A stretch of DNA of 64,000 nt from Gammaproteobacteria bacterium (lineage in GTDB: Bacteria; Pseudomonadota; Gammaproteobacteria; JAJFKO01): the NCBI GenBank assembly GCA_028284465.1, contig JANQRR010000021.1:34876-98875 (forward strand), given 5' to 3'. Position 1 is the first letter of the stretch; every line of letters begins with the position of its first letter. This document shows, in pieces, positions 1 through 64,000 of this stretch. A program made the translations under genes and the position numbers. The notes beneath the pieces are model-generated. The model worked only from the letters and a program-made list of their open reading frames with translations. It did not search any database and had not been told where the DNA came from.

Positions 1-819
1 AAAGTACTGACACAATTAGTGGAATTCGGTGTTAAATTAGTTGCGTTGCGCTCAGCAGGATATAATCATGTAGATTTAGCTTGTGCAAAAAAACTTGGTT
101 TGAAGATTGTGCGCGTGCCTGCGTATTCACCATATGCTGTAGCAGAACATGCTGTCGGCTTAATTTTAGCATTAAATCGTAAAATTCACCGTGCTTATAA
201 TCGAGTGCGTGAACATGATTTTTCGCTGCATGGCTTAATGGGGTTTGATTTGCATCAAACCACAGTAGGGATTATTGGCACCGGTAACATCGGCAAGGTA
301 TTTGCCCGTATTATGCAGGGTTTTGGTTGTCATTTATTAGCTTATGATCCGCTTGTTAATCCTGAATGTACTAAGCTTGGCGTCGATTATGTCGAGTTGT
401 CTGAATTGTATCAGCGAGCAGATATTATTAGCCTCCATTGTCCTTTAACACCTGATACGTTTCACATGATTAATGCCCAAGCATTACAACAAATGAAACC
501 GGGCGTGATGATCATTAATACCAGTCGAGGTGCAGTTATTGATACTACTGCAGTTATTAAGGCACTAAAATCACAGCATATTGGTTACTTAGGGCTGGAT
601 GTTTATGAAGAAGAAGATGATTTATTTTTTGAAGATTTATCCGATAAAGTGATCCAAGATGATGTGTTTGCAAGGTTGCAGACATTTCCTAATGTTATTA
701 TTACTGGTCATCAAGGATTTTTCACTAAACAAGCTTTGCAAAATATTGCTTTAATAACGATAAAAAATCTTGATGCGTTTTGCAATGGTAAACTTGAGAA
801 TGAAGTTGTTGCTAAATAA
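1..819 (+). CDS. ldhA: D-lactate dehydrogenase (D-isomer-specific 2-hydroxyacid dehydrogenase), 5'-truncated by window edge
   Basis: Translation aligns along its length with the LdhA family ([31 protein letters not shown]-binding motif, VYEEE-DLFFED). The ORF is open to the window start. Confidence 0.85.
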
Positions 820-835
820 TAGATAGGGGGTAGAT

Positions 836-1771
836 ATGGAGAAAATGGTTAATATCGATAAACAACAGTTATTAGATTTGTTGCGCCAGTATCGCCAGCT
901 TATTACTGAGCATCTTAATTTAACTAATGAAACCATTAAATTTTCAGAGCAAATTCAGCAATTGCTAATTGCACTAGAAAAATATGAAGATGATTTTGCA
1001 GCAAAATTACCGAATGAAGACATGAAATTTCGCGATTCTTTACGTCAACTTCACAAGATGTTGAAGGTATATTTTGCACCAAAGAAAGCTAAATTAGCCA
1101 AACATTTTCATAGCCTAACTCAGCAAGTACAGAATTCAATGGCATATGTACGCATATTGGATCACCATGTTGCTAAAGCTTCGCGTAATTTACAAATGAT
1201 AGATGAAGTTAATAAAGAACATGAGCTAATTAAAAAGAATTTATTAAAACTAGCGCGTGCAGAGCAAGCTGCGCGGGGAGGCTATAAATGCATAAAGCTA
1301 GAAATTAGAGAAGCTCATCAAATGATAGTTGAATTGCGCAATGAAATTTCATCGCCAGCTGAAACTAAAAAAAATGAATTAGTTGAAGAAGAAACTGGGG
1401 AACTAGCTTTGCAAAAAGAAGCAAAAAACAAGTTATTTGAACATATTATTAAACATTCGCCAGCAATGTTATCCACGGTCGAAAAAGCAGAAATTCAAGA
1501 TCATCTAATTAATTATCTAGAGCGGCTTGAATTACGACGAGAAGAGGCATATTTCAATGAAGAGGAACAGCATGATTTAATGCATATAGTCAATGAAAAT
1601 CAACGTAAAAGTAAAGCACTTCAATCACAGCTCAATGCGTGGCTAAAAAAACAACGAGAATTGGAATTGCAAATGCAAAAAGTCTATGCCCTAGATCTAG
1701 AGCAGCGTGCACATAAACACAAAGTTTTTAGCTTAAGCATGGAGCCACAAAAACCTTTTGAGATTTTTTGA
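836..1771 (+). CDS. hypothetical acidic coiled-coil protein (311 aa)
   Basis: Intact ORF with a strong SD (AGGGGGTAG) 5 nt before the ATG. It is E/K/L-rich with heptad-like periodicity and has no recognisable domain. Confidence 0.55.
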   Translation: MEKMVNIDKQQLLDLLRQYRQLITEHLNLTNETIKFSEQIQQLLIALEKYEDDFAAKLPNEDMKFRDSLRQLHKMLKVYFAPKKAKLAKHFHSLTQQVQNSMAYVRILDHHVAKASRNLQMIDEVNKEHELIKKNLLKLARAEQAARGGYKCIKLEIREAHQMIVELRNEISSPAETKKNELVEEETGELALQKEAKNKLFEHIIKHSPAMLSTVEKAEIQDHLINYLERLELRREEAYFNEEEQHDLMHIVNENQRKSKALQSQLNAWLKKQRELELQMQKVYALDLEQRAHKHKVFSLSMEPQKPFEIF

Positions 1772-1772
1772 T

Positions 1773-4700
1773 CTAATAAACAAATGTAACTTTATCCTCA
1801 CCTAAAGTTTGTTTTAGCTCGGTCAATACATTATCGTTTGGAATAATATTCCAAGCATTGTCGAGCTTTAAATTTGCTTTAGCATCTGGATGTTGATAAT
1901 GAATTTGCACAGGGCAATTGCCGCCTCGAAAAGGTTGCAGCGCGGTTTTAATCGTGTTTAACAATGTTTGATTAGTGTCGGTAGGCGTTAGCTCTAAGCG
2001 TAAGTATTTAGCGTAAATACTACGGGCTTGTTCGATTGTATAAATATTATTAGCACTTATGCGGTGGCCGCCAGAATAATCATCATAGCTTATTTCTCCT
2101 TCAGCAACCAATAAAGTATCTTTAACTAAAATTTCTCGGCATTTTTCATAGGTTTCAGAAAACACAGCCAATTCGATTCTGCGAGTTTGATCATCTAGGG
2201 TAACAAATGCCATACGTTTACCGCGTTTGGTCATCATAGTGCGTATACCAATCACTAAACCAGCAATCGTTACTGTTTGACTATCTCGCGGATTTAATTC
2301 AGCAAATTTTGCAGTGGTAAAATATGAGAGTTCATCAGTGTATCTATCAATAGGGTGTCCTGTAAGATAAATCCCTAACGTGGATTTTTCACCGGCTAAA
2401 CGTTCTGCATCACTCCAAGCTGGGCAAGTTATTAATTGTTGCGCCTCATTTGGTTTTGTAGTTTGCTGCTCACCAAACATATCGTTTTGGCCACAAAGTT
2501 GATTCTGCAAGTGTTGTTCAGCGGCCTTGATGGCCTGTTCAAGTGATTGCATAAGTGCTGCGCGATGGCTGCCGAAATTATCCATCGCTCCTGATCGAAT
2601 GAGTGCTTCAATTACGCGACGATTGACTTTACGCAAATCAACTCGCTGGCAAAAATCAAATAAATCAGTAAATTTTCCAGTTTGCTTGCGCGCGGCAATA
2701 ATACTTTCTAAAGCTGCTTCACCAGCACCTTTAATGGCGCCTAAGCCATAGATAATGCGTTTTTGTTCATCTACGGTAAAAGAATATTCGCCAACGTTAA
2801 CATCCGGCGGTAGTACATCGAGTTTCAATTGTTTACAATCATCAATAAAGTTAACAACTTTGTCAGTGTTATCCATATCAGATGATAATACTGCTGCCAT
2901 AAATGCTTGCGGATAATGAGTTTTTAACCAGGCAGTTTGATACGCTAATAATGCATAAGCTGCTGAATGTGATTTATTAAAACCATAGCCTGCGAATTTT
3001 TCTACTAAATCAAAAATATAATTAGCAACAGGCTCTTCAACGCCGCGTTCTTTAGCGCCACTAATAAAGGTATGGCGCTGTTTTGCCATTTCTTCAGTTT
3101 TTTTCTTACCCATAGCACGCCGTAATAAGTCAGCGCCACCAAGACTATAGCCTGATAACACTTGCGCAATTTGCATCACTTGCTCTTGATAAAGGATAAT
3201 GCCATACGTTGGATGGAGAATGTGTTCAAGTGAAGGATGTAAATGTTCGACTTGCGCACGACCATGTTTACGATTAATAAAGTCATCTACCATGCCGGAT
3301 TGCAACGGCCCAGGGCGAAATAATGCAACTAGAGCAATAATATCTTCGAAGCAATCAGGTTGAAGACGCTTAATTAAATCTTTAATGCCGCGTGACTCTA
3401 ATTGAAATACTGCTGTTGTTGCGCAAGCTTTTAATAAGGTAAATGTTTGTGGATCATCTAATGGGATCTGTGAAATATCTAACGGTGTTTCATTATTGTT
3501 AGCACGAGTCGCATTAATGGTTTGCACTGCCCAATCAATGATTGTTAAAGTACGCAAGCCTAAAAAATCAAACTTAACTAAGCCCACGGCTTCAACATCA
3601 TCTTTATCAAATTGAGTGACAATATTATCACTGTCTTGTTCGCAGTATAAAGGTGCGAAGTCGGTTAAAGCGGAAGGAGCGATCACGACTCCGCCTGCAT
3701 GTTTGCCAGCATTGCGTGTAATGCCTTCAAGTTTGCGCGCAAGATCTAATAATGTTTTAACTTCTTCTTCTTTTTTGTAGCGTTCTTTTAAAAGTTCATC
3801 TTGCTCTAATGCTTTATCAAGCGTGATCCCTAATTCGAATGGAATTAACTTTGCAATTTTATCAACGAAGCCATAAGGTTGCCCGAGAACACGGCCAACA
3901 TCACGCACGACGGCACGTGCTGCCATACTACCGTAAGTAATAATTTGTGAAACGCTGTCACGACCGTATTTTTCAGCAACATACTCAATGACTTGATCAC
4001 GTTTTTCCATACAAAAGTCGATATCAAAGTCTGGCATGGATACGCGTTCAGGATTTAAAAAGCGCTCAAATAGTAAATCATATTCTAAAGGATCTAGATC
4101 AGTAATTTTTAACGCATAAGCAACTAAGGAGCCAGCGCCGGAGCCACGCCCTGGGCCTACAGGGATCTGCTGTGCTTTCGCCCATTGAATAAAATCGGCG
4201 ACAATTAAAAAATACCCAGGATAGCCCATTGAATTAATCACTTTAAGTTCAGTTTGCAAACGTTCATCATAGATTTGGCGTTTGCTTTGACGCTCATCGG
4301 GATCAGTAAAAATAATCTGTAAGCGTTCTTCTAAACCTTGTTGTGATTTTTCTGCAAGAAATTGCTCGATAGTTAAATTATTTGGGACTGGGAAATTTGG
4401 TAAGCAAACCTGCTCTAAATTTAAAGTTAAATTGCAGCGTTTAGCAATTTCTACAGAATTAGTTAACGCTTCAGGAATATCAGCAAATAGTCTTGCCATT
4501 TCTTCGGGAGTACGCAAATATTGTTGTTTGCTATAGCGCTTTATTCGTCTTTTATCATTTAGTAAAAAGCCATCATGAATGCACACGCGAGCTTCATGTG
4601 CTTCAAAGTCTTCGGTTTGGAGAAAGCGTACATCGTTAGTCGCAACCACAGGAATATGTTGTTGATGAGCTAGGTTTAAAGCAGCGCTGATATAGTTTTC

Positions 4701-5234
4701 TTCATTGTCTCGGCCAGTGCGCTGTAACTCCAGGTAAAAACGTTGTGGAAATAAAGCTGACCAATGCTGTAATAATTGTTGTGCTTGTTGATGATTGTCA
4801 TGTAATAACGCTTGGCCTATATCACCTTCACGGCCACCGGATAAAGCAATAAGACCAGCGACCGAATCTGGCGTTAACCAAGTTGCTTGCACCATAGCAA
4901 TATCATTAACTTGGCCTTCGATATAGGCTTTAGAGACTAAACGGGTTAAGCTGCGATAACCTATTTCGTTTTGGCAAAGTAAGGTAAAACGATAAGGATG
5001 TTTCGGATCTTGATCGTTATGTAATAACAGATCGGTGCCTAAGATGGGTTTTATGCCAGCATTAATGGCGGCACGATAAAATTTTACTGCGGCAAATAAA
5101 TTGCATTGATCAGTTAAAGCAACTGCAGGCATTTGTGCATCAGCAACAGCGTTAACAAATGGCTTGATCCGTAAAATGCCATCAACTAACGAATATTCAC
5201 TGTGTGTACGTAGGTGAATAAAGTTTGGTTCCAT
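1773..5234 (-). CDS. dnaE: DNA polymerase III alpha subunit
   Basis: MEPNFIHLRTHSEYSLVDG matches the DnaE N-terminus (PHP domain), and the rest shows full-length pol III alpha similarity. I place the start at the Met of MEPNF (ATG at 5232-5234). The longer ORF to 5324 only reads through the upstream repeat element. Confidence 0.93.
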   Translation of the reverse strand: MEPNFIHLRTHSEYSLVDGILRIKPFVNAVADAQMPAVALTDQCNLFAAVKFYRAAINAGIKPILGTDLLLHNDQDPKHPYRFTLLCQNEIGYRSLTRLVSKAYIEGQVNDIAMVQATWLTPDSVAGLIALSGGREGDIGQALLHDNHQQAQQLLQHWSALFPQRFYLELQRTGRDNEENYISAALNLAHQQHIPVVATNDVRFLQTEDFEAHEARVCIHDGFLLNDKRRIKRYSKQQYLRTPEEMARLFADIPEALTNSVEIAKRCNLTLNLEQVCLPNFPVPNNLTIEQFLAEKSQQGLEERLQIIFTDPDERQSKRQIYDERLQTELKVINSMGYPGYFLIVADFIQWAKAQQIPVGPGRGSGAGSLVAYALKITDLDPLEYDLLFERFLNPERVSMPDFDIDFCMEKRDQVIEYVAEKYGRDSVSQIITYGSMAARAVVRDVGRVLGQPYGFVDKIAKLIPFELGITLDKALEQDELLKERYKKEEEVKTLLDLARKLEGITRNAGKHAGGVVIAPSALTDFAPLYCEQDSDNIVTQFDKDDVEAVGLVKFDFLGLRTLTIIDWAVQTINATRANNNETPLDISQIPLDDPQTFTLLKACATTAVFQLESRGIKDLIKRLQPDCFEDIIALVALFRPGPLQSGMVDDFINRKHGRAQVEHLHPSLEHILHPTYGIILYQEQVMQIAQVLSGYSLGGADLLRRAMGKKKTEEMAKQRHTFISGAKERGVEEPVANYIFDLVEKFAGYGFNKSHSAAYALLAYQTAWLKTHYPQAFMAAVLSSDMDNTDKVVNFIDDCKQLKLDVLPPDVNVGEYSFTVDEQKRIIYGLGAIKGAGEAALESIIAARKQTGKFTDLFDFCQRVDLRKVNRRVIEALIRSGAMDNFGSHRAALMQSLEQAIKAAEQHLQNQLCGQNDMFGEQQTTKPNEAQQLITCPAWSDAERLAGEKSTLGIYLTGHPIDRYTDELSYFTTAKFAELNPRDSQTVTIAGLVIGIRTMMTKRGKRMAFVTLDDQTRRIELAVFSETYEKCREILVKDTLLVAEGEISYDDYSGGHRISANNIYTIEQARSIYAKYLRLELTPTDTNQTLLNTIKTALQPFRGGNCPVQIHYQHPDAKANLKLDNAWNIIPNDNVLTELKQTLGEDKVTFVY

Positions 5235-5260
5235 GTGTTTTTTCCCGGTAACTTCATGTC

Positions 5261-5390
5261 TCGTCATCCCGATGACTCGAAGGAAACGAATACCATCATT
5301 GCGAAGAACTTTGTTCCGAAGCAATCCAGGATTTAACTTAGAAGTTTTCTGGATTGCTTCGTCATTGCACTCCTCGCAATGACGGACAGT
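5261..5390. repeat. palindromic intergenic repeat element, copy A (inverted pair of GTCATTGCGA(G/A)GA...CGAAGCAATCCAGA units)
   Basis: Left arm is cattgcgaagaactttgttccgaagcaatccagga. Right arm is tctggattgcttcgtcattgcactcctcgcaatgacgg, the reverse-complement unit. The element fills the tdh-stop to dnaE-start gap. Confidence 0.8.
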
Positions 5391-6416
5391 CTATTGCCAA
5401 TCCAAAATAACTTTACCTGATTTGCCTGAGCGCATTATAGCAAATGCTTGTTTATAATCATCTATTGGAAATGTATGCGTGATCACAGGACTAATATCTA
5501 AGCCACTTTGGATCATGCTGGCCATCTTGTACCAAGTCTCATACATTTCCCGGCCATATATTCCTTTAATAAACAAACCTTTCATGATCACTTGATTCCA
5601 ATCAATAGTGGTTTCTGCTGGCAAGAATCCAAGTAACGCGATATGGCCACCATGGATCATAGTTTCAATCATAGTATTAATCGCATTTGAGCTGCCTGAC
5701 ATTTCTAAGCCAACATCAAAACCCTCTTTGATCTTTAATTCTTTCATAACGGCGTTAATGTCAGTATTATTTACATTGATTGCACGGGTGGCACCAATTT
5801 TTTTTGCTAGAGATAACCGATAATCGTTAATGTCAGTAATCACTACATTACGTGCACCAACATGCTTAGCAATGGCTACTGCCATAATGCCAACTGGACC
5901 TGCGCCAGTAATTAATACATCTTCACCAACTAAATCAAAGGATAATGCGGTATGAGTAGCATTGCCTAACGGATCAAGAATAGCTGCTGTATCATCATTA
6001 ATTTCATCAGGTAGCAAAAACGCATTGAATGCTGGTAATTTGAGATATTCTGCGAAAGCGCCTGTACGCGTTACTCCAATACTTTGCGTGTTACGACATA
6101 AATGACGTTTGCCTGCACGGCAATTACGACAAAAGTGACAATTAATATGACCTTCACCTGAAACGCGATCACCAATGTTAAAACCTTTAACTTCATCACC
6201 CATCGCTTCAACGGTACCAACGAATTCGTGTCCTGTCGTCATTGGCACAGGGATGGTAGCTTGTGCCCATTCATCCCAATTAAAAATGTGGACATCAGTG
6301 CCACAGATAGCGGTTTTATGTATTTTAACTAATAGATCGTAGGGGCCAATTTCGGGGGCCGGTGCATCATACAAGCTGATCCCCATTTTTTTTTCAAGTT
6401 TACCTAAGGCTTTCAT
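5391..6416 (-). CDS. tdh: L-threonine 3-dehydrogenase
   Basis: [10 protein letters not shown]...[17 protein letters not shown] matches the Tdh N-terminus and Zn-ADH fold. I place the start at Met14 of the track ORF (ATG 6414-6416), 4 nt after the kbl stop, with a GGGAG SD upstream. Confidence 0.9.
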
Positions 6417-6420
6417 TAAA

Positions 6421-7608
6421 TTAGATAACTCCCAACTCACGACCAACTTTAGCAAATGCTGCTATAGCACGATCTAAATGTTGTTGTTCATGGGCAGCGG
6501 ACAACTGAACGCGGATCCTTGCTTGGTCTTTCGGTACCACTGGGTATGAAAAACCAATTACATAAATCCCTTCTTGCAGTAAATGATCGGCCATGACCGT
6601 TGCTAATTTCGCATCACCTAGCATTACGGGAATGATGGGGTGTTCACCTGGAATTAAATTGAAGCCAAGTTCGGTCATGCCTTTACGAAAATATTCACTA
6701 TTATAACGTAACTTCACTCGCAATTCATCAGAACCTTCTAATAAATCTAACACTTTTAATGATGTTGCGGTGATAACAGGTGCTAACGCATTGGAAAACA
6801 AATACGGTCGTGAACGTTGTCGCAGCCATTCGACAATTTCTTTACGGCCACTAGTATAACCGCCAGATGCACCACCAAGTGCTTTGCCTAATGTTCCCGT
6901 GATGATATCAACACGATCCATCACTCCACAATGTTCATGTGTACCTCGGCCTTTTTCGCCGACAAAACCTACTGCATGTGAATCATCAAACATTACTAAT
7001 GCATCGTATTTTTCAGCTAGATCACACACGCCTTTTAAATTCGCAATGATCCCATCCATTGAAAATACCCCATCGGTTGCAATGAGTTTAAAGCGACAGT
7101 CTTTGGCTTCTTGTAGTTTACGCTCTAAGTCAGCCATATCATTATTGGCGTAACGCAAACGTTTGGCTTTACATAAACGAATACCATCAATGATGCTGGC
7201 ATGATTTAAAGAGTCACTGATCACGGCATCTTGATCTGTTAATAACGTTTCAAATAAACCGCCATTAGCATCGAAACATGAAGAGTATAAAATCGTATCT
7301 TCCATTCCTAAGAATTGACTTAAGCGTTGTTCTAATTCTTTATGAGTATCCAATGTGCCGCAGATAAAACGTACTGAAGACATGCCATAACCACGTTCAT
7401 CGAGTGCATGTTTAGCGGCAGCGACAAGTTCAGGATGATTAGACAATCCTAAATAATTATTAGCACAAAAATTTATAACGTCTTCGCCACTGCGAACGTG
7501 AATTGATGCATTTTGTGGTGAGGTGATGATCCGCTCAGCTTTGTACAAGCCGGATTGTTTCAATTCTTCGGTTTCTTTAGCTAAATGATCTAGCAATGCA
7601 CTACGCAT
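6421..7608 (-). CDS. kbl: 2-amino-3-ketobutyrate CoA ligase (glycine C-acetyltransferase)
   Basis: PLP-dependent class II aminotransferase fold, Kbl-like along its full length. It forms the classic kbl-tdh operon arrangement. Confidence 0.9.
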
Positions 7609-7784
7609 GATTTTCTCCTGCAGTTTAGTAATATCTAAAGGATGGGGTGGCAGAAGGATATGCTAATTTGCATCAAGTTACAAGGATAAAGTGTGAATAA
7701 TGATATAATGAAAAAATTAAGTTACCTTTTTGATATATTTTTTAAAAATTGTCGTTTGTAGTAGCCTATTAATTCGAGTTATGC

Positions 7785-7812
7785 TGGATCCCGCGGTCAA
7801 GCCACGGGATGA
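7785..7812. repeat. module-2 hairpin of the repeat family (ggatcccgcggtcaagccacgggatga), solo copy D
   Basis: Same 9-bp stem and 5-nt loop hairpin as at 40767-40796 and 53134-53160. It has one stem substitution (cgcgg to ccacg). Confidence 0.7.
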
Positions 7813-7861
7813 GTACCTAGTTGGGTAAATAGATGACAGATTGCCAATATGGAAGTGAGCA

Positions 7862-8974
7862 GTGATGAAACAACTTAAGCGAATAATTATTAATTCTAAC
7901 CTTATTAAAATCTTATGCATCATTGTCTTATGTTTGTCATTAGGGGCTTGCAGTGGCGATAAAACCGATCAAAGTGCGCAAGTGATCCGGCCAGTAAAAA
8001 CTATGGTCATTGGTGATCCGACAGCGAGGTTATCGCGATCATTTCCTGGCAAAGTTAAAGCGACTAAAGAAGCGGTGTTGGCTTTTCGAGTCCCAGGGCA
8101 ATTAATTGAGTTGCCAATATTAGAAGGACAAAAAGTTAAAAAAGGACAGCTTTTAGCGCGTCTAGATCCAGCACCTTACCAGGATAAAGTCAACGAAACA
8201 AAAGCTAAATATGTATTGGCGAAAGCTGAGCTGGAACGCTATGCAAAACTATTGCCGCAAGGTCACGTGACACGCTCTGCCTATGATATTAAAAAAGCGA
8301 ATTATGGTGTTGATAAAGCTAATTATGAAAATGCAGTGCGTGATCTAAGTTATACGTATTTAAAAGCAGCGTTTGCTGGTTTAGTAGCGAAAAAATTTGT
8401 TGATAATTTTGAATATGTTAGAGCAAAGCAACCTATCTTAAGTTTACAAGATATCTCATATATCGATATCACGGTTGATATTCCTGAAAGTGTAATGGTT
8501 TATGTACGTGATGAAGGTGATGAAGATACGTCGAATATACGAGTTGAGTTTGAATCTGTGCCCAATCGTTCTTTCCCTGTCACCTATAAAGAGCATGCAA
8601 CTGCAGCTGATCCTGATACCCAAACTTATCGCGTGGTAATGAAAATGCCAGCTCCTAAAGGCATTAATATTCTGCCGGGTATGACGGCAACACTCAAAGT
8701 CAATATGGCAAGTATTCAAAGTAAAGATTTATTTTTAATTCCATCAAGTGCAGTTTTTACTGATGAAGATGCTAGGCAGTATGTATGGCTTATTGATCCT
8801 AAAACCATGCAACTTAAAAAGCGCCAAATTAAAACTCGCGGCTTAACCGGTGATCAGATCGAAGTAACGCAAGGTTTAAAAATTGGTGATCGCATTGTTA
8901 CCGCTGGCGTGCACTTTTTACGAGAAGGCATGACTGTGCGCATTGCAGATACTAAAAACCCAAAAGGTAATTAA
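7862..8974 (+). CDS. RND efflux periplasmic adaptor (membrane fusion protein), lipoprotein
   Basis: Signal peptide with lipobox LSLGAC. The HlyD/AcrA-like beta-barrel and lipoyl motifs are present. It sits immediately upstream of the RND permease. Confidence 0.85.
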   Translation: MMKQLKRIIINSNLIKILCIIVLCLSLGACSGDKTDQSAQVIRPVKTMVIGDPTARLSRSFPGKVKATKEAVLAFRVPGQLIELPILEGQKVKKGQLLARLDPAPYQDKVNETKAKYVLAKAELERYAKLLPQGHVTRSAYDIKKANYGVDKANYENAVRDLSYTYLKAAFAGLVAKKFVDNFEYVRAKQPILSLQDISYIDITVDIPESVMVYVRDEGDEDTSNIRVEFESVPNRSFPVTYKEHATAADPDTQTYRVVMKMPAPKGINILPGMTATLKVNMASIQSKDLFLIPSSAVFTDEDARQYVWLIDPKTMQLKKRQIKTRGLTGDQIEVTQGLKIGDRIVTAGVHFLREGMTVRIADTKNPKGN

Positions 8975-8984
8975 GAACTTTACG

Positions 8985-11900
8985 ATGAATATTGCGCAAT
9001 ATTCCATAAAACATAAAGTTATTACTTGGATGTTGGTGATCATTTTGATCGGCGGTGGAATTTTTGCGTTTGAATATTTAGGGCGTTTAGAAGATCCAGA
9101 ATTTACAATTAAAGAAGCTATGATCTTTACTTCATATTCAGGAGCCACGGCCCAAGAAGTGGAAACGGAAGTCACTGAGCATATTGAACGAGCAGTACAG
9201 CAATTACCGCAATTAAAACGTGTCACCTCAATTTCTAAGCCCGGGATGTCAGAAGTCACAGCAGTGATCAAAGACAAATACACCAAAAAAGATTTGCCAC
9301 AAATATGGGATGAATTGCGTCGTAAGATCACCGATGTACAAAGTAAATTGCCGCCAGGTGCCGGACCTTCAACTGTATATGATGATTATGGTGAAGTATT
9401 TGGGATGTATTTTGCTTTAACTGGAGAAGGCTTTAGTTATAAAGAATTAAAAGATTATGCAGATATTATTAAGCGCGAGTTATTGTTAGTTAAAGGTGTG
9501 GGTAAAGTAGAATTAAGCGCAAACCGACAACAAGCTGTGTTTGTTGAAATTTCCGATGCGCGTTTATCACAATTAGGGATCTCACCAGACAGTATCGCAA
9601 AAACATTAAAATCACAGAATTTCGTCACTTATTCTGGTGAAGTTAAAGTTGGCGATGAATACATACTTATTAATCCGACAGGAACATTTTCTGATGTTAA
9701 ACAAATTGGCAATATCTTAGTTAGTGGTAGCGAATCTAAGCGCTTAGTACATTTAGATGATGTCGCTAAAATTGTACGAGGTTACATCGAAGTACCAGAG
9801 CATTTAATGCGGTTTAATAATCAACCTGCAATTGGTATTGGTATTTCAATTGTATCCGGTGGTAATGTTGTAAAAATCGGTGAAGATATTGCAGAGAAAG
9901 TCAAATCATTGCAGGGGATATTGCCCGTAGGCTTAAAGCTAAACCCAGTCTATCTACAACCAATTGTGGTTAATGAAGCGATCAACGGCTTTTTAATTAG
10001 TTTATTAGAAGCCTTAGCGATTGTTGTCGTTGTATTGTTACTTTTTATGGGATTGCGAGTCGGAATTTTAATTGGCGCTATTTTATTATTAACGGTGCTT
10101 GGTACCTTTATTTTTATGTATATATTTGGCATCGATTTACAACGGATCTCGCTTGGCGCGTTAATCATTGCATTAGGGATGTTAGTCGATAATGCTATCG
10201 TTGTTACTGAAGGTATTTTAGTACGTATTCAAAAAGGTGAAGATGGTACCCAAGCATCGAGTAAAGTAGTTAAGCAGACCATGTGGCCGTTATTTGGGGC
10301 AACGGCAGTTGGTATATTAGCATTTGCCGCTATTGGTTTATCACCAGATTCCACAGGCGAATATACTCGCTCACTATTTCAAGTGATTTTAATCTCATTG
10401 ATGCTTAGTTGGTTTTTAGCGATCACGGTATCGCCAATGTTATGTGTTTTATTTATTAAACCTAAGCCAGGCAAGTTAGTTGCCGATCCGTATCAAGGGT
10501 GGTTTTATCGGATTTATCGACGGTTTTTATTAATGTGTATTCGTGCGCGTTGGTTAACTATTACTGCAATGTTAGGGTTATTAGCATTATCAATTTTTGG
10601 TTTTGGTTTCGTCAAGCAAAGTTTTTTCCCCAATTCAACCACACCGGTATTTTTATTAGATTATTGGCGAGCCCAAGGTACTGATATCCGTGAAACTGAG
10701 CAAGATACTAAAAAGCTGGTTAAATACGTTATGACACTTAAAGATGTGGAATCGGTAACTTCAGAAATTGGCCAAGGCGCACAACGATTTATGTTAGTCT
10801 ACACGCCAGAGAAACCTAACAGCAGTTATTCACAGTTAGTGATTCGGGTAAAAGATTATCGTGACATTGATCACGTTGAAAAGAAAATTGCGCAATATTT
10901 AAAAGAGAATTTTCCGAATTCAGAACCTAAGTTTAAACGTATACGTTTAGGCCCAGGCAAAGATGCAAAGATTGAAGCACGTTTTAGCGGATCTAATCCG
11001 ACGATTTTGCGTAAATTATCTAATGAAGCGCAAGCAATCATGCATCAAAATCCTAATGCTATTAACATTCGTGATGATTGGCGCCAACAAGTTAAAGTAT
11101 TACAACCGATTTATTCTGAAGCACAAGCACGTGTCACTGGGATCACGCGCCCAGATCTCGCACAATCTTTAGCAAAAGCATTTACTGGCATTCAAGTGGG
11201 TTTGTACCGAGAGGGTGATACGTTATTGCCAATTATTATGCGACCACCGGAAAATGAAAGATTAAATGTAGGCACTATTTATAATTTACAAATTTGGAGC
11301 CCAAATCTTAAAAAGTTTGTACCCATAGGGCAAGTGGTTTCAGGATTTAAAACGACTTGGAGCAATGATCGTATTGCTCGCAGAAACCGTCGCCGGACGG
11401 TTACTGCATCAACCGATCCAAAAACAGGCCCGGCTAGTGAATTGCTAAAGCAACTACGTCCGAAGATCGAAGCGCTTAAATTACCAACGGGTTATAAACT
11501 TGAATGGGGTGGTGAATATGAAGATTCATATGATGCACAAGTAGCGTTATACAAACAATTGCCTGTGGGAATTCTAGCAATGATCATCATTGTCGTGTTG
11601 TTATTTTCTAAAGTTCGCCAACCATTGATTATTTGGTTGTGTGTGCCGTTAGCATTTATTGGTGTCACCGCAGGATTATTGATAACCAATAATGAATTTG
11701 GTTTTATGGCATTATTAGGTTTCTTGAGTTTGATAGGAATGTTGATCAAAAATGCGATTGTATTAATCGATCAAATTGATTTAGAAATTGATACAGGCAA
11801 AGATCCGTTTCAAGCTATTATTGATTCAGCCGTAAGCCGCGTACGGCCAGTATCGCTTGCAGCAATTACCACGGTATTAGGAATGATCCCATTATTATTT

Positions 11901-12029
11901 GACGCATTTTTTGTGAGTATGGCAGTGGTGATCATGTTTGGTTTAGCCTTCGCAACGGTATTAACTTTAATTGTTGTGCCAGTGTTATATGCTATATTCT
12001 TTAAAATACCTTATCGAGTATTGGCATGA
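8985..12029 (+). CDS. RND family efflux permease (AcrB/HAE1-like)
   Basis: About 1015 aa with 12 TM segments and two large periplasmic loops, AcrB-like throughout. Start chosen at MNIAQYS, 10 nt after the MFP stop. Confidence 0.9.
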   Translation: MNIAQYSIKHKVITWMLVIILIGGGIFAFEYLGRLEDPEFTIKEAMIFTSYSGATAQEVETEVTEHIERAVQQLPQLKRVTSISKPGMSEVTAVIKDKYTKKDLPQIWDELRRKITDVQSKLPPGAGPSTVYDDYGEVFGMYFALTGEGFSYKELKDYADIIKRELLLVKGVGKVELSANRQQAVFVEISDARLSQLGISPDSIAKTLKSQNFVTYSGEVKVGDEYILINPTGTFSDVKQIGNILVSGSESKRLVHLDDVAKIVRGYIEVPEHLMRFNNQPAIGIGISIVSGGNVVKIGEDIAEKVKSLQGILPVGLKLNPVYLQPIVVNEAINGFLISLLEALAIVVVVLLLFMGLRVGILIGAILLLTVLGTFIFMYIFGIDLQRISLGALIIALGMLVDNAIVVTEGILVRIQKGEDGTQASSKVVKQTMWPLFGATAVGILAFAAIGLSPDSTGEYTRSLFQVILISLMLSWFLAITVSPMLCVLFIKPKPGKLVADPYQGWFYRIYRRFLLMCIRARWLTITAMLGLLALSIFGFGFVKQSFFPNSTTPVFLLDYWRAQGTDIRETEQDTKKLVKYVMTLKDVESVTSEIGQGAQRFMLVYTPEKPNSSYSQLVIRVKDYRDIDHVEKKIAQYLKENFPNSEPKFKRIRLGPGKDAKIEARFSGSNPTILRKLSNEAQAIMHQNPNAINIRDDWRQQVKVLQPIYSEAQARVTGITRPDLAQSLAKAFTGIQVGLYREGDTLLPIIMRPPENERLNVGTIYNLQIWSPNLKKFVPIGQVVSGFKTTWSNDRIARRNRRRTVTASTDPKTGPASELLKQLRPKIEALKLPTGYKLEWGGEYEDSYDAQVALYKQLPVGILAMIIIVVLLFSKVRQPLIIWLCVPLAFIGVTAGLLITNNEFGFMALLGFLSLIGMLIKNAIVLIDQIDLEIDTGKDPFQAIIDSAVSRVRPVSLAAITTVLGMIPLLFDAFFVSMAVVIMFGLAFATVLTLIVVPVLYAIFFKIPYRVLA

Positions 12030-13699
12030 GTCAATTAACGGGTACAGTAGTAAGCATTGATCCGAAAACTCAGTTTGCTGGTGTCATTTATATTAAAGTT
12101 AAATCAAACAAAGGCACCGATGAATATTATATTTCTAAAGTGGCGTTAAAAAAACAAAAGCTTGCAATTTTACAACGCACGCAATCGCAAGCAGGTCGAG
12201 CTTATTATCTTGATAATTCTACTATTGAAAAACTTGCAAAACATGCGCTTAATACCGAAATAAATAGTAAAAAAGCAGTCAGCATTACTTTTGAAAAAGC
12301 ATTAAAAAAATCCACAATAGTTTTTATAGAGACCAAACCATTATTGAAACATAAGCTTAAGCCACAGGCATTATTTGAAGTTCATACCTTAAAAAAGCCC
12401 GGAAAAATTATCACCCAAGGGATCGGCATTGGTAATAAAATAGCTCAAGGCAAGGTGCGAGTGATCACTGACCAACGGCAACTAACGTCGTTAAAAAAAC
12501 ATGAGATATTAGTAACATCAATGATTGAGCCACATTCACAAGCTATCATCAAACGTGCTGCAGCCATTGTGATGGAGCAAGGTGGTCGCACTTGTCATGC
12601 GGCTATCACGGCTCGCGAGTTGGGAATTCCAATGATAATAGGATGTTGTGATGCAAGCAAAATTTTAAAAACCGGTACCAATGTTACGGTAACATGTGAA
12701 CACAATCGAACGGGTTATGTTTATTCAGGCTTAGTTCCTTATGAGATTAAACACCTAGAACTTGCGAAGTTTAAGTCAATGCCTTATCCGTTGAGGATTA
12801 ATCTAGGTGATCCGCATAAAGCATTTGCTTACCAAGCAATTCCCAATGAAGGTGTTGGTTTAGCCCGACTCGAATTTATTATCGGTAATACCATTGGTAT
12901 TCATCCGCAAGCATTGTTAAATTACGCTAAGTTACCAAAAAGAGTGCAAACAAAAATTGCAAAAAGAACTGCGGCGTATGTTTCTCCCAGCGAATTTTAT
13001 ATTGAAAAATTACGTGAAGGTATTGCAACTATTGCTGCAGCATTTCATCCTAAGCCAGTTATTTTTAGATTTTCAGATTTTATTTCTAATGAATATCGCA
13101 ATTTATTGGGTGGTGAGTTGTATGAGCCGACAGAAAATAATCCTATGCTAGGTTTTCGTGGTGCTTCGCGATATTTGAATCCAGCGTTTCAGCCAGCTTT
13201 TGCGTTAGAGTGTGAAGCTTTTAAACGTGTGCGTAATGATATGGGTTTCACGAATGTAAAATTAATGGTGCCTTTTGTGCGTACTCTTGCCCAAGCTCAA
13301 GCAGTTATTAAATTGCTTACAAGTTATGGTTTGAAATACACTAAAAGATCAGATTTACAAATTTATATGAATTGTGAAGTACCATCAAACGCTATTCTTG
13401 CCGAAGAATTTTTGCAATACTTTGCTGGTTTTTCCATTGGCACTAATGATTTGACACAAATGACACTAGGTTTAGATCGTGATTCTAGTTTAATTGCAGA
13501 TTTGTTTGATGAACAAAATGCGGCAATTAAACTCTTGCTGCAAAAAATTATTAAAGCCTGTAAACAACAACATAAGTTTGTTAGCATCTGCGGACAAGCA
13601 CCCTCAGATCATATTGAATTTGCAAAATGGCTGATAGCACAAGGCATCGATAATATTTCGCTAAGCCCAGATGCAATCATTGATTGGCTATTTCATTAA
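12026..13699 (+). CDS. PEP-utilizing enzyme; PEP synthase (PpsA) C-terminal two-thirds homolog lacking the N-terminal ATP-binding domain
   Basis: Phosphohistidine motif GGRTCHAAITARELGIPMIIGC and C-terminal PEP/pyruvate-domain motifs (NEGVGLARLEFII, SIGTNDLTQMTLGLDRDS) match PpsA. Only about 120 aa of unrelated K-rich sequence precede them. The start overlaps the RND stop (ATGA). Confidence 0.75.
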   Translation: MSQLTGTVVSIDPKTQFAGVIYIKVKSNKGTDEYYISKVALKKQKLAILQRTQSQAGRAYYLDNSTIEKLAKHALNTEINSKKAVSITFEKALKKSTIVFIETKPLLKHKLKPQALFEVHTLKKPGKIITQGIGIGNKIAQGKVRVITDQRQLTSLKKHEILVTSMIEPHSQAIIKRAAAIVMEQGGRTCHAAITARELGIPMIIGCCDASKILKTGTNVTVTCEHNRTGYVYSGLVPYEIKHLELAKFKSMPYPLRINLGDPHKAFAYQAIPNEGVGLARLEFIIGNTIGIHPQALLNYAKLPKRVQTKIAKRTAAYVSPSEFYIEKLREGIATIAAAFHPKPVIFRFSDFISNEYRNLLGGELYEPTENNPMLGFRGASRYLNPAFQPAFALECEAFKRVRNDMGFTNVKLMVPFVRTLAQAQAVIKLLTSYGLKYTKRSDLQIYMNCEVPSNAILAEEFLQYFAGFSIGTNDLTQMTLGLDRDSSLIADLFDEQNAAIKLLLQKIIKACKQQHKFVSICGQAPSDHIEFAKWLIAQGIDNISLSPDAIIDWLFH

Positions 13700-13977
13700 A
13701 TATCGCCGTGTTTAGTTGGCGAACCCTTAGTGGTGTTCGGTGTCACTCCTAAGTCACGCATTGCTTTAAGAATATGATCAAGCAAGTCATAACGGTCATC
13801 AGTACATGGCATGTTTTCTTCATCAGCAACTTGCATATCAAGAGCATCGTGCTTCCAACTTTTTAAAATTTCAATCTTTTGATCACGTTTTAATTCTTTG
13901 CACGTCAGGACGTCATCTGGAGTTTTGAAAAAATGGCTAGGTTCAAGCTTGGCTTTTTCAATGTTGATTGTTCCCAT
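13696..13977 (-). CDS. hypothetical small acidic protein (93 aa)
   Basis: The ATG at 13977 is preceded by TAAGGAG at proper spacing, contributed by the end of repeat element B. No homolog recognised. Confidence 0.4.
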   Translation of the reverse strand: MGTINIEKAKLEPSHFFKTPDDVLTCKELKRDQKIEILKSWKHDALDMQVADEENMPCTDDRYDLLDHILKAMRDLGVTPNTTKGSPTKHGDI

Positions 13978-13989
13978 TACCTTTACTCC

Positions 13990-14143
13990 TTAATAACTTC
14001 GTCTTTTGGCTCAGAGCGTATTTATCGTCATTGCGAGGAACTTTGTTCCGAAGCAATCCAGAAACTGCAGTGGATTTCACGCTCAAGCCACGCAATAATA
14101 TCTCTGGATTGCTTCATCCCCTTCGGGTCCTCGCAATGACAAT
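13990..14143. repeat. palindromic intergenic repeat element, full copy B (unit, 40-nt core, inverted unit, plus terminal flank)
   Basis: Units are cgtcattgcgaggaactttgttccgaagcaatccaga and tctggattgcttcatccccttcgggtcctcgcaatgac. The core aactgcagtggatttcacgctcaagccacgcaataatatc is near-identical to the reverse-complement cores of copies F and G. The left flank is the reverse complement of the F/G right flank. Confidence 0.85.
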
Positions 14144-14262
14144 ATCCTTCATGGCGTCTCAATTAGGGTCTTTTTACAATTATAGCTTGAAAAATTGATA
14201 TGGTTATTAACACATAAAATATATTTATTTTTCATGGAGATAGAGAAGATAAGCTTGAAGGT

Positions 14263-14676
14263 TTAATCCCAAGGATTAATAATTTCAAGCAGTGGGTATT
14301 TAAAATCAGAAACGTTTCTGGTAGCCAGTGTTAAATCATGCCGCAATGCAGTTGCGGCGATCAAACTATCAATCGCTGAAACAGGTCGTTTAGCTTCTGC
14401 TTGTAATTTTCCCCAACAATCCACGACATCTTTATCGATAACCAGTATTCTATTATTAAACCAAGTAATTAATTCTTGCTCTAACCAAATTTTTAACTTT
14501 TCTTTGCGACGTGTGTTATCAGTTATTTTTTCTATCCCTTTACGAATTTCTCCTAACGTTAACACACTTAAATATAAATCTTCATCTGAAATTGTTTCCA
14601 TCCAGGCAATAACTTTTTTGTTAGGCTTAGATTTAACTATTTCTGAGATAACGTTGGTGTTAATTAAGTAACTCAT
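14263..14676 (-). CDS. vapC: type II toxin VapC (PIN-domain ribonuclease)
   Basis: The N-terminus MSYLINTNVISE is a PIN-domain signature with conserved acidic residues. It overlaps the upstream antitoxin by ATGA. Confidence 0.85.
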   Translation of the reverse strand: MSYLINTNVISEIVKSKPNKKVIAWMETISDEDLYLSVLTLGEIRKGIEKITDNTRRKEKLKIWLEQELITWFNNRILVIDKDVVDCWGKLQAEAKRPVSAIDSLIAATALRHDLTLATRNVSDFKYPLLEIINPWD

Positions 14677-14924
14677 AAATCGATATTCCGGCAGGTGGTT
14701 TTATTACGTTTTAAATCTAAATTTAAGCCAACCAAGGGTGATTTACGTAACATTTTTACTAATGAAATATGAGGCTTCTTAACAAGTTTATTGTAGTCTC
14801 TTCGTGAAATTACCACGGCAGTGGGTTCTCCACGAACAGTGATATCTTGAGGCCCTTGAGTAACAGCCAGCTTTATAACTTTGCTAAATTCCGCCTTTGC
14901 GTTCTGTAGTTGCCAGGTGTGCAT
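14673..14924 (-). CDS. vapB: type II antitoxin (Phd/YefM-type VapB)
   Basis: MHTWQLQNAKAEFSKVI...PTAVVISRRDY is a typical Phd/YefM antitoxin N-terminus. I place the start at the ATG at 14922-14924 with a GGAGG SD 6 nt upstream. The track ORF begins at an upstream TTG. Confidence 0.75.
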   Translation of the reverse strand: MHTWQLQNAKAEFSKVIKLAVTQGPQDITVRGEPTAVVISRRDYNKLVKKPHISLVKMLRKSPLVGLNLDLKRNKTTCRNIDL

Positions 14925-14938
14925 TTGATCCTCCAATA

Positions 14939-14959
14939 CTGACTAGTTATACTAGTCAG
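14939..14959. promoter_or_regulatory. perfect inverted repeat CTGACTAGT-TAT-ACTAGTCAG in the vapBC promoter region (putative antitoxin operator)
   Basis: A 9-bp perfect IR lies 15-35 nt upstream of the vapB start. Autoregulated type II TA promoters typically carry such palindromes. Confidence 0.4.
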
Positions 14960-15021
14960 AAGTATAGTGCGAATTTGATAGTTTGGCAATATTTTTCATA
15001 CTAGCTTGAAATCAAATTGAC

Positions 15022-15771
15022 TCAAACGCCTGTCACTTCATTCCAAATATCAACCTGTAATCTCGAGGTGTAATTCATTAAATGTTGTTTACAGGCTTCG
15101 ATTAACCAAGTCGATTTGGCTAGAATAGCTTCGCGGGTGCCACCTTCGGGCATTAGCCAAACTTTATTGCGAGGAATATTAAAAGGCTGGCAATAACGTG
15201 CAATAATTTCTTCGATATCGCCAGGCGATTGGATCACAAATTTAAATGCAGCAGATGGTAATGCAGCAAAGCTTTGCAAAATATCAGGATGATAAGCTTT
15301 TGGATCAGGCTCGCCACTGCTACGCAATTTTGGGCTTACATTAAATTGATTAACACGAATTTGTAATTCAGGTATTGGCAGTTTAGTGGCATTGGTTTCA
15401 ATTTCAATAAAGGGGGCTGGTGAAATACATTCATCAAGTTGTTTGATAAATTCAACGATTTTAGTTTGTTGCAATAATGGTTCGCCACCAGTGATCACCA
15501 AATGTGCGCCACACGCCAGTTTATCGAGCCAGCCGTGTTGCTGCCAATTGCCAATAATGTCGGCAAAAGTGAATTTATGGCCTTTGCTCCAAACTAACTT
15601 GCTATCGCAGCCAAGGTGTTCGCCAGTCGTTGGGTCTTTATAAGAAAACCCTGAGCATTGTAGATTACAGCCACTCAAGCGTAGAAAAACTGCTGGTTGA
15701 CCAGCGCACGGCCCTTCGCCTTGAATACTATAGAAAGTTTCGCTGGTATATAAATGGTTTTTAGTGTTCAT
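15022..15771 (-). CDS. queE: 7-carboxy-7-deazaguanine synthase (radical SAM), atypical Cys spacing
   Basis: ETFYSIQGEG and the overall QueE fold are present. The cluster cysteines are spaced C-x3-C-x15-C (GCNLQCSGF...HLGCDS) rather than CxxxCxxC. Confidence 0.8.
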   Translation of the reverse strand: MNTKNHLYTSETFYSIQGEGPCAGQPAVFLRLSGCNLQCSGFSYKDPTTGEHLGCDSKLVWSKGHKFTFADIIGNWQQHGWLDKLACGAHLVITGGEPLLQQTKIVEFIKQLDECISPAPFIEIETNATKLPIPELQIRVNQFNVSPKLRSSGEPDPKAYHPDILQSFAALPSAAFKFVIQSPGDIEEIIARYCQPFNIPRNKVWLMPEGGTREAILAKSTWLIEACKQHLMNYTSRLQVDIWNEVTGV

Positions 15772-15870
15772 AAGTTGAAGTTAATACTGGCAAATAACGA
15801 TAAAAAATATTACAATTCACAGTAACTTTGAGCATGATTTTACCTGAAAACTTACCTGTAAACCAATAGA

Positions 15871-16635
15871 ATGAGTATGTTTATAGTTATAGGCAATTAC
15901 GGTGATGAGACTATCGCTGTGATGCAATGGATAAAGCAACAAGGCTTAGCGCCAGTTACAGTGGTTTCGATCGATACCGGCTGGGCAGCACCCTGTTGGC
16001 AAACGCGAGTTGCGGCAGGCGAAGCATTTGCAAAGCGCTGTGGCTTCACCCCGGTGCGTTTACAAGCAAAATTAAATTTTGCTGATCTGGTGCGCGAACG
16101 CCAGCATTTCCCAAACCAAAAATATCAATGGTGCCCAGGCTTTTTAAAAGGCCTGCCGTTACTACAGTGGCTTGATGATGTTGATCCAAGTTGCGAAGCA
16201 ACGATTGTTTTAAGTAAGCGCCGGGCCGCATCGCGTGCGCAAGCCAATTTGCCAGAATATATTGCTGAAAGTGAGCATCATGGGCAGCGTCGCGTTTGGC
16301 ACCCATTATATGACATTGATAATGCTGCGCGAGATGCGCTAGTAACAGCAGCAAAATTTCCATTGTTGCATCATCGTAGCTTAGAGTGTGATCCATGTAT
16401 ACACAATAGTGATGCTGATTTTTTACGAATGGAGCCTCACAGTATCGCTAAAATTAAATCTCTAGAGACAGAAGTAGGTGAGCCAATGTTTGTACCAGCG
16501 AATTACGCTGGTGCTAAAGGCATTGTTGCAGTGATTGAGTATATCAAACAACGTCAAACTAAATTAAATTCAAGTGATAATTATCAAGAATTATTTGATA
16601 AGGGTTGTGGTTCGCCCTTTGGTTGTGGACAATAG
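15871..16635 (+). CDS. PAPS reductase / PP-loop ATP-pyrophosphatase superfamily protein with degenerate P-loop
   Basis: The N-terminus VIGNYGDETIAV stands where the family has SGGxDST. WCPGFLKGLPL resembles the family CC..K..PL motif. It is divergent from queE. Confidence 0.45.
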   Translation: MSMFIVIGNYGDETIAVMQWIKQQGLAPVTVVSIDTGWAAPCWQTRVAAGEAFAKRCGFTPVRLQAKLNFADLVRERQHFPNQKYQWCPGFLKGLPLLQWLDDVDPSCEATIVLSKRRAASRAQANLPEYIAESEHHGQRRVWHPLYDIDNAARDALVTAAKFPLLHHRSLECDPCIHNSDADFLRMEPHSIAKIKSLETEVGEPMFVPANYAGAKGIVAVIEYIKQRQTKLNSSDNYQELFDKGCGSPFGCGQ

Positions 16636-16668
16636 TATTTAATCAAGTGAAGCTAGTGGAGAAGGTTA

Positions 16669-16992
16669 ATGGCATATATAGTGACGGAGCAGTGTATTAA
16701 ATGCAAATATACTGATTGTGTCGAAGTTTGCCCGGTGGATTGCTTTCATGAAGGCCCGAATATGTTAGTAATCGATCCGGATGAATGTATTGATTGTGCG
16801 CTATGTGAACCAGAATGCCCAGTTGATGCAATCGTTGCTGAAGATGAATTACCTGCCGATGCCAAGCAATTTCTAACCCTAAATGCTGAGCTCGCACAAA
16901 AATGGCCAGTGATCAGTGTTGCCAAGGATGCACCAGCAGATGCAGATGATTGGAAAGGAGTCGCCAATAAATTGCAGCACTTAGAGAAATGA
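16669..16992 (+). CDS. fdxA: 7Fe ferredoxin (FdxA type)
   Basis: [18 protein letters not shown]...[12 protein letters not shown] is near-identical to the Azotobacter-type FdxA cysteine pattern. Confidence 0.92.
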
Positions 16993-17648
16993 ATATATTA
17001 GCGATAGAAACTTCAAGCCCGCAATGCTCGGTAGCATTGTTACATGATGCAGCCATTATTGAATTAAATGATATCACGCCGCGAACACATGCTCAGCAAA
17101 TTTTGCCAATGATCCAACAATTATTAACTCAAGCCGATCTTAAATTGAACCAACTCGATGCACTAGCATATGGTAAAGGCCCTGGTAGCTTTACAGGTTT
17201 ACGGATCGGAGCTGGTGTAATCCAAGGTATTGCATTGGGTTCAGACATTCCTGTCATCCCTATTTCTTCATTACAATGTTTAGCACAAACAGGATATGCT
17301 AAACACCAACAATCGCGTATCATTAGTTGTATTGATGCACGTATGCAAGAAGTGTATTGGGGTATGTTTGAATTAGATCCAGTCACAGGATTAATGCAGC
17401 TAAATGGCGATGAAGCGGTGACGCCACCGGAAATGATCAATTTGCCAACAGCCGCATGGTATGGTGTCGGTAATGGTTGGCACTATCCGCAGCTAGGCGC
17501 ACGATTTGCAGCTGACAATTATGATCTAAATTGTTTACCAACAGCTCGAGCAATGCTGGCTTTAGCGAAAATTAAGTTAACCCTAGGTGAAACTACCACA
17601 GCAGAATTTTGTTATTCTACCTATATACGCGATAAAGTCGTTAGATAG
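16989..17648 (+). CDS. tsaB: tRNA threonylcarbamoyladenosine biosynthesis protein TsaB
   Basis: [10 protein letters not shown]...[11 protein letters not shown] is the TsaB/YeaZ signature. The start overlaps the fdxA stop (ATGA). Confidence 0.85.
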
Positions 17649-17669
17649 GAAATAAATGGAGGAGGCTCT

Positions 17670-20600
17670 ATGAAACGAGCATCAGATGCCGAATGTCGAC
17701 AAGAAATCATCTCCAAATTAGTTGCGATTGCAGAAAAAAAACTTAGTAAGAAAAAAACAGCGTTATTTGCTGAATTTGTTAAGCAATATTACTCCCATGT
17801 GGCACTTGAAGATTTATATTCACGCAGCATCATCGATTTATATGGCGCAGTGATATCGCATTGGAATTTCATGTATGAACGCAAAAAACATGAAGTTAAA
17901 TTACGAATTTTCAATCCAACATTTGAAGAAGATGGTTGGGAGTCACGACATACTGTGATCCAATTGGTTCATGATGATATGCCATTTTTAGTTGACTCAG
18001 TTACCATGGAGTTAAATCGCCTGGGATATACAATTTATTTAATTATTCATGTTGGTGGCATAATTGTACATCGTAATAACAAACATCAGTTAAATAAAAT
18101 TTTTCCGGTAGATTATTCTAGCGACATCATTTCTGGCAAGATCAATACCGTTAGTTTAAAAGAAGAGGAAGAATTACAAAGTGGAATTGCAGAAGCACCA
18201 ATTTATATTGAAATTAATCGTGTTACCGATCCAGCAGTTATTACCAACATAGAGAAAAATATAATACGCATTTTAAAAGATGTTCGAGTTGCAATTGATG
18301 ATTGGGACAAAATGCGTGGTAAAGTTTATGAAATTGTTGATGAACTAGAAAGTTGTCGGCATGTATTGCCTAATATTTCTGAGCTAGATGAAACTAAAGA
18401 ATTTTTACGTTGGATGGTCAATGATCATTTTACTTTTCTCGGTTGTCGTGATTATAAATTAATTGGTCAAGACGAAGAAATGGCATTGAAAATAGTCCCC
18501 GGTTCAAGTGCAGGGGTTTTGCGTAATGAAAAGTCGAGTAAACAAATTCGTAAATTTAGCGAAATGCCGGAAATTATTCGTGATTTAGCATTATCTAATC
18601 AAATTTTAATTATCGCTAAATCTAATACTTTAGCAACAGTACATCGTCGAGTTTACACAGAATTAATTAGTATTAAACGCTTCGATAGTGAAGGCAATAC
18701 TATTGGTGAGCGTAGGTTTGTAGGTTTATTTACTTCAACAGCATACAGTAGTCGCCCTAAAGATATTCCGTTTATTCGCGATAAAGTGCGTCAAGTCATG
18801 TTGCGATCACATTTATCATTACGCGGTCATTCAGGTAAAGCACTATTACATATTTTAGAAACGTATCCGCGTGATGATTTATTTCAAGCAAGTGTGCAAG
18901 AAATTTATGATACTTGCATTGAGATCATGCATATGCAAGAGCGTCCACAGATCCGTTTGTTTGCTCGCAGAGACATTTATAATCGTTTCATGTCATGTAT
19001 GGTTTACGTGCCTAGAGAATTATACAACACAGAATTACGCCAACAAATGCAAGCAGTGTTAGCCGAAGCATTTCAAAGTGCAGAAGTCACGACGACCACA
19101 CAGTTTTCTGAATCTATTTTGGCTAGAATTCATTTTATGTTGCATCTCGATCAAACGAAAGTGATCGATTATGATTTAAAAGCTATTGAAAAACGTTTAA
19201 TTGAAATAGGGCGATCGTGGAAACATGATCTGCATGATAACTTATGTGAATATTATGGTGATGAACAAGGTAATCGTTTAGCAGCAAAATACTATGATGC
19301 ATTCCCTGTAGGTTATCGTGAAACATTTATTGCAGCTTTGGCTATCAATGATATTCGCCATTTAGAAAAATTATCAGAAGATAATACGCTAGAAATGAGC
19401 TTATATGTTCCCAGTGATTCACCACCAGAAACAGTACGCTTTAAACTATACCATGAAAATCTTACGATACCTTTATCAGATGTGTTACCCGTGCTGGAAA
19501 ATATGGGGATGCGCGTAATTGGTGAAGAACCTTATGAAATTCGCACCAAGGATAAGCGAGTTTATTGGATAAATGATTTTTACATGACGAGTGTTAAACA
19601 TGAAATTTTAGATATCTCTGTGATTAAAAGCGTTTTCCAAGAAGCATTTCGTAATATTTGGTTTGGTTGTGCTGAAAACGATGGGTTTAATTACTTAGTG
19701 ATTGGTGCTGAATTATCTTGGCGCGAAACCAGTTTGTTGCGTGCCTACGCAAAATATTTTCGTCAAATTGGTTTTACTTTCAGCCAATCATATATTGAAG
19801 AAACATTGATGTCGAATCCAAGTATTGCAGCGCAATTAGTTGATTTGTTTAATATGTACTTTGATCCACAGCAAATTGAAACTTCTGAAGCTAAAGTGAA
19901 GCAACTCGAAAAAAGTATTGAAGAATCTCTAGATTCAATTGCTAATTTAGATCAAGATAGGATCTTACGACGATTTTATGAAATTATTAAAGCAACAGTA
20001 CGTACTAATTTCTTTCAAATAGAAAAATCTGGGCGATATAAACCTTATATTTCATTTAAACTTGATTCGCGTAATATTCCTGAATTACCACTACCATTGC
20101 CGTTGTATGAAATTTTTGTCTATTCACCTAAATTTGAGGCGGTGCATTTGCGTAGTGCTAAAGTTGCTCGTGGTGGTATTCGTTGGTCAGACCGTCGAGA
20201 AGATTTTCGTACCGAAATACTTGGCTTGATGAAAGCACAACAAGTTAAAAATTCGGTAATTGTTCCGCAAGGTGCTAAAGGTGGTTTTGTTCCGAAGAAT
20301 TTGCCTATCGATGGTAATCGTGAAGAAATTTTAGCAGCGGTGATAGCGTGTTATCGTAATTTTATCAAAGGTATGTTAGATATTACTGATAACTTAAAAT
20401 CAGGCAAAGTGATCCCGCCTAAAAATGTCGTGCGTTATGATGAAGATGATCCTTATCTAGTTGTTGCTGCGGACAAAGGAACTGCAACCTTTTCTGATAT
20501 TGCAAATAGCATTGCCAAAGAATATGGTTTTTGGTTAGGTGATGCGTTTGCATCAGGAGGCTCTACTGGCTATGACCATAAAAAAATGGGGATCACTGCG

Positions 20601-22586
20601 CGTGGTGCTTGGGAATCGGTAAAACGACATTTTCGTCATTTAAATCTTGATATTCAAGCTAACAATTTTACCGTGATAGGGATCGGTGATATGGGTGGTG
20701 ATGTGTTTGGCAATGGTATGTTGTTATCACGTCATATTAAATTAATAGCTGCGTTTAATCACTTACACATATTTCTTGATCCAAAACCAAAGCCAGATGT
20801 TAGTTATCGTGAGCGCCGCCGCTTATTTAAGTTATCACGATCAACTTGGGCTGATTATAATCCCAAGCTTATTTCTCGTGGTGGTGGTGTCTATCGGCGC
20901 TCCGCCAAATCGATCCGCGTATCAGCACAAGTTAAAGAAGTATTTGGATTAAAGAAAGATGTGTGGGTGCCTAATGATTTAATTCGTGAAATGCTCAAAG
21001 CAGAAATAGACTTATTGTGGAATGGTGGTATTGGAACTTTTGTAAAATCTTCATTAGAAGCGAATATAAACGTTGGGGATCGTACTAATGATTCAATTCG
21101 AGTTGATGCCGATGAATTGCAATGTCGGGTTGTTGGTGAAGGCGGTAACTTAGGCTTTACACAACTCGCGCGGGTTGAATATGAATTGATGGGAGGGATG
21201 ATCTACACTGATTTTATCGATAATTCTGCCGGCGTTGATTGTTCTGACCATGAAGTTAATATAAAAATCTTATTAAATGAAGTCGTCCGCAAAAAAGAAT
21301 TAACAAAAAAACAACGTAATAAATTATTAGCAGAAATGACGGCTGAGGTTGCTGAATTAGTATTATCGAACAATTACCATCAAACTCAAGCGTTAGAAAT
21401 GTCAATGCATGATCCAGTAGCAACGATTAATCTATACAATCGTTATATTGTTGAACTCGAGCATGATGGAGAATTAAACCGCGAATTAGAATTCTTGCCA
21501 ACCGAAAAAGATTTATTAGAACGTAAAGCAGTAGGAAGAGGTTTCACTCGCCCAGAAATTTCAGTGTTGCTAGCCTATAGTAAAAATATTTTAAAAGAAA
21601 AAATCTTAGCGTCAGATATCCCTGATAACAAAGGTTTAGATTGGATATTAGAATCAGCATTCCCCAAACCTTTACGTACAAAATATAATAACTATTTACA
21701 AAAGCATAGCTTACGACGCGATATTATTGCCACCCAATTGAGTAATGTTGTTATTAATGATATGGGTAGCTCATTTATCCATCGCATGAAAAATGAAACG
21801 GGTGCCCCTGAAAGCTCTATTGTTAAAGCGTATTTAATTTCACAATATATATTTGATCGTGATGGTTTATGGGAAGATGTCCATTCACTAGATAATAAAA
21901 TTGATTCTAGAGTGCAGATCAGAATGATGTTGCTAGCTTATCGGTTAATTTTGCGAGGCACTCGCTGGTTTTTACGAAATCGACGTTATAAATTAGATAT
22001 TTTGCAATATCAACAATATTTCGTTGCAGACGTGAAAAAACTTGCTGGAATGGTAAATAAATTAATAATCGGTTCGGAGCGCGATAATGTTGATAAGATA
22101 ATACAAATTTTTGTAGAAGCAGGCGTTGATGAAACTATTGCGCAAAGGATAGCAGTTACTGATGTATTATTTCCAGCACTCGATATTATTGATGCAGCAA
22201 AAAAGAATAACTTGAATTTAGCAAAATTTGCTGAAGTCTATTATACCTTAGGTGATATGTTAGAGTTAAGCTGGATCCGTCAGCAAGTGCGGGATTTCAG
22301 TTTTGAAGGTTACTGGGAAGCATTAGCACGGTCGGCATTACGTGATGATATTGATAAACAACAATGTTTATTAGCGGTTTATGCGATGAAATATAAAACC
22401 CGTACTCGTAATACTGAAAAACGGATCCAAGAATGGTTGGAGTCGCATCGTAGTTTAGTTGATCGTTGGTTTAGTATTGTTGCTGATCTGCGTGGCACTA
22501 GCACGCCATCGTTTACAATGTATCTAGTCGCAGTGAGGGAGCTAGCTGATTTGACGCAAGTAGAGCCGATGGTTGAGGTTGCGTGA
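17670..22586 (+). CDS. gdhB: NAD-specific glutamate dehydrogenase, large (about 180 kDa) class
   Basis: 1638 aa. The central Glu/Leu/Phe/Val dehydrogenase catalytic region (KGGIR, GxGxxG NAD site around GIGDMGGDVFGNGML) matches the large NAD-GDH family. Confidence 0.88.
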   Translation: MKRASDAECRQEIISKLVAIAEKKLSKKKTALFAEFVKQYYSHVALEDLYSRSIIDLYGAVISHWNFMYERKKHEVKLRIFNPTFEEDGWESRHTVIQLVHDDMPFLVDSVTMELNRLGYTIYLIIHVGGIIVHRNNKHQLNKIFPVDYSSDIISGKINTVSLKEEEELQSGIAEAPIYIEINRVTDPAVITNIEKNIIRILKDVRVAIDDWDKMRGKVYEIVDELESCRHVLPNISELDETKEFLRWMVNDHFTFLGCRDYKLIGQDEEMALKIVPGSSAGVLRNEKSSKQIRKFSEMPEIIRDLALSNQILIIAKSNTLATVHRRVYTELISIKRFDSEGNTIGERRFVGLFTSTAYSSRPKDIPFIRDKVRQVMLRSHLSLRGHSGKALLHILETYPRDDLFQASVQEIYDTCIEIMHMQERPQIRLFARRDIYNRFMSCMVYVPRELYNTELRQQMQAVLAEAFQSAEVTTTTQFSESILARIHFMLHLDQTKVIDYDLKAIEKRLIEIGRSWKHDLHDNLCEYYGDEQGNRLAAKYYDAFPVGYRETFIAALAINDIRHLEKLSEDNTLEMSLYVPSDSPPETVRFKLYHENLTIPLSDVLPVLENMGMRVIGEEPYEIRTKDKRVYWINDFYMTSVKHEILDISVIKSVFQEAFRNIWFGCAENDGFNYLVIGAELSWRETSLLRAYAKYFRQIGFTFSQSYIEETLMSNPSIAAQLVDLFNMYFDPQQIETSEAKVKQLEKSIEESLDSIANLDQDRILRRFYEIIKATVRTNFFQIEKSGRYKPYISFKLDSRNIPELPLPLPLYEIFVYSPKFEAVHLRSAKVARGGIRWSDRREDFRTEILGLMKAQQVKNSVIVPQGAKGGFVPKNLPIDGNREEILAAVIACYRNFIKGMLDITDNLKSGKVIPPKNVVRYDEDDPYLVVAADKGTATFSDIANSIAKEYGFWLGDAFASGGSTGYDHKKMGITARGAWESVKRHFRHLNLDIQANNFTVIGIGDMGGDVFGNGMLLSRHIKLIAAFNHLHIFLDPKPKPDVSYRERRRLFKLSRSTWADYNPKLISRGGGVYRRSAKSIRVSAQVKEVFGLKKDVWVPNDLIREMLKAEIDLLWNGGIGTFVKSSLEANINVGDRTNDSIRVDADELQCRVVGEGGNLGFTQLARVEYELMGGMIYTDFIDNSAGVDCSDHEVNIKILLNEVVRKKELTKKQRNKLLAEMTAEVAELVLSNNYHQTQALEMSMHDPVATINLYNRYIVELEHDGELNRELEFLPTEKDLLERKAVGRGFTRPEISVLLAYSKNILKEKILASDIPDNKGLDWILESAFPKPLRTKYNNYLQKHSLRRDIIATQLSNVVINDMGSSFIHRMKNETGAPESSIVKAYLISQYIFDRDGLWEDVHSLDNKIDSRVQIRMMLLAYRLILRGTRWFLRNRRYKLDILQYQQYFVADVKKLAGMVNKLIIGSERDNVDKIIQIFVEAGVDETIAQRIAVTDVLFPALDIIDAAKKNNLNLAKFAEVYYTLGDMLELSWIRQQVRDFSFEGYWEALARSALRDDIDKQQCLLAVYAMKYKTRTRNTEKRIQEWLESHRSLVDRWFSIVADLRGTSTPSFTMYLVAVRELADLTQVEPMVEVA

Positions 22587-22611
22587 TGGATTTCAGCAGT
22601 TTATGTTGGCC

Positions 22612-25600
22612 CTAGGTGCTAGGGCAAAAGAGATATTCATTTATATTGTTTCCATTAGGTTCTTCTGACTGTTTTGTGTCTGGAATTGGTATAGTGGTTC
22701 TGGGTTGTTTACCTTTTGTTCTAGCATCAAAAAATAAATGACCACAAGCAATAAATTTTTTAAGGTAAGTTTCAGATGTATATTTGGGGTTTTCTAAGGT
22801 TGTCCTAAAAGCTATAGACCCATCGAGAGTGGCAGCAAGTAGTTTCCAAGCATATATGATTTCTTCGATTTTTATATTTATCTCATTATTATTTGTGGTT
22901 GTTAAATTTTGAGAAAGTTTTTTTTGTAAGGTAGTAAATGAAGGAATATAGTTAGCACTGCGTGCTGGAGGAGCGCTGATCAAAGAATAAATATTATTCT
23001 GTAAATCAGTGCCATTTTTAGGTGCATCTTTTAGGATAATTTCGAGATTATTTTTTACATATTTTTGAATAAAGCCAAGATGAAGTGTAATAAACAATAC
23101 ATCAATAGTACGAGATTCTAATATAGGTTTGCCAATAAAATTACGGTGAAGGTTTTCTACTATATTATTAAAGTTTTTATTGGTAATGGTCAAAGGAACA
23201 TTGAGTAAATTATTAAATTCAATTATTTCTGATTGTTCAGTATCTTCCGGCCAAGAATAAGCGTTAGAACTAGAGAAGCTTGTTTCTGCCCAAGCTTTAT
23301 AATGCTCTATGCATTTTAAGAATTTTTTTGTATCTTTACCTGGTGGTAAATTTTGTTTTATCTTAGTGATCTGAGTACATAAAGCTAAAATTAAAGTGCA
23401 GAAATTCTTTTCTGCTTTTAGGATACCTCGTAGAACTAATACATGCGGTGGCCCTTTAGATGAATGAGGTTTATCAGCTGTTGCTTTCCTTTTCCCTTTT
23501 TTATCCATTTCAGTGTCGTCAAATAATGCTTTTTTTACTTTTGGGGTTACAGAACTTTTCTTTCGACGAGATACACGCTTATATGGTGTGCCAATCGAAC
23601 TCGTCATTTTTTTTAGTACCGGTGTAGTGGCGGTAGGATTTTTAGTTGGCGTTGTTGGTGTATGATCTGTTGCGCTGGTACTTAAAACTTGTTCAGATAA
23701 AATAGATTGAATTTGTGCTTGCATAGCCTGTATACTATCGCTAGCTTCACCTTGCCATTCTTGTAATGCCATAAGCTGCGTTAGTAAGAATCCACGTTCC
23801 TTTGCATGTGCTAATGATGTTTGTTGTTGTGTTCTAACTAGCTCAGACAGTAGCCTCACCTGTTGATCAACTGCGGCTAGGCCAGGAGTTATGACTCCAA
23901 TCCCAGGCTTAAGATCTGCTGTAAGCGTAGTTTTAACATGCTTCGTTATTAATAATTGATTTAATGTTTTAAACTCGCCATTGAGTAATTCTATTTTCTT
24001 TGTAAAAGGATTTTTTTTCCAAGTGCTGGTATTAGGTTTAAGTATTTCTGGTAAATAGTAATTTTCAATAGTATAAGATAAACTTTGATTCGGGCTTGGT
24101 GGGGCTGCAAGTTCTAATAATACAGCTTTGGTGCGTTCAAATAATTGATTACTTAATTCTTCGATGCTACCAGAGGCTACTTGAGCAAACATTTTATTGC
24201 AGCGTAAAATAAGCCGTAACGTTAATAATTTTGCAAATAAGCCAACCTCAGTACCTGTCATTGTTAATTCTGCTAAAGTATCACAAGATTGTTGAGTAAG
24301 ATATTGCCCACACATGCTGACAATATTGGAAGTTGCACTTATTATGGGAGCGCCTACAGGGGTGATCATGCCAGCAATTGTAAAGTACTTGTTTAATTTA
24401 CCAAATTTACTGCTAACTGAGACATCACCACTTTTAGCAACTCTGGCGGCTTCTAATTGTATTGATAATCGTTTGCAAAGTTTTATGTATAATTGATCCA
24501 AACTTTTGTTATTAAGCTGAGAAATTTTTTGTTCTAAAGTTTTAATGTCGATAGTAATTGAATGTGCATGGATTAATGTTTTAAGTTTATTGCAATCGAT
24601 CTCTGAAAGATTAGGGATTTTTGCTTCTAAGTTGTCGATATCAATGCGCAAAGCTTGCATTTGTTCATCAAAACTTGATGAACTGCTGCCAGTGGCTGAG
24701 TATTTATAATCGTCTAATATAAATTTTACTTGCTCTTCTATTTTTTCATAGGTTCTTGAGGTTTTACTTTGTGTTTGTGATAAATTTTCATCTTCTTTCA
24801 ACGCTGCTAAAGCATCATTGTTATTTATTGTTGTTTGAATATGTTTTAGTTCAGGAATTAATTGTTCCTTCTCTTTTGAACGAAAACCTAAAAACCCTGC
24901 TAAAGATTTGGCGCGTTTTTTAATAAATGCATTATGATTTTCAATTATATTAGTTATGCGAATTTGTGTGCCGTCAGCCTTGACAGTCGCATTACAATCT
25001 TGAAATTTAGTAATTTCTGAAATTAAGTCTTTGACGATAGGCAATACGCGGCCTTGCCTTTTTTCCATCGATTGTAGGGTATAAATAAAGTGGATCTTGC
25101 TTTCACCTGTAAGATGGCCTTTTTTAAAATGAAATAAAATCTTGCGTCCCAATCTAGCTGTGAGTTCTTCCATGTCTGGGATTTTATGTAGGGCATGAAA
25201 TACCAATACTAATTGACTGAGATCACTTTCATTAAGCACTTTATTAATAAAAATATTAACAATAGAGTTGATGTAGTTTTTATAAGTTGAACGAGTTGCA
25301 AAATGGTATTTTTTTAATTGTGGATAGCTTGCGATCACAGGTAAAACATAGTCACTCCATTTCAGTGGTGTGGCCTCTGCTTGTTCTCCATCTTCGGGGA
25401 ATCCAGTTAACAACTCTCGAGCCTTATTGCCTGCTACCCAAAATTTCCACCATGATCGTTTAATATCAAATAATTGCTTGCTAACTATGCCAATAATTGC
25501 AGTGATTTGTTGTGAATTTTCTTCAATAGTTTCCGCTAAACAATCTGGTAGCATAGGTGATGTGGCTTTTGCCGCTGCACCATTCTTTACGGTGTTTGGT

Positions 25601-26406
25601 AGCATAGGCGCTAAAATAACTCGAATGCGCAATAAAGCGCGCATTAAGTCAGTATTACTTTGCAAATTTGCCAAAGCAAGTTTAGGTGTTATTGTATTGT
25701 TACTTGTATCTTCTAGATTTCTTATGATTGTATCTAATTCTTCAGATGATCTATCCTTAAATTTTCCAATAATCGTATTTAATAGTGTTGTTAATTCATC
25801 AACTTTTATTTTTTTATTATTAATGGCAGTCGTGATCTCAGATAAAATAGAACTAGAAACAATAGAATATTGTTCATGATTTGAATTTTTTAATGCATAT
25901 GAACAATGCGCGCGTGCATAACGTAATAAAGACAGTTTTTCATTAAGACGCTTTACTGTCAGAGGGGATGCGCTGGCATTATAAAATTTTTCTAGCCGAA
26001 TTTGTTTTTGTTTTTCAGTTTTTTTATCGTTAAATAAAAATCTTAAAACATAATTGATTTTAGTTTGTAAAGTTTTAATGCTTTTTTGTAAATCTTTATC
26101 GGTAGTGCGCTTGAAATATTGGCATAATCTGTAATGATATTTTAAACAATATAATAATTCATGTGCTAAAGTTATCGCTTGTTCTTTATTATTATATGTA
26201 GAGCTTGACGGTGCCAATGATGTTCTATTCGGATATATTTCATCGTATTTTTTCTTAAAATAATTATAATCAACTTCAGTCAAAATATTATTATTAATTT
26301 GATCGATTGCATAAGCTAAAAATTCTTTAGCATATGTTACTTTTTGTTTATCATTTCTACGTTGGTCAAAAGCTTCGATTATTATAGTTAGATCACCTTT
26401 AGCCAC
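22612..26406 (-). CDS. large hypothetical protein (1264 aa), effector-like
   Basis: Intact ORF, N/K/I-rich, with no recognisable catalytic motif. It has an internal P/T-rich linker (HTPTTPTKNPTATTP) followed by a basic patch (KRVSRRKK...KKGKRK). No signal peptide. Confidence 0.6.
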   Translation of the reverse strand: MAKGDLTIIIEAFDQRRNDKQKVTYAKEFLAYAIDQINNNILTEVDYNYFKKKYDEIYPNRTSLAPSSSTYNNKEQAITLAHELLYCLKYHYRLCQYFKRTTDKDLQKSIKTLQTKINYVLRFLFNDKKTEKQKQIRLEKFYNASASPLTVKRLNEKLSLLRYARAHCSYALKNSNHEQYSIVSSSILSEITTAINNKKIKVDELTTLLNTIIGKFKDRSSEELDTIIRNLEDTSNNTITPKLALANLQSNTDLMRALLRIRVILAPMLPNTVKNGAAAKATSPMLPDCLAETIEENSQQITAIIGIVSKQLFDIKRSWWKFWVAGNKARELLTGFPEDGEQAEATPLKWSDYVLPVIASYPQLKKYHFATRSTYKNYINSIVNIFINKVLNESDLSQLVLVFHALHKIPDMEELTARLGRKILFHFKKGHLTGESKIHFIYTLQSMEKRQGRVLPIVKDLISEITKFQDCNATVKADGTQIRITNIIENHNAFIKKRAKSLAGFLGFRSKEKEQLIPELKHIQTTINNNDALAALKEDENLSQTQSKTSRTYEKIEEQVKFILDDYKYSATGSSSSSFDEQMQALRIDIDNLEAKIPNLSEIDCNKLKTLIHAHSITIDIKTLEQKISQLNNKSLDQLYIKLCKRLSIQLEAARVAKSGDVSVSSKFGKLNKYFTIAGMITPVGAPIISATSNIVSMCGQYLTQQSCDTLAELTMTGTEVGLFAKLLTLRLILRCNKMFAQVASGSIEELSNQLFERTKAVLLELAAPPSPNQSLSYTIENYYLPEILKPNTSTWKKNPFTKKIELLNGEFKTLNQLLITKHVKTTLTADLKPGIGVITPGLAAVDQQVRLLSELVRTQQQTSLAHAKERGFLLTQLMALQEWQGEASDSIQAMQAQIQSILSEQVLSTSATDHTPTTPTKNPTATTPVLKKMTSSIGTPYKRVSRRKKSSVTPKVKKALFDDTEMDKKGKRKATADKPHSSKGPPHVLVLRGILKAEKNFCTLILALCTQITKIKQNLPPGKDTKKFLKCIEHYKAWAETSFSSSNAYSWPEDTEQSEIIEFNNLLNVPLTITNKNFNNIVENLHRNFIGKPILESRTIDVLFITLHLGFIQKYVKNNLEIILKDAPKNGTDLQNNIYSLISAPPARSANYIPSFTTLQKKLSQNLTTTNNNEINIKIEEIIYAWKLLAATLDGSIAFRTTLENPKYTSETYLKKFIACGHLFFDARTKGKQPRTTIPIPDTKQSEEPNGNNINEYLFCPST

Positions 26407-26743
26407 GATAACATCTCCTTAAATTATTATGTTTCTTGCGTATGTATACCAACTAGAACTGTTAACAAACAATTCTAAATTGTTATAACGCAATAATGTT
26501 GGAAGGCTAAGTTATTTTAAGACTGTTTCTCTCCGCGCAAAGCGTTGTTCTTTTTATTATGTTGCATTGCTATAATTAACATAACATAAACTTTTAAATA
26601 AAAAAAGCAAATAAAAACATATAATTATTTGAGAGAATAAATAATGATCTATTAGTATAATTATAGTCGCAATAAAACAACGACTGCGTTATAATTTGTT
26701 TTGTTCGTATGCAAATCGTTTAATTAATGATAGGTAATTTGTT

Positions 26744-27424
26744 ATGGGTATGACACGTTCTTTCTTTAGTATGTTCGGGCCATCGCCAATTCGTCCATTA
26801 CAACAACACATGGCAAAAGCATTTGCTTGTGCAGAAATGTTAAAACCATTCTTTGAACAAGTGCTCAAACAAAATTGGACTGCAGCAGAAAAATATCAAA
26901 GTCAAATTGTTCAGCTTGAAAACGACGCGGATGAATTAAAAAAGAATTTACGTTTGCAATTACCGAAAGGATTGTTTTTACCAGTGCCACGATCAGACAT
27001 TTTAGAATTATTAAGTATTCAAGACAGCGTAGCGAATAAATCTAAAGATATTGCTGGCATGATCATCGGTCGGCGTATGCATATTCCTGAGAGTATCGCT
27101 GAGGCATTTAGCCAATACATCCAACGCAGTATTGATGCAGCAGCGCAGGCGAATAAAGCCATTCATGAGCTTGATGAATTGCTGGAAACAGGTTTTCGTG
27201 GTCGGGAAGTCGAGATTGTAGAAGAAATGATCTTGAAGCTAAATGACATTGAACATGATACCGATGAAATGCAGATTAGTATTCGTCGATCATTATTTGA
27301 ATTGGAATCAACATTGGCACCGATCGATGTCATGTTTCTTTATAAGATAGTTGATTGGGTTGGTGATCTTGCCGATCGAGCGCAAGGTGTGGGTGGGCGT
27401 TTGCAAATGTTACTTGCGCGATAA
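26744..27424 (+). CDS. DUF47/TIGR00153 family protein (PhoU-like, putative phosphate-transport accessory regulator)
   Basis: 226-aa all-helical protein with the characteristic DUF47 N-terminus (F..FGPSP...L..H) and PhoU-like repeats. Confidence 0.7.
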   Translation: MGMTRSFFSMFGPSPIRPLQQHMAKAFACAEMLKPFFEQVLKQNWTAAEKYQSQIVQLENDADELKKNLRLQLPKGLFLPVPRSDILELLSIQDSVANKSKDIAGMIIGRRMHIPESIAEAFSQYIQRSIDAAAQANKAIHELDELLETGFRGREVEIVEEMILKLNDIEHDTDEMQISIRRSLFELESTLAPIDVMFLYKIVDWVGDLADRAQGVGGRLQMLLAR

Positions 27425-27432
27425 TCCTATCA

Positions 27433-27627
27433 TCAGAAATTTTCCCAAATTTGTTTATCATCCTCAGAATAATTAGGATTATTACGTTTTTCAAATATTG
27501 GTTTATGCTTATTGATTTCTTGCTGTTGAAATTTAGTTTTTTGCGGATGAGTTGCTTCGAAGTTTTTTAATAACGTATCAATCTCGCTAACATAATTTGC
27601 TTTAATTTGTTTTTTAAACATATTCAT
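27433..27627 (-). CDS. hypothetical small protein (64 aa)
   Basis: Starts 4 nt after the stop of the upstream 121-aa gene, on the same strand. No homolog recognised. Confidence 0.3.
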   Translation of the reverse strand: MNMFKKQIKANYVSEIDTLLKNFEATHPQKTKFQQQEINKHKPIFEKRNNPNYSEDDKQIWENF

Positions 27628-27631
27628 TACC

Positions 27632-27997
27632 TCAAAATGTCATTTGCTGACGTTTCATCACCCATTCAAGCAGTTTATTAGGTTGTTTAGTGTATTTAGT
27701 AAAAACATTAAAAATTGCAATACCCAGTGTTTGTTGATCATAAGGTTTTAACAAGACATAACCATGCGTTAAAGGCTTATTCAATGTCACTGTGCCCCAA
27801 TCACATACAGTCTTGCCGCAGTAACCCCAAGCATGCATGACAATATGGTGGTTTTGTTTGCTGATAATAACTTTTTTTAGCAAGCGATTGTTATGTTCCA
27901 TGTTATGCCAAATTCCAGTGATACTAGCAGCTTCTACATTTGCACAGATCAATAAGAAGATTGTTAAGTAAAAAAACGCATGCAGCAATCGTTTCAT
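27632..27997 (-). CDS. hypothetical secreted protein (121 aa)
   Basis: N-terminal signal peptide (LLICANVEA/AS). The start overlaps the permease stop (ATGA), which suggests an operon. Confidence 0.5.
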   Translation of the reverse strand: MKRLLHAFFYLTIFLLICANVEAASITGIWHNMEHNNRLLKKVIISKQNHHIVMHAWGYCGKTVCDWGTVTLNKPLTHGYVLLKPYDQQTLGIAIFNVFTKYTKQPNKLLEWVMKRQQMTF

Positions 27998-29409
27998 TGG
28001 GAAGTTTCCTTGTTACCACAATATTGAGTTAACTTATAAATTACAATCGGCAATACACAAAATATGATCATACCAGCAAATAAGATGAGTTCAAAACGTT
28101 GGCTGTCGATTATTTGCAATTGTGATGGTGGGAAAAAGCCGACAACAATGCCGAAGATACAAGCTAAAGTTCCAATCCCGCTTACTAACCAAACACCAAT
28201 GTTGCCGCCAGGAATCTTGTAAGCTCGAGGCGTTTTTGGTTGGCTAACACGTAATTTAATTGCAGCAGCAAACATGCCGATATACATTAATAAAGCTAAT
28301 TGTGCAGTCATCGCAGTTAACAACCAATATGAGCTATTAATTGTTGGTAATAACAAAAACACCATAGCAAGAATGCTGACAAGAATAGCTTGCATGATCA
28401 GTACAGGCACTGGTGCACCGTAACGATTCACCTTACCAAAAATAGCTGGAATACTACCATCGCGACTGGCGATCAATAAACCTTTAGTAGGCCCAATGAT
28501 CCAAGCTGAAATTCCACTGATCCCACCAATAACAATTAAAATAGCAGTGGCTGGCAGTAGCCAGTGTAAATGAAAAGTGTGTAGAAAAATTCCAAATGCA
28601 TCGATAAGCCCAGTCACTAAACTTAATCGCGTATGCGGCACCACAATAGCGATGGCTAAGCTGGCAAGCACCAGAGAAATATAAATAATCAAAGTTGAAA
28701 ACAGTAATGCTCGCGGATAATCGCGCTGCGGGTTATGCACTTCTTCAGCATGTGCGGCTGACATTTCCATCCCGACTAATCCGAACATGATCCCTAACAG
28801 TAATACCATATTATGAAATGAGTATGATTGCGGAAATAAGGTGGTGACGTTCATTTGAATTTGTAAGGAATTGCCTTGTGCAAACCAAATGATCCCAAGA
28901 ATAATAATAAATATCATTGGTAATAATGTGCCAAACAGAGCGCCTAAGGTAGTAACCCAGCTGGAAATGCGCATTCCAAAGCAGTTGATAAGCGTTATTG
29001 CCCAGAATAACACCAATACTGTGCTGACTAAATAAACTTTGTTGTGTGCTAGTTGTGGTTCAATCACATAAGCTAGAGTAGCAACGATAAAAGCAAGTAC
29101 TGTTGGATACCACACGACATTGTAAATCCACTGAAACCAAATCACTAGAAACCCAATAGGTTTACCGAATGCGGTGCTGGTCCAAACATAAACACCGCCG
29201 GTTTTAGGCCAGCCAGTAGCTAATTCTGCGGCGACGAGTGCAGAAGGAATGAGAAAGATTAATGCAGCAATAGTGTAATAAAATACAGCAGTAAAACCAT
29301 ATTCGGCGCTGATTGCTAAAGTCCGTAAGCTATCAACCGCAATAACATTGATCATGACTAAAGCAAAAACACTCAGGACACGGCGTGGACGAACGTAAGC
29401 TGTATTCAT
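27994..29409 (-). CDS. APC-family amino acid permease
   Basis: 471 aa with about 12 TM helices and the APC/amino-acid-polyamine transporter pattern. Confidence 0.85.
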   Translation of the reverse strand: MNTAYVRPRRVLSVFALVMINVIAVDSLRTLAISAEYGFTAVFYYTIAALIFLIPSALVAAELATGWPKTGGVYVWTSTAFGKPIGFLVIWFQWIYNVVWYPTVLAFIVATLAYVIEPQLAHNKVYLVSTVLVLFWAITLINCFGMRISSWVTTLGALFGTLLPMIFIIILGIIWFAQGNSLQIQMNVTTLFPQSYSFHNMVLLLGIMFGLVGMEMSAAHAEEVHNPQRDYPRALLFSTLIIYISLVLASLAIAIVVPHTRLSLVTGLIDAFGIFLHTFHLHWLLPATAILIVIGGISGISAWIIGPTKGLLIASRDGSIPAIFGKVNRYGAPVPVLIMQAILVSILAMVFLLLPTINSSYWLLTAMTAQLALLMYIGMFAAAIKLRVSQPKTPRAYKIPGGNIGVWLVSGIGTLACIFGIVVGFFPPSQLQIIDSQRFELILFAGMIIFCVLPIVIYKLTQYCGNKETSQ

Positions 29410-29463
29410 TTAAACTCCTATTTTTATTGATGTATCATAATATACCAGATGGGGCTTGTGAAT

Positions 29464-29515
29464 GAAAAAAAGAAATGCCTTACAGATTTAGAAGTTCAAA
29501 ACAAATCTGTAAGGC
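29464..29515 (-). terminator. Rho-independent terminator downstream of the 482-aa gene
   Basis: Perfect 13-bp stem GCCTTACAGATTT/AAATCTGTAAGGC (29477-29515) with a 13-nt loop. On the minus strand it is followed by ATTTCTTTTTTTC. Confidence 0.55.
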
Positions 29516-29648
29516 TATGTATGATGGAGATGTCGCTGAGGTTGATATTTTTCCATTGGAGTTATAATTCATTTGCCCGGAAAACGTAAATCCAAATTAT
29601 CATGAATGCTAGGTTAAGGTCAAGGAATAGTTTTCCGTAACCGAGTTA

Positions 29649-39811: not shown

Positions 39812-40603
39812 ATGTTTTGGGGAAAATTAATTGGTGGTTTATTAGGTTTTTTGTTTGCTGGTCCAATTGGTGCAATTATTGGAGTGATCGTCGGTCATTA
39901 TTTTGATCGAGGTATGTATTTTACGACGCTAAGACGCTGGAGTGGCTCAGCTCAGCAAACCATCAAAGCGCAGCAAGTTTTTTTTAGTGCGACTTTTTCC
40001 GTGATGGGGCATGTTGCAAAAGCGGATGGCCGGGTATCTGAAAGTGAGATCAAAGTTGCTCGAGCTATCATGAAACGAATGATGTTAGGTAGCGAGCAAC
40101 AAAAACGTGCGATTGAGTTATTTACTTTGGGTAAACAACCGAATTTTGATCTACATACAACGTTATTAAATTTACGTGAAGCATGTCGTAATCAACGAAT
40201 GCTGCTGCGAATGTTTATTGAGATCCAAATGCAAGCAGCAATTGCGGAAGGTTCTATTGGTCCGAATAAACGCCGAATATTAGAATTGATTTGTGAAACG
40301 TTAGGTTTTGCGCCAAACTTCACTCAGTTTGGTGGTTATGAACAAGCACAATATCAGCAGCAACGTCAATATCGTTATCAGCGTCCGCCACCGCCGCCGA
40401 CTAAAGATCCCTATAAAGTTTTAGGAATTTCAGCAACGGCAACTAATGCAGAAGTTAAACGTGCTTATCGTAAGCTTATCAGTCAACATCATCCAGATAA
40501 ATTAGTTTCGAAAGGATTGCCAGAAGAAATGATGAAACTTGCGACGGAAAAAGCGCAGGAAATCCAAAAAGCTTATGATGATATTATGAAAACTAGGAAG
40601 TAG
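39812..40603 (+). CDS. djlA: co-chaperone DjlA (membrane-anchored J-domain protein)
   Basis: N-terminal TM glycine zipper, TerB-like middle, and C-terminal J domain (DPYKVLGI...HPDK). Confidence 0.85.
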   Translation: MFWGKLIGGLLGFLFAGPIGAIIGVIVGHYFDRGMYFTTLRRWSGSAQQTIKAQQVFFSATFSVMGHVAKADGRVSESEIKVARAIMKRMMLGSEQQKRAIELFTLGKQPNFDLHTTLLNLREACRNQRMLLRMFIEIQMQAAIAEGSIGPNKRRILELICETLGFAPNFTQFGGYEQAQYQQQRQYRYQRPPPPPTKDPYKVLGISATATNAEVKRAYRKLISQHHPDKLVSKGLPEEMMKLATEKAQEIQKAYDDIMKTRK

Positions 40604-40643
40604 TATTTTGCATTCTTATTTGAAGGTGCGAGATTCTTTAGTT

Positions 40644-40796
40644 CGTCATTGCGAGGAGTGTAACGACGAAGCAATCTAGGAACTTAATCTTTATAGACTT
40701 ACTGGATTGCTTCGCTGCGCTCGCAATGACGAAAGAAAAGTGTAACGACGAAACAATCTAGGACTGGATCCCGCGGTCAAGCCGCGGGATGACGGA
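40644..40796. repeat. palindromic intergenic repeat element, composite copy C (unit, inverted short unit, partial unit, module-2 hairpin)
   Basis: cgtcattgcgaggagtgtaacgacgaagcaatctagga; ctggattgcttcgctgcgctcgcaatgacg; gtgtaacgacgaaacaatctagga; ggatcccgcggtcaagccgcgggatgacgg. Confidence 0.85.
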
Positions 40797-40885
40797 TATC
40801 CATACCGGCACCAAAAACACCAACTCCCCCAAAAACTCCTAGGCAAGGTTATAGTTCTAAACCTTATAATAAGCCAAGTTCGTAA

Positions 40886-41689
40886 TTATTGATTTATCAC
40901 ACAACGAAACCCATAAGCATAATTTATTAATGGCATACCATGAAATTGTCGTTTCGCTTTAGGTCGATCATGAAAACGCATATACACACTACTGCCTTGA
41001 GGTGATTCAAGATAACTGTCACCACGTAATACTTTTTCTTTTCCAGTAGTTGGTCCTTGAGGATTGAGAAGTTGGGAATGATTATAATAGTTTAGATCAT
41101 ACCAATCATTAACCCATTCGTTAACATTGCCACTCATGTCATATAAGCCTAGTGGGTTAGGTGGGTATAAACCTACTTTTTGTGGGTGAGTTGAATAATT
41201 TGGATAGTTAACACCAATGTTAAGTTTGCCTGTGTTGGTTGCATAATTAACTTGTTTGCCTCGACTGCGAGCGGCATATTCCCATTGAGCTTCAGTTGGC
41301 AGATCAAAAGCTAAGCCAGTTTGTTGTCTGAGCCAGCGACAATACGCTTTCGCTTGTTGCCAGTCACTGGTGCCTACAGGAAAACCACCATGGCGCCAGT
41401 GCATAAATAATAACATTTGTTGGATAAGTGGTTTATGAGTCAATTTGCTATAAGTGTCATATTCTAAATAGGTTGTTGTATATTTATTAATGTAAAAATT
41501 ATCAAGGATAACGCGATGCTTGTAATTGTTACCACCATTGCCCATGATAAAACTACCACCTTTAACAAAAACCATATGTCGTAAAGTTTGTTGGATCAAC
41601 TGTGGTTTTGTTAGTGTTGCCGCTTTTGCACAAAGAATATGACTTTGAGTAATGAAAATAAATAGCGATATAAATAATTTATAGAGCAT
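40886..41689 (-). CDS. secreted FGE-sulfatase (SUMF1/formylglycine-generating enzyme) domain protein, probably non-catalytic
   Basis: N-terminal signal peptide. The family motifs RHGGFPVGTSDWQQAKAYCRWL, GLYDMSGNVNEWVNDWY and GFRCV are present, but the paired active-site cysteines are missing. The ATG abuts the upstream stop (TAAATG). Confidence 0.72.
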   Translation of the reverse strand: MLYKLFISLFIFITQSHILCAKAATLTKPQLIQQTLRHMVFVKGGSFIMGNGGNNYKHRVILDNFYINKYTTTYLEYDTYSKLTHKPLIQQMLLFMHWRHGGFPVGTSDWQQAKAYCRWLRQQTGLAFDLPTEAQWEYAARSRGKQVNYATNTGKLNIGVNYPNYSTHPQKVGLYPPNPLGLYDMSGNVNEWVNDWYDLNYYNHSQLLNPQGPTTGKEKVLRGDSYLESPQGSSVYMRFHDRPKAKRQFHGMPLINYAYGFRCVINQ

Positions 41690-43711
41690 TTAGGTGTGCC
41701 TTTTCACAGCGGTGTTAATGAGAGCTTTGTTGGGTAGCTTGACAATAAATTTATTTTTAGACCAATCTGCAAGAAAATGTTGTAATCGGTCTTCAGCGTG
41801 TTGTTGATCAGTGCGGTGGCCATCGATCGACATATACTTCAACACTTGATCATAGTCTTTAATGCTTTGCAAATAGTCTAATATCTTTAGAATGATTTGA
41901 CGTTGTGATTGCTCTATTGTGCTACTAGCTTTTTCAGTTAATAAATATAATAGCCGGCCCTTAACTTCAGGTGGAGTGAATTTTAGTTTATGGGCATTGC
42001 TACGCAGATGTTGAATTAATTGTTCAAGATATTGTTGACGTAATTGAGGAGAGTGCCAATTTTGTTTGAGGCCGTTATACCAAGTAATCGCTTGTTCAAT
42101 CCCAGTATGCGCAAGCTGATCTAATTGCACATTAAAAAATGCATAGAATGTGAGGATGTCGCTAAGTATATTAAAAGCATTCTTATCGATAAAGCCTAAA
42201 TAGCCAAAATTGTAATCTTTGATTTTGTGGTAAACGAACATGACAAATTCATTAAGATGATGCACATCAACAGTGTAGTCAATCACGCCATTGACACCAA
42301 AACCACAAACTATGCCAGCATTTAATCTAATTCTAAACTTGCCATTAGTAAACGTTATGTAAAAACCGGCTTGAGCGCCAAGCCCAAGATCACCTGCAAG
42401 CTGATAACCAACATTGGCAAATTCTTTAAAGTTTTTATTATCATCTTCTCGGGTTTCTGGATTATCCCAAGCAAGGTTGCCACAAGTTGCGCAACCCATT
42501 TCGATTCCAGCAAATGCATCTGCTTGAGCAGAAATGGTTTTATCAATGTCATTGATACCTTTTACAAATAATTTGCCCGCATTTTTGTTAGTTTTACCCA
42601 TGCTAAAGTGTAGCTTAGCATTGGCTAATGCACTGCAACCAGCAAACCCGGATAAGTTAAATTCAAATCCAGCTCGTAGATAGCCTAAATCTATGGTTCG
42701 CTGTCTATTCGCTGTGGGTAGCTGTACATGCCAACCTTGTTGACTTGGTAAATAAACCTGTGAAGTTAGGGTTGCTTGAGCTAAGGAAAATTTAGCAACA
42801 GCATCGATGCTAAATGCAACGTGACGGTGATGAGGGTAAAAGTTGCTACTTATCTCCGTGCCGAATAAATATCGCATCAAGCGAGCATCAGCGCTCATAT
42901 TAACGATTTGTTTTTTATGGCTATTGGTTATGTTTAATATATCACAGTGTTGTTGATAGAGTTCATCAGCATGAGCTTGCGTAATATTGCTCGCCCAAGT
43001 AAAAGCAGTTTCATGTTTAACTAGTTGGTGTTTTAATTTTTCAATATCAAGTTTATGATGAGTCATTATCTTTGCGCGATTTTCTATATCACGAGTTAAA
43101 GGATAACTGTGCAGTGAACTAGGCAGATCATCGTTTGGTAGATAAAGCCATTTTTTGCCGACAAAACTGATAATTTCAGTCAAAGAGTTACTATTTGGCC
43201 CATTTATTAAAGGTAAAATTAAAGTTTGTAATTGGTGTTTGCTAGATTTAATGTCTTGTTGGCGAGTGTTTCTTTTACTATTTATAGCATTAACAAGTTT
43301 GCTAATAGTCTGTTTAAGTGGCATGCCGGCATTCTCTATGGCTTGTTTATCACTGTGTTCAAGGGCATAAAAAGTTTGTGAATTAGTAATAAAAATAATG
43401 TCAATCAATATTTTTTTAACAGGATCGGTGTTTGTGAAATGATATTGTTTGTTCGGCTCTATTTGAGGATCATTGGCAGCGTTGATAATGTCACAGCTTG
43501 CTGAACTTTCCAAAAGAAATACTTCATAAGGTAAATTAAAACGCCAAGATTGATTATGTTCAGATCCAATAAGCTCACCAAACACATCGACAATATATTT
43601 TTTGTCGCCAGGCTTACTATCTTTGTAGTGATTAACAGCCCATTGTCTGCCAGTGGTTCTGTTAAGCTGTTGTAGTTTTTGCTGAATAACTGTTGGTAGT
43701 AGCTGATCCAT
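41690..43711 (-). CDS. hypothetical protein (673 aa) with a central beta-strand-rich Gly/Ala/Asn-rich domain
   Basis: Intact ORF without signal peptide. About 200 central residues alternate hydrophobic and polar residues with many G/N/A. It is flanked by helical regions and has no recognised motif. Confidence 0.55.
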   Translation of the reverse strand: MDQLLPTVIQQKLQQLNRTTGRQWAVNHYKDSKPGDKKYIVDVFGELIGSEHNQSWRFNLPYEVFLLESSASCDIINAANDPQIEPNKQYHFTNTDPVKKILIDIIFITNSQTFYALEHSDKQAIENAGMPLKQTISKLVNAINSKRNTRQQDIKSSKHQLQTLILPLINGPNSNSLTEIISFVGKKWLYLPNDDLPSSLHSYPLTRDIENRAKIMTHHKLDIEKLKHQLVKHETAFTWASNITQAHADELYQQHCDILNITNSHKKQIVNMSADARLMRYLFGTEISSNFYPHHRHVAFSIDAVAKFSLAQATLTSQVYLPSQQGWHVQLPTANRQRTIDLGYLRAGFEFNLSGFAGCSALANAKLHFSMGKTNKNAGKLFVKGINDIDKTISAQADAFAGIEMGCATCGNLAWDNPETREDDNKNFKEFANVGYQLAGDLGLGAQAGFYITFTNGKFRIRLNAGIVCGFGVNGVIDYTVDVHHLNEFVMFVYHKIKDYNFGYLGFIDKNAFNILSDILTFYAFFNVQLDQLAHTGIEQAITWYNGLKQNWHSPQLRQQYLEQLIQHLRSNAHKLKFTPPEVKGRLLYLLTEKASSTIEQSQRQIILKILDYLQSIKDYDQVLKYMSIDGHRTDQQHAEDRLQHFLADWSKNKFIVKLPNKALINTAVKRHT

Positions 43712-43799
43712 AGGAATTATTTTCTAATATAAATAATGGACCACGGTAACACAAAGGGTAGTGACAAAAATACTGCATACAGCTAAAGTTATTGTGATT

Positions 43800-44552
43800 T
43801 TATGCTGGCAATGTGCCCGTTACCGGCAACATAACGATACATGTGGTGCCTTTACCAACTTCACTATTTATGGTTAAGCTGCCATGCAAGAATTGACATA
43901 AACGTTGTGCAAGTAACAATCCTAAAGTAGGGTTACCGGTTTCGTTGGTGATCATCGGCGCAGGTAAATTAAATTGTGTGAGTATTTTAGCTAAATTGCC
44001 AGGATCAATGCCGCAGCCGGCATCACTAATTTTAAATTTAAGCATATAATCATTATCTTTACGTTCTTTTGAAACTTCTAAAATGATTTCGCCTTTGTTA
44101 GTAAATTGGCAAGCATTGCTTAATAAATTATTGAGGATCTTTTTGAATTTTGATAAATCAGTTTTAATCTTGCCAATATCATCCGGGCAAGTCAATTTAA
44201 ATTCATTTTGTTTGGCTGTTAACTGAGGTTGTAGTTTTTGCTGAATTTCTTGGATAATAGTGGCAACATCATATTCTTCAATGGCTGATTGCATAATGCC
44301 TGCATCAATTTTTGCAAGATCGATTAAGTTATTAATAAGTCGTAATAATAATATTCCTGATTTATGTATTCTTGCTAAAGGCTCAAGGTAGTTTTCATCA
44401 TTAGCATCTTTGGCATCTTCTAACATTAATTCGCTTAATCCAAGGATAGCATTTAACGGGGTACGTAATTCATGACCCATATCAGAAATAAATTTATTTT
44501 TTGCTTTGATAGTATCTTCAGCAGATAATTTGGATGGGCTTGTATTATTCAT
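43800..44552 (-). CDS. soluble orphan histidine kinase (HisKA + HATPase_c only, no sensor/TM, no cognate response regulator nearby)
   Basis: H-box DMGHELRTPLNAILG. N/G1/G2 boxes are present (NLLSNACQFT, ISDAGCGID, GTGLGL-like ...LGLLLAQ). There are no TM helices. AAGGTG SD before the ATG. Confidence 0.75.
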   Translation of the reverse strand: MNNTSPSKLSAEDTIKAKNKFISDMGHELRTPLNAILGLSELMLEDAKDANDENYLEPLARIHKSGILLLRLINNLIDLAKIDAGIMQSAIEEYDVATIIQEIQQKLQPQLTAKQNEFKLTCPDDIGKIKTDLSKFKKILNNLLSNACQFTNKGEIILEVSKERKDNDYMLKFKISDAGCGIDPGNLAKILTQFNLPAPMITNETGNPTLGLLLAQRLCQFLHGSLTINSEVGKGTTCIVMLPVTGTLPA

Positions 44553-44561
44553 ATTGTCACC

Positions 44562-45059
44562 TTAAGCCACTTTAGAATGTGCGCCATAGTCAATATCAAA
44601 TAAATGTTGAATTTCACCATTAAGCAAAGTCGTAATATCAGTTGGAGGAGATCTGTTAGAATCAACAATATTTTTTGTCAGTAACATGTCACGAATTCTA
44701 GCAAGAGTTTCTGCATCAGTTAAATTTTGTGAAACTGGATGATGGGTATTATTGTGATCGGCAGCTTGCTTGACTTGAATGATCCACTGTAATAATTGAT
44801 CAGGTGTTAGCGTTTGATGTTGCCAATGATTATGTAGTTTTGCTTGAGTTAGATAAAGCTCATAAGCGAGTGCAGCGGTAAATTGGGTAAATTGAGGATT
44901 ATGATTATCAGAATGTAAATGCCGATAAGCTTGTAGATAATGTTTCCATAAGGCTTTGATGGCTTTTGGTTTAAGTTGGCTTGCGGCGAGCATGTGGTGT
45001 CTAAATTTGAGGTTTTCGTGCTGATTATGGGCAATATCATGAAATATAAAGCTATCCAT
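44562..45059 (-). CDS. hypothetical histidine-rich protein (165 aa)
   Basis: Strong SD AAGGAGGAG. It is about 13% His (HNQHENLKFRHHM..., HNHWQHQ, HNNTHHP) and lies first in a 4-gene minus-strand cluster. Confidence 0.5.
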   Translation of the reverse strand: MDSFIFHDIAHNQHENLKFRHHMLAASQLKPKAIKALWKHYLQAYRHLHSDNHNPQFTQFTAALAYELYLTQAKLHNHWQHQTLTPDQLLQWIIQVKQAADHNNTHHPVSQNLTDAETLARIRDMLLTKNIVDSNRSPPTDITTLLNGEIQHLFDIDYGAHSKVA

Positions 45060-45137
45060 TACGTCTCCTCCTTCATTGTTTTGTTCAATTTATGAGCTTC
45101 ATATCTTAATATTAGCAGATCCTCTATAATCGACAGG

Positions 45138-47345
45138 ATGAGAGTCCTGAGAATAGCCATACCAACACCATTGCGCCGAGTTTTCGATTATTTACCGCCT
45201 AAAGGTAGCGAAAATCGTGAATTAATGCCGGGAATTCGGGTGCGAGTGCCATTTGGGCGCCGTGAAGTTGTTGGTATTTTGCTTGAGGTTGGCACTAACA
45301 GCCAATTACCCACTCACAAACTCAAATTTGCCAGCATTATCATCGATGATAAGCCCTTACTACCTAAGGCTTTATTTTCCTTAGTGTTATGGGCAGCCGA
45401 GTATTATGTCCACCCAATTGGTGAAGTATTATCTTCATCATTACCAAAATTATTAAGGCTAGGTGGAGCAGCAACTCTCAAACAACAATTAGGTTGGCGC
45501 CTGACAGCTGCGGGTAAGGCAGTTGAGATCACCAAGCTCGCGCGTGCACCGCGCCAATTTAATGCGTTGCGAGTACTGCGTGAACATCCTCAAGGGGTTA
45601 ATAGTCACGATTTAAAAGTTGCAAATGTTGCGATACCGGTAATGCGAGTGTTAGTGCAAAAAGCTTGGGTGGAGCAGTTTACAATAAAATCTGATTACCA
45701 AGATGCACAAGTTGCCACATTAGTTAAACCTAGCGAGCTTATTTTAAATACCGAGCAACAAAGTGTAGTTGCAAAAGTGTCAGCTGAGTTATCTCATTTT
45801 CAGACATGGTTACTGCACGGTGTTACTGGCAGTGGCAAAACCGAAATTTATTTACAAGTTATTGCTAAGGTTTTGCAACAAGGTAAACAAGCATTAGTGT
45901 TAGTGCCAGAAATAGCTTTAACACCACAAACGGTGGCACGTTTTCAAGAACGTTTTACAGTGCCAATTGTTGTATTTCATTCGCGGTTAACCGATCGTGA
46001 ACGGTTACAAGGTTGGTTACAAGCAAAGACTGGTCAAGCACGCATTGTTATTGGAACACGCTCAGCAGTATTTACTCCTTTATTAACACCAGGCGTCATC
46101 ATTATTGATGAAGAGCATGATTTATCATTTAAACAACAATCAGGGTTTCGCTATTGTGCACGTGATCTCGCAGTAGCACGCGCACGGTTAGAAAATATTC
46201 CAATCATGTTAGGTTCAGCAACACCTTCATTGGAAAGTTTATATAATGTCAAACGCAAGCGTTATCAATTATTGCGTTTACATAAACGTGCAGGCAAAGC
46301 GATTAAACCAACCTTTCATGTCGTTGATATTCGTAAACAACAATTACAACATGGTTTATCGGAGCATTTGATTGCTATGATGAAAAATCATTTGAGTCGC
46401 GATGGGCAAATATTATTATTTATTAATCGACGTGGCTTTGCTCCGGTATTATTTTGTCATGCTTGTGGCTGGGTGGCAGAATGTAAACGTTGCGATGCAA
46501 AATTAACATTACATTTTGAACCGCATGAATTGCGTTGCCATCATTGTGGTAATCGTCAAGTTGTAACTCGTGAATGTTTAGCTTGTAATGCGCAGCAAGT
46601 AATGCCATTGGGTTTTGGCACAGAACGTTTACAGCAAGCGATTACAACAATTTTTCCTAACATCAAAGTTGCACGTATTGATCGAGATTCAACAATGCGT
46701 AAAGGTGCAATGCAAAAATTATTAACCGATATTCATGCGGGCAAACACCAAATATTGATCGGCACGCAAATGTTAGCGAAAGGCCATCATTTTCCTAAGG
46801 TGACCTTAGTCGCGGTATTATATGCTGATGGTGGTTTATTAAGTGCAGATTTTCGTGGCACTGAACGTTTTGCACAATTATTGTTGCAAGTTGCTGGACG
46901 AGCTGGTCGTGCTGAGCAACCCGGAGAAGTATTAATTCAAACCCATCATCCACAACATCCTTTATTACAGCATTTATTAGCAGATGGTTATTTAAGTTTT
47001 GCTGATACAGTGTTGGCTGAACGTCAGCAAGCACAATTTCCGCCTTATCATTATTTGGCATTAATTCGCGTTGAAGCGTTAAATCAACAACAACCATTGG
47101 CATTTCTGCAACAAACACGGAGCATAGCCGATACTATGCATTCAGGCGATGTTAAAATATTAGGGCCGGTGCCTGCGCCGATGGAGCGATTAGCAGGTCG
47201 TTATCGTGCTCAATTATTATTGCAAGCAAGTAATAGACGTAGATTACAAAATATGTTACAACCATTAGCAGTTCGGCTTGAGCAATTAAAACAAAGTCGA
47301 CAAGTGCGTTGGTCGATTGATGTTGATCCATTGGAAATGGTATGA
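45138..47345 (+). CDS. priA: primosomal protein N' (replication restart helicase)
   Basis: Walker A GVTGSGKTE, DEEHD box and the Cys-rich zinc-binding region (CHACGW...CKRCD...CHHCG). Confidence 0.9.
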   Translation: MRVLRIAIPTPLRRVFDYLPPKGSENRELMPGIRVRVPFGRREVVGILLEVGTNSQLPTHKLKFASIIIDDKPLLPKALFSLVLWAAEYYVHPIGEVLSSSLPKLLRLGGAATLKQQLGWRLTAAGKAVEITKLARAPRQFNALRVLREHPQGVNSHDLKVANVAIPVMRVLVQKAWVEQFTIKSDYQDAQVATLVKPSELILNTEQQSVVAKVSAELSHFQTWLLHGVTGSGKTEIYLQVIAKVLQQGKQALVLVPEIALTPQTVARFQERFTVPIVVFHSRLTDRERLQGWLQAKTGQARIVIGTRSAVFTPLLTPGVIIIDEEHDLSFKQQSGFRYCARDLAVARARLENIPIMLGSATPSLESLYNVKRKRYQLLRLHKRAGKAIKPTFHVVDIRKQQLQHGLSEHLIAMMKNHLSRDGQILLFINRRGFAPVLFCHACGWVAECKRCDAKLTLHFEPHELRCHHCGNRQVVTRECLACNAQQVMPLGFGTERLQQAITTIFPNIKVARIDRDSTMRKGAMQKLLTDIHAGKHQILIGTQMLAKGHHFPKVTLVAVLYADGGLLSADFRGTERFAQLLLQVAGRAGRAEQPGEVLIQTHHPQHPLLQHLLADGYLSFADTVLAERQQAQFPPYHYLALIRVEALNQQQPLAFLQQTRSIADTMHSGDVKILGPVPAPMERLAGRYRAQLLLQASNRRRLQNMLQPLAVRLEQLKQSRQVRWSIDVDPLEMV

Positions 47346-48136
47346 AAATCAATTTTGTTTCAATATTAATTTTTTTGCTAAATATGCTAGTGCTAACGAA
47401 TAGTTACGCACATACAGGGCCTCTTAAAACAGGCCATGTTAGTTTAGCAGCTTCTGCCGATCTTGATTTCGAACATACTTTTCGCCAGCCAGCACCTTTT
47501 TTATTGTTTGCACCAACTTCACCAACACAACAAATTATCATCATTGATGATAGAGTTTTTAAGCAGCAATTCGGTTTGCCTTATGGCGGTTCGGTGCGCT
47601 TAGCCTATGCATTAACTTCTCACATTAGTTTGATCTTAGGTTATTCTTATCTTACTGCTAACAGACGAGTTGATAGAAGCACTAGCAATGGTGTAACACG
47701 AGAGTTAGAGTTAGAAGATTTTAAAAGTCATACCGTATTTATTGGTAGTTATTATTATTTCTCGCCAGTACTGAAAAAACTAAGCCCATATGCGGGCATT
47801 CGTGCTGGTTTAATGATTTATCCTAGAATCGACACGACTCTTGATCAGTTAAATGGGACTCCGGTGACGTTTGCTAATGGTAGGCAATCATCAACTTACT
47901 ATAAAGCTCAAATTGGTCCTTACGGGGCATTAATTATTGGGTTAACCTATCCACTAACAAAGAATTTGAATATTTATCTAGAATCCGGAGTTGAAGTAAA
48001 AGATGGCTTGCACGGTGCAGGGTTTATTCCAACAATCAGCCATCCATCAATACCCAATGTCACCAGTGGTAACATTGGTGACACGGGTCCTATATTGTCT
48101 TATCCGCTTAACCTTGGATTAAAATATTGTTTTTAG
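47342..48136 (+). CDS. putative outer-membrane beta-barrel protein
   Basis: Signal peptide (LVLTNSYAHT), amphipathic beta-strand periodicity and a C-terminal aromatic residue (..YCF). The start overlaps the priA stop (ATGA). Confidence 0.55.
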   Translation: MKINFVSILIFLLNMLVLTNSYAHTGPLKTGHVSLAASADLDFEHTFRQPAPFLLFAPTSPTQQIIIIDDRVFKQQFGLPYGGSVRLAYALTSHISLILGYSYLTANRRVDRSTSNGVTRELELEDFKSHTVFIGSYYYFSPVLKKLSPYAGIRAGLMIYPRIDTTLDQLNGTPVTFANGRQSSTYYKAQIGPYGALIIGLTYPLTKNLNIYLESGVEVKDGLHGAGFIPTISHPSIPNVTSGNIGDTGPILSYPLNLGLKYCF

Positions 48137-48137
48137 A

Positions 48138-48240
48138 GCCTTTTAAAATTCTATTATCTTGGGCAGTAAGCATTGATTTTTAATTAGGCTCTAGATTCTT
48201 TTAAAATTCTACTATCTTGGATATTAGGTGTTAATTTTTT
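48138..48240. repeat. imperfect tandem direct repeat (two units of about 50 bp: CTTTTAAAATTCTAYTATCTTGG...TTAATTTTTT)
   Basis: Seen directly in the convergent intergenic region between the OMP gene and sodC. Confidence 0.45.
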
Positions 48241-48243
48241 GTG

Positions 48244-48819
48244 TTAATTAGCAAACTTAGCAGAAGGGATTATTCCACAGGCGATTCTAGCGCCGCCGCC
48301 GCCCAACGGTTTAGGTTTGTCAGAATAATTATCACCACCAGCATGGATAATGATGGAATGCCCACGAATTTGAAACACACTCAAGCGTGGTGCAAGTACT
48401 GGATGAGTTGCTTTACCTTGTGGATTGACATAAATAAAAGGTAAATCACCTAAATGACCTTGGTTGTTATAAGGGCCTAAATGTTTGTTAGTGTTATTAG
48501 GATCAAGATGTCCACCAGCCGCTCCTCCAGGAACTAGCTTGTCATTTTCAGCTTTAGGGCCACAGTTAGGAAATAAATGAATATGCATGCCGTGAATGCC
48601 GGGTGATAAATCATTTAAGTTTGGTGTTAATAATAAACCGTGATCGGTATCGGTAGCAGTGATAGAGCCGATCGCTTTGCCAATGCCATTGTCAGTACTT
48701 GTGACTAAATGCACAGGAATGGTTACGGTAGCTGCTTGTGCTATCGTAGCAATAACAATCAAGCTAGCTGAAACTAATCCGATAAATATTTTGCTGAGCA
48801 TGATTACACTCCCTGTCAC
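48244..48819 (-). CDS. sodC: periplasmic Cu,Zn superoxide dismutase
   Basis: Signal peptide. Cu/Zn-SOD motifs (HGMHIHLFPNCGP, GGGGARIACGII). Confidence 0.9.
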   Translation of the reverse strand: MTGSVIMLSKIFIGLVSASLIVIATIAQAATVTIPVHLVTSTDNGIGKAIGSITATDTDHGLLLTPNLNDLSPGIHGMHIHLFPNCGPKAENDKLVPGGAAGGHLDPNNTNKHLGPYNNQGHLGDLPFIYVNPQGKATHPVLAPRLSVFQIRGHSIIIHAGGDNYSDKPKPLGGGGARIACGIIPSAKFAN

Positions 48820-49394
48820 CGTTTTTTAGTTGTGGGAACAATCTTACGTGTTTTTGCGGTTTTCAGCAATACATAAACTGCACCAGCGCCGCCATCATTT
48901 GGCTTAGCCGTGCAAAAAGCCAACACATCGGCATATTCACGCAACCAAAGATTAACTTTGTTTTTAAGGGTTGGTGTCGATGATGATGATCGGTAGCCTT
49001 TACCATGAATAATAACAGCATATCTGCAATTATGACGCCGGCACTCATAAATAAAATTTTCAAGTGCGGCCTGAGATTGAGCAACAGTTAATTGATGTAG
49101 ATCAAGTATATTATTTTTAGCAAAACGCCCTTGACGTAAGCGATGCATTGTTCGTTGTTGTATTCCTGAGCGAGAAAATTCAAGATGTTCTTCTTTAGTT
49201 ACAACCGTTGGATTGGCTTCAAGAGATGTTTTCGAAAGCTGCAGTTTAGGGGTTTGCTGCAATTTAGTTGCAGTTAAATTATTGGCAGTAGCAGGTTTGT
49301 TTGCTCGAGGCTCATAGTTCAATGGCTTAATATCTTTGACAGTTTGACGAAATAATTCACGTTCCTCTTGGCTGATAGGCTTTTTAGGCTTCAT
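48816..49394 (-). CDS. smrB: Smr-domain protein (SmrB/YfcN-like)
   Basis: C-terminal Smr domain (LDLHQLTVAQS...AVIIHGKGY). It sits next to prmB-aroC, as E. coli smrB does. Confidence 0.75.
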   Translation of the reverse strand: MKPKKPISQEERELFRQTVKDIKPLNYEPRANKPATANNLTATKLQQTPKLQLSKTSLEANPTVVTKEEHLEFSRSGIQQRTMHRLRQGRFAKNNILDLHQLTVAQSQAALENFIYECRRHNCRYAVIIHGKGYRSSSSTPTLKNKVNLWLREYADVLAFCTAKPNDGGAGAVYVLLKTAKTRKIVPTTKKR

Positions 49395-49629
49395 GTGAGA
49401 TCCAAAGATCAGGAAAAGGATAGTATATTCGAGTTTGTTAAAAATACCTAGTTTTTTTAGTCAAATACACTTTCTTAATAATTCCTTAAGTTTTATTCAT
49501 TGTTGCAACCCACATTAATTTATTGATCAAAATAATTTTTAAAAACAATGCGTTTCCTTAATATTTGCTTAAGCTTTTCGCTATAAGGTAAAGAGCTAGT
49601 ATGAAATATAATTATTAAAAGAGATTATT

Positions 49630-64000: not shown

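Follow-up and report, generated by a model that had tools for sequence, protein, structure and literature searches.

A truncated PEP synthase gene behind an RND efflux operon and its possible retention as a PEP-dependent half-enzyme

Results

Genes and features at the locus

The window, by which we mean the whole 64 kb stretch of DNA that was analysed, carries an open reading frame for a truncated PEP synthase (PpsA) directly behind the adaptor and permease genes of an RND efflux pump. The features of this region are as follows.

7862-8974, plus strand: periplasmic adaptor of the RND pump (membrane-fusion protein), at the head of the operon (TIGR01730 RND_mfp; Pfam HlyD_D23, HlyD_3)
8985-12029, plus strand: RND (AcrB-type) inner-membrane permease, complete (PF00873)
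12026-12029, plus strand: ATGA stop/start overlap between permease and truncated ppsA, read directly from the sequence
12026-13699, plus strand: truncated ppsA, 557 aa
12026-12415, plus strand: decayed remnant from the C-terminal portion of the ATP-grasp domain (residues 1-108) and linker (109-130), colinear with PpsA ~201-345
12416-12730, plus strand: phosphohistidine (swivel) domain, residues 131-235 (PF00391)
12794-13684, plus strand: PEP/pyruvate-binding TIM-barrel domain, residues 257-553 (PF02896)

The adaptor scores 247 bits against TIGR01730 RND_mfp (cut-off 94.9), and an independent gene call places its start at 7865. The permease matches PF00873 with 533 bits over profile positions 1-1020 of 1021; its start was called at 8985, with the longest open reading frame beginning at 8943. 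Homologues of the permease (1011-1020 aa) are 62-67% identical at 99-100% coverage, and as in these homologues, the C-terminal transmembrane helix (...PVLYAIFFK) is present, with a short variable tail behind it. A search of a contig collection with the permease returned Roseibium/Labrenzia loci only, at 48-49% identity.

The ATG of the truncated ppsA (12026-12028) overlaps the TGA of the permease (12027-12029) by 4 bp to give ATGA, as the original prediction had stated, and an independent Logan assembly contig from the same sample has the same junction. The open reading frame is real, with all 557 codons open in a genome of 38% GC. Its start is the first in-frame start codon past the stop at 12002-12004, which gives the predicted N-terminal peptide (M)SQLTGTVVSIDPK, and translation might also begin at another in-frame start, e.g., the TTG at Leu107 or the GTG at Val39. 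The part that encodes the phosphohistidine and PEP domains has a GC content of 0.379 and a GC3 of 0.266, both of which match the neighbouring genes, and it is thus a long-term resident. A promoter and terminator scan of positions 7400-15200 gave fewer sites than were found in shuffled sequences, and Rfam had no match in the whole window. PADLOC gave a single weak match, HEC-02B (18 bits), which lies within the ATP-grasp remnant, with no defence-system context.

Domain content of the truncated protein

Pfam assigns PEP-utilizers (PF00391) to residues 157-225 (6e-21) and PEP-utilizers_C (PF02896) to residues 257-552 (2e-55), which bears out the proposed PpsA phosphohistidine and PEP/pyruvate TIM-barrel domains, and the motifs on which that proposal was based (GGRTCHAAITARELGIP, NEGVGLARLEFII and SIGTNDLTQMTLGLDRDS) are all found in the open reading frame. 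No match to PPDK_N (PF01326) was found in the 557-aa protein at E<=0.01. By BLASTP, residues 4-553 are colinear with residues 201-784 of Legionella PpsA. The protein exceeds the cut-off of the NCBIfam PpsA model NF005057 (622.7 bits vs 598) even though the match covers only model positions 268-780 of 798, and it stays below that of TIGR01418 (599.1 vs 739.75 bits); the alignment with the NCBIfam PpsA model begins at query residue 39.

In an alignment of 20 sequences, the loop GGRTCHAAI.ARELG, which contains G186-G187-R188-T189-C190-H191-A192-A193-I194, is invariant. The codon of the catalytic His191 lies at 12596-12598, with Thr189 two residues earlier. The family-invariant residues of the PEP site are likewise kept in the alignment (R348, R378, E451, N474, D475, R485 and C522, the codon of Cys522 being at 13589-13591).

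The AF2 model of the protein, which is a confident one (pLDDT 83.5, pTM 0.86, though the confidence in the remnant may derive from full-length homologues in the alignment), matches PpsA structure 2OLS from Neisseria meningitidis, which is the closest solved structure and the best PDB match (1e-160). In Foldseek comparisons, the PEP domain superimposes on PpsA C-domain structures with an rmsd of 2.5 A (9dae) and 2.0 A (8a8e), and the phosphohistidine and PEP domains of the model together superimpose on phosphorylated Enzyme I (2HWG) with an rmsd of 4.1 A over 438 columns.

The N-terminal region is a decayed remnant

The N-terminal stretch of about 120 aa had been described as an unrelated, lysine-rich replacement of the nucleotide-binding domain, but its colinearity with PpsA in BLASTP contradicts this. 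Approximately 200 N-terminal PpsA residues are absent outright. The ~145 that follow persist as a remnant, degenerate and with 17% Lys, in which two deletions (9 and 25 aa) both preserve the frame. When residues 1-108 by themselves were compared with a profile of 114 full-length PpsA proteins, they scored 19.8 bits, as against 6.3 bits for the best of 300 shuffles, and matched the profile at the colinear positions 224-252 and 282-329. The motifs that are invariant in the PpsA family in this region, SGVMFTLDTESGF, SYGLGE, MDIEWAKDG and LQARPET, have been deleted or replaced. With these motifs lost and the ATP-grasp domain missing its first ~200 residues, the PpsA reaction is predicted to be impossible for this protein, in agreement with the original prediction. 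The remnant itself is predicted to be translated but not nucleotide-binding. Its frame contains 0 stops, compared to 7-15 in each of the other five frames; for random composition, the probability of such a stop-free frame is 2e-5, and in simulations of neutral decay to 30% identity, stops were acquired in 1500 of 1500 runs.

Divergence is graded along the protein

With the 114 full-length PpsA proteins as the reference, the remnant is 26% identical to PpsA in a region where family members share 59%, and the phosphohistidine domain is 50% identical where they share 72%. The PEP domain, in turn, is 64% identical to other PpsA proteins, with a family mean of 70% and a minimum of 56%. Branch lengths follow the same order: those of the truncated protein are 1.6-1.8 in the remnant (nearest neighbour 0.13-0.35), 0.56-0.64 in the phosphohistidine domain (0.08-0.18) and 0.25-0.30 in the PEP domain (0.14-0.20). 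In the phosphohistidine domain, 14 of the 47 columns with at least 95% conservation have changed, e.g., in the replacement of TDPDWEP by IEPHSQA, while other family members have at most three such changes, and 11 of 137 near-invariant residues are lost from the PEP domain (K353I, E371N, M449N, R497Q and others). Constraint on the protein is thus strongly graded, with a nearly free-running remnant, a moderately relaxed phosphohistidine domain and a PEP domain that falls at the divergent end of the range for PpsA. Uniform neutral decay cannot be the source of such a gradient. Together with the stop-free frame of the remnant, it indicates a translated and selected half-enzyme rather than a fresh pseudogene. 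Nonetheless, given the changes at near-invariant sites in the phosphohistidine and PEP domains, catalytic competence would not be assured.

Relatives and gene neighbourhood

The truncated PpsA is a singleton. Searches of 5.8 billion clustered proteins and of 1.84 billion representatives revealed no relative of more than 54% identity, and the next matches include many full-length PpsA proteins at 46-54% identity, of which those with a named source come from Legionella, Legionellales, Marinobacter and unclassified gammaproteobacterial MAGs. Since only a single genome carries the gene, it does not lend itself to a dN/dS analysis or to a test for conservation of the truncation; at ~50% identity to the nearest homologue, synonymous sites are saturated as well. 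A literature search for ppsA pseudogenes in Legionellales found nothing relevant.

Several candidates for truncated relatives were rejected. P0017 (515 aa) runs into the end of its contig, and P0391 is an intein-containing piece. P0399, P0403, P0418, P0438 and P0472 have ATP-grasp motifs that are still recognisable (DIEW-type, QARPET-type), and the first three of these also have no Met start and look like fragments; P0472 and P0477 are degenerate in other, unrelated ways. P0106 was considered as a full-length ppsA from the same genome, but it comes from a different sample (ERR13636775).

Searching the 64 kb window by tblastn with full-length PpsA gave a single match, at 12017-13684, and hence no PpsA N-terminal fragment. 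Neither an HPr/NPr gene in the window nor an evident phosphoryl acceptor or partner gene in the neighbourhood was found. RND homologues at 64-67% identity have other downstream genes, in three different contexts, and no RND gene lies near the close full-length PpsA homologues at the three loci inspected; nor did the regions of the nearest full-length PpsA and of the nearest RND homologues show shared neighbours. In a relative with 84% nucleotide identity at kbl-tdh-dnaE (SRR18502801), synteny ends 76 bp upstream of kbl, at approximately window position 7684. The original prediction had the gene hard-wired to the efflux pump. This was not supported, since the arrangement is known from one genome and is shared by neither the RND nor the PpsA relatives, so that operon position is all that links the gene to the pump.

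Discussion

We favour the view, to which we assign a probability of roughly 0.55, that the gene is a lineage-specific derivative of PEP synthase that was truncated at its 5′ end behind an RND operon, and that it consists of a decayed remnant followed by constrained phosphohistidine and PEP domains that carry out a PEP-only partial reaction. A rearrangement or deletion would have taken away the ppsA promoter together with the first ~200 codons, leaving the rest of the gene directly behind the RND operon, where it could be expressed by read-through transcription and by stop/start coupling at the ATGA. The ~145 leftover residues of the ATP-grasp domain would then have decayed to a lysine-rich N-terminal extension of which only the reading frame was kept, whereas the phosphohistidine domain and, above all, the PEP/pyruvate domain would have been held under purifying selection. 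The adjacency to the pump most likely represents a source of expression signals rather than a functional partnership.

The chemistry that would be left to such a protein is the third partial reaction of PpsA, and it is probably the only one that the protein runs: PEP + His191 <-> pyruvate + His191~P, with no ATP involved. The phosphoryl group on His191 might be lost by slow hydrolysis or be transferred to some acceptor, or it might report on the PEP:pyruvate ratio. N-terminal deletion mutants of the pyruvate phosphate dikinase (PPDK) from Clostridium symbiosum reportedly still catalyse the PEP/pyruvate partial reaction. Since the phosphohistidine loop and the residues of the PEP site are intact and, to judge from the graded conservation, remained under selection, a PEP-dependent, His-phosphorylated half-enzyme is a reasonable reading of the gene.

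It is conceivable, though unlikely, that the gene is a decaying pseudogene, i.e., a functionless relic of a 5′-truncated ppsA that has remained open by chance and is transcribed through its position behind the pump. This would account for its being a singleton with no conserved truncated family, for its location in a variable region, where synteny breaks, and for the acceleration of its branch in all three parts (1.3-2x in the PEP domain) and the alteration of several near-invariant residues. Also, the PpsA part and the pump both have Legionellales-like proteins as their closest matches, and gene loss is common in host-associated lineages such as these. However, decay of this kind would be expected to be uniform, whereas here, a PEP domain conserved like that of divergent bona fide PpsA proteins adjoins a remnant of 26% identity. 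Furthermore, 557 open codons at 38% GC, the absence of stops from the remnant as opposed to the other frames, two deletions that are both in frame and the retention of all catalytic residues argue against a relic. The conservation of the PEP domain, the best-conserved part, could alternatively be explained if the protein were a non-catalytic partner that forms mixed oligomers via this domain and thereby modulates a full-length PpsA encoded elsewhere. PpsA/EI-type enzymes oligomerise via the PEP domain, which by the descriptions of the solved structures 9dae and 8a8e makes the core of the PpsA multimer by itself. Yet this role would require neither the invariant phosphohistidine loop nor the full set of PEP-site residues, both of which are kept, and we regard it as distinctly improbable.

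A split enzyme, in which a complete ATP-grasp subunit encoded elsewhere in the genome acts in trans to give normal PpsA activity, has a model in phenylphosphate and phenylphosphoamidate synthase, whose PpsA-like modules are separate polypeptides and whose alpha and beta subunits resemble PpsA/PPDK (PMC7500099). The intact phosphohistidine loop, with Thr189 still in place two residues ahead of His191, would suit a domain that is still cycling. In the phenylphosphate-type synthases, however, the subunit genes are clustered and an ATP-binding subunit is present, whereas the window contains no such gene, and the present protein ends in a genuine PEP/pyruvate domain rather than in one for an aromatic substrate. 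Moreover, the break falls inside the ATP-grasp domain rather than at a domain boundary, and a remnant devoid of all conserved motifs cannot complement a fragment; the loss of near-invariant residues from the phosphohistidine domain is consistent with the loss of one docking partner. We thus hold a split enzyme to be quite unlikely. We give still less credence to the original proposal of a pump-linked phosphotransferase, in which a His protein charged by PEP would pass its phosphoryl group to the pump, its adaptor or its substrate, with the ATGA matching the amounts of the proteins. The 4-bp overlap does place the gene in one operon with adaptor and permease, and the lysine-rich extension, which was kept as an open frame, could in principle bind something new. 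But the three RND homologues with their unrelated downstream genes, the three PpsA homologues with no pump beside them, and the lack of the block next to kbl in the relative argue against such a link, the protein has not acquired a substrate-binding domain, and what its remnant displays is decay rather than a new conserved motif. We know of no precedent for RND pumps or their substrates being modified in a PEP-dependent manner.

Compared to PpsA (EC 2.7.9.2), then, the truncated protein is colinear with residues ~200-790, has an identical GGRTCH loop and a complete set of PEP-site residues, but it lacks the first ~200 residues, its remaining ATP-grasp sequence is degenerate and its phosphohistidine domain is unusually diverged, such that it is predicted to be unable to bind ATP in the canonical way. 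Its predicted chemistry is that of Enzyme I of the PTS (PtsI/PtsP), in which PEP donates its phosphoryl group to a His of a swivel domain that docks onto a homologous TIM barrel. The suggestion that it acts like Enzyme I holds for the shared phosphohistidine and PEP domains, but not beyond them: the HPr-binding N-terminal domain is lacking (no match to PF05524), Enzyme I models score far below their cut-offs (TIGR01417, 122.1 vs 341.7 bits; PRK11177, 96.8 vs 824 bits), and by phylogeny, the protein is a PpsA and not an Enzyme I.

A further parallel is VadK (Rv1127c), a truncated PPDK from Mycobacterium tuberculosis that has turned into a regulatory histidine kinase, has kept its autophosphorylation and has been retained by selection; it is conserved among pathogenic mycobacteria (PMC13400623). 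Both proteins belong to the dikinase superfamily, have lost one substrate domain and have kept the phosphohistidine domain, but they represent opposite halves. VadK retains the ATP-grasp and phosphohistidine domains but no PEP/pyruvate domain and works with ATP, whereas the truncated PpsA, a singleton, retains the phosphohistidine and PEP domains and should use PEP. One could imagine that the loss of the ATP-grasp domain turned PpsA into a stand-alone, PEP-charged phosphohistidine protein that serves as a phosphodonor or as a PEP:pyruvate sensor, possibly for the RND pump, and thus into a mirror image of VadK with Enzyme-I-like signalling that evolved independently, outside the PTS, but we consider a role of this kind unlikely.

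The truncated ppsA is a one-genome curiosity, and its significance is limited by the fact that one genome carries it and that it has no known partner or phenotype. It does bear on annotation: having passed the cut-off of NF005057, the protein probably receives the PpsA name from pipelines, and because this one NCBI equivalog cut-off is exceeded, automated annotation would credit the genome with a gluconeogenic PEP synthase that this gene is not expected to supply. If the half-enzyme proposed here is active, it would be a second case, after VadK and as its mirror image, of a dikinase minus one substrate domain that is kept for a use other than its metabolic reaction, and it would be a natural counterpart of the deletion mutants that were used to dissect the swivelling-domain mechanism.

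Gene structure and surroundings

The protein encoded behind the RND efflux pump operon is a real truncated derivative of PEP synthase (PpsA), and it appears to be maintained by selection. Its 557-aa reading frame was found as originally predicted, along with every motif quoted from it:

12026-13699 (+), truncated ppsA (ppsA'), beginning at the first start codon past an in-frame stop (12002-12004)

The predicted overlap is likewise seen in the sequence: the ATG of ppsA' and the TGA of the permease gene have three bases in common (ATGA, 12026-12029), and ppsA' has no room for a promoter of its own. The permease is a complete AcrB-type RND protein (PF00873, profile positions 1-1020 of 1021) whose gene is preceded by that of a periplasmic adaptor, and its C-terminus carries the last transmembrane helix and, like the homologues, ends in a short tail of variable sequence. 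A contig from an independent Logan assembly of the same sample contains the junction between permease and ppsA' too. Pfam recognizes the mobile phosphohistidine (His) domain at residues 157-225 and the PEP-binding domain at 257-552, and finds no ATP-grasp domain (PPDK_N). The earlier observation is partly confirmed, and its interpretation partly supported.

Neighboring features are:

13696-13977 (-), 93-aa ORF, convergent with ppsA' and overlapping its stop codon by 4 bp; called as a gene by independent annotation, with no match in Pfam, NCBIfam or PADLOC
14263-14936 (-), type II toxin-antitoxin pair directly downstream of the ppsA' locus, with overlapping genes for a PIN-domain toxin (137 aa) and a Phd/YefM antitoxin (87 aa)
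15022-15771 (-), radical-SAM-like ORF with weak matches to QueE models (37.5-58.2 bits, cut-offs 200-300), possibly a diverged QueE or a different 4Fe-4S enzyme
17670-22586 (+), NAD-specific glutamate dehydrogenase of the Bac_GDH type, 1638 aa, with ACT and helical-motif domains all intact
22612-26406 (-), 1264-aa ORF, notably AT-rich (GC 0.33)
29649-31097 (-), 482-aa ORF
41690-43711 (-), 673-aa ORF
49630-53037 (+), 1135-aa ORF

The last four large ORFs have no Pfam family and are scattered among housekeeping genes; they may be specific to the lineage, and could be secreted or effector-like proteins of an organism resembling Legionellales.

Origin of the N-terminus

The N-terminal part had been described as unrelated sequence, but it is a remnant of PpsA of about 130 residues. 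Residues 201-784 of Legionella PpsA are colinear with residues 4-553 by BLASTP, and the match to the NCBIfam PpsA model begins at model position 268 (query residue 39). Residues 1-108 alone score 19.8 bits against a profile of 114 full-length PpsA, with colinear matches to profile positions 224-252 and 282-329, whereas the best of 300 shuffled controls reached 6.3 bits. In a multiple alignment, about 200 PpsA residues are wholly absent, and the following ~145 are retained apart from two in-frame deletions (9 and 25 residues). Each conserved ATP-grasp motif of this stretch (SGVMFTLDTESGF, SYGLGE and MDIEWAKDG...LYILQARPET) is lost or substituted. The last of these has become VSITFEKAL...IVFIETKPLL, with S-x-T in place of D-x-E and E-x-K in place of Q-x-R, positions that supply the Mg/phosphate ligands in PPDK. 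Judged by its sequence, the protein has lost its ATP site. The high lysine content of the remnant (17%) and its low GC (0.32 vs 0.38 for the remaining gene) fit drift in an AT-rich genome. PADLOC reports a weak HEC-02B match within it (12176-12340, residues 51-105; 18.4 bits, E 4.8e-4), which probably reflects remote ATP-grasp similarity; no defence-system context surrounds this match.

Selection versus decay

Region-wise comparison of truncated PpsA with 114 full-length PpsA (its identity to the family; identity among family members; length of the branch to truncated PpsA; length of the branch to its nearest neighbor)
Remnant: 26%; 59%; 1.6-1.8; 0.13-0.35
His domain: 50%; 72%; 0.56-0.64; 0.08-0.18
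PEP domain: 64%; 70% (minimum 56%); 0.25-0.30; 0.14-0.20

Had the gene decayed neutrally once inactivated, divergence would be even along its length, whereas the gradient seen is steep. Among columns conserved to at least 95%, the protein deviates at 14 of 47 in the His domain (other members, at most 3) and at 11 of 137 in the PEP domain (at most 8). The steep gradient means that the grasp remnant evolved almost freely while purifying selection continued to act on the PEP domain and, less strongly, on the His domain. The remnant frame has no stop in 130 codons (probability 2e-5 under random composition), while the other five frames contain 7-15 each, and simulated neutral decay to 30% identity introduced stops in 1500/1500 runs. 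It follows that the remnant is translated, the presumable reason being that the only usable start lies within it.

All family-invariant residues are kept in the phosphohistidine loop (GGRTCHAAI) and in the PEP site (R348, R378, E451, N474-D475, R485 and C522), and both sites are intact and under selection. The protein was modeled confidently by AF2 (pLDDT 83.5, pTM 0.86); the model matches PpsA 2OLS, and its His-PEP pair matches phosphorylated Enzyme I.

Known systems and possible mechanism

The protein is PpsA by descent, but it is without the defining ATP-grasp feature and falls below the TIGR01418 cut-off. It passes that of NF005057 (622.7 vs 598 bits), so pipelines probably mislabel it as PEP synthase. 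The suggestion of an Enzyme-I-like protein holds for the His-PEP pair, which corresponds to that half of Enzyme I and is predicted to act like it; the protein is, however, not an Enzyme I, since it has no HPr-binding domain and scores far under the cut-offs of the Enzyme I models.

We propose that a rearrangement left the 3′ two-thirds of ppsA downstream of the pump operon, from which transcription and coupled translation would now come, and that the product would catalyze only PEP + His191 <-> pyruvate + His191~P. N-terminal deletion mutants of PPDK reportedly run the same partial reaction, in work from 1995 ascribed to Xu et al. On our interpretation, the greater loss of conserved His-domain residues, including TDPDWEP -> IEPHSQA, is as expected once docking to the ATP-grasp site is dispensable. 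Alternatively, the protein could be one part of a split PpsA-like enzyme, as is phenylphosphate synthase (PMC7500099), but no gene for an ATP-binding subunit lies within the 64 kb window. The closest conceptual precedent is VadK/Rv1127c, a PPDK turned regulatory autokinase (PMC13400623), which lost the end opposite to that lost here. Scanning the window ORFs other than the last five (58803-63770) with Pfam or NCBIfam revealed no candidate partner, neither a PTS component nor PpsR nor any other. That truncated PpsA is an independently evolved PEP-charged phosphohistidine signaling protein seems unlikely to us, at a probability of roughly 0.15.

Occurrence and adjacency to the pump

Among 5.8 billion clustered proteins, the sole match above 54% identity is truncated PpsA itself, the remaining matches listed being either full-length PpsA (~790 aa) or shorter, and 1.84 billion representatives, scanned exhaustively with HMMER, yielded no closer relative. 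The shorter matches were rejected as relatives: they are contig-end fragments, one intein piece or unrelated degenerate forms.

The proposed functional link to the pump finds no support past operon position, in one genome. No ppsA follows RND homologues (64-67% identity) in three different contexts, and no RND gene lies near close full-length PpsA homologues at three loci. One relative with a 92% identical Kbl (84% nucleotide identity) retains kbl-tdh-dnaE, and similarity ends entirely 76 bp upstream of kbl (window 7609-7700; 1-714 of L018, a sequence outside the window). The divergent neighbor of kbl there is not the adaptor and has no counterpart within the 64 kb window. In the more distant GCA_021773175.1, the kbl block and the RND operon are on separate contigs. 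The loss of similarity on the kbl side and the unshared contexts thus place the adaptor-permease-ppsA' block at a synteny breakpoint. The pairing of ppsA' with the pump is lineage-specific.

Two short PpsA-like proteins from other lineages are degenerate in different ways: P0477 (488 aa) has HDRRVSH where the GGRTCH loop is expected, and in P0472 (502 aa) two PEP-site motifs, SIGSNDL and ICGQ, are gone.

Truncated PpsA is a single-genome case, and PpsA derivatives missing a part may be recurrent across lineages.

Follow-up and report, generated by a model that had tools for sequence, protein, structure and literature searches.

A large protein, almost without relatives, of a probably Legionellales-like gammaproteobacterium, with a C-terminal domain that resembles a strongly diverged RhoGEF module

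What could a bacterium use a protein of 1264 residues for, if hardly any other organism encodes a similar one? This question is raised by a gene on the minus strand of a gammaproteobacterial contig, of which a stretch of 64,000 nucleotides (the window) was analysed as a whole. A preliminary description, made from the sequence alone, had proposed a candidate secreted effector, possibly targeted to the nucleus, or a novel multi-domain protein. The gene and its immediate surroundings comprise the following features.

22612..26406, minus strand: complete coding sequence of 1264 aa and a stop codon, with a GTG start (codon usage, GC)
26415..26420, minus strand: Shine-Dalgarno sequence AAGGAG, preceding the start codon GTG 26406 by 8 nt (read directly)
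26407..26743, no strand assigned: AT-rich divergent intergenic region of 337 nt, common to the gene under study and the DUF47 gene
26744..27424, plus strand: DUF47 gene, divergent from the gene under study across the 337-nt gap
17670..22586, plus strand: NAD-GDH gene, convergent with the gene under study, the two stops being 25 nt apart

The gene is real, and it is almost without relatives. The open reading frame is confirmed at its proposed length and a ribosome-binding site is present; GTG 26406 is a sensible start, since the first in-frame Met occurs only at about residue 255. Codon usage is close to that of the window remainder (KL 0.13), and with values of 0.330 and 0.228, GC and GC3 are among the lowest of the 47 window genes. 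Proposed as the largest non-housekeeping ORF, the gene is indeed the largest ORF of the window without a family match, the next one encoding 1135 aa. In composition the protein is L/K/T/I/S-rich, with 11.2% L, 9.8% K, 8.6% T and 8.5% I; since N amounts to 6.6%, the earlier summary as N/K/I-biased is only roughly right. The identities of both flanking genes and the AT-rich gap of about 340 bp hold as well; NAD-GDH, however, does not lie upstream, because it is convergent with the gene under study. The promoters of both this gene and the DUF47 gene are presumably located within 26407..26743, where sigma-70-like matches are weak and at chance level. Terminator matches do not exceed chance either. 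PmrA-like or CpxR-like tandem sites were not found upstream of the gene. The protein contains no internal repeats and has no paralogs in the window, DNA repeats of note are absent, and no Rfam or tRNA features were found across the window.

Direct searches with the protein against Pfam, NCBIfam, PADLOC, PHROG and PDB sequences gave no significant family match. In line with the statement that an enzymatic motif is lacking, neither an enzymatic nor any other family is recognized directly. Weak matches, including Lzipper-MIP1, RXLR_WY, WXG100 and UVSSA_N, are noise and all far below the cut-offs. A phage or anti-phage defence protein was rejected on the basis of the negative PADLOC and PHROG searches, and a membrane or Sec-exported protein was rejected since no hydrophobic segment is present. 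In a word-indexed search of 5.8 billion clusters, the protein retrieves only itself, and when 1.84 billion representative proteins were scanned exhaustively with phmmer, only P0002 (4e-8) and P0003 (5e-6) emerged. With just these two distant relatives in the exhaustive scan, the suggestion of a lineage-specific, novel multi-domain protein is supported. P0002 (1245 aa) is encoded on a 2.9-Mb metagenomic contig at locus L081, where a third relative, its tandem paralog of 1299 aa, was found; P0003 comprises 1068 aa. A word-indexed search with P0002 returned P0002 alone and one with a three-sequence alignment of the core gave no match, tblastn of plasmids with the protein under study gave nothing significant, and a metagenome scan with the alignment of the core described below found nothing. 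A genome-contig scan with the protein gave no match at all, even to the source genome. Nothing tied the protein with confidence to a housekeeping family of bacteria, the outcome that the preliminary description had named as refuting its proposal.

Comparison with the three relatives divides the N-terminal two thirds of the protein into the following segments.

25291..26406, minus strand: N-terminal region, aa 1-372, without detectable relative (Smith-Waterman, Pfam)
24025..25290, minus strand: core, aa 373-794, common to the protein, P0002, the 1299-aa paralog and P0003 (HMM, BLASTP, exhaustive scan)
24097..24489, minus strand: most conserved block of the core, aa 640-770 (alignments)

The core of about 420 aa is present in all four proteins. 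An HMM of P0002 and its paralog matches aa 373-794 at 2.6e-14, compared to 1.9e-5 for the best of 500 shuffles, and BLASTP of the protein reaches 7e-17 with P0002 and 6e-12 with P0003. The most conserved block displays the pattern AARVxxSGDV ... PVxSG ... GQY ... LxELTxTGT..LFAE and includes a semi-hydrophobic stretch of 24 aa (aa 676-699), the mean hydropathy of which, calculated by hand, is about 1.3. An AlphaFold2 model of the core is all-helical and of low confidence (pLDDT 35.7). P0002 moreover shares the order of core, coiled coil, P/S/T linker and C-terminal DH domain. In contrast, identity to the relatives is only 24-27%, their N-terminal 370 aa are unrelated (Smith-Waterman z 1.3-2.6 for aa 1-372, which give no Pfam match at E<=10 either), and the polybasic patch described below is absent from them. 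P0003 also lacks a DH domain; it terminates in an acidic tail rich in Ser. It is proposed that the core defines a very small, undescribed family; together with the N-terminal 370 aa it has no known counterpart, and both could hold new activities.

The nature of the C-terminal domain emerges only by way of P0002.

22822..23457, minus strand: DH (RhoGEF)-like domain, highly diverged, aa 984-1195 (homology to P0002)

The DH domains of P0002 and its tandem paralog pass the Pfam threshold for RhoGEF (PF00621), with 7e-13 for P0002 and 28.5 bits at a cut-off of 27.6 for the paralog. This is not the case for the protein under study, which gives no match to PF00621 as full protein (E<=1), as 282-aa C-terminus (E<=1) or as aa 984-1200 (E<=10). 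However, its residues 984-1167 are collinear with residues 998-1162 of P0002, which represent the DH region (BLASTP 1e-4). With phmmer, the C-terminus scores 15.5 bits against the P0002 DH domain and ranks top of 2001, the 2000 shuffles reaching at most 7.7 bits. A Smith-Waterman comparison, in which aa 984-1195 align with the P0002 domain from end to end, results in z = 8.7, with control segments of the protein at background. These alignments show that the C-terminal domain is homologous to the verified DH domain of P0002, and its sequence suggests a eukaryotic RhoGEF (DH) module that has diverged strongly.

The assignment depends on P0002 as one bridging sequence, since profiles, the paralog and human DH domains give no signal: the domain was not detected with custom-built DH profiles and hhalign, and comparison with the DH domain of the paralog and with those of human proteins revealed no similarity (z 1.3 or less for the human ones). 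PDB profile searches with a two-sequence C-terminal alignment or with the P0002 DH region alone retrieved nothing. If the assignment holds, the DH domain would have drifted to a point where profile searches miss it and the bridging relative alone reveals it. The corresponding AlphaFold2 model is all-helical and of low confidence (pLDDT 39.5), and Foldseek with this model gave only meaningless helical-bundle matches.

In a five-sequence alignment, which included the DH domains of human ITSN1 (PDB 1KI1) and P-Rex1 (PDB 5FI0), the only invariant columns are E999 in CR1 and R1149 and Y1153 in CR3. With respect to the CR3 pattern QR..RY.LLL, Gln is changed to Ala, the second Arg to Asn and LLL to PSF. 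Exchange activity may be lost, because these CR3 positions are replaced. In eukaryotic RhoGEFs, a PH domain normally follows the DH domain. Like members of the eukaryotic Dbl family, the protein would possess a domain of about 200 aa, probably all-helical, in which the CR1 Glu and the Arg and Tyr of CR3 occupy corresponding positions and which adjoins a basic targeting element. It differs from them in the lack of significant direct similarity and of a PH domain after the DH domain. The loss of canonical CR3 residues and the failure of profiles to detect the domain would also suit a decaying or neutral gene, i.e. a once-functional DH effector whose C-terminal domain degenerated and which has no selected function now, and no orthologs were found for measuring selection. 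We consider this very unlikely, given a 3.8-kb ORF that is uninterrupted in DNA of 33% GC, a strong ribosome-binding site, native codon usage and the retention of E999, R1149 and Y1153.

Between the core and the DH-like domain three further segments follow each other.

23692..23889, minus strand: Q-rich segment, aa 840-905, probably a coiled coil (inferred from sequence)
23620..23682, minus strand: P/T-rich linker STSATDHTPTTPTKNPTATTP, aa 909-929 (shuffle test)
23467..23613, minus strand: polybasic patch, aa 932-980, directly N-terminal to the DH-like domain (pattern match)

At the position equivalent to aa 840-905, the relatives likewise show a coiled-coil-like stretch, and in P0002 the place equivalent to the linker, directly before its DH domain, is taken by a stretch rich in P, S and T, ISPINTLSTPGSSDPFEATP. 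The P/T linker and the NLS-like basic patch are both present as initially described, with HTPTTPTKNPTATTP corresponding to aa 915-929 and KRVSRRKKSSVTPKVKK...KKGKRKATADK to aa 943-979, and both exceed chance in shuffles. The peak of 13 P+T in 20 residues is reached in 0 of 2000 shuffles, and the peak of 15 K+R in 40 residues is equalled in 34 of 2000. Six starts of a bipartite NLS pattern (two basic residues, a spacer of 10-12 residues and at least three of five basic residues) occur in the protein, where 0.85 are expected and none of 2000 shuffles reaches six. Three of these matches, starting at aa 932, 943 and 958, overlap in the patch. Neither P0002 nor the paralog nor P0003 contains a bipartite match, and their maximum of 10-11 K+R per 40 aa is located elsewhere in the protein. 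The NLS-like patch is a real feature, unique to this protein among the family, and represents a candidate NLS.

A patch of this kind invites the reading of the protein as a nucleomodulin, a translocated effector whose residues 932-980 would be a bipartite NLS read by importin-alpha and whose DH-like domain would act in the host nucleus. In the eukaryotic RhoGEFs Ect2 and Net1, NLSs immediately precede the DH domain, as the patch does here with the DH-like domain. The overlapping bipartite matches (aa 932-975) and their excess over expectation fit this reading, as does the position of the patch in a P/T-rich, probably exposed linker, and nuclear-acting Legionella effectors exist, e.g. SidN (PMC11696984). 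However, patch and pattern are both missing from all three relatives, the K+R enrichment is only moderately unusual for a K-rich protein, and the pattern is permissive, polybasic stretches also binding acidic membranes or nucleic acids. Nuclear action is thus regarded as doubtful. Of the earlier proposal of nuclear targeting, the match to the bipartite pattern stands, while the absence of the patch from all relatives, which had been named as weakening it, counts against it; this conservation test is itself weak, because the relatives are only about 25% identical and not orthologs.

The preferred reading, to which we assign a probability of about one half, is that an amoeba-associated bacterium injects the protein into its host as an effector with a DH-derived Rho-GTPase module. 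Among other things, it draws on the lineage of the bacterium and on the remaining terminus of the protein.

22615..22719, minus strand: C-terminal tail ...TKQSEEPNGNNINEYLFCPST, aa 1230-1264, mildly acidic (sequence)

Among the matches listed, the NAD-GDH of the window is closest to Legionella and Legionellales MAGs with 49-53% identity, which, resting on these matches, gives a rough taxonomic placement. The housekeeping proteins of the window are singletons at 90% identity, and tblastn of the protein against 80 GDH loci from the matches listed detected no homolog and no synteny. The gene context is eukaryote-directed: the window encodes an F-box protein (1.3e-15), the GC of which is low like that of the gene under study, and several large orphan genes with GC just as low. 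Dot/Icm or other secretion-system genes are absent from the 64-kb window. A Glu-rich class of C-terminal signals is recognized by DotM (PMC5802825). The tail of the protein, with Glu at positions -17, -16 and -8 and L/F/C at -6 to -4, is a weak E-block, since it contains only three Glu and is far weaker than the E-blocks in that report (PMC5802825); by its sequence, this short acidic tail is a possible type IVB secretion signal. No 19-aa Kyte-Doolittle window exceeds 1.4, and signal peptide and membrane segment are absent. Circumstantially, the candidate secreted effector of the preliminary description is thereby strengthened, on account of two relatives with RhoGEF/DH domains, the homology of its own C-terminus, low GC, the absence of signal peptide and membrane segment, and the mildly acidic tail.

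According to the proposed mechanism, a host-associated Legionellales-like gammaproteobacterium would make a modular effector that is large and soluble and probably folds mainly into helices. Its proposed parts are a unique N-terminus (1-372), the core (373-794), a Q-rich segment of coiled-coil character (840-905), a disordered linker that is first rich in P/T and then polybasic (909-980), a domain derived from a eukaryotic-type DH domain (984-1195) and the acidic tail. The effector would be injected into a eukaryotic (amoebal) host cell, for which a Dot/Icm-type IVB system is the most plausible route. There, the DH-derived domain could engage Rho-family GTPases of the host, either as exchange factor or as a binding or sequestering module, the latter role being considered because the domain is degenerate. 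The polybasic patch might steer the protein within the host cell, to acidic membranes in place of a PH domain or to the nucleus. Secretion and its route, the binding of Rho GTPases and the function given to the basic patch are what we infer from these features.

A fast-evolving, large helical scaffold that stays in the bacterial cytoplasm (e.g. cytoskeletal, chromosome-associated or regulatory), with the DH resemblance irrelevant or a relic, would agree with the lack of a secretion system within the window, a secretion signal that is only putative, native codon usage and a probably helical protein with coiled-coil-like stretches, as seen in the sequence and in the low-confidence all-helical models; the basic patch could then bind DNA. 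Such a scaffold is nevertheless unlikely. Housekeeping scaffolds are normally conserved, whereas some 15 billion proteins contain only three relatives of this one, all distant, two of which carry a eukaryotic signalling domain without known bacterial substrate; moreover, the gene matches the F-box gene of the window in its low GC.

For the host-injected effector, two groups of bacterial proteins offer points of comparison. SopE and the WxxxE proteins (Map, IpgB) are small RhoGEF mimics with folds unrelated to DH and are delivered by type III secretion. They resemble the protein under study in the proposed Rho GTPase target of the host and in injection, and neither family is among its Pfam matches. 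To our knowledge, no bacterial protein with a borrowed DH RhoGEF domain has been characterized functionally. DH/RhoGEF proteins already figure among those recorded as eukaryotic-like in Legionella species (PMC4256840). Legionellales DH proteins are, like the present protein would be, presumed injected effectors of amoeba-associated bacteria with a eukaryotic Dbl-homology domain; in contrast to the present protein, which is linked via one bridging relative, they are recognized directly by the domain model.

If the effector reading is true, a tiny and very divergent family joins the bacterial proteins with borrowed eukaryotic DH RhoGEF domains. One more lineage-specific putative effector from a poorly sampled intracellular lineage is expected rather than surprising and of modest novelty. 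A more specific scenario, to which we give only a very slim chance, would regard the core as the mark of an effector family, so far undescribed, which occurs in deep Legionellales-like bacteria and is repeatedly paired with DH. Here a bipartite NLS would have been gained N-terminal to a remodelled DH domain, as in Ect2 and Net1, enabling the protein to manipulate Rho signalling in the nucleus, or to sequester Rho GTPases or regulators of these there. At locus L081, an amino-acid permease encoded near P0002 is 48.6% identical to the permease of the window.

The open reading frame runs on the minus strand from 26406 to 22612 over 1264 codons, starts with GTG and is preceded by AAGGAG 8 nt upstream. 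Because of the length of its open frame in DNA of 33% GC it cannot be due to chance. It is a real gene with a codon usage resembling that of the rest of the window (KL 0.13), and the alternative that it is a gene in decay, to be set beside this codon usage and the long open frame, is very unlikely. The flanking genes are those named in the preliminary description, although the 1638-aa NAD-glutamate dehydrogenase (GDH) gene is not located upstream but is convergent, with 25 nt between the stops; on the other side, 337 nt separate the frame from the divergently oriented DUF47 gene. A 169-aa GTG frame antisense within the gene (25370-25879, plus strand) is most likely spurious. The DUF47 (PhoU_div) gene (26744-27424, plus strand) stands alone, no frame of at least 80 aa following it on the same strand in the ORF listing of the window; a PiT phosphate transporter usually accompanies members of this family.

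Searches against Pfam, NCBIfam, PDB sequences, PADLOC, PHROGs and plasmids gave no significant match, in agreement with the earlier statement that the protein has no recognisable enzymatic motif. Neither a hydrophobic segment of the signal-peptide or membrane-span type, nor internal repeats, nor a paralog elsewhere in the window were found. Both AlphaFold models of parts of the protein are all-helical, at a confidence too low to count as evidence.

In a word-indexed search of 5.8 billion clusters the protein was a singleton without any relative. An exhaustive phmmer scan of 1.84 billion representatives with residues 1-1200 as query revealed P0002 (1245 aa, E 4e-8) and P0003 (1068 aa, E 5e-6) as the only further matches, and additional genome and metagenome scans yielded no new family members. 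P0002 is encoded on a 2.9-Mb metagenomic contig (locus L081); behind it, in tandem, come a 1299-aa paralog, then a 971-aa orphan and an amino-acid permease:

Tandem array of three large genes
L081 10001-20822, plus strand: P0002 (RhoGEF), 1299-aa paralog (RhoGEF, 28.5 bits) and unrelated 971-aa orphan

Ahead of this array lies a HicB-like antitoxin gene. A profile of P0002 and its paralog matches residues 373-794 at 2.6e-14 (best of 500 shuffles, 1.9e-5), with the strongest block of the alignments at residues 640-770. As judged from sequence, this 420-aa core constitutes a new family. The N-terminal 370 residues match nothing.

Residues 1007-1164 of P0002 form a Dbl-homology (DH) domain according to the Pfam RhoGEF model (7e-13), and the paralog also exceeds the threshold of this model (cut-off 27.6 bits). 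Residues 984-1167 of our protein are collinear with residues 998-1162 of P0002 (pairwise BLASTP, 1e-4). With phmmer the protein scored 15.5 bits against the P0002 DH region, ranking above 2000 shuffles (best 7.7), and the Smith-Waterman score of its C-terminal region was 77 versus 32 ± 5 for shuffles (z = 8.7), while four other segments used as controls reached 31-46. Alignment of the three bacterial domains with those of human intersectin-1 and P-Rex1, solved structures from a PDB search, leaves only Glu999, Arg1149 and Tyr1153 invariant; in Dbl-family exchange factors these are the glutamate of conserved region 1 (CR1) and, in CR3, two residues of the 'QR..RY' motif, Arg and Tyr. Substantial evidence also speaks against such a domain: a pairwise signal to the human domains is absent, as it is to the paralog; the Pfam RhoGEF model, our own DH profiles and hhalign all fail to detect the protein; and in CR3 the Gln, the second Arg and the Leu-rich core have been replaced. 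Transitive homology through P0002 makes it probable that residues 984-1195 represent a DH-derived domain, which is not assigned to PF00621 and whose exchange activity is doubtful.

Both unusual stretches preceding this domain, noted in the preliminary description along with the frame itself, stand up to comparison with 2000 shuffles of the protein's own composition. The P/T stretch (residues 915-929) peaks at 13 of 20 residues (0/2000 shuffles) and the basic stretch (residues 943-979) at 15 K+R in 40 (34/2000). Since P0002 displays the same order of core, coiled-coil-like stretch, P/S/T-rich linker (ISPINTLSTPGSSDPFEATP) and DH domain, the P/T stretch is an ordinary interdomain linker. Bipartite-NLS patterns start at six positions versus 0.85 expected, three of them within residues 932-975, which favours a true nuclear localization signal; however, patch and pattern are missing in P0002, the paralog and P0003, an absence that the preliminary description had named as weakening the NLS idea, although these relatives are too distant to decide. 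Such a signal is unlikely. Situated beside a DH domain lacking the usual PH domain, the patch could equally serve as an anchor to acidic membranes.

The window is otherwise ordinary chromosome (dnaE, AcrB-type pump, priA, aroC, asd, accD, folC-like, truA and others), interspersed with family-less proteins of 1135, 673, 482 and 311 aa, among others.

Effector-like and other genes of the window
61885-62805, minus strand: F-box protein, 306 aa; N-terminal Pfam F-box-like domain (1.3e-15); lowest GC of the window (0.312); singleton at 90% identity
49630-53037, plus strand: 1135-aa orphan; no Pfam or NCBIfam family; GC 0.331; singleton cluster
41690-43711, minus strand: 673-aa orphan, immediately upstream of the following gene (41689/41690)
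40886-41689, minus strand: FGE-sulfatase-like (SUMF1-type) gene
14263-14676, minus strand: PIN-domain protein (1.8e-15) in a low-GC stretch (0.333)

Possession of F-box proteins is a hallmark of bacteria whose proteins are injected into eukaryotic cells, and the example encoded here is eukaryotic-like and probably injected. The 1135-aa orphan is a second large effector-like gene; together with the F-box gene and the gene under study it has the lowest GC among the large genes (0.31-0.33 versus about 0.40). Orphans of this effector-like, lineage-specific type are what genomes of this kind normally contain. Within the 64 kb no secretion-system genes are present. That the protein is a non-secreted scaffold is unlikely. 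Its last 21 residues (…TKQSEEPNGNNINEYLFCPST) are weakly acidic and carry hydrophobic residues close to the terminus; they faintly resemble the Glu-rich signal that DotM binds (PMC5802825).

The earlier proposal of a secreted, possibly nucleus-targeted effector is partly supported; it gains circumstantially from the hidden DH relationship and from the F-box protein and low-GC orphans, but not in its nuclear part. In the most likely reading, with a probability of about 50%, the protein would be a translocated modular effector, whose DH-derived module would act toward Rho GTPases after translocation into the host cell and whose basic patch would target it within that cell. Worth keeping are the DH relationship, the core family and the unexplained patch.

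Among the matches listed, GDH is closest to proteins of Legionella and Legionellales MAGs, at only 49-53% identity. At 90% identity, GDH, chorismate synthase, DUF47, the F-box protein and the 1135-aa orphan each stand as singletons in a set of about 15 billion proteins, and the source genome did not turn up in a scan of GTDB representatives. Since every housekeeping protein looked up is such a singleton, the source organism seems to lack close relatives among those sequenced, and this accounts in part for the orphan status of the protein.

Upstream of its region lie in a row a 482-aa orphan (29649-31097), an amino-acid permease (27994-29409) and a 121-aa orphan (27632-27997), all on the minus strand. 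This permease is 48.6% identical to that of L081, which could be conserved linkage or coincidence. The 673-aa orphan and the FGE-sulfatase-like gene may form an operon, and the PIN-domain protein is probably a VapC-type toxin.

Follow-up and report, generated by a model that had tools for sequence, protein, structure and literature searches.

A probable T6SS-style effector–immunity gene pair beside lineage-specific genes for a histidine kinase and a His-rich protein in a gammaproteobacterial contig

Results

Organization of the locus

Four open reading frames (g1 to g4) lie on the minus strand within positions 40886–45059 of the 64-kb window, by which we mean the whole stretch of DNA analysed, and were re-found with exactly the coordinates and lengths given in a preliminary description of the sequence (Table 1). 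All four showed a frame 0 coding signal when scored with the window's own codon usage, and their GC content was slightly below average (z −0.8 to −1.6). The host genome is AT-rich. The stop codon of g1 is separated from the ATG of g2 by 9 nt, not by the 10 nt initially reported, whereas the 88-nt gap between g2 and g3, and the TAAATG junction at which the TAA of g3 directly abuts the ATG of g4 (0 nt), were as described. Likewise, g1 does have a strong Shine-Dalgarno sequence, but its His content is 10.3% (17/165) instead of 13%. Because the 88-nt gap has no predicted terminator, all four genes may be co-transcribed.

The cluster is flanked, as was also described, by a repeat element and by the divergent priA, and the g3–g4 part is placed between the housekeeping genes djlA and priA. 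Further copies of the REP-like repeats were found at ~5291, 7784, 14016–14115, 53084–53165, 54200–54352 and 58479–58631; they are dispersed genome repeats across the whole window, outside the g3–g4 module and not specific to the cluster. No T6SS core, VgrG, PAAR or adaptor gene was found within the 64 kb.

Table 1. Coordinates of the genes and features of the locus (window positions; residues numbered within each protein)
Feature	Position	Strand	Description
g1	44562..45059	-	165 aa; His-rich, predicted all-helical
Shine-Dalgarno of g1	45065..45073	-	AAGGAGGAG; strong, 5 nt ahead of ATG
g2	43800..44552	-	250 aa; sensor-less histidine kinase core
g2 HisKA	44298-44504	-	residues 17-85; Pfam
g2 HATPase_c	43818-44159	-	residues 132-245; Pfam
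g2-g3 spacer	43712..43799	-	88 nt; minus strand without predicted terminator or promoter
g3	41690..43711	-	673 aa; T6SS-type effector (toxin), assigned by homology
g3 N-terminal region	43427..43711	-	residues 1-~95; lineage-specific, no recognised T6SS trafficking domain
g3 conserved toxin module (putative)	41762..43414	-	residues ~100-650; HMMER match ranges and alignments
g3 amphipathic beta-hairpin core	42269..42904	-	residues 270-481; A/G/N-rich; hydrophobic moment and AF2
g3 helical C-terminal domain	41732..42265	-	residues 483-660; AF2 pLDDT mostly >90
g4	40886..41689	-	267 aa; secreted FGE-fold protein, putative Tsi3-type immunity protein
g4 signal peptide	41621..41689	-	residues 1-23, AKA|A site; sequence and hydrophobicity
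g4 FGE-sulfatase domain	40934..41584	-	residues 36-252; PF03781, 1.4e-36
REP-like palindromic repeats	40634..40797		families D1, D2, D3, D7; downstream of g4
priA	45138-47345	divergent	flanks cluster

g3 belongs to a family with T6SS-type domain fusions

In word-indexed searches, g3 seemed to be an orphan. An exhaustive HMMER search with g3 returned 433 cluster representatives at E ≤ 1e-3, including 62 at E ≤ 1e-30, and the family matches started no earlier than residue 74–75. Among 48 homologs scanned for domain fusions, the T6SS-type partners were VgrG (7), PAAR (4), DUF4280 (1) and VasX_N (MIX) (1), and fusions to OmpA (5), PG_binding_1 (2) and LysM (1) were also seen. In other proteins, the module corresponding to residues ~100–650 was placed C-terminal to the VgrG, PAAR, DUF4280 or MIX domains. 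By homology, g3 is a member of a recognisable effector family and not a known housekeeping protein.

The g3 protein is full length, its codon usage is normal, and it has every residue that is nearly invariant in alignments of the family (R280, P322, G358, F400, G402, W415, G443, G470, G472, G475, P581 and A606). Residues 1–~95 gave no match in Pfam or NCBIfam and were modelled by AF2 mostly with pLDDT <55. Pfam, NCBIfam and HMMER searches detected no BTH_I2691 or VasX match and no recognised T6SS trafficking domain in g3, and neither a signal peptide, in agreement with the preliminary description, nor a transmembrane segment was detected. The central G/A/N-rich amphipathic beta region noted in that description was borne out: the beta hydrophobic moment of residues 270–481 was 1.18, compared with 0.78 ± 0.08 in shuffled sequences (z = 4.8), and AF2 predicted long paired strands at 270–292, 297–321, 339–364 and 396–416. 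On this model, the hairpins are a candidate for a membrane-inserting region, in line with the likeness to pore-forming domains that had been noted. The FVYHK and PE.KGRLL motifs are conserved in the C-terminal domain. The hairpin core and the helical domain had no significant fold match in the PDB; the best structural neighbours, all weak, included astrotactin-2 and C8-alpha (MACPF), the pore states of pneumolysin, perforin-2 and the aegerolysin partner, and outer-membrane beta-barrels.

g4 is an exported FGE-fold protein lacking the catalytic cysteines

As first described, g4 has a signal peptide (maximum KD hydrophobicity 1.63 at residues 5–23) and an FGE fold devoid of the catalytic Cys pair. 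A signal or lipoprotein (L-x-G/A-C) peptide started 13/13 inspected g4 homologs. The cysteines of the FGE 'RGGSYLC..C' motif are substituted in g4 ('RGDSYLESPQGSS'): its 'LRGDSYLE' lines up with 'LRGGSYLC' of Streptomyces coelicolor FGE, and the second Cys of the motif has no counterpart in g4 either. The match of g4 to genuine FGE was partial, covering residues 103–228 with 65 bits, in contrast to 169–228 bits over nearly the full length for FGE proteins adjacent to effectors.

g3 and g4 homologs adjoin each other

We surveyed the neighbourhoods of 12 distinct loci with a g3 homolog. At all 12, a g4 homolog directly adjoined it, and the adjoining FGE-sulfatase-fold proteins were 37–46% identical to g4 over nearly their full length. 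T6SS markers were present at 6/12 loci, one of which is a complete TssB/TssC/Hcp/TssE/VgrG cluster, in which an FGE gene comes after the gene for a 650-aa g3 homolog. A Thiodiazotropha MAG has a VgrG-fused g3 homolog ahead of the FGE gene; in SAR324, a PAAR-like gene, the effector and the FGE gene stand in a row; another locus has a DUF4123 adaptor, the effector and a convergent FGE gene. A Klebsiella pneumoniae VgrG locus has a truncated, 396-aa g3 homolog with four tandem FGE genes, and g4 shares 37% identity with each of the array's three intact FGE proteins.

According to Lopez et al. (2021; bioRxiv 10.1101/2021.05.21.445229; J Bacteriol 203:e00281-21), the catalytic Cys is missing from the FGE-like immunity proteins of the Tsi3 type, which confer protection through binding to Tse3. 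Their genes frequently occur in arrays or in convergent orientation, and a T6SS is present in 98.2% of the genomes encoding them. The same study tested a Tsi3 homolog of K. pneumoniae. The idea, put forward earlier, that g4 is a non-catalytic binding module fits such proteins by analogy. Taken together, gene order and homology indicate that g3 and g4 form a conserved two-gene effector–immunity module of a published kind.

g1 and g2 are absent from the homologous loci

As described, g2 has HisKA and HATPase_c (Pfam, 5.6e-18 and 4.6e-17) with an H-box HELRTP, an N-box and DxGxG motifs, and we detected neither a further domain nor a hydrophobic segment in it. Its best NCBIfam matches were hybrid-kinase cores (LuxQ, TorS, ArcB, BarA and LetS), all far under the cut-offs. 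A tblastn search with two receiver domains found no response regulator in the window, again in accord with the preliminary description. The nearest relatives of g2 are 25–32% identical, and g1, g3 and g4 were absent near their genes. Pfam, NCBIfam and PDB searches with g1 returned nothing, PADLOC gave a single weak match, a word-indexed search found no homolog, and a single-sequence AF2 model had a pLDDT of 42. Kinship of g1 with the small adaptor-like proteins encoded ahead of other effectors was rejected (hhalign probability 0.6%).

Homologs of g1 or g2 were found at 0/12 of the g3–g4 loci, which speaks against the earlier view of the four genes as one system. Thus, g1 and g2 appear to be a lineage-specific pair and no conserved part of the g3–g4 module. 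Since g1 and g2 are lineage-specific rather than conserved partners, the locus is not a new four-gene system; what had been regarded as an unrecognised system contains a pair of a published type, with which the "toxin-like" option, one of those raised for it, agrees. The g1–g2 pair may be co-transcribed with g3–g4 and regulate something; we found no evidence functionally linking it to the toxin g3. The tight same-strand arrangement of g3–g4 with g1–g2, without a terminator, leaves room for such a link.

Discussion

The locus is best explained as two units (probability about 0.85): g3–g4, a T6SS-style effector–immunity pair of the Tse3/Tsi3 kind, and g1–g2, a separate lineage-specific pair. We propose that g3 is a cargo-type toxin, in which a lineage-specific N-terminus of ~95 residues precedes the conserved toxin module. 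Loaded onto the VgrG or PAAR spike of a T6SS whose genes lie elsewhere in the genome, it would be fired into the periplasm of Gram-negative neighbours, where it would harm the envelope; our best guess, from the amphipathic beta periodicity and the non-significant resemblance to pore states and beta-barrels, is that the beta-hairpin core would insert into the membrane or permeabilise it. By analogy with the published Tsi3 experiments, g4, whose translation would start at the TAAATG junction and which Sec would export to the periplasm of the producing cell, would bind and neutralise g3 arriving from sister cells without catalysis. Since the window holds no T6SS core, VgrG, PAAR or adaptor gene and g3 has no recognisable trafficking domain, T6SS delivery in this organism is no more than a proposal.

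The same absences, together with the unique N-terminus of g3 and the position of the pair among housekeeping genes, would also suit a genome without a T6SS, in which g3–g4 was acquired horizontally and lost its delivery context; g4 might then be kept mainly against Tse3-like toxins of competitors, or g3 be repurposed for another secretion route or regulated self-lysis. Orphan toxin fragments with immunity arrays are known, such as the K. pneumoniae one, a T6SS is missing from ~1.8% of Tsi3-encoding genomes, and T6SSs are limited to a few Legionellaceae clades, which would matter here if the host is, as we infer, Legionellales-like. However, g3 shows the intact length, nearly invariant residues and normal codon usage described above, and cargo effectors without a trafficking domain and far from a T6SS cluster are normal (the loci P0037 and P0026, for instance, lie among housekeeping genes). 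We therefore consider such a relict unlikely.

That all four genes make up one signalling–toxin system, with g2 and g1 (as a sensor, phosphotransfer or metal-binding partner) controlling or modifying g3 and g4, is considerably harder to sustain. The common strand, the short spacing, the terminator-free gap and the shared low GC speak for it, as do two-component parts in the vicinity of two further loci of the family: P0006, the closest g3 homolog, has a receiver gene two genes upstream, and P0026 has a receiver-HD-GYP gene two genes downstream. Nevertheless, two-component genes at 3/13 loci are, by a rough estimate, near chance level, and the neighbourhoods of the g3 homologs and of the nearest kinase relatives, the lack of g1 homologs and of adaptor kinship, and the window devoid of a receiver domain all argue against it. 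Least credible, to the point of being very improbable, is that g4 works as an FGE/PvdO/EgtB-type enzyme, g3 being either the substrate of that enzyme or an envelope protein unrelated to it. Its PF03781 match is strong and there are partial matches to the PvdO, EgtB and GldK models of NCBIfam, but all enzyme-family scores are far under the cut-offs, the catalytic Cys pair is missing, effector-adjacent proteins are much closer than genuine FGE, and Tsi3 proteins act by binding in published tests.

Soluble sensor-less histidine kinases may pair with a separately encoded sensor, as H-NOX-associated kinases do. By analogy, g2 resembles these in its HisKA–HATPase core and in the small gene 9 nt upstream; unlike theirs, g1 carries no H-NOX, Hpt or other family signal, and the window has no receiver. 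The closest parallel to g3–g4 is Tse3–Tsi3 of Acinetobacter baumannii ATCC 17978, in which an immunity gene for an FGE-sulfatase-fold protein without catalytic cysteines also lies directly beside a large effector without a Pfam domain, and in whose family, as among the g3–g4 homologs, VgrG, PAAR or DUF4123 genes and arrayed or effector-convergent immunity genes occur. In contrast, our pair has a single same-strand immunity gene, no nearby vgrG, PAAR or adaptor gene, an AT-rich host and a kinase gene directly upstream, and g3 has 673 aa against 1001 aa in Tse3, the likeness being one of layout and immunity fold. Like the pore-forming T6SS effectors VasX and Tke5 (BTH_I2691 family), g3 is proposed to act on the envelope, and one member of its family has an N-terminal VasX_N/MIX marker; VasX and Tke5, however, are helical and colicin-like with membrane-embedded immunity, whereas g3 has a predicted beta-hairpin core and a putative soluble periplasmic FGE-fold immunity protein. 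Long amphipathic beta hairpins like those predicted for g3 are also a feature of beta pore-forming toxins and MACPF/CDC proteins.

Organization and surroundings of the four-gene cluster

The four ORFs of the preliminary description, g1 to g4, which encode a His-rich protein, a histidine kinase, a putative toxin and a predicted FGE-fold immunity protein, were all found on the minus strand at the positions at which they had been placed (see table), and, when scored by the window's own codon usage, all of them are coding in frame 0. The spacing described for them, with 88 nt between g2 and g3 and a TAAATG junction by which g4 adjoins g3, was reproduced, but the gap between g1 and g2 is 9 nt and not 10 nt. 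Similarly, g1 is indeed rich in His and preceded by a strong ribosome-binding site (AAGGAGGAG), but its His content is 10.3% and not 13%.

The chromosomal surroundings of the cluster are ordinary: its neighbours are trmB, waaA and djlA at one end and priA, an ORF for an OMP-like protein, sodC and smr at the other, with dnaE, acrB and a large NAD-GDH gene farther out in the window. In a compositional island test, the four genes are only mildly AT-rich (z from -0.8 to -1.6), like other accessory ORFs of the window. We found no T6SS genes in the 64-kb window and no match to Rfam across its whole length. The PADLOC models of known anti-phage defence systems matched none of g2, g3 and g4, and gave a single weak match to g1 (E = 0.0046, 14 bits).

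The repeats beside g4 are REP-like palindromes, which are intergenic and dispersed through the whole window, and which have a core, GTCATTGCGAGG...CGAAGCAATCCAG, and a second unit, CTGGATCCCGCGGTCAAGCCGCGGGATGA, and often occur in composite arrangements; no Rfam family matches these elements. Three large ORFs had no match in Pfam, and two of them (1264 and 1135 aa) also had no match to PDB sequences and are markedly low in GC (z about -1.9). The large Pfam-less ORFs could encode lineage-specific secreted effectors. The OMP-like ORF, which has a 4-nt overlap with the stop codon of priA, encodes a beta-rich protein with a signal peptide and has no match in Pfam.

Coordinates of the features of the window and of loci with g3 homologs
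Feature	Sequence	Position	Strand	Length or remark
g1, His-rich protein	window	44562-45059	minus	165 aa
g2, histidine kinase	window	43800-44552	minus	250 aa
g3, putative toxin	window	41690-43711	minus	673 aa
g4, predicted immunity protein	window	40886-41689	minus	267 aa
Shared g1-g2 reading frame	window	44552-44564		TAA and GGT GAC AAT between
g3 C-terminus	window	41693-41716		NTAVKRHT
REP-like palindromes	window	5291-5329, 7784-7812, 14016-14115, 40634-40797, 53084-53165, 54200-54352, 58479-58631
Large ORF without Pfam match	window	22612-26406	minus	1264 aa
Large ORF without Pfam match	window	49630-53037	plus	1135 aa
Large ORF without Pfam match	window	29649-31097	minus	482 aa
OMP-like ORF	window	47342-48136	plus	264 aa
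Degraded second FGE-like copy	L004 (SAR324)	12834-13389
Second g3-like gene	L005 (metagenome contig)	6107-7078
Truncated toxin ORF	L013 (K. pneumoniae)	8965-10155		396 aa
Tandem FGE-like genes	L013 (K. pneumoniae)	10506-14610		four
Paralogous secreted proteins	L007 (T6SS cluster)	7952-10019, 12981-16087		five, ~335 aa
Small proteins upstream of effectors	L006, L017, L019	891-1205, 9610-9999, 9063-10004		104, 129 aa
Single-domain response regulator	L006	110-523, 891-1205		two genes upstream of P0006
Receiver-HD-GYP protein	L017	18324-19352		two genes downstream of P0026

g4 is a predicted immunity protein with an FGE fold

The g4 protein carries a signal peptide and matches the FGE-sulfatase family (PF03781) with E = 1.4e-36 over residues 36-252. 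In its alignment with Streptomyces coelicolor FGE, the catalytic 'C...C' is replaced, with RGDSYLESPQGSS standing opposite 'RGGSYLC'. Thus, the description of g4 as a secreted protein with an FGE fold and without the catalytic Cys pair was borne out. A genuine FGE (SUMF1) was rejected as an identity of g4, as the copper-binding Cys pair is absent. g4 aligned over nearly its full length with FGE proteins adjacent to effectors, including those of a Klebsiella pneumoniae array, at 169-228 bits, whereas its match to FGE was partial (65 bits) and that to PvdO reached 47 bits. These scores are indirect evidence that g4 may belong to the Tsi3 clade and not to the FGE, PvdO or EgtB enzymes. All 13 g4 homologs that we inspected start with a signal or lipoprotein peptide.

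The g3-g4 pair recurs in other loci

We collected 12 distinct loci with a g3 homolog, of which 3 came from a genome scan with a 3-sequence alignment, 7 from metagenome or MAG contigs, and 2 from records. They included a Thiodiazotropha MAG with a VgrG-toxin fusion, a SAR324 MAG in which a Tox-PAAR-like gene is followed by the toxin gene, a UBA3588 contig with a pair of toxin and g4 homolog, and the records of K. pneumoniae and Pseudoalteromonas piscicida. A g4 homolog lies directly beside the toxin gene in every one of these loci (12/12), with 37-46% identity over nearly the full length and a match to PF03781; it is downstream on the same strand in 8/12 loci and convergent in 4/12. T6SS markers, either a T6SS cluster or neighbouring vgrG, PAAR or DUF4123 genes, are present in 6/12 loci. 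In one of them, a TssB/TssC/Hcp/TssE/VgrG cluster holds a g3 homolog of 650 aa, which is of the size class of g3 and has no delivery domain; another g3 homolog is located 3' of a DUF4123 adaptor gene in a gidA-mnmE housekeeping region. In the K. pneumoniae locus, VgrG and a further effector-immunity set are accompanied by a truncated g3-like ORF, which is followed by a tandem array of four g4 homologs; the final one of these seems to be frameshifted.

Homologs of g1 and g2 were not detected by tblastn in any of the 12 loci. The cluster had been described as an unrecognised system of four genes, and this description did not survive the comparison, as the g4 homolog adjoins the toxin in 12/12 loci and homologs of g1 or g2 accompany it in 0/12. 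Judged from sequence comparisons, the cluster is a known kind of predicted T6SS effector-immunity pair together with an unrelated orphan kinase pair.

Additional genes were observed in some of the loci. A degraded second FGE-like copy in the SAR324 locus and a second g3-like gene 3' of the immunity gene in a metagenome contig are signs of module turnover, as are the truncated toxin ORF and the tandem FGE-like genes of K. pneumoniae. The effector-immunity pair in the T6SS cluster of locus L007 is flanked by five paralogous secreted proteins of ~335 aa, which have no Pfam domain and two of which share 49-51% identity; these proteins could form a further family with an immunity or accessory role. 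Small proteins are encoded directly upstream of effectors without a delivery domain; neither the 104-aa nor the 129-aa one has a match in Pfam, and in blastp the 104-aa one is similar (1e-7) to a DUF4123 adaptor in the C-terminal portion of the latter. They may represent a class of mini-adaptors.

g3 belongs to a large family of putative toxins

Searches of Pfam, NCBIfam, PADLOC and PDB sequences gave nothing credible for g3, and word-indexed searches with g3, with g1 and with a 48-sequence profile returned the query alone, so that g3 at first resembled an ORFan. An exhaustive HMMER search with g3, on the other hand, found 433 representatives of clusters at 50% identity with E<=1e-3, of which 274 had E<=1e-10 and 62 had E<=1e-30. 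The matches span g3 residues ~100-650 and lie mostly in the C-terminal part of longer proteins; none of them covers residues 1-74. Scanned against Pfam, 13 of 48 homologs carry a delivery domain of the VgrG, PAAR, PAAR-like or MIX type: N-terminal VgrG domains (Phage_GPD, Phage_base_V, Gp5_trimer_C, DUF2345, T6SS_Vgr) in 7/48, PAAR in 4/48, DUF4280 in 1/48 and VasX_N/MIX in 1/48. The peptidoglycan-binding domains OmpA (5/48), PG_binding_1 (2/48) and LysM (1/48) are further partners. These fusions point to the architecture of polymorphic T6SS effectors, with a toxin domain that would act in the periplasm of the target.

All nearly invariant residues of the family are kept in g3 (R280, P322, G358, F400, G402, W415, G443, G470, G472, G475, P581 and A606). 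The C-terminus of g3, NTAVKRHT, resembles the NTPVKQ, DTPVEQ and NTHVRN of T6SS-linked homologs, and, as it matches a motif found family-wide at this end, it is a feature of the family and not a host-specific secretion signal. The annotation of family members goes no further than 'hypothetical' or 'LysM protein', and cluster look-ups returned only 'hypothetical protein'. The membership of g3 in a family of predicted toxins that partner with FGE-like immunity proteins is established at the level of sequence. This toxin domain is large and widespread (433 clusters) and yet absent from Pfam, NCBIfam and PADLOC. That g3 looked like an ORFan in word-indexed searches, yet has a family, is a caution for scans of this kind.

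Structure and predicted site of action of g3

As had been described, g3 has no signal peptide and contains a central beta-rich region; it also has no TM segment. Residues 270-481 are rich in A, G and N, and their beta-type hydrophobic moment is 4.8 SD above that of shuffled sequences. An AlphaFold model of g3 built from 131 family sequences (mean pLDDT 71.5, pTM 0.59) shows an N-terminus that is poorly defined over residues 1-100. Residues 100-210 are modelled with confidence as an alpha/beta part, residues 270-481 as paired beta strands of great length, and residues 483-660 with very high confidence as a helical domain. A fold comparison of the toxin domain with the PDB gave no significant match. 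The alignment and the model set the boundaries and the invariant residues of the domain for later study.

A periplasmic site of action of the toxin family is well supported, because the immunity proteins are secreted and the toxins are fused to peptidoglycan-binding domains. As to the mode of action, insertion into the membrane is our preferred guess, because the core of g3 consists of amphipathic beta-hairpins; a target in the cell wall is also possible.

g1 and g2 form a probable lineage-specific pair

The g2 protein consists of HisKA, including the phospho-acceptor His, and HATPase_c domains only, with an H-box (GHELRTPLN), an N-box, DAGCGI and a G1 box present and a somewhat degenerate G2 box, and by NCBIfam it is similar to hybrid-kinase cores. 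It is plausible from these motifs that g2 is an active kinase core. An input, receiver or Hpt domain is lacking in g2, as is any hydrophobic segment, and a search of the whole window detected no receiver domain. Domain and receiver searches thus agree with the earlier view of g2 as a kinase without a sensor and without a response regulator in the window. Its nearest relatives in a metagenome scan share 25-32% identity with it and occur in unrelated contexts, with no g1, g3 or g4 nearby.

For g1, we found no relatives in a word-indexed search, no family match and no match to PDB sequences, and its single-sequence model (pLDDT 42) was unusable. That g1 acts as an adaptor or chaperone for a T6SS was rejected, as its comparison with the small protein upstream of P0006, the closest g3 homolog, gave E = 0.67 in blastp and a probability of 0.6% in hhalign; g1 is not related to the DUF4123-C-like small proteins whose genes precede two other effectors.

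The g1 and g2 genes share a reading frame, being separated by TAA and the three codons GGT GAC AAT, and read-through would give a product of 418 aa. A single gene interrupted by a nonsense codon is not supported, as g2 has its own ribosome-binding site (AAGGTGA) and an in-frame arrangement has a chance of one in three; the shared frame is probably a coincidence. We take g1 and g2 to be a pair that is specific to the lineage. As the 88-nt gap contains no predicted terminator, they may be co-transcribed with g3 and g4; comparison of loci gave no support for a functional link between the two pairs. A single-domain response regulator is encoded two genes upstream of P0006, and a receiver-HD-GYP protein two genes downstream of P0026, another g3 homolog. 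Counting the kinase of the window, two-component parts occur near 3/13 loci, which, by a rough estimate, is close to the level expected by chance.

Comparison with known systems

Taken at the level of sequence and gene order, g3-g4 is one more ordinary instance of a predicted pair of a widespread T6SS toxin and an FGE-fold immunity protein. No delivery determinant is fused to g3, and the window contains neither a vgrG or PAAR gene nor a gene for an adaptor. This absence, together with the unique 95-residue N-terminus of g3, belongs to a different reading, in which a Legionellales-like intracellular host that may lack a T6SS would have detached such a pair from the T6SS and placed it in an operon with a dedicated sensor-less kinase and a His-rich protein, either for another mode of delivery (e.g., type IV) or as a kinase-controlled switch for self-lysis or competition. 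We consider this reading very improbable. The host may be Legionellales-like, to judge by a GC content of 39%, the REP-like palindromes and several large orphan ORFs. T6SS is limited to restricted clades of Legionellaceae; if the host is Legionellales-like, the ordinary pair implies either a rare T6SS-positive lineage or an orphan module of immunity protein and toxin.

A pore-forming effector of the VasX/Tke5 type (BTH_I2691) was also considered for g3 and rejected, as there was no match in NCBIfam or Pfam. In addition, the immunity protein of VasX/Tke5 is membrane-embedded, whereas g4 is a soluble secreted protein.

The muramidase called Tse3 in Pseudomonas aeruginosa is unrelated to Tse3 of Acinetobacter baumannii and shares only its name. 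It is the latter to which we liken g3, through the FGE-like partner and the gene context. In A. baumannii, Tsi3, an FGE-domain protein without catalytic cysteines, is the immunity protein against the antibacterial T6SS effector Tse3, and immunity tracks binding and not catalysis (Lopez et al. 2021). For the Tsi3 clade, that study applied a cut-off of E<1e-50 in RPS-BLAST with a Tsi3 profile. Tsi3 homologs occur widely and near vgrG, PAAR and DUF4123 genes; they frequently form arrays, most commonly with four members, or converge on the effector gene, and 98.2% of genomes with such a homolog have a T6SS (Lopez et al. 2021). Tse3 itself has 1001 aa and no conserved domain (Lewis et al. 2019), and both studies give its function as unknown. 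The GxSxG motif reported for it is absent from g3. The FGE-fold partner, its lost cysteines, the T6SS neighbours of g3 homologs and the four-gene array of K. pneumoniae all fit the published picture of the Tse3/Tsi3 pair.
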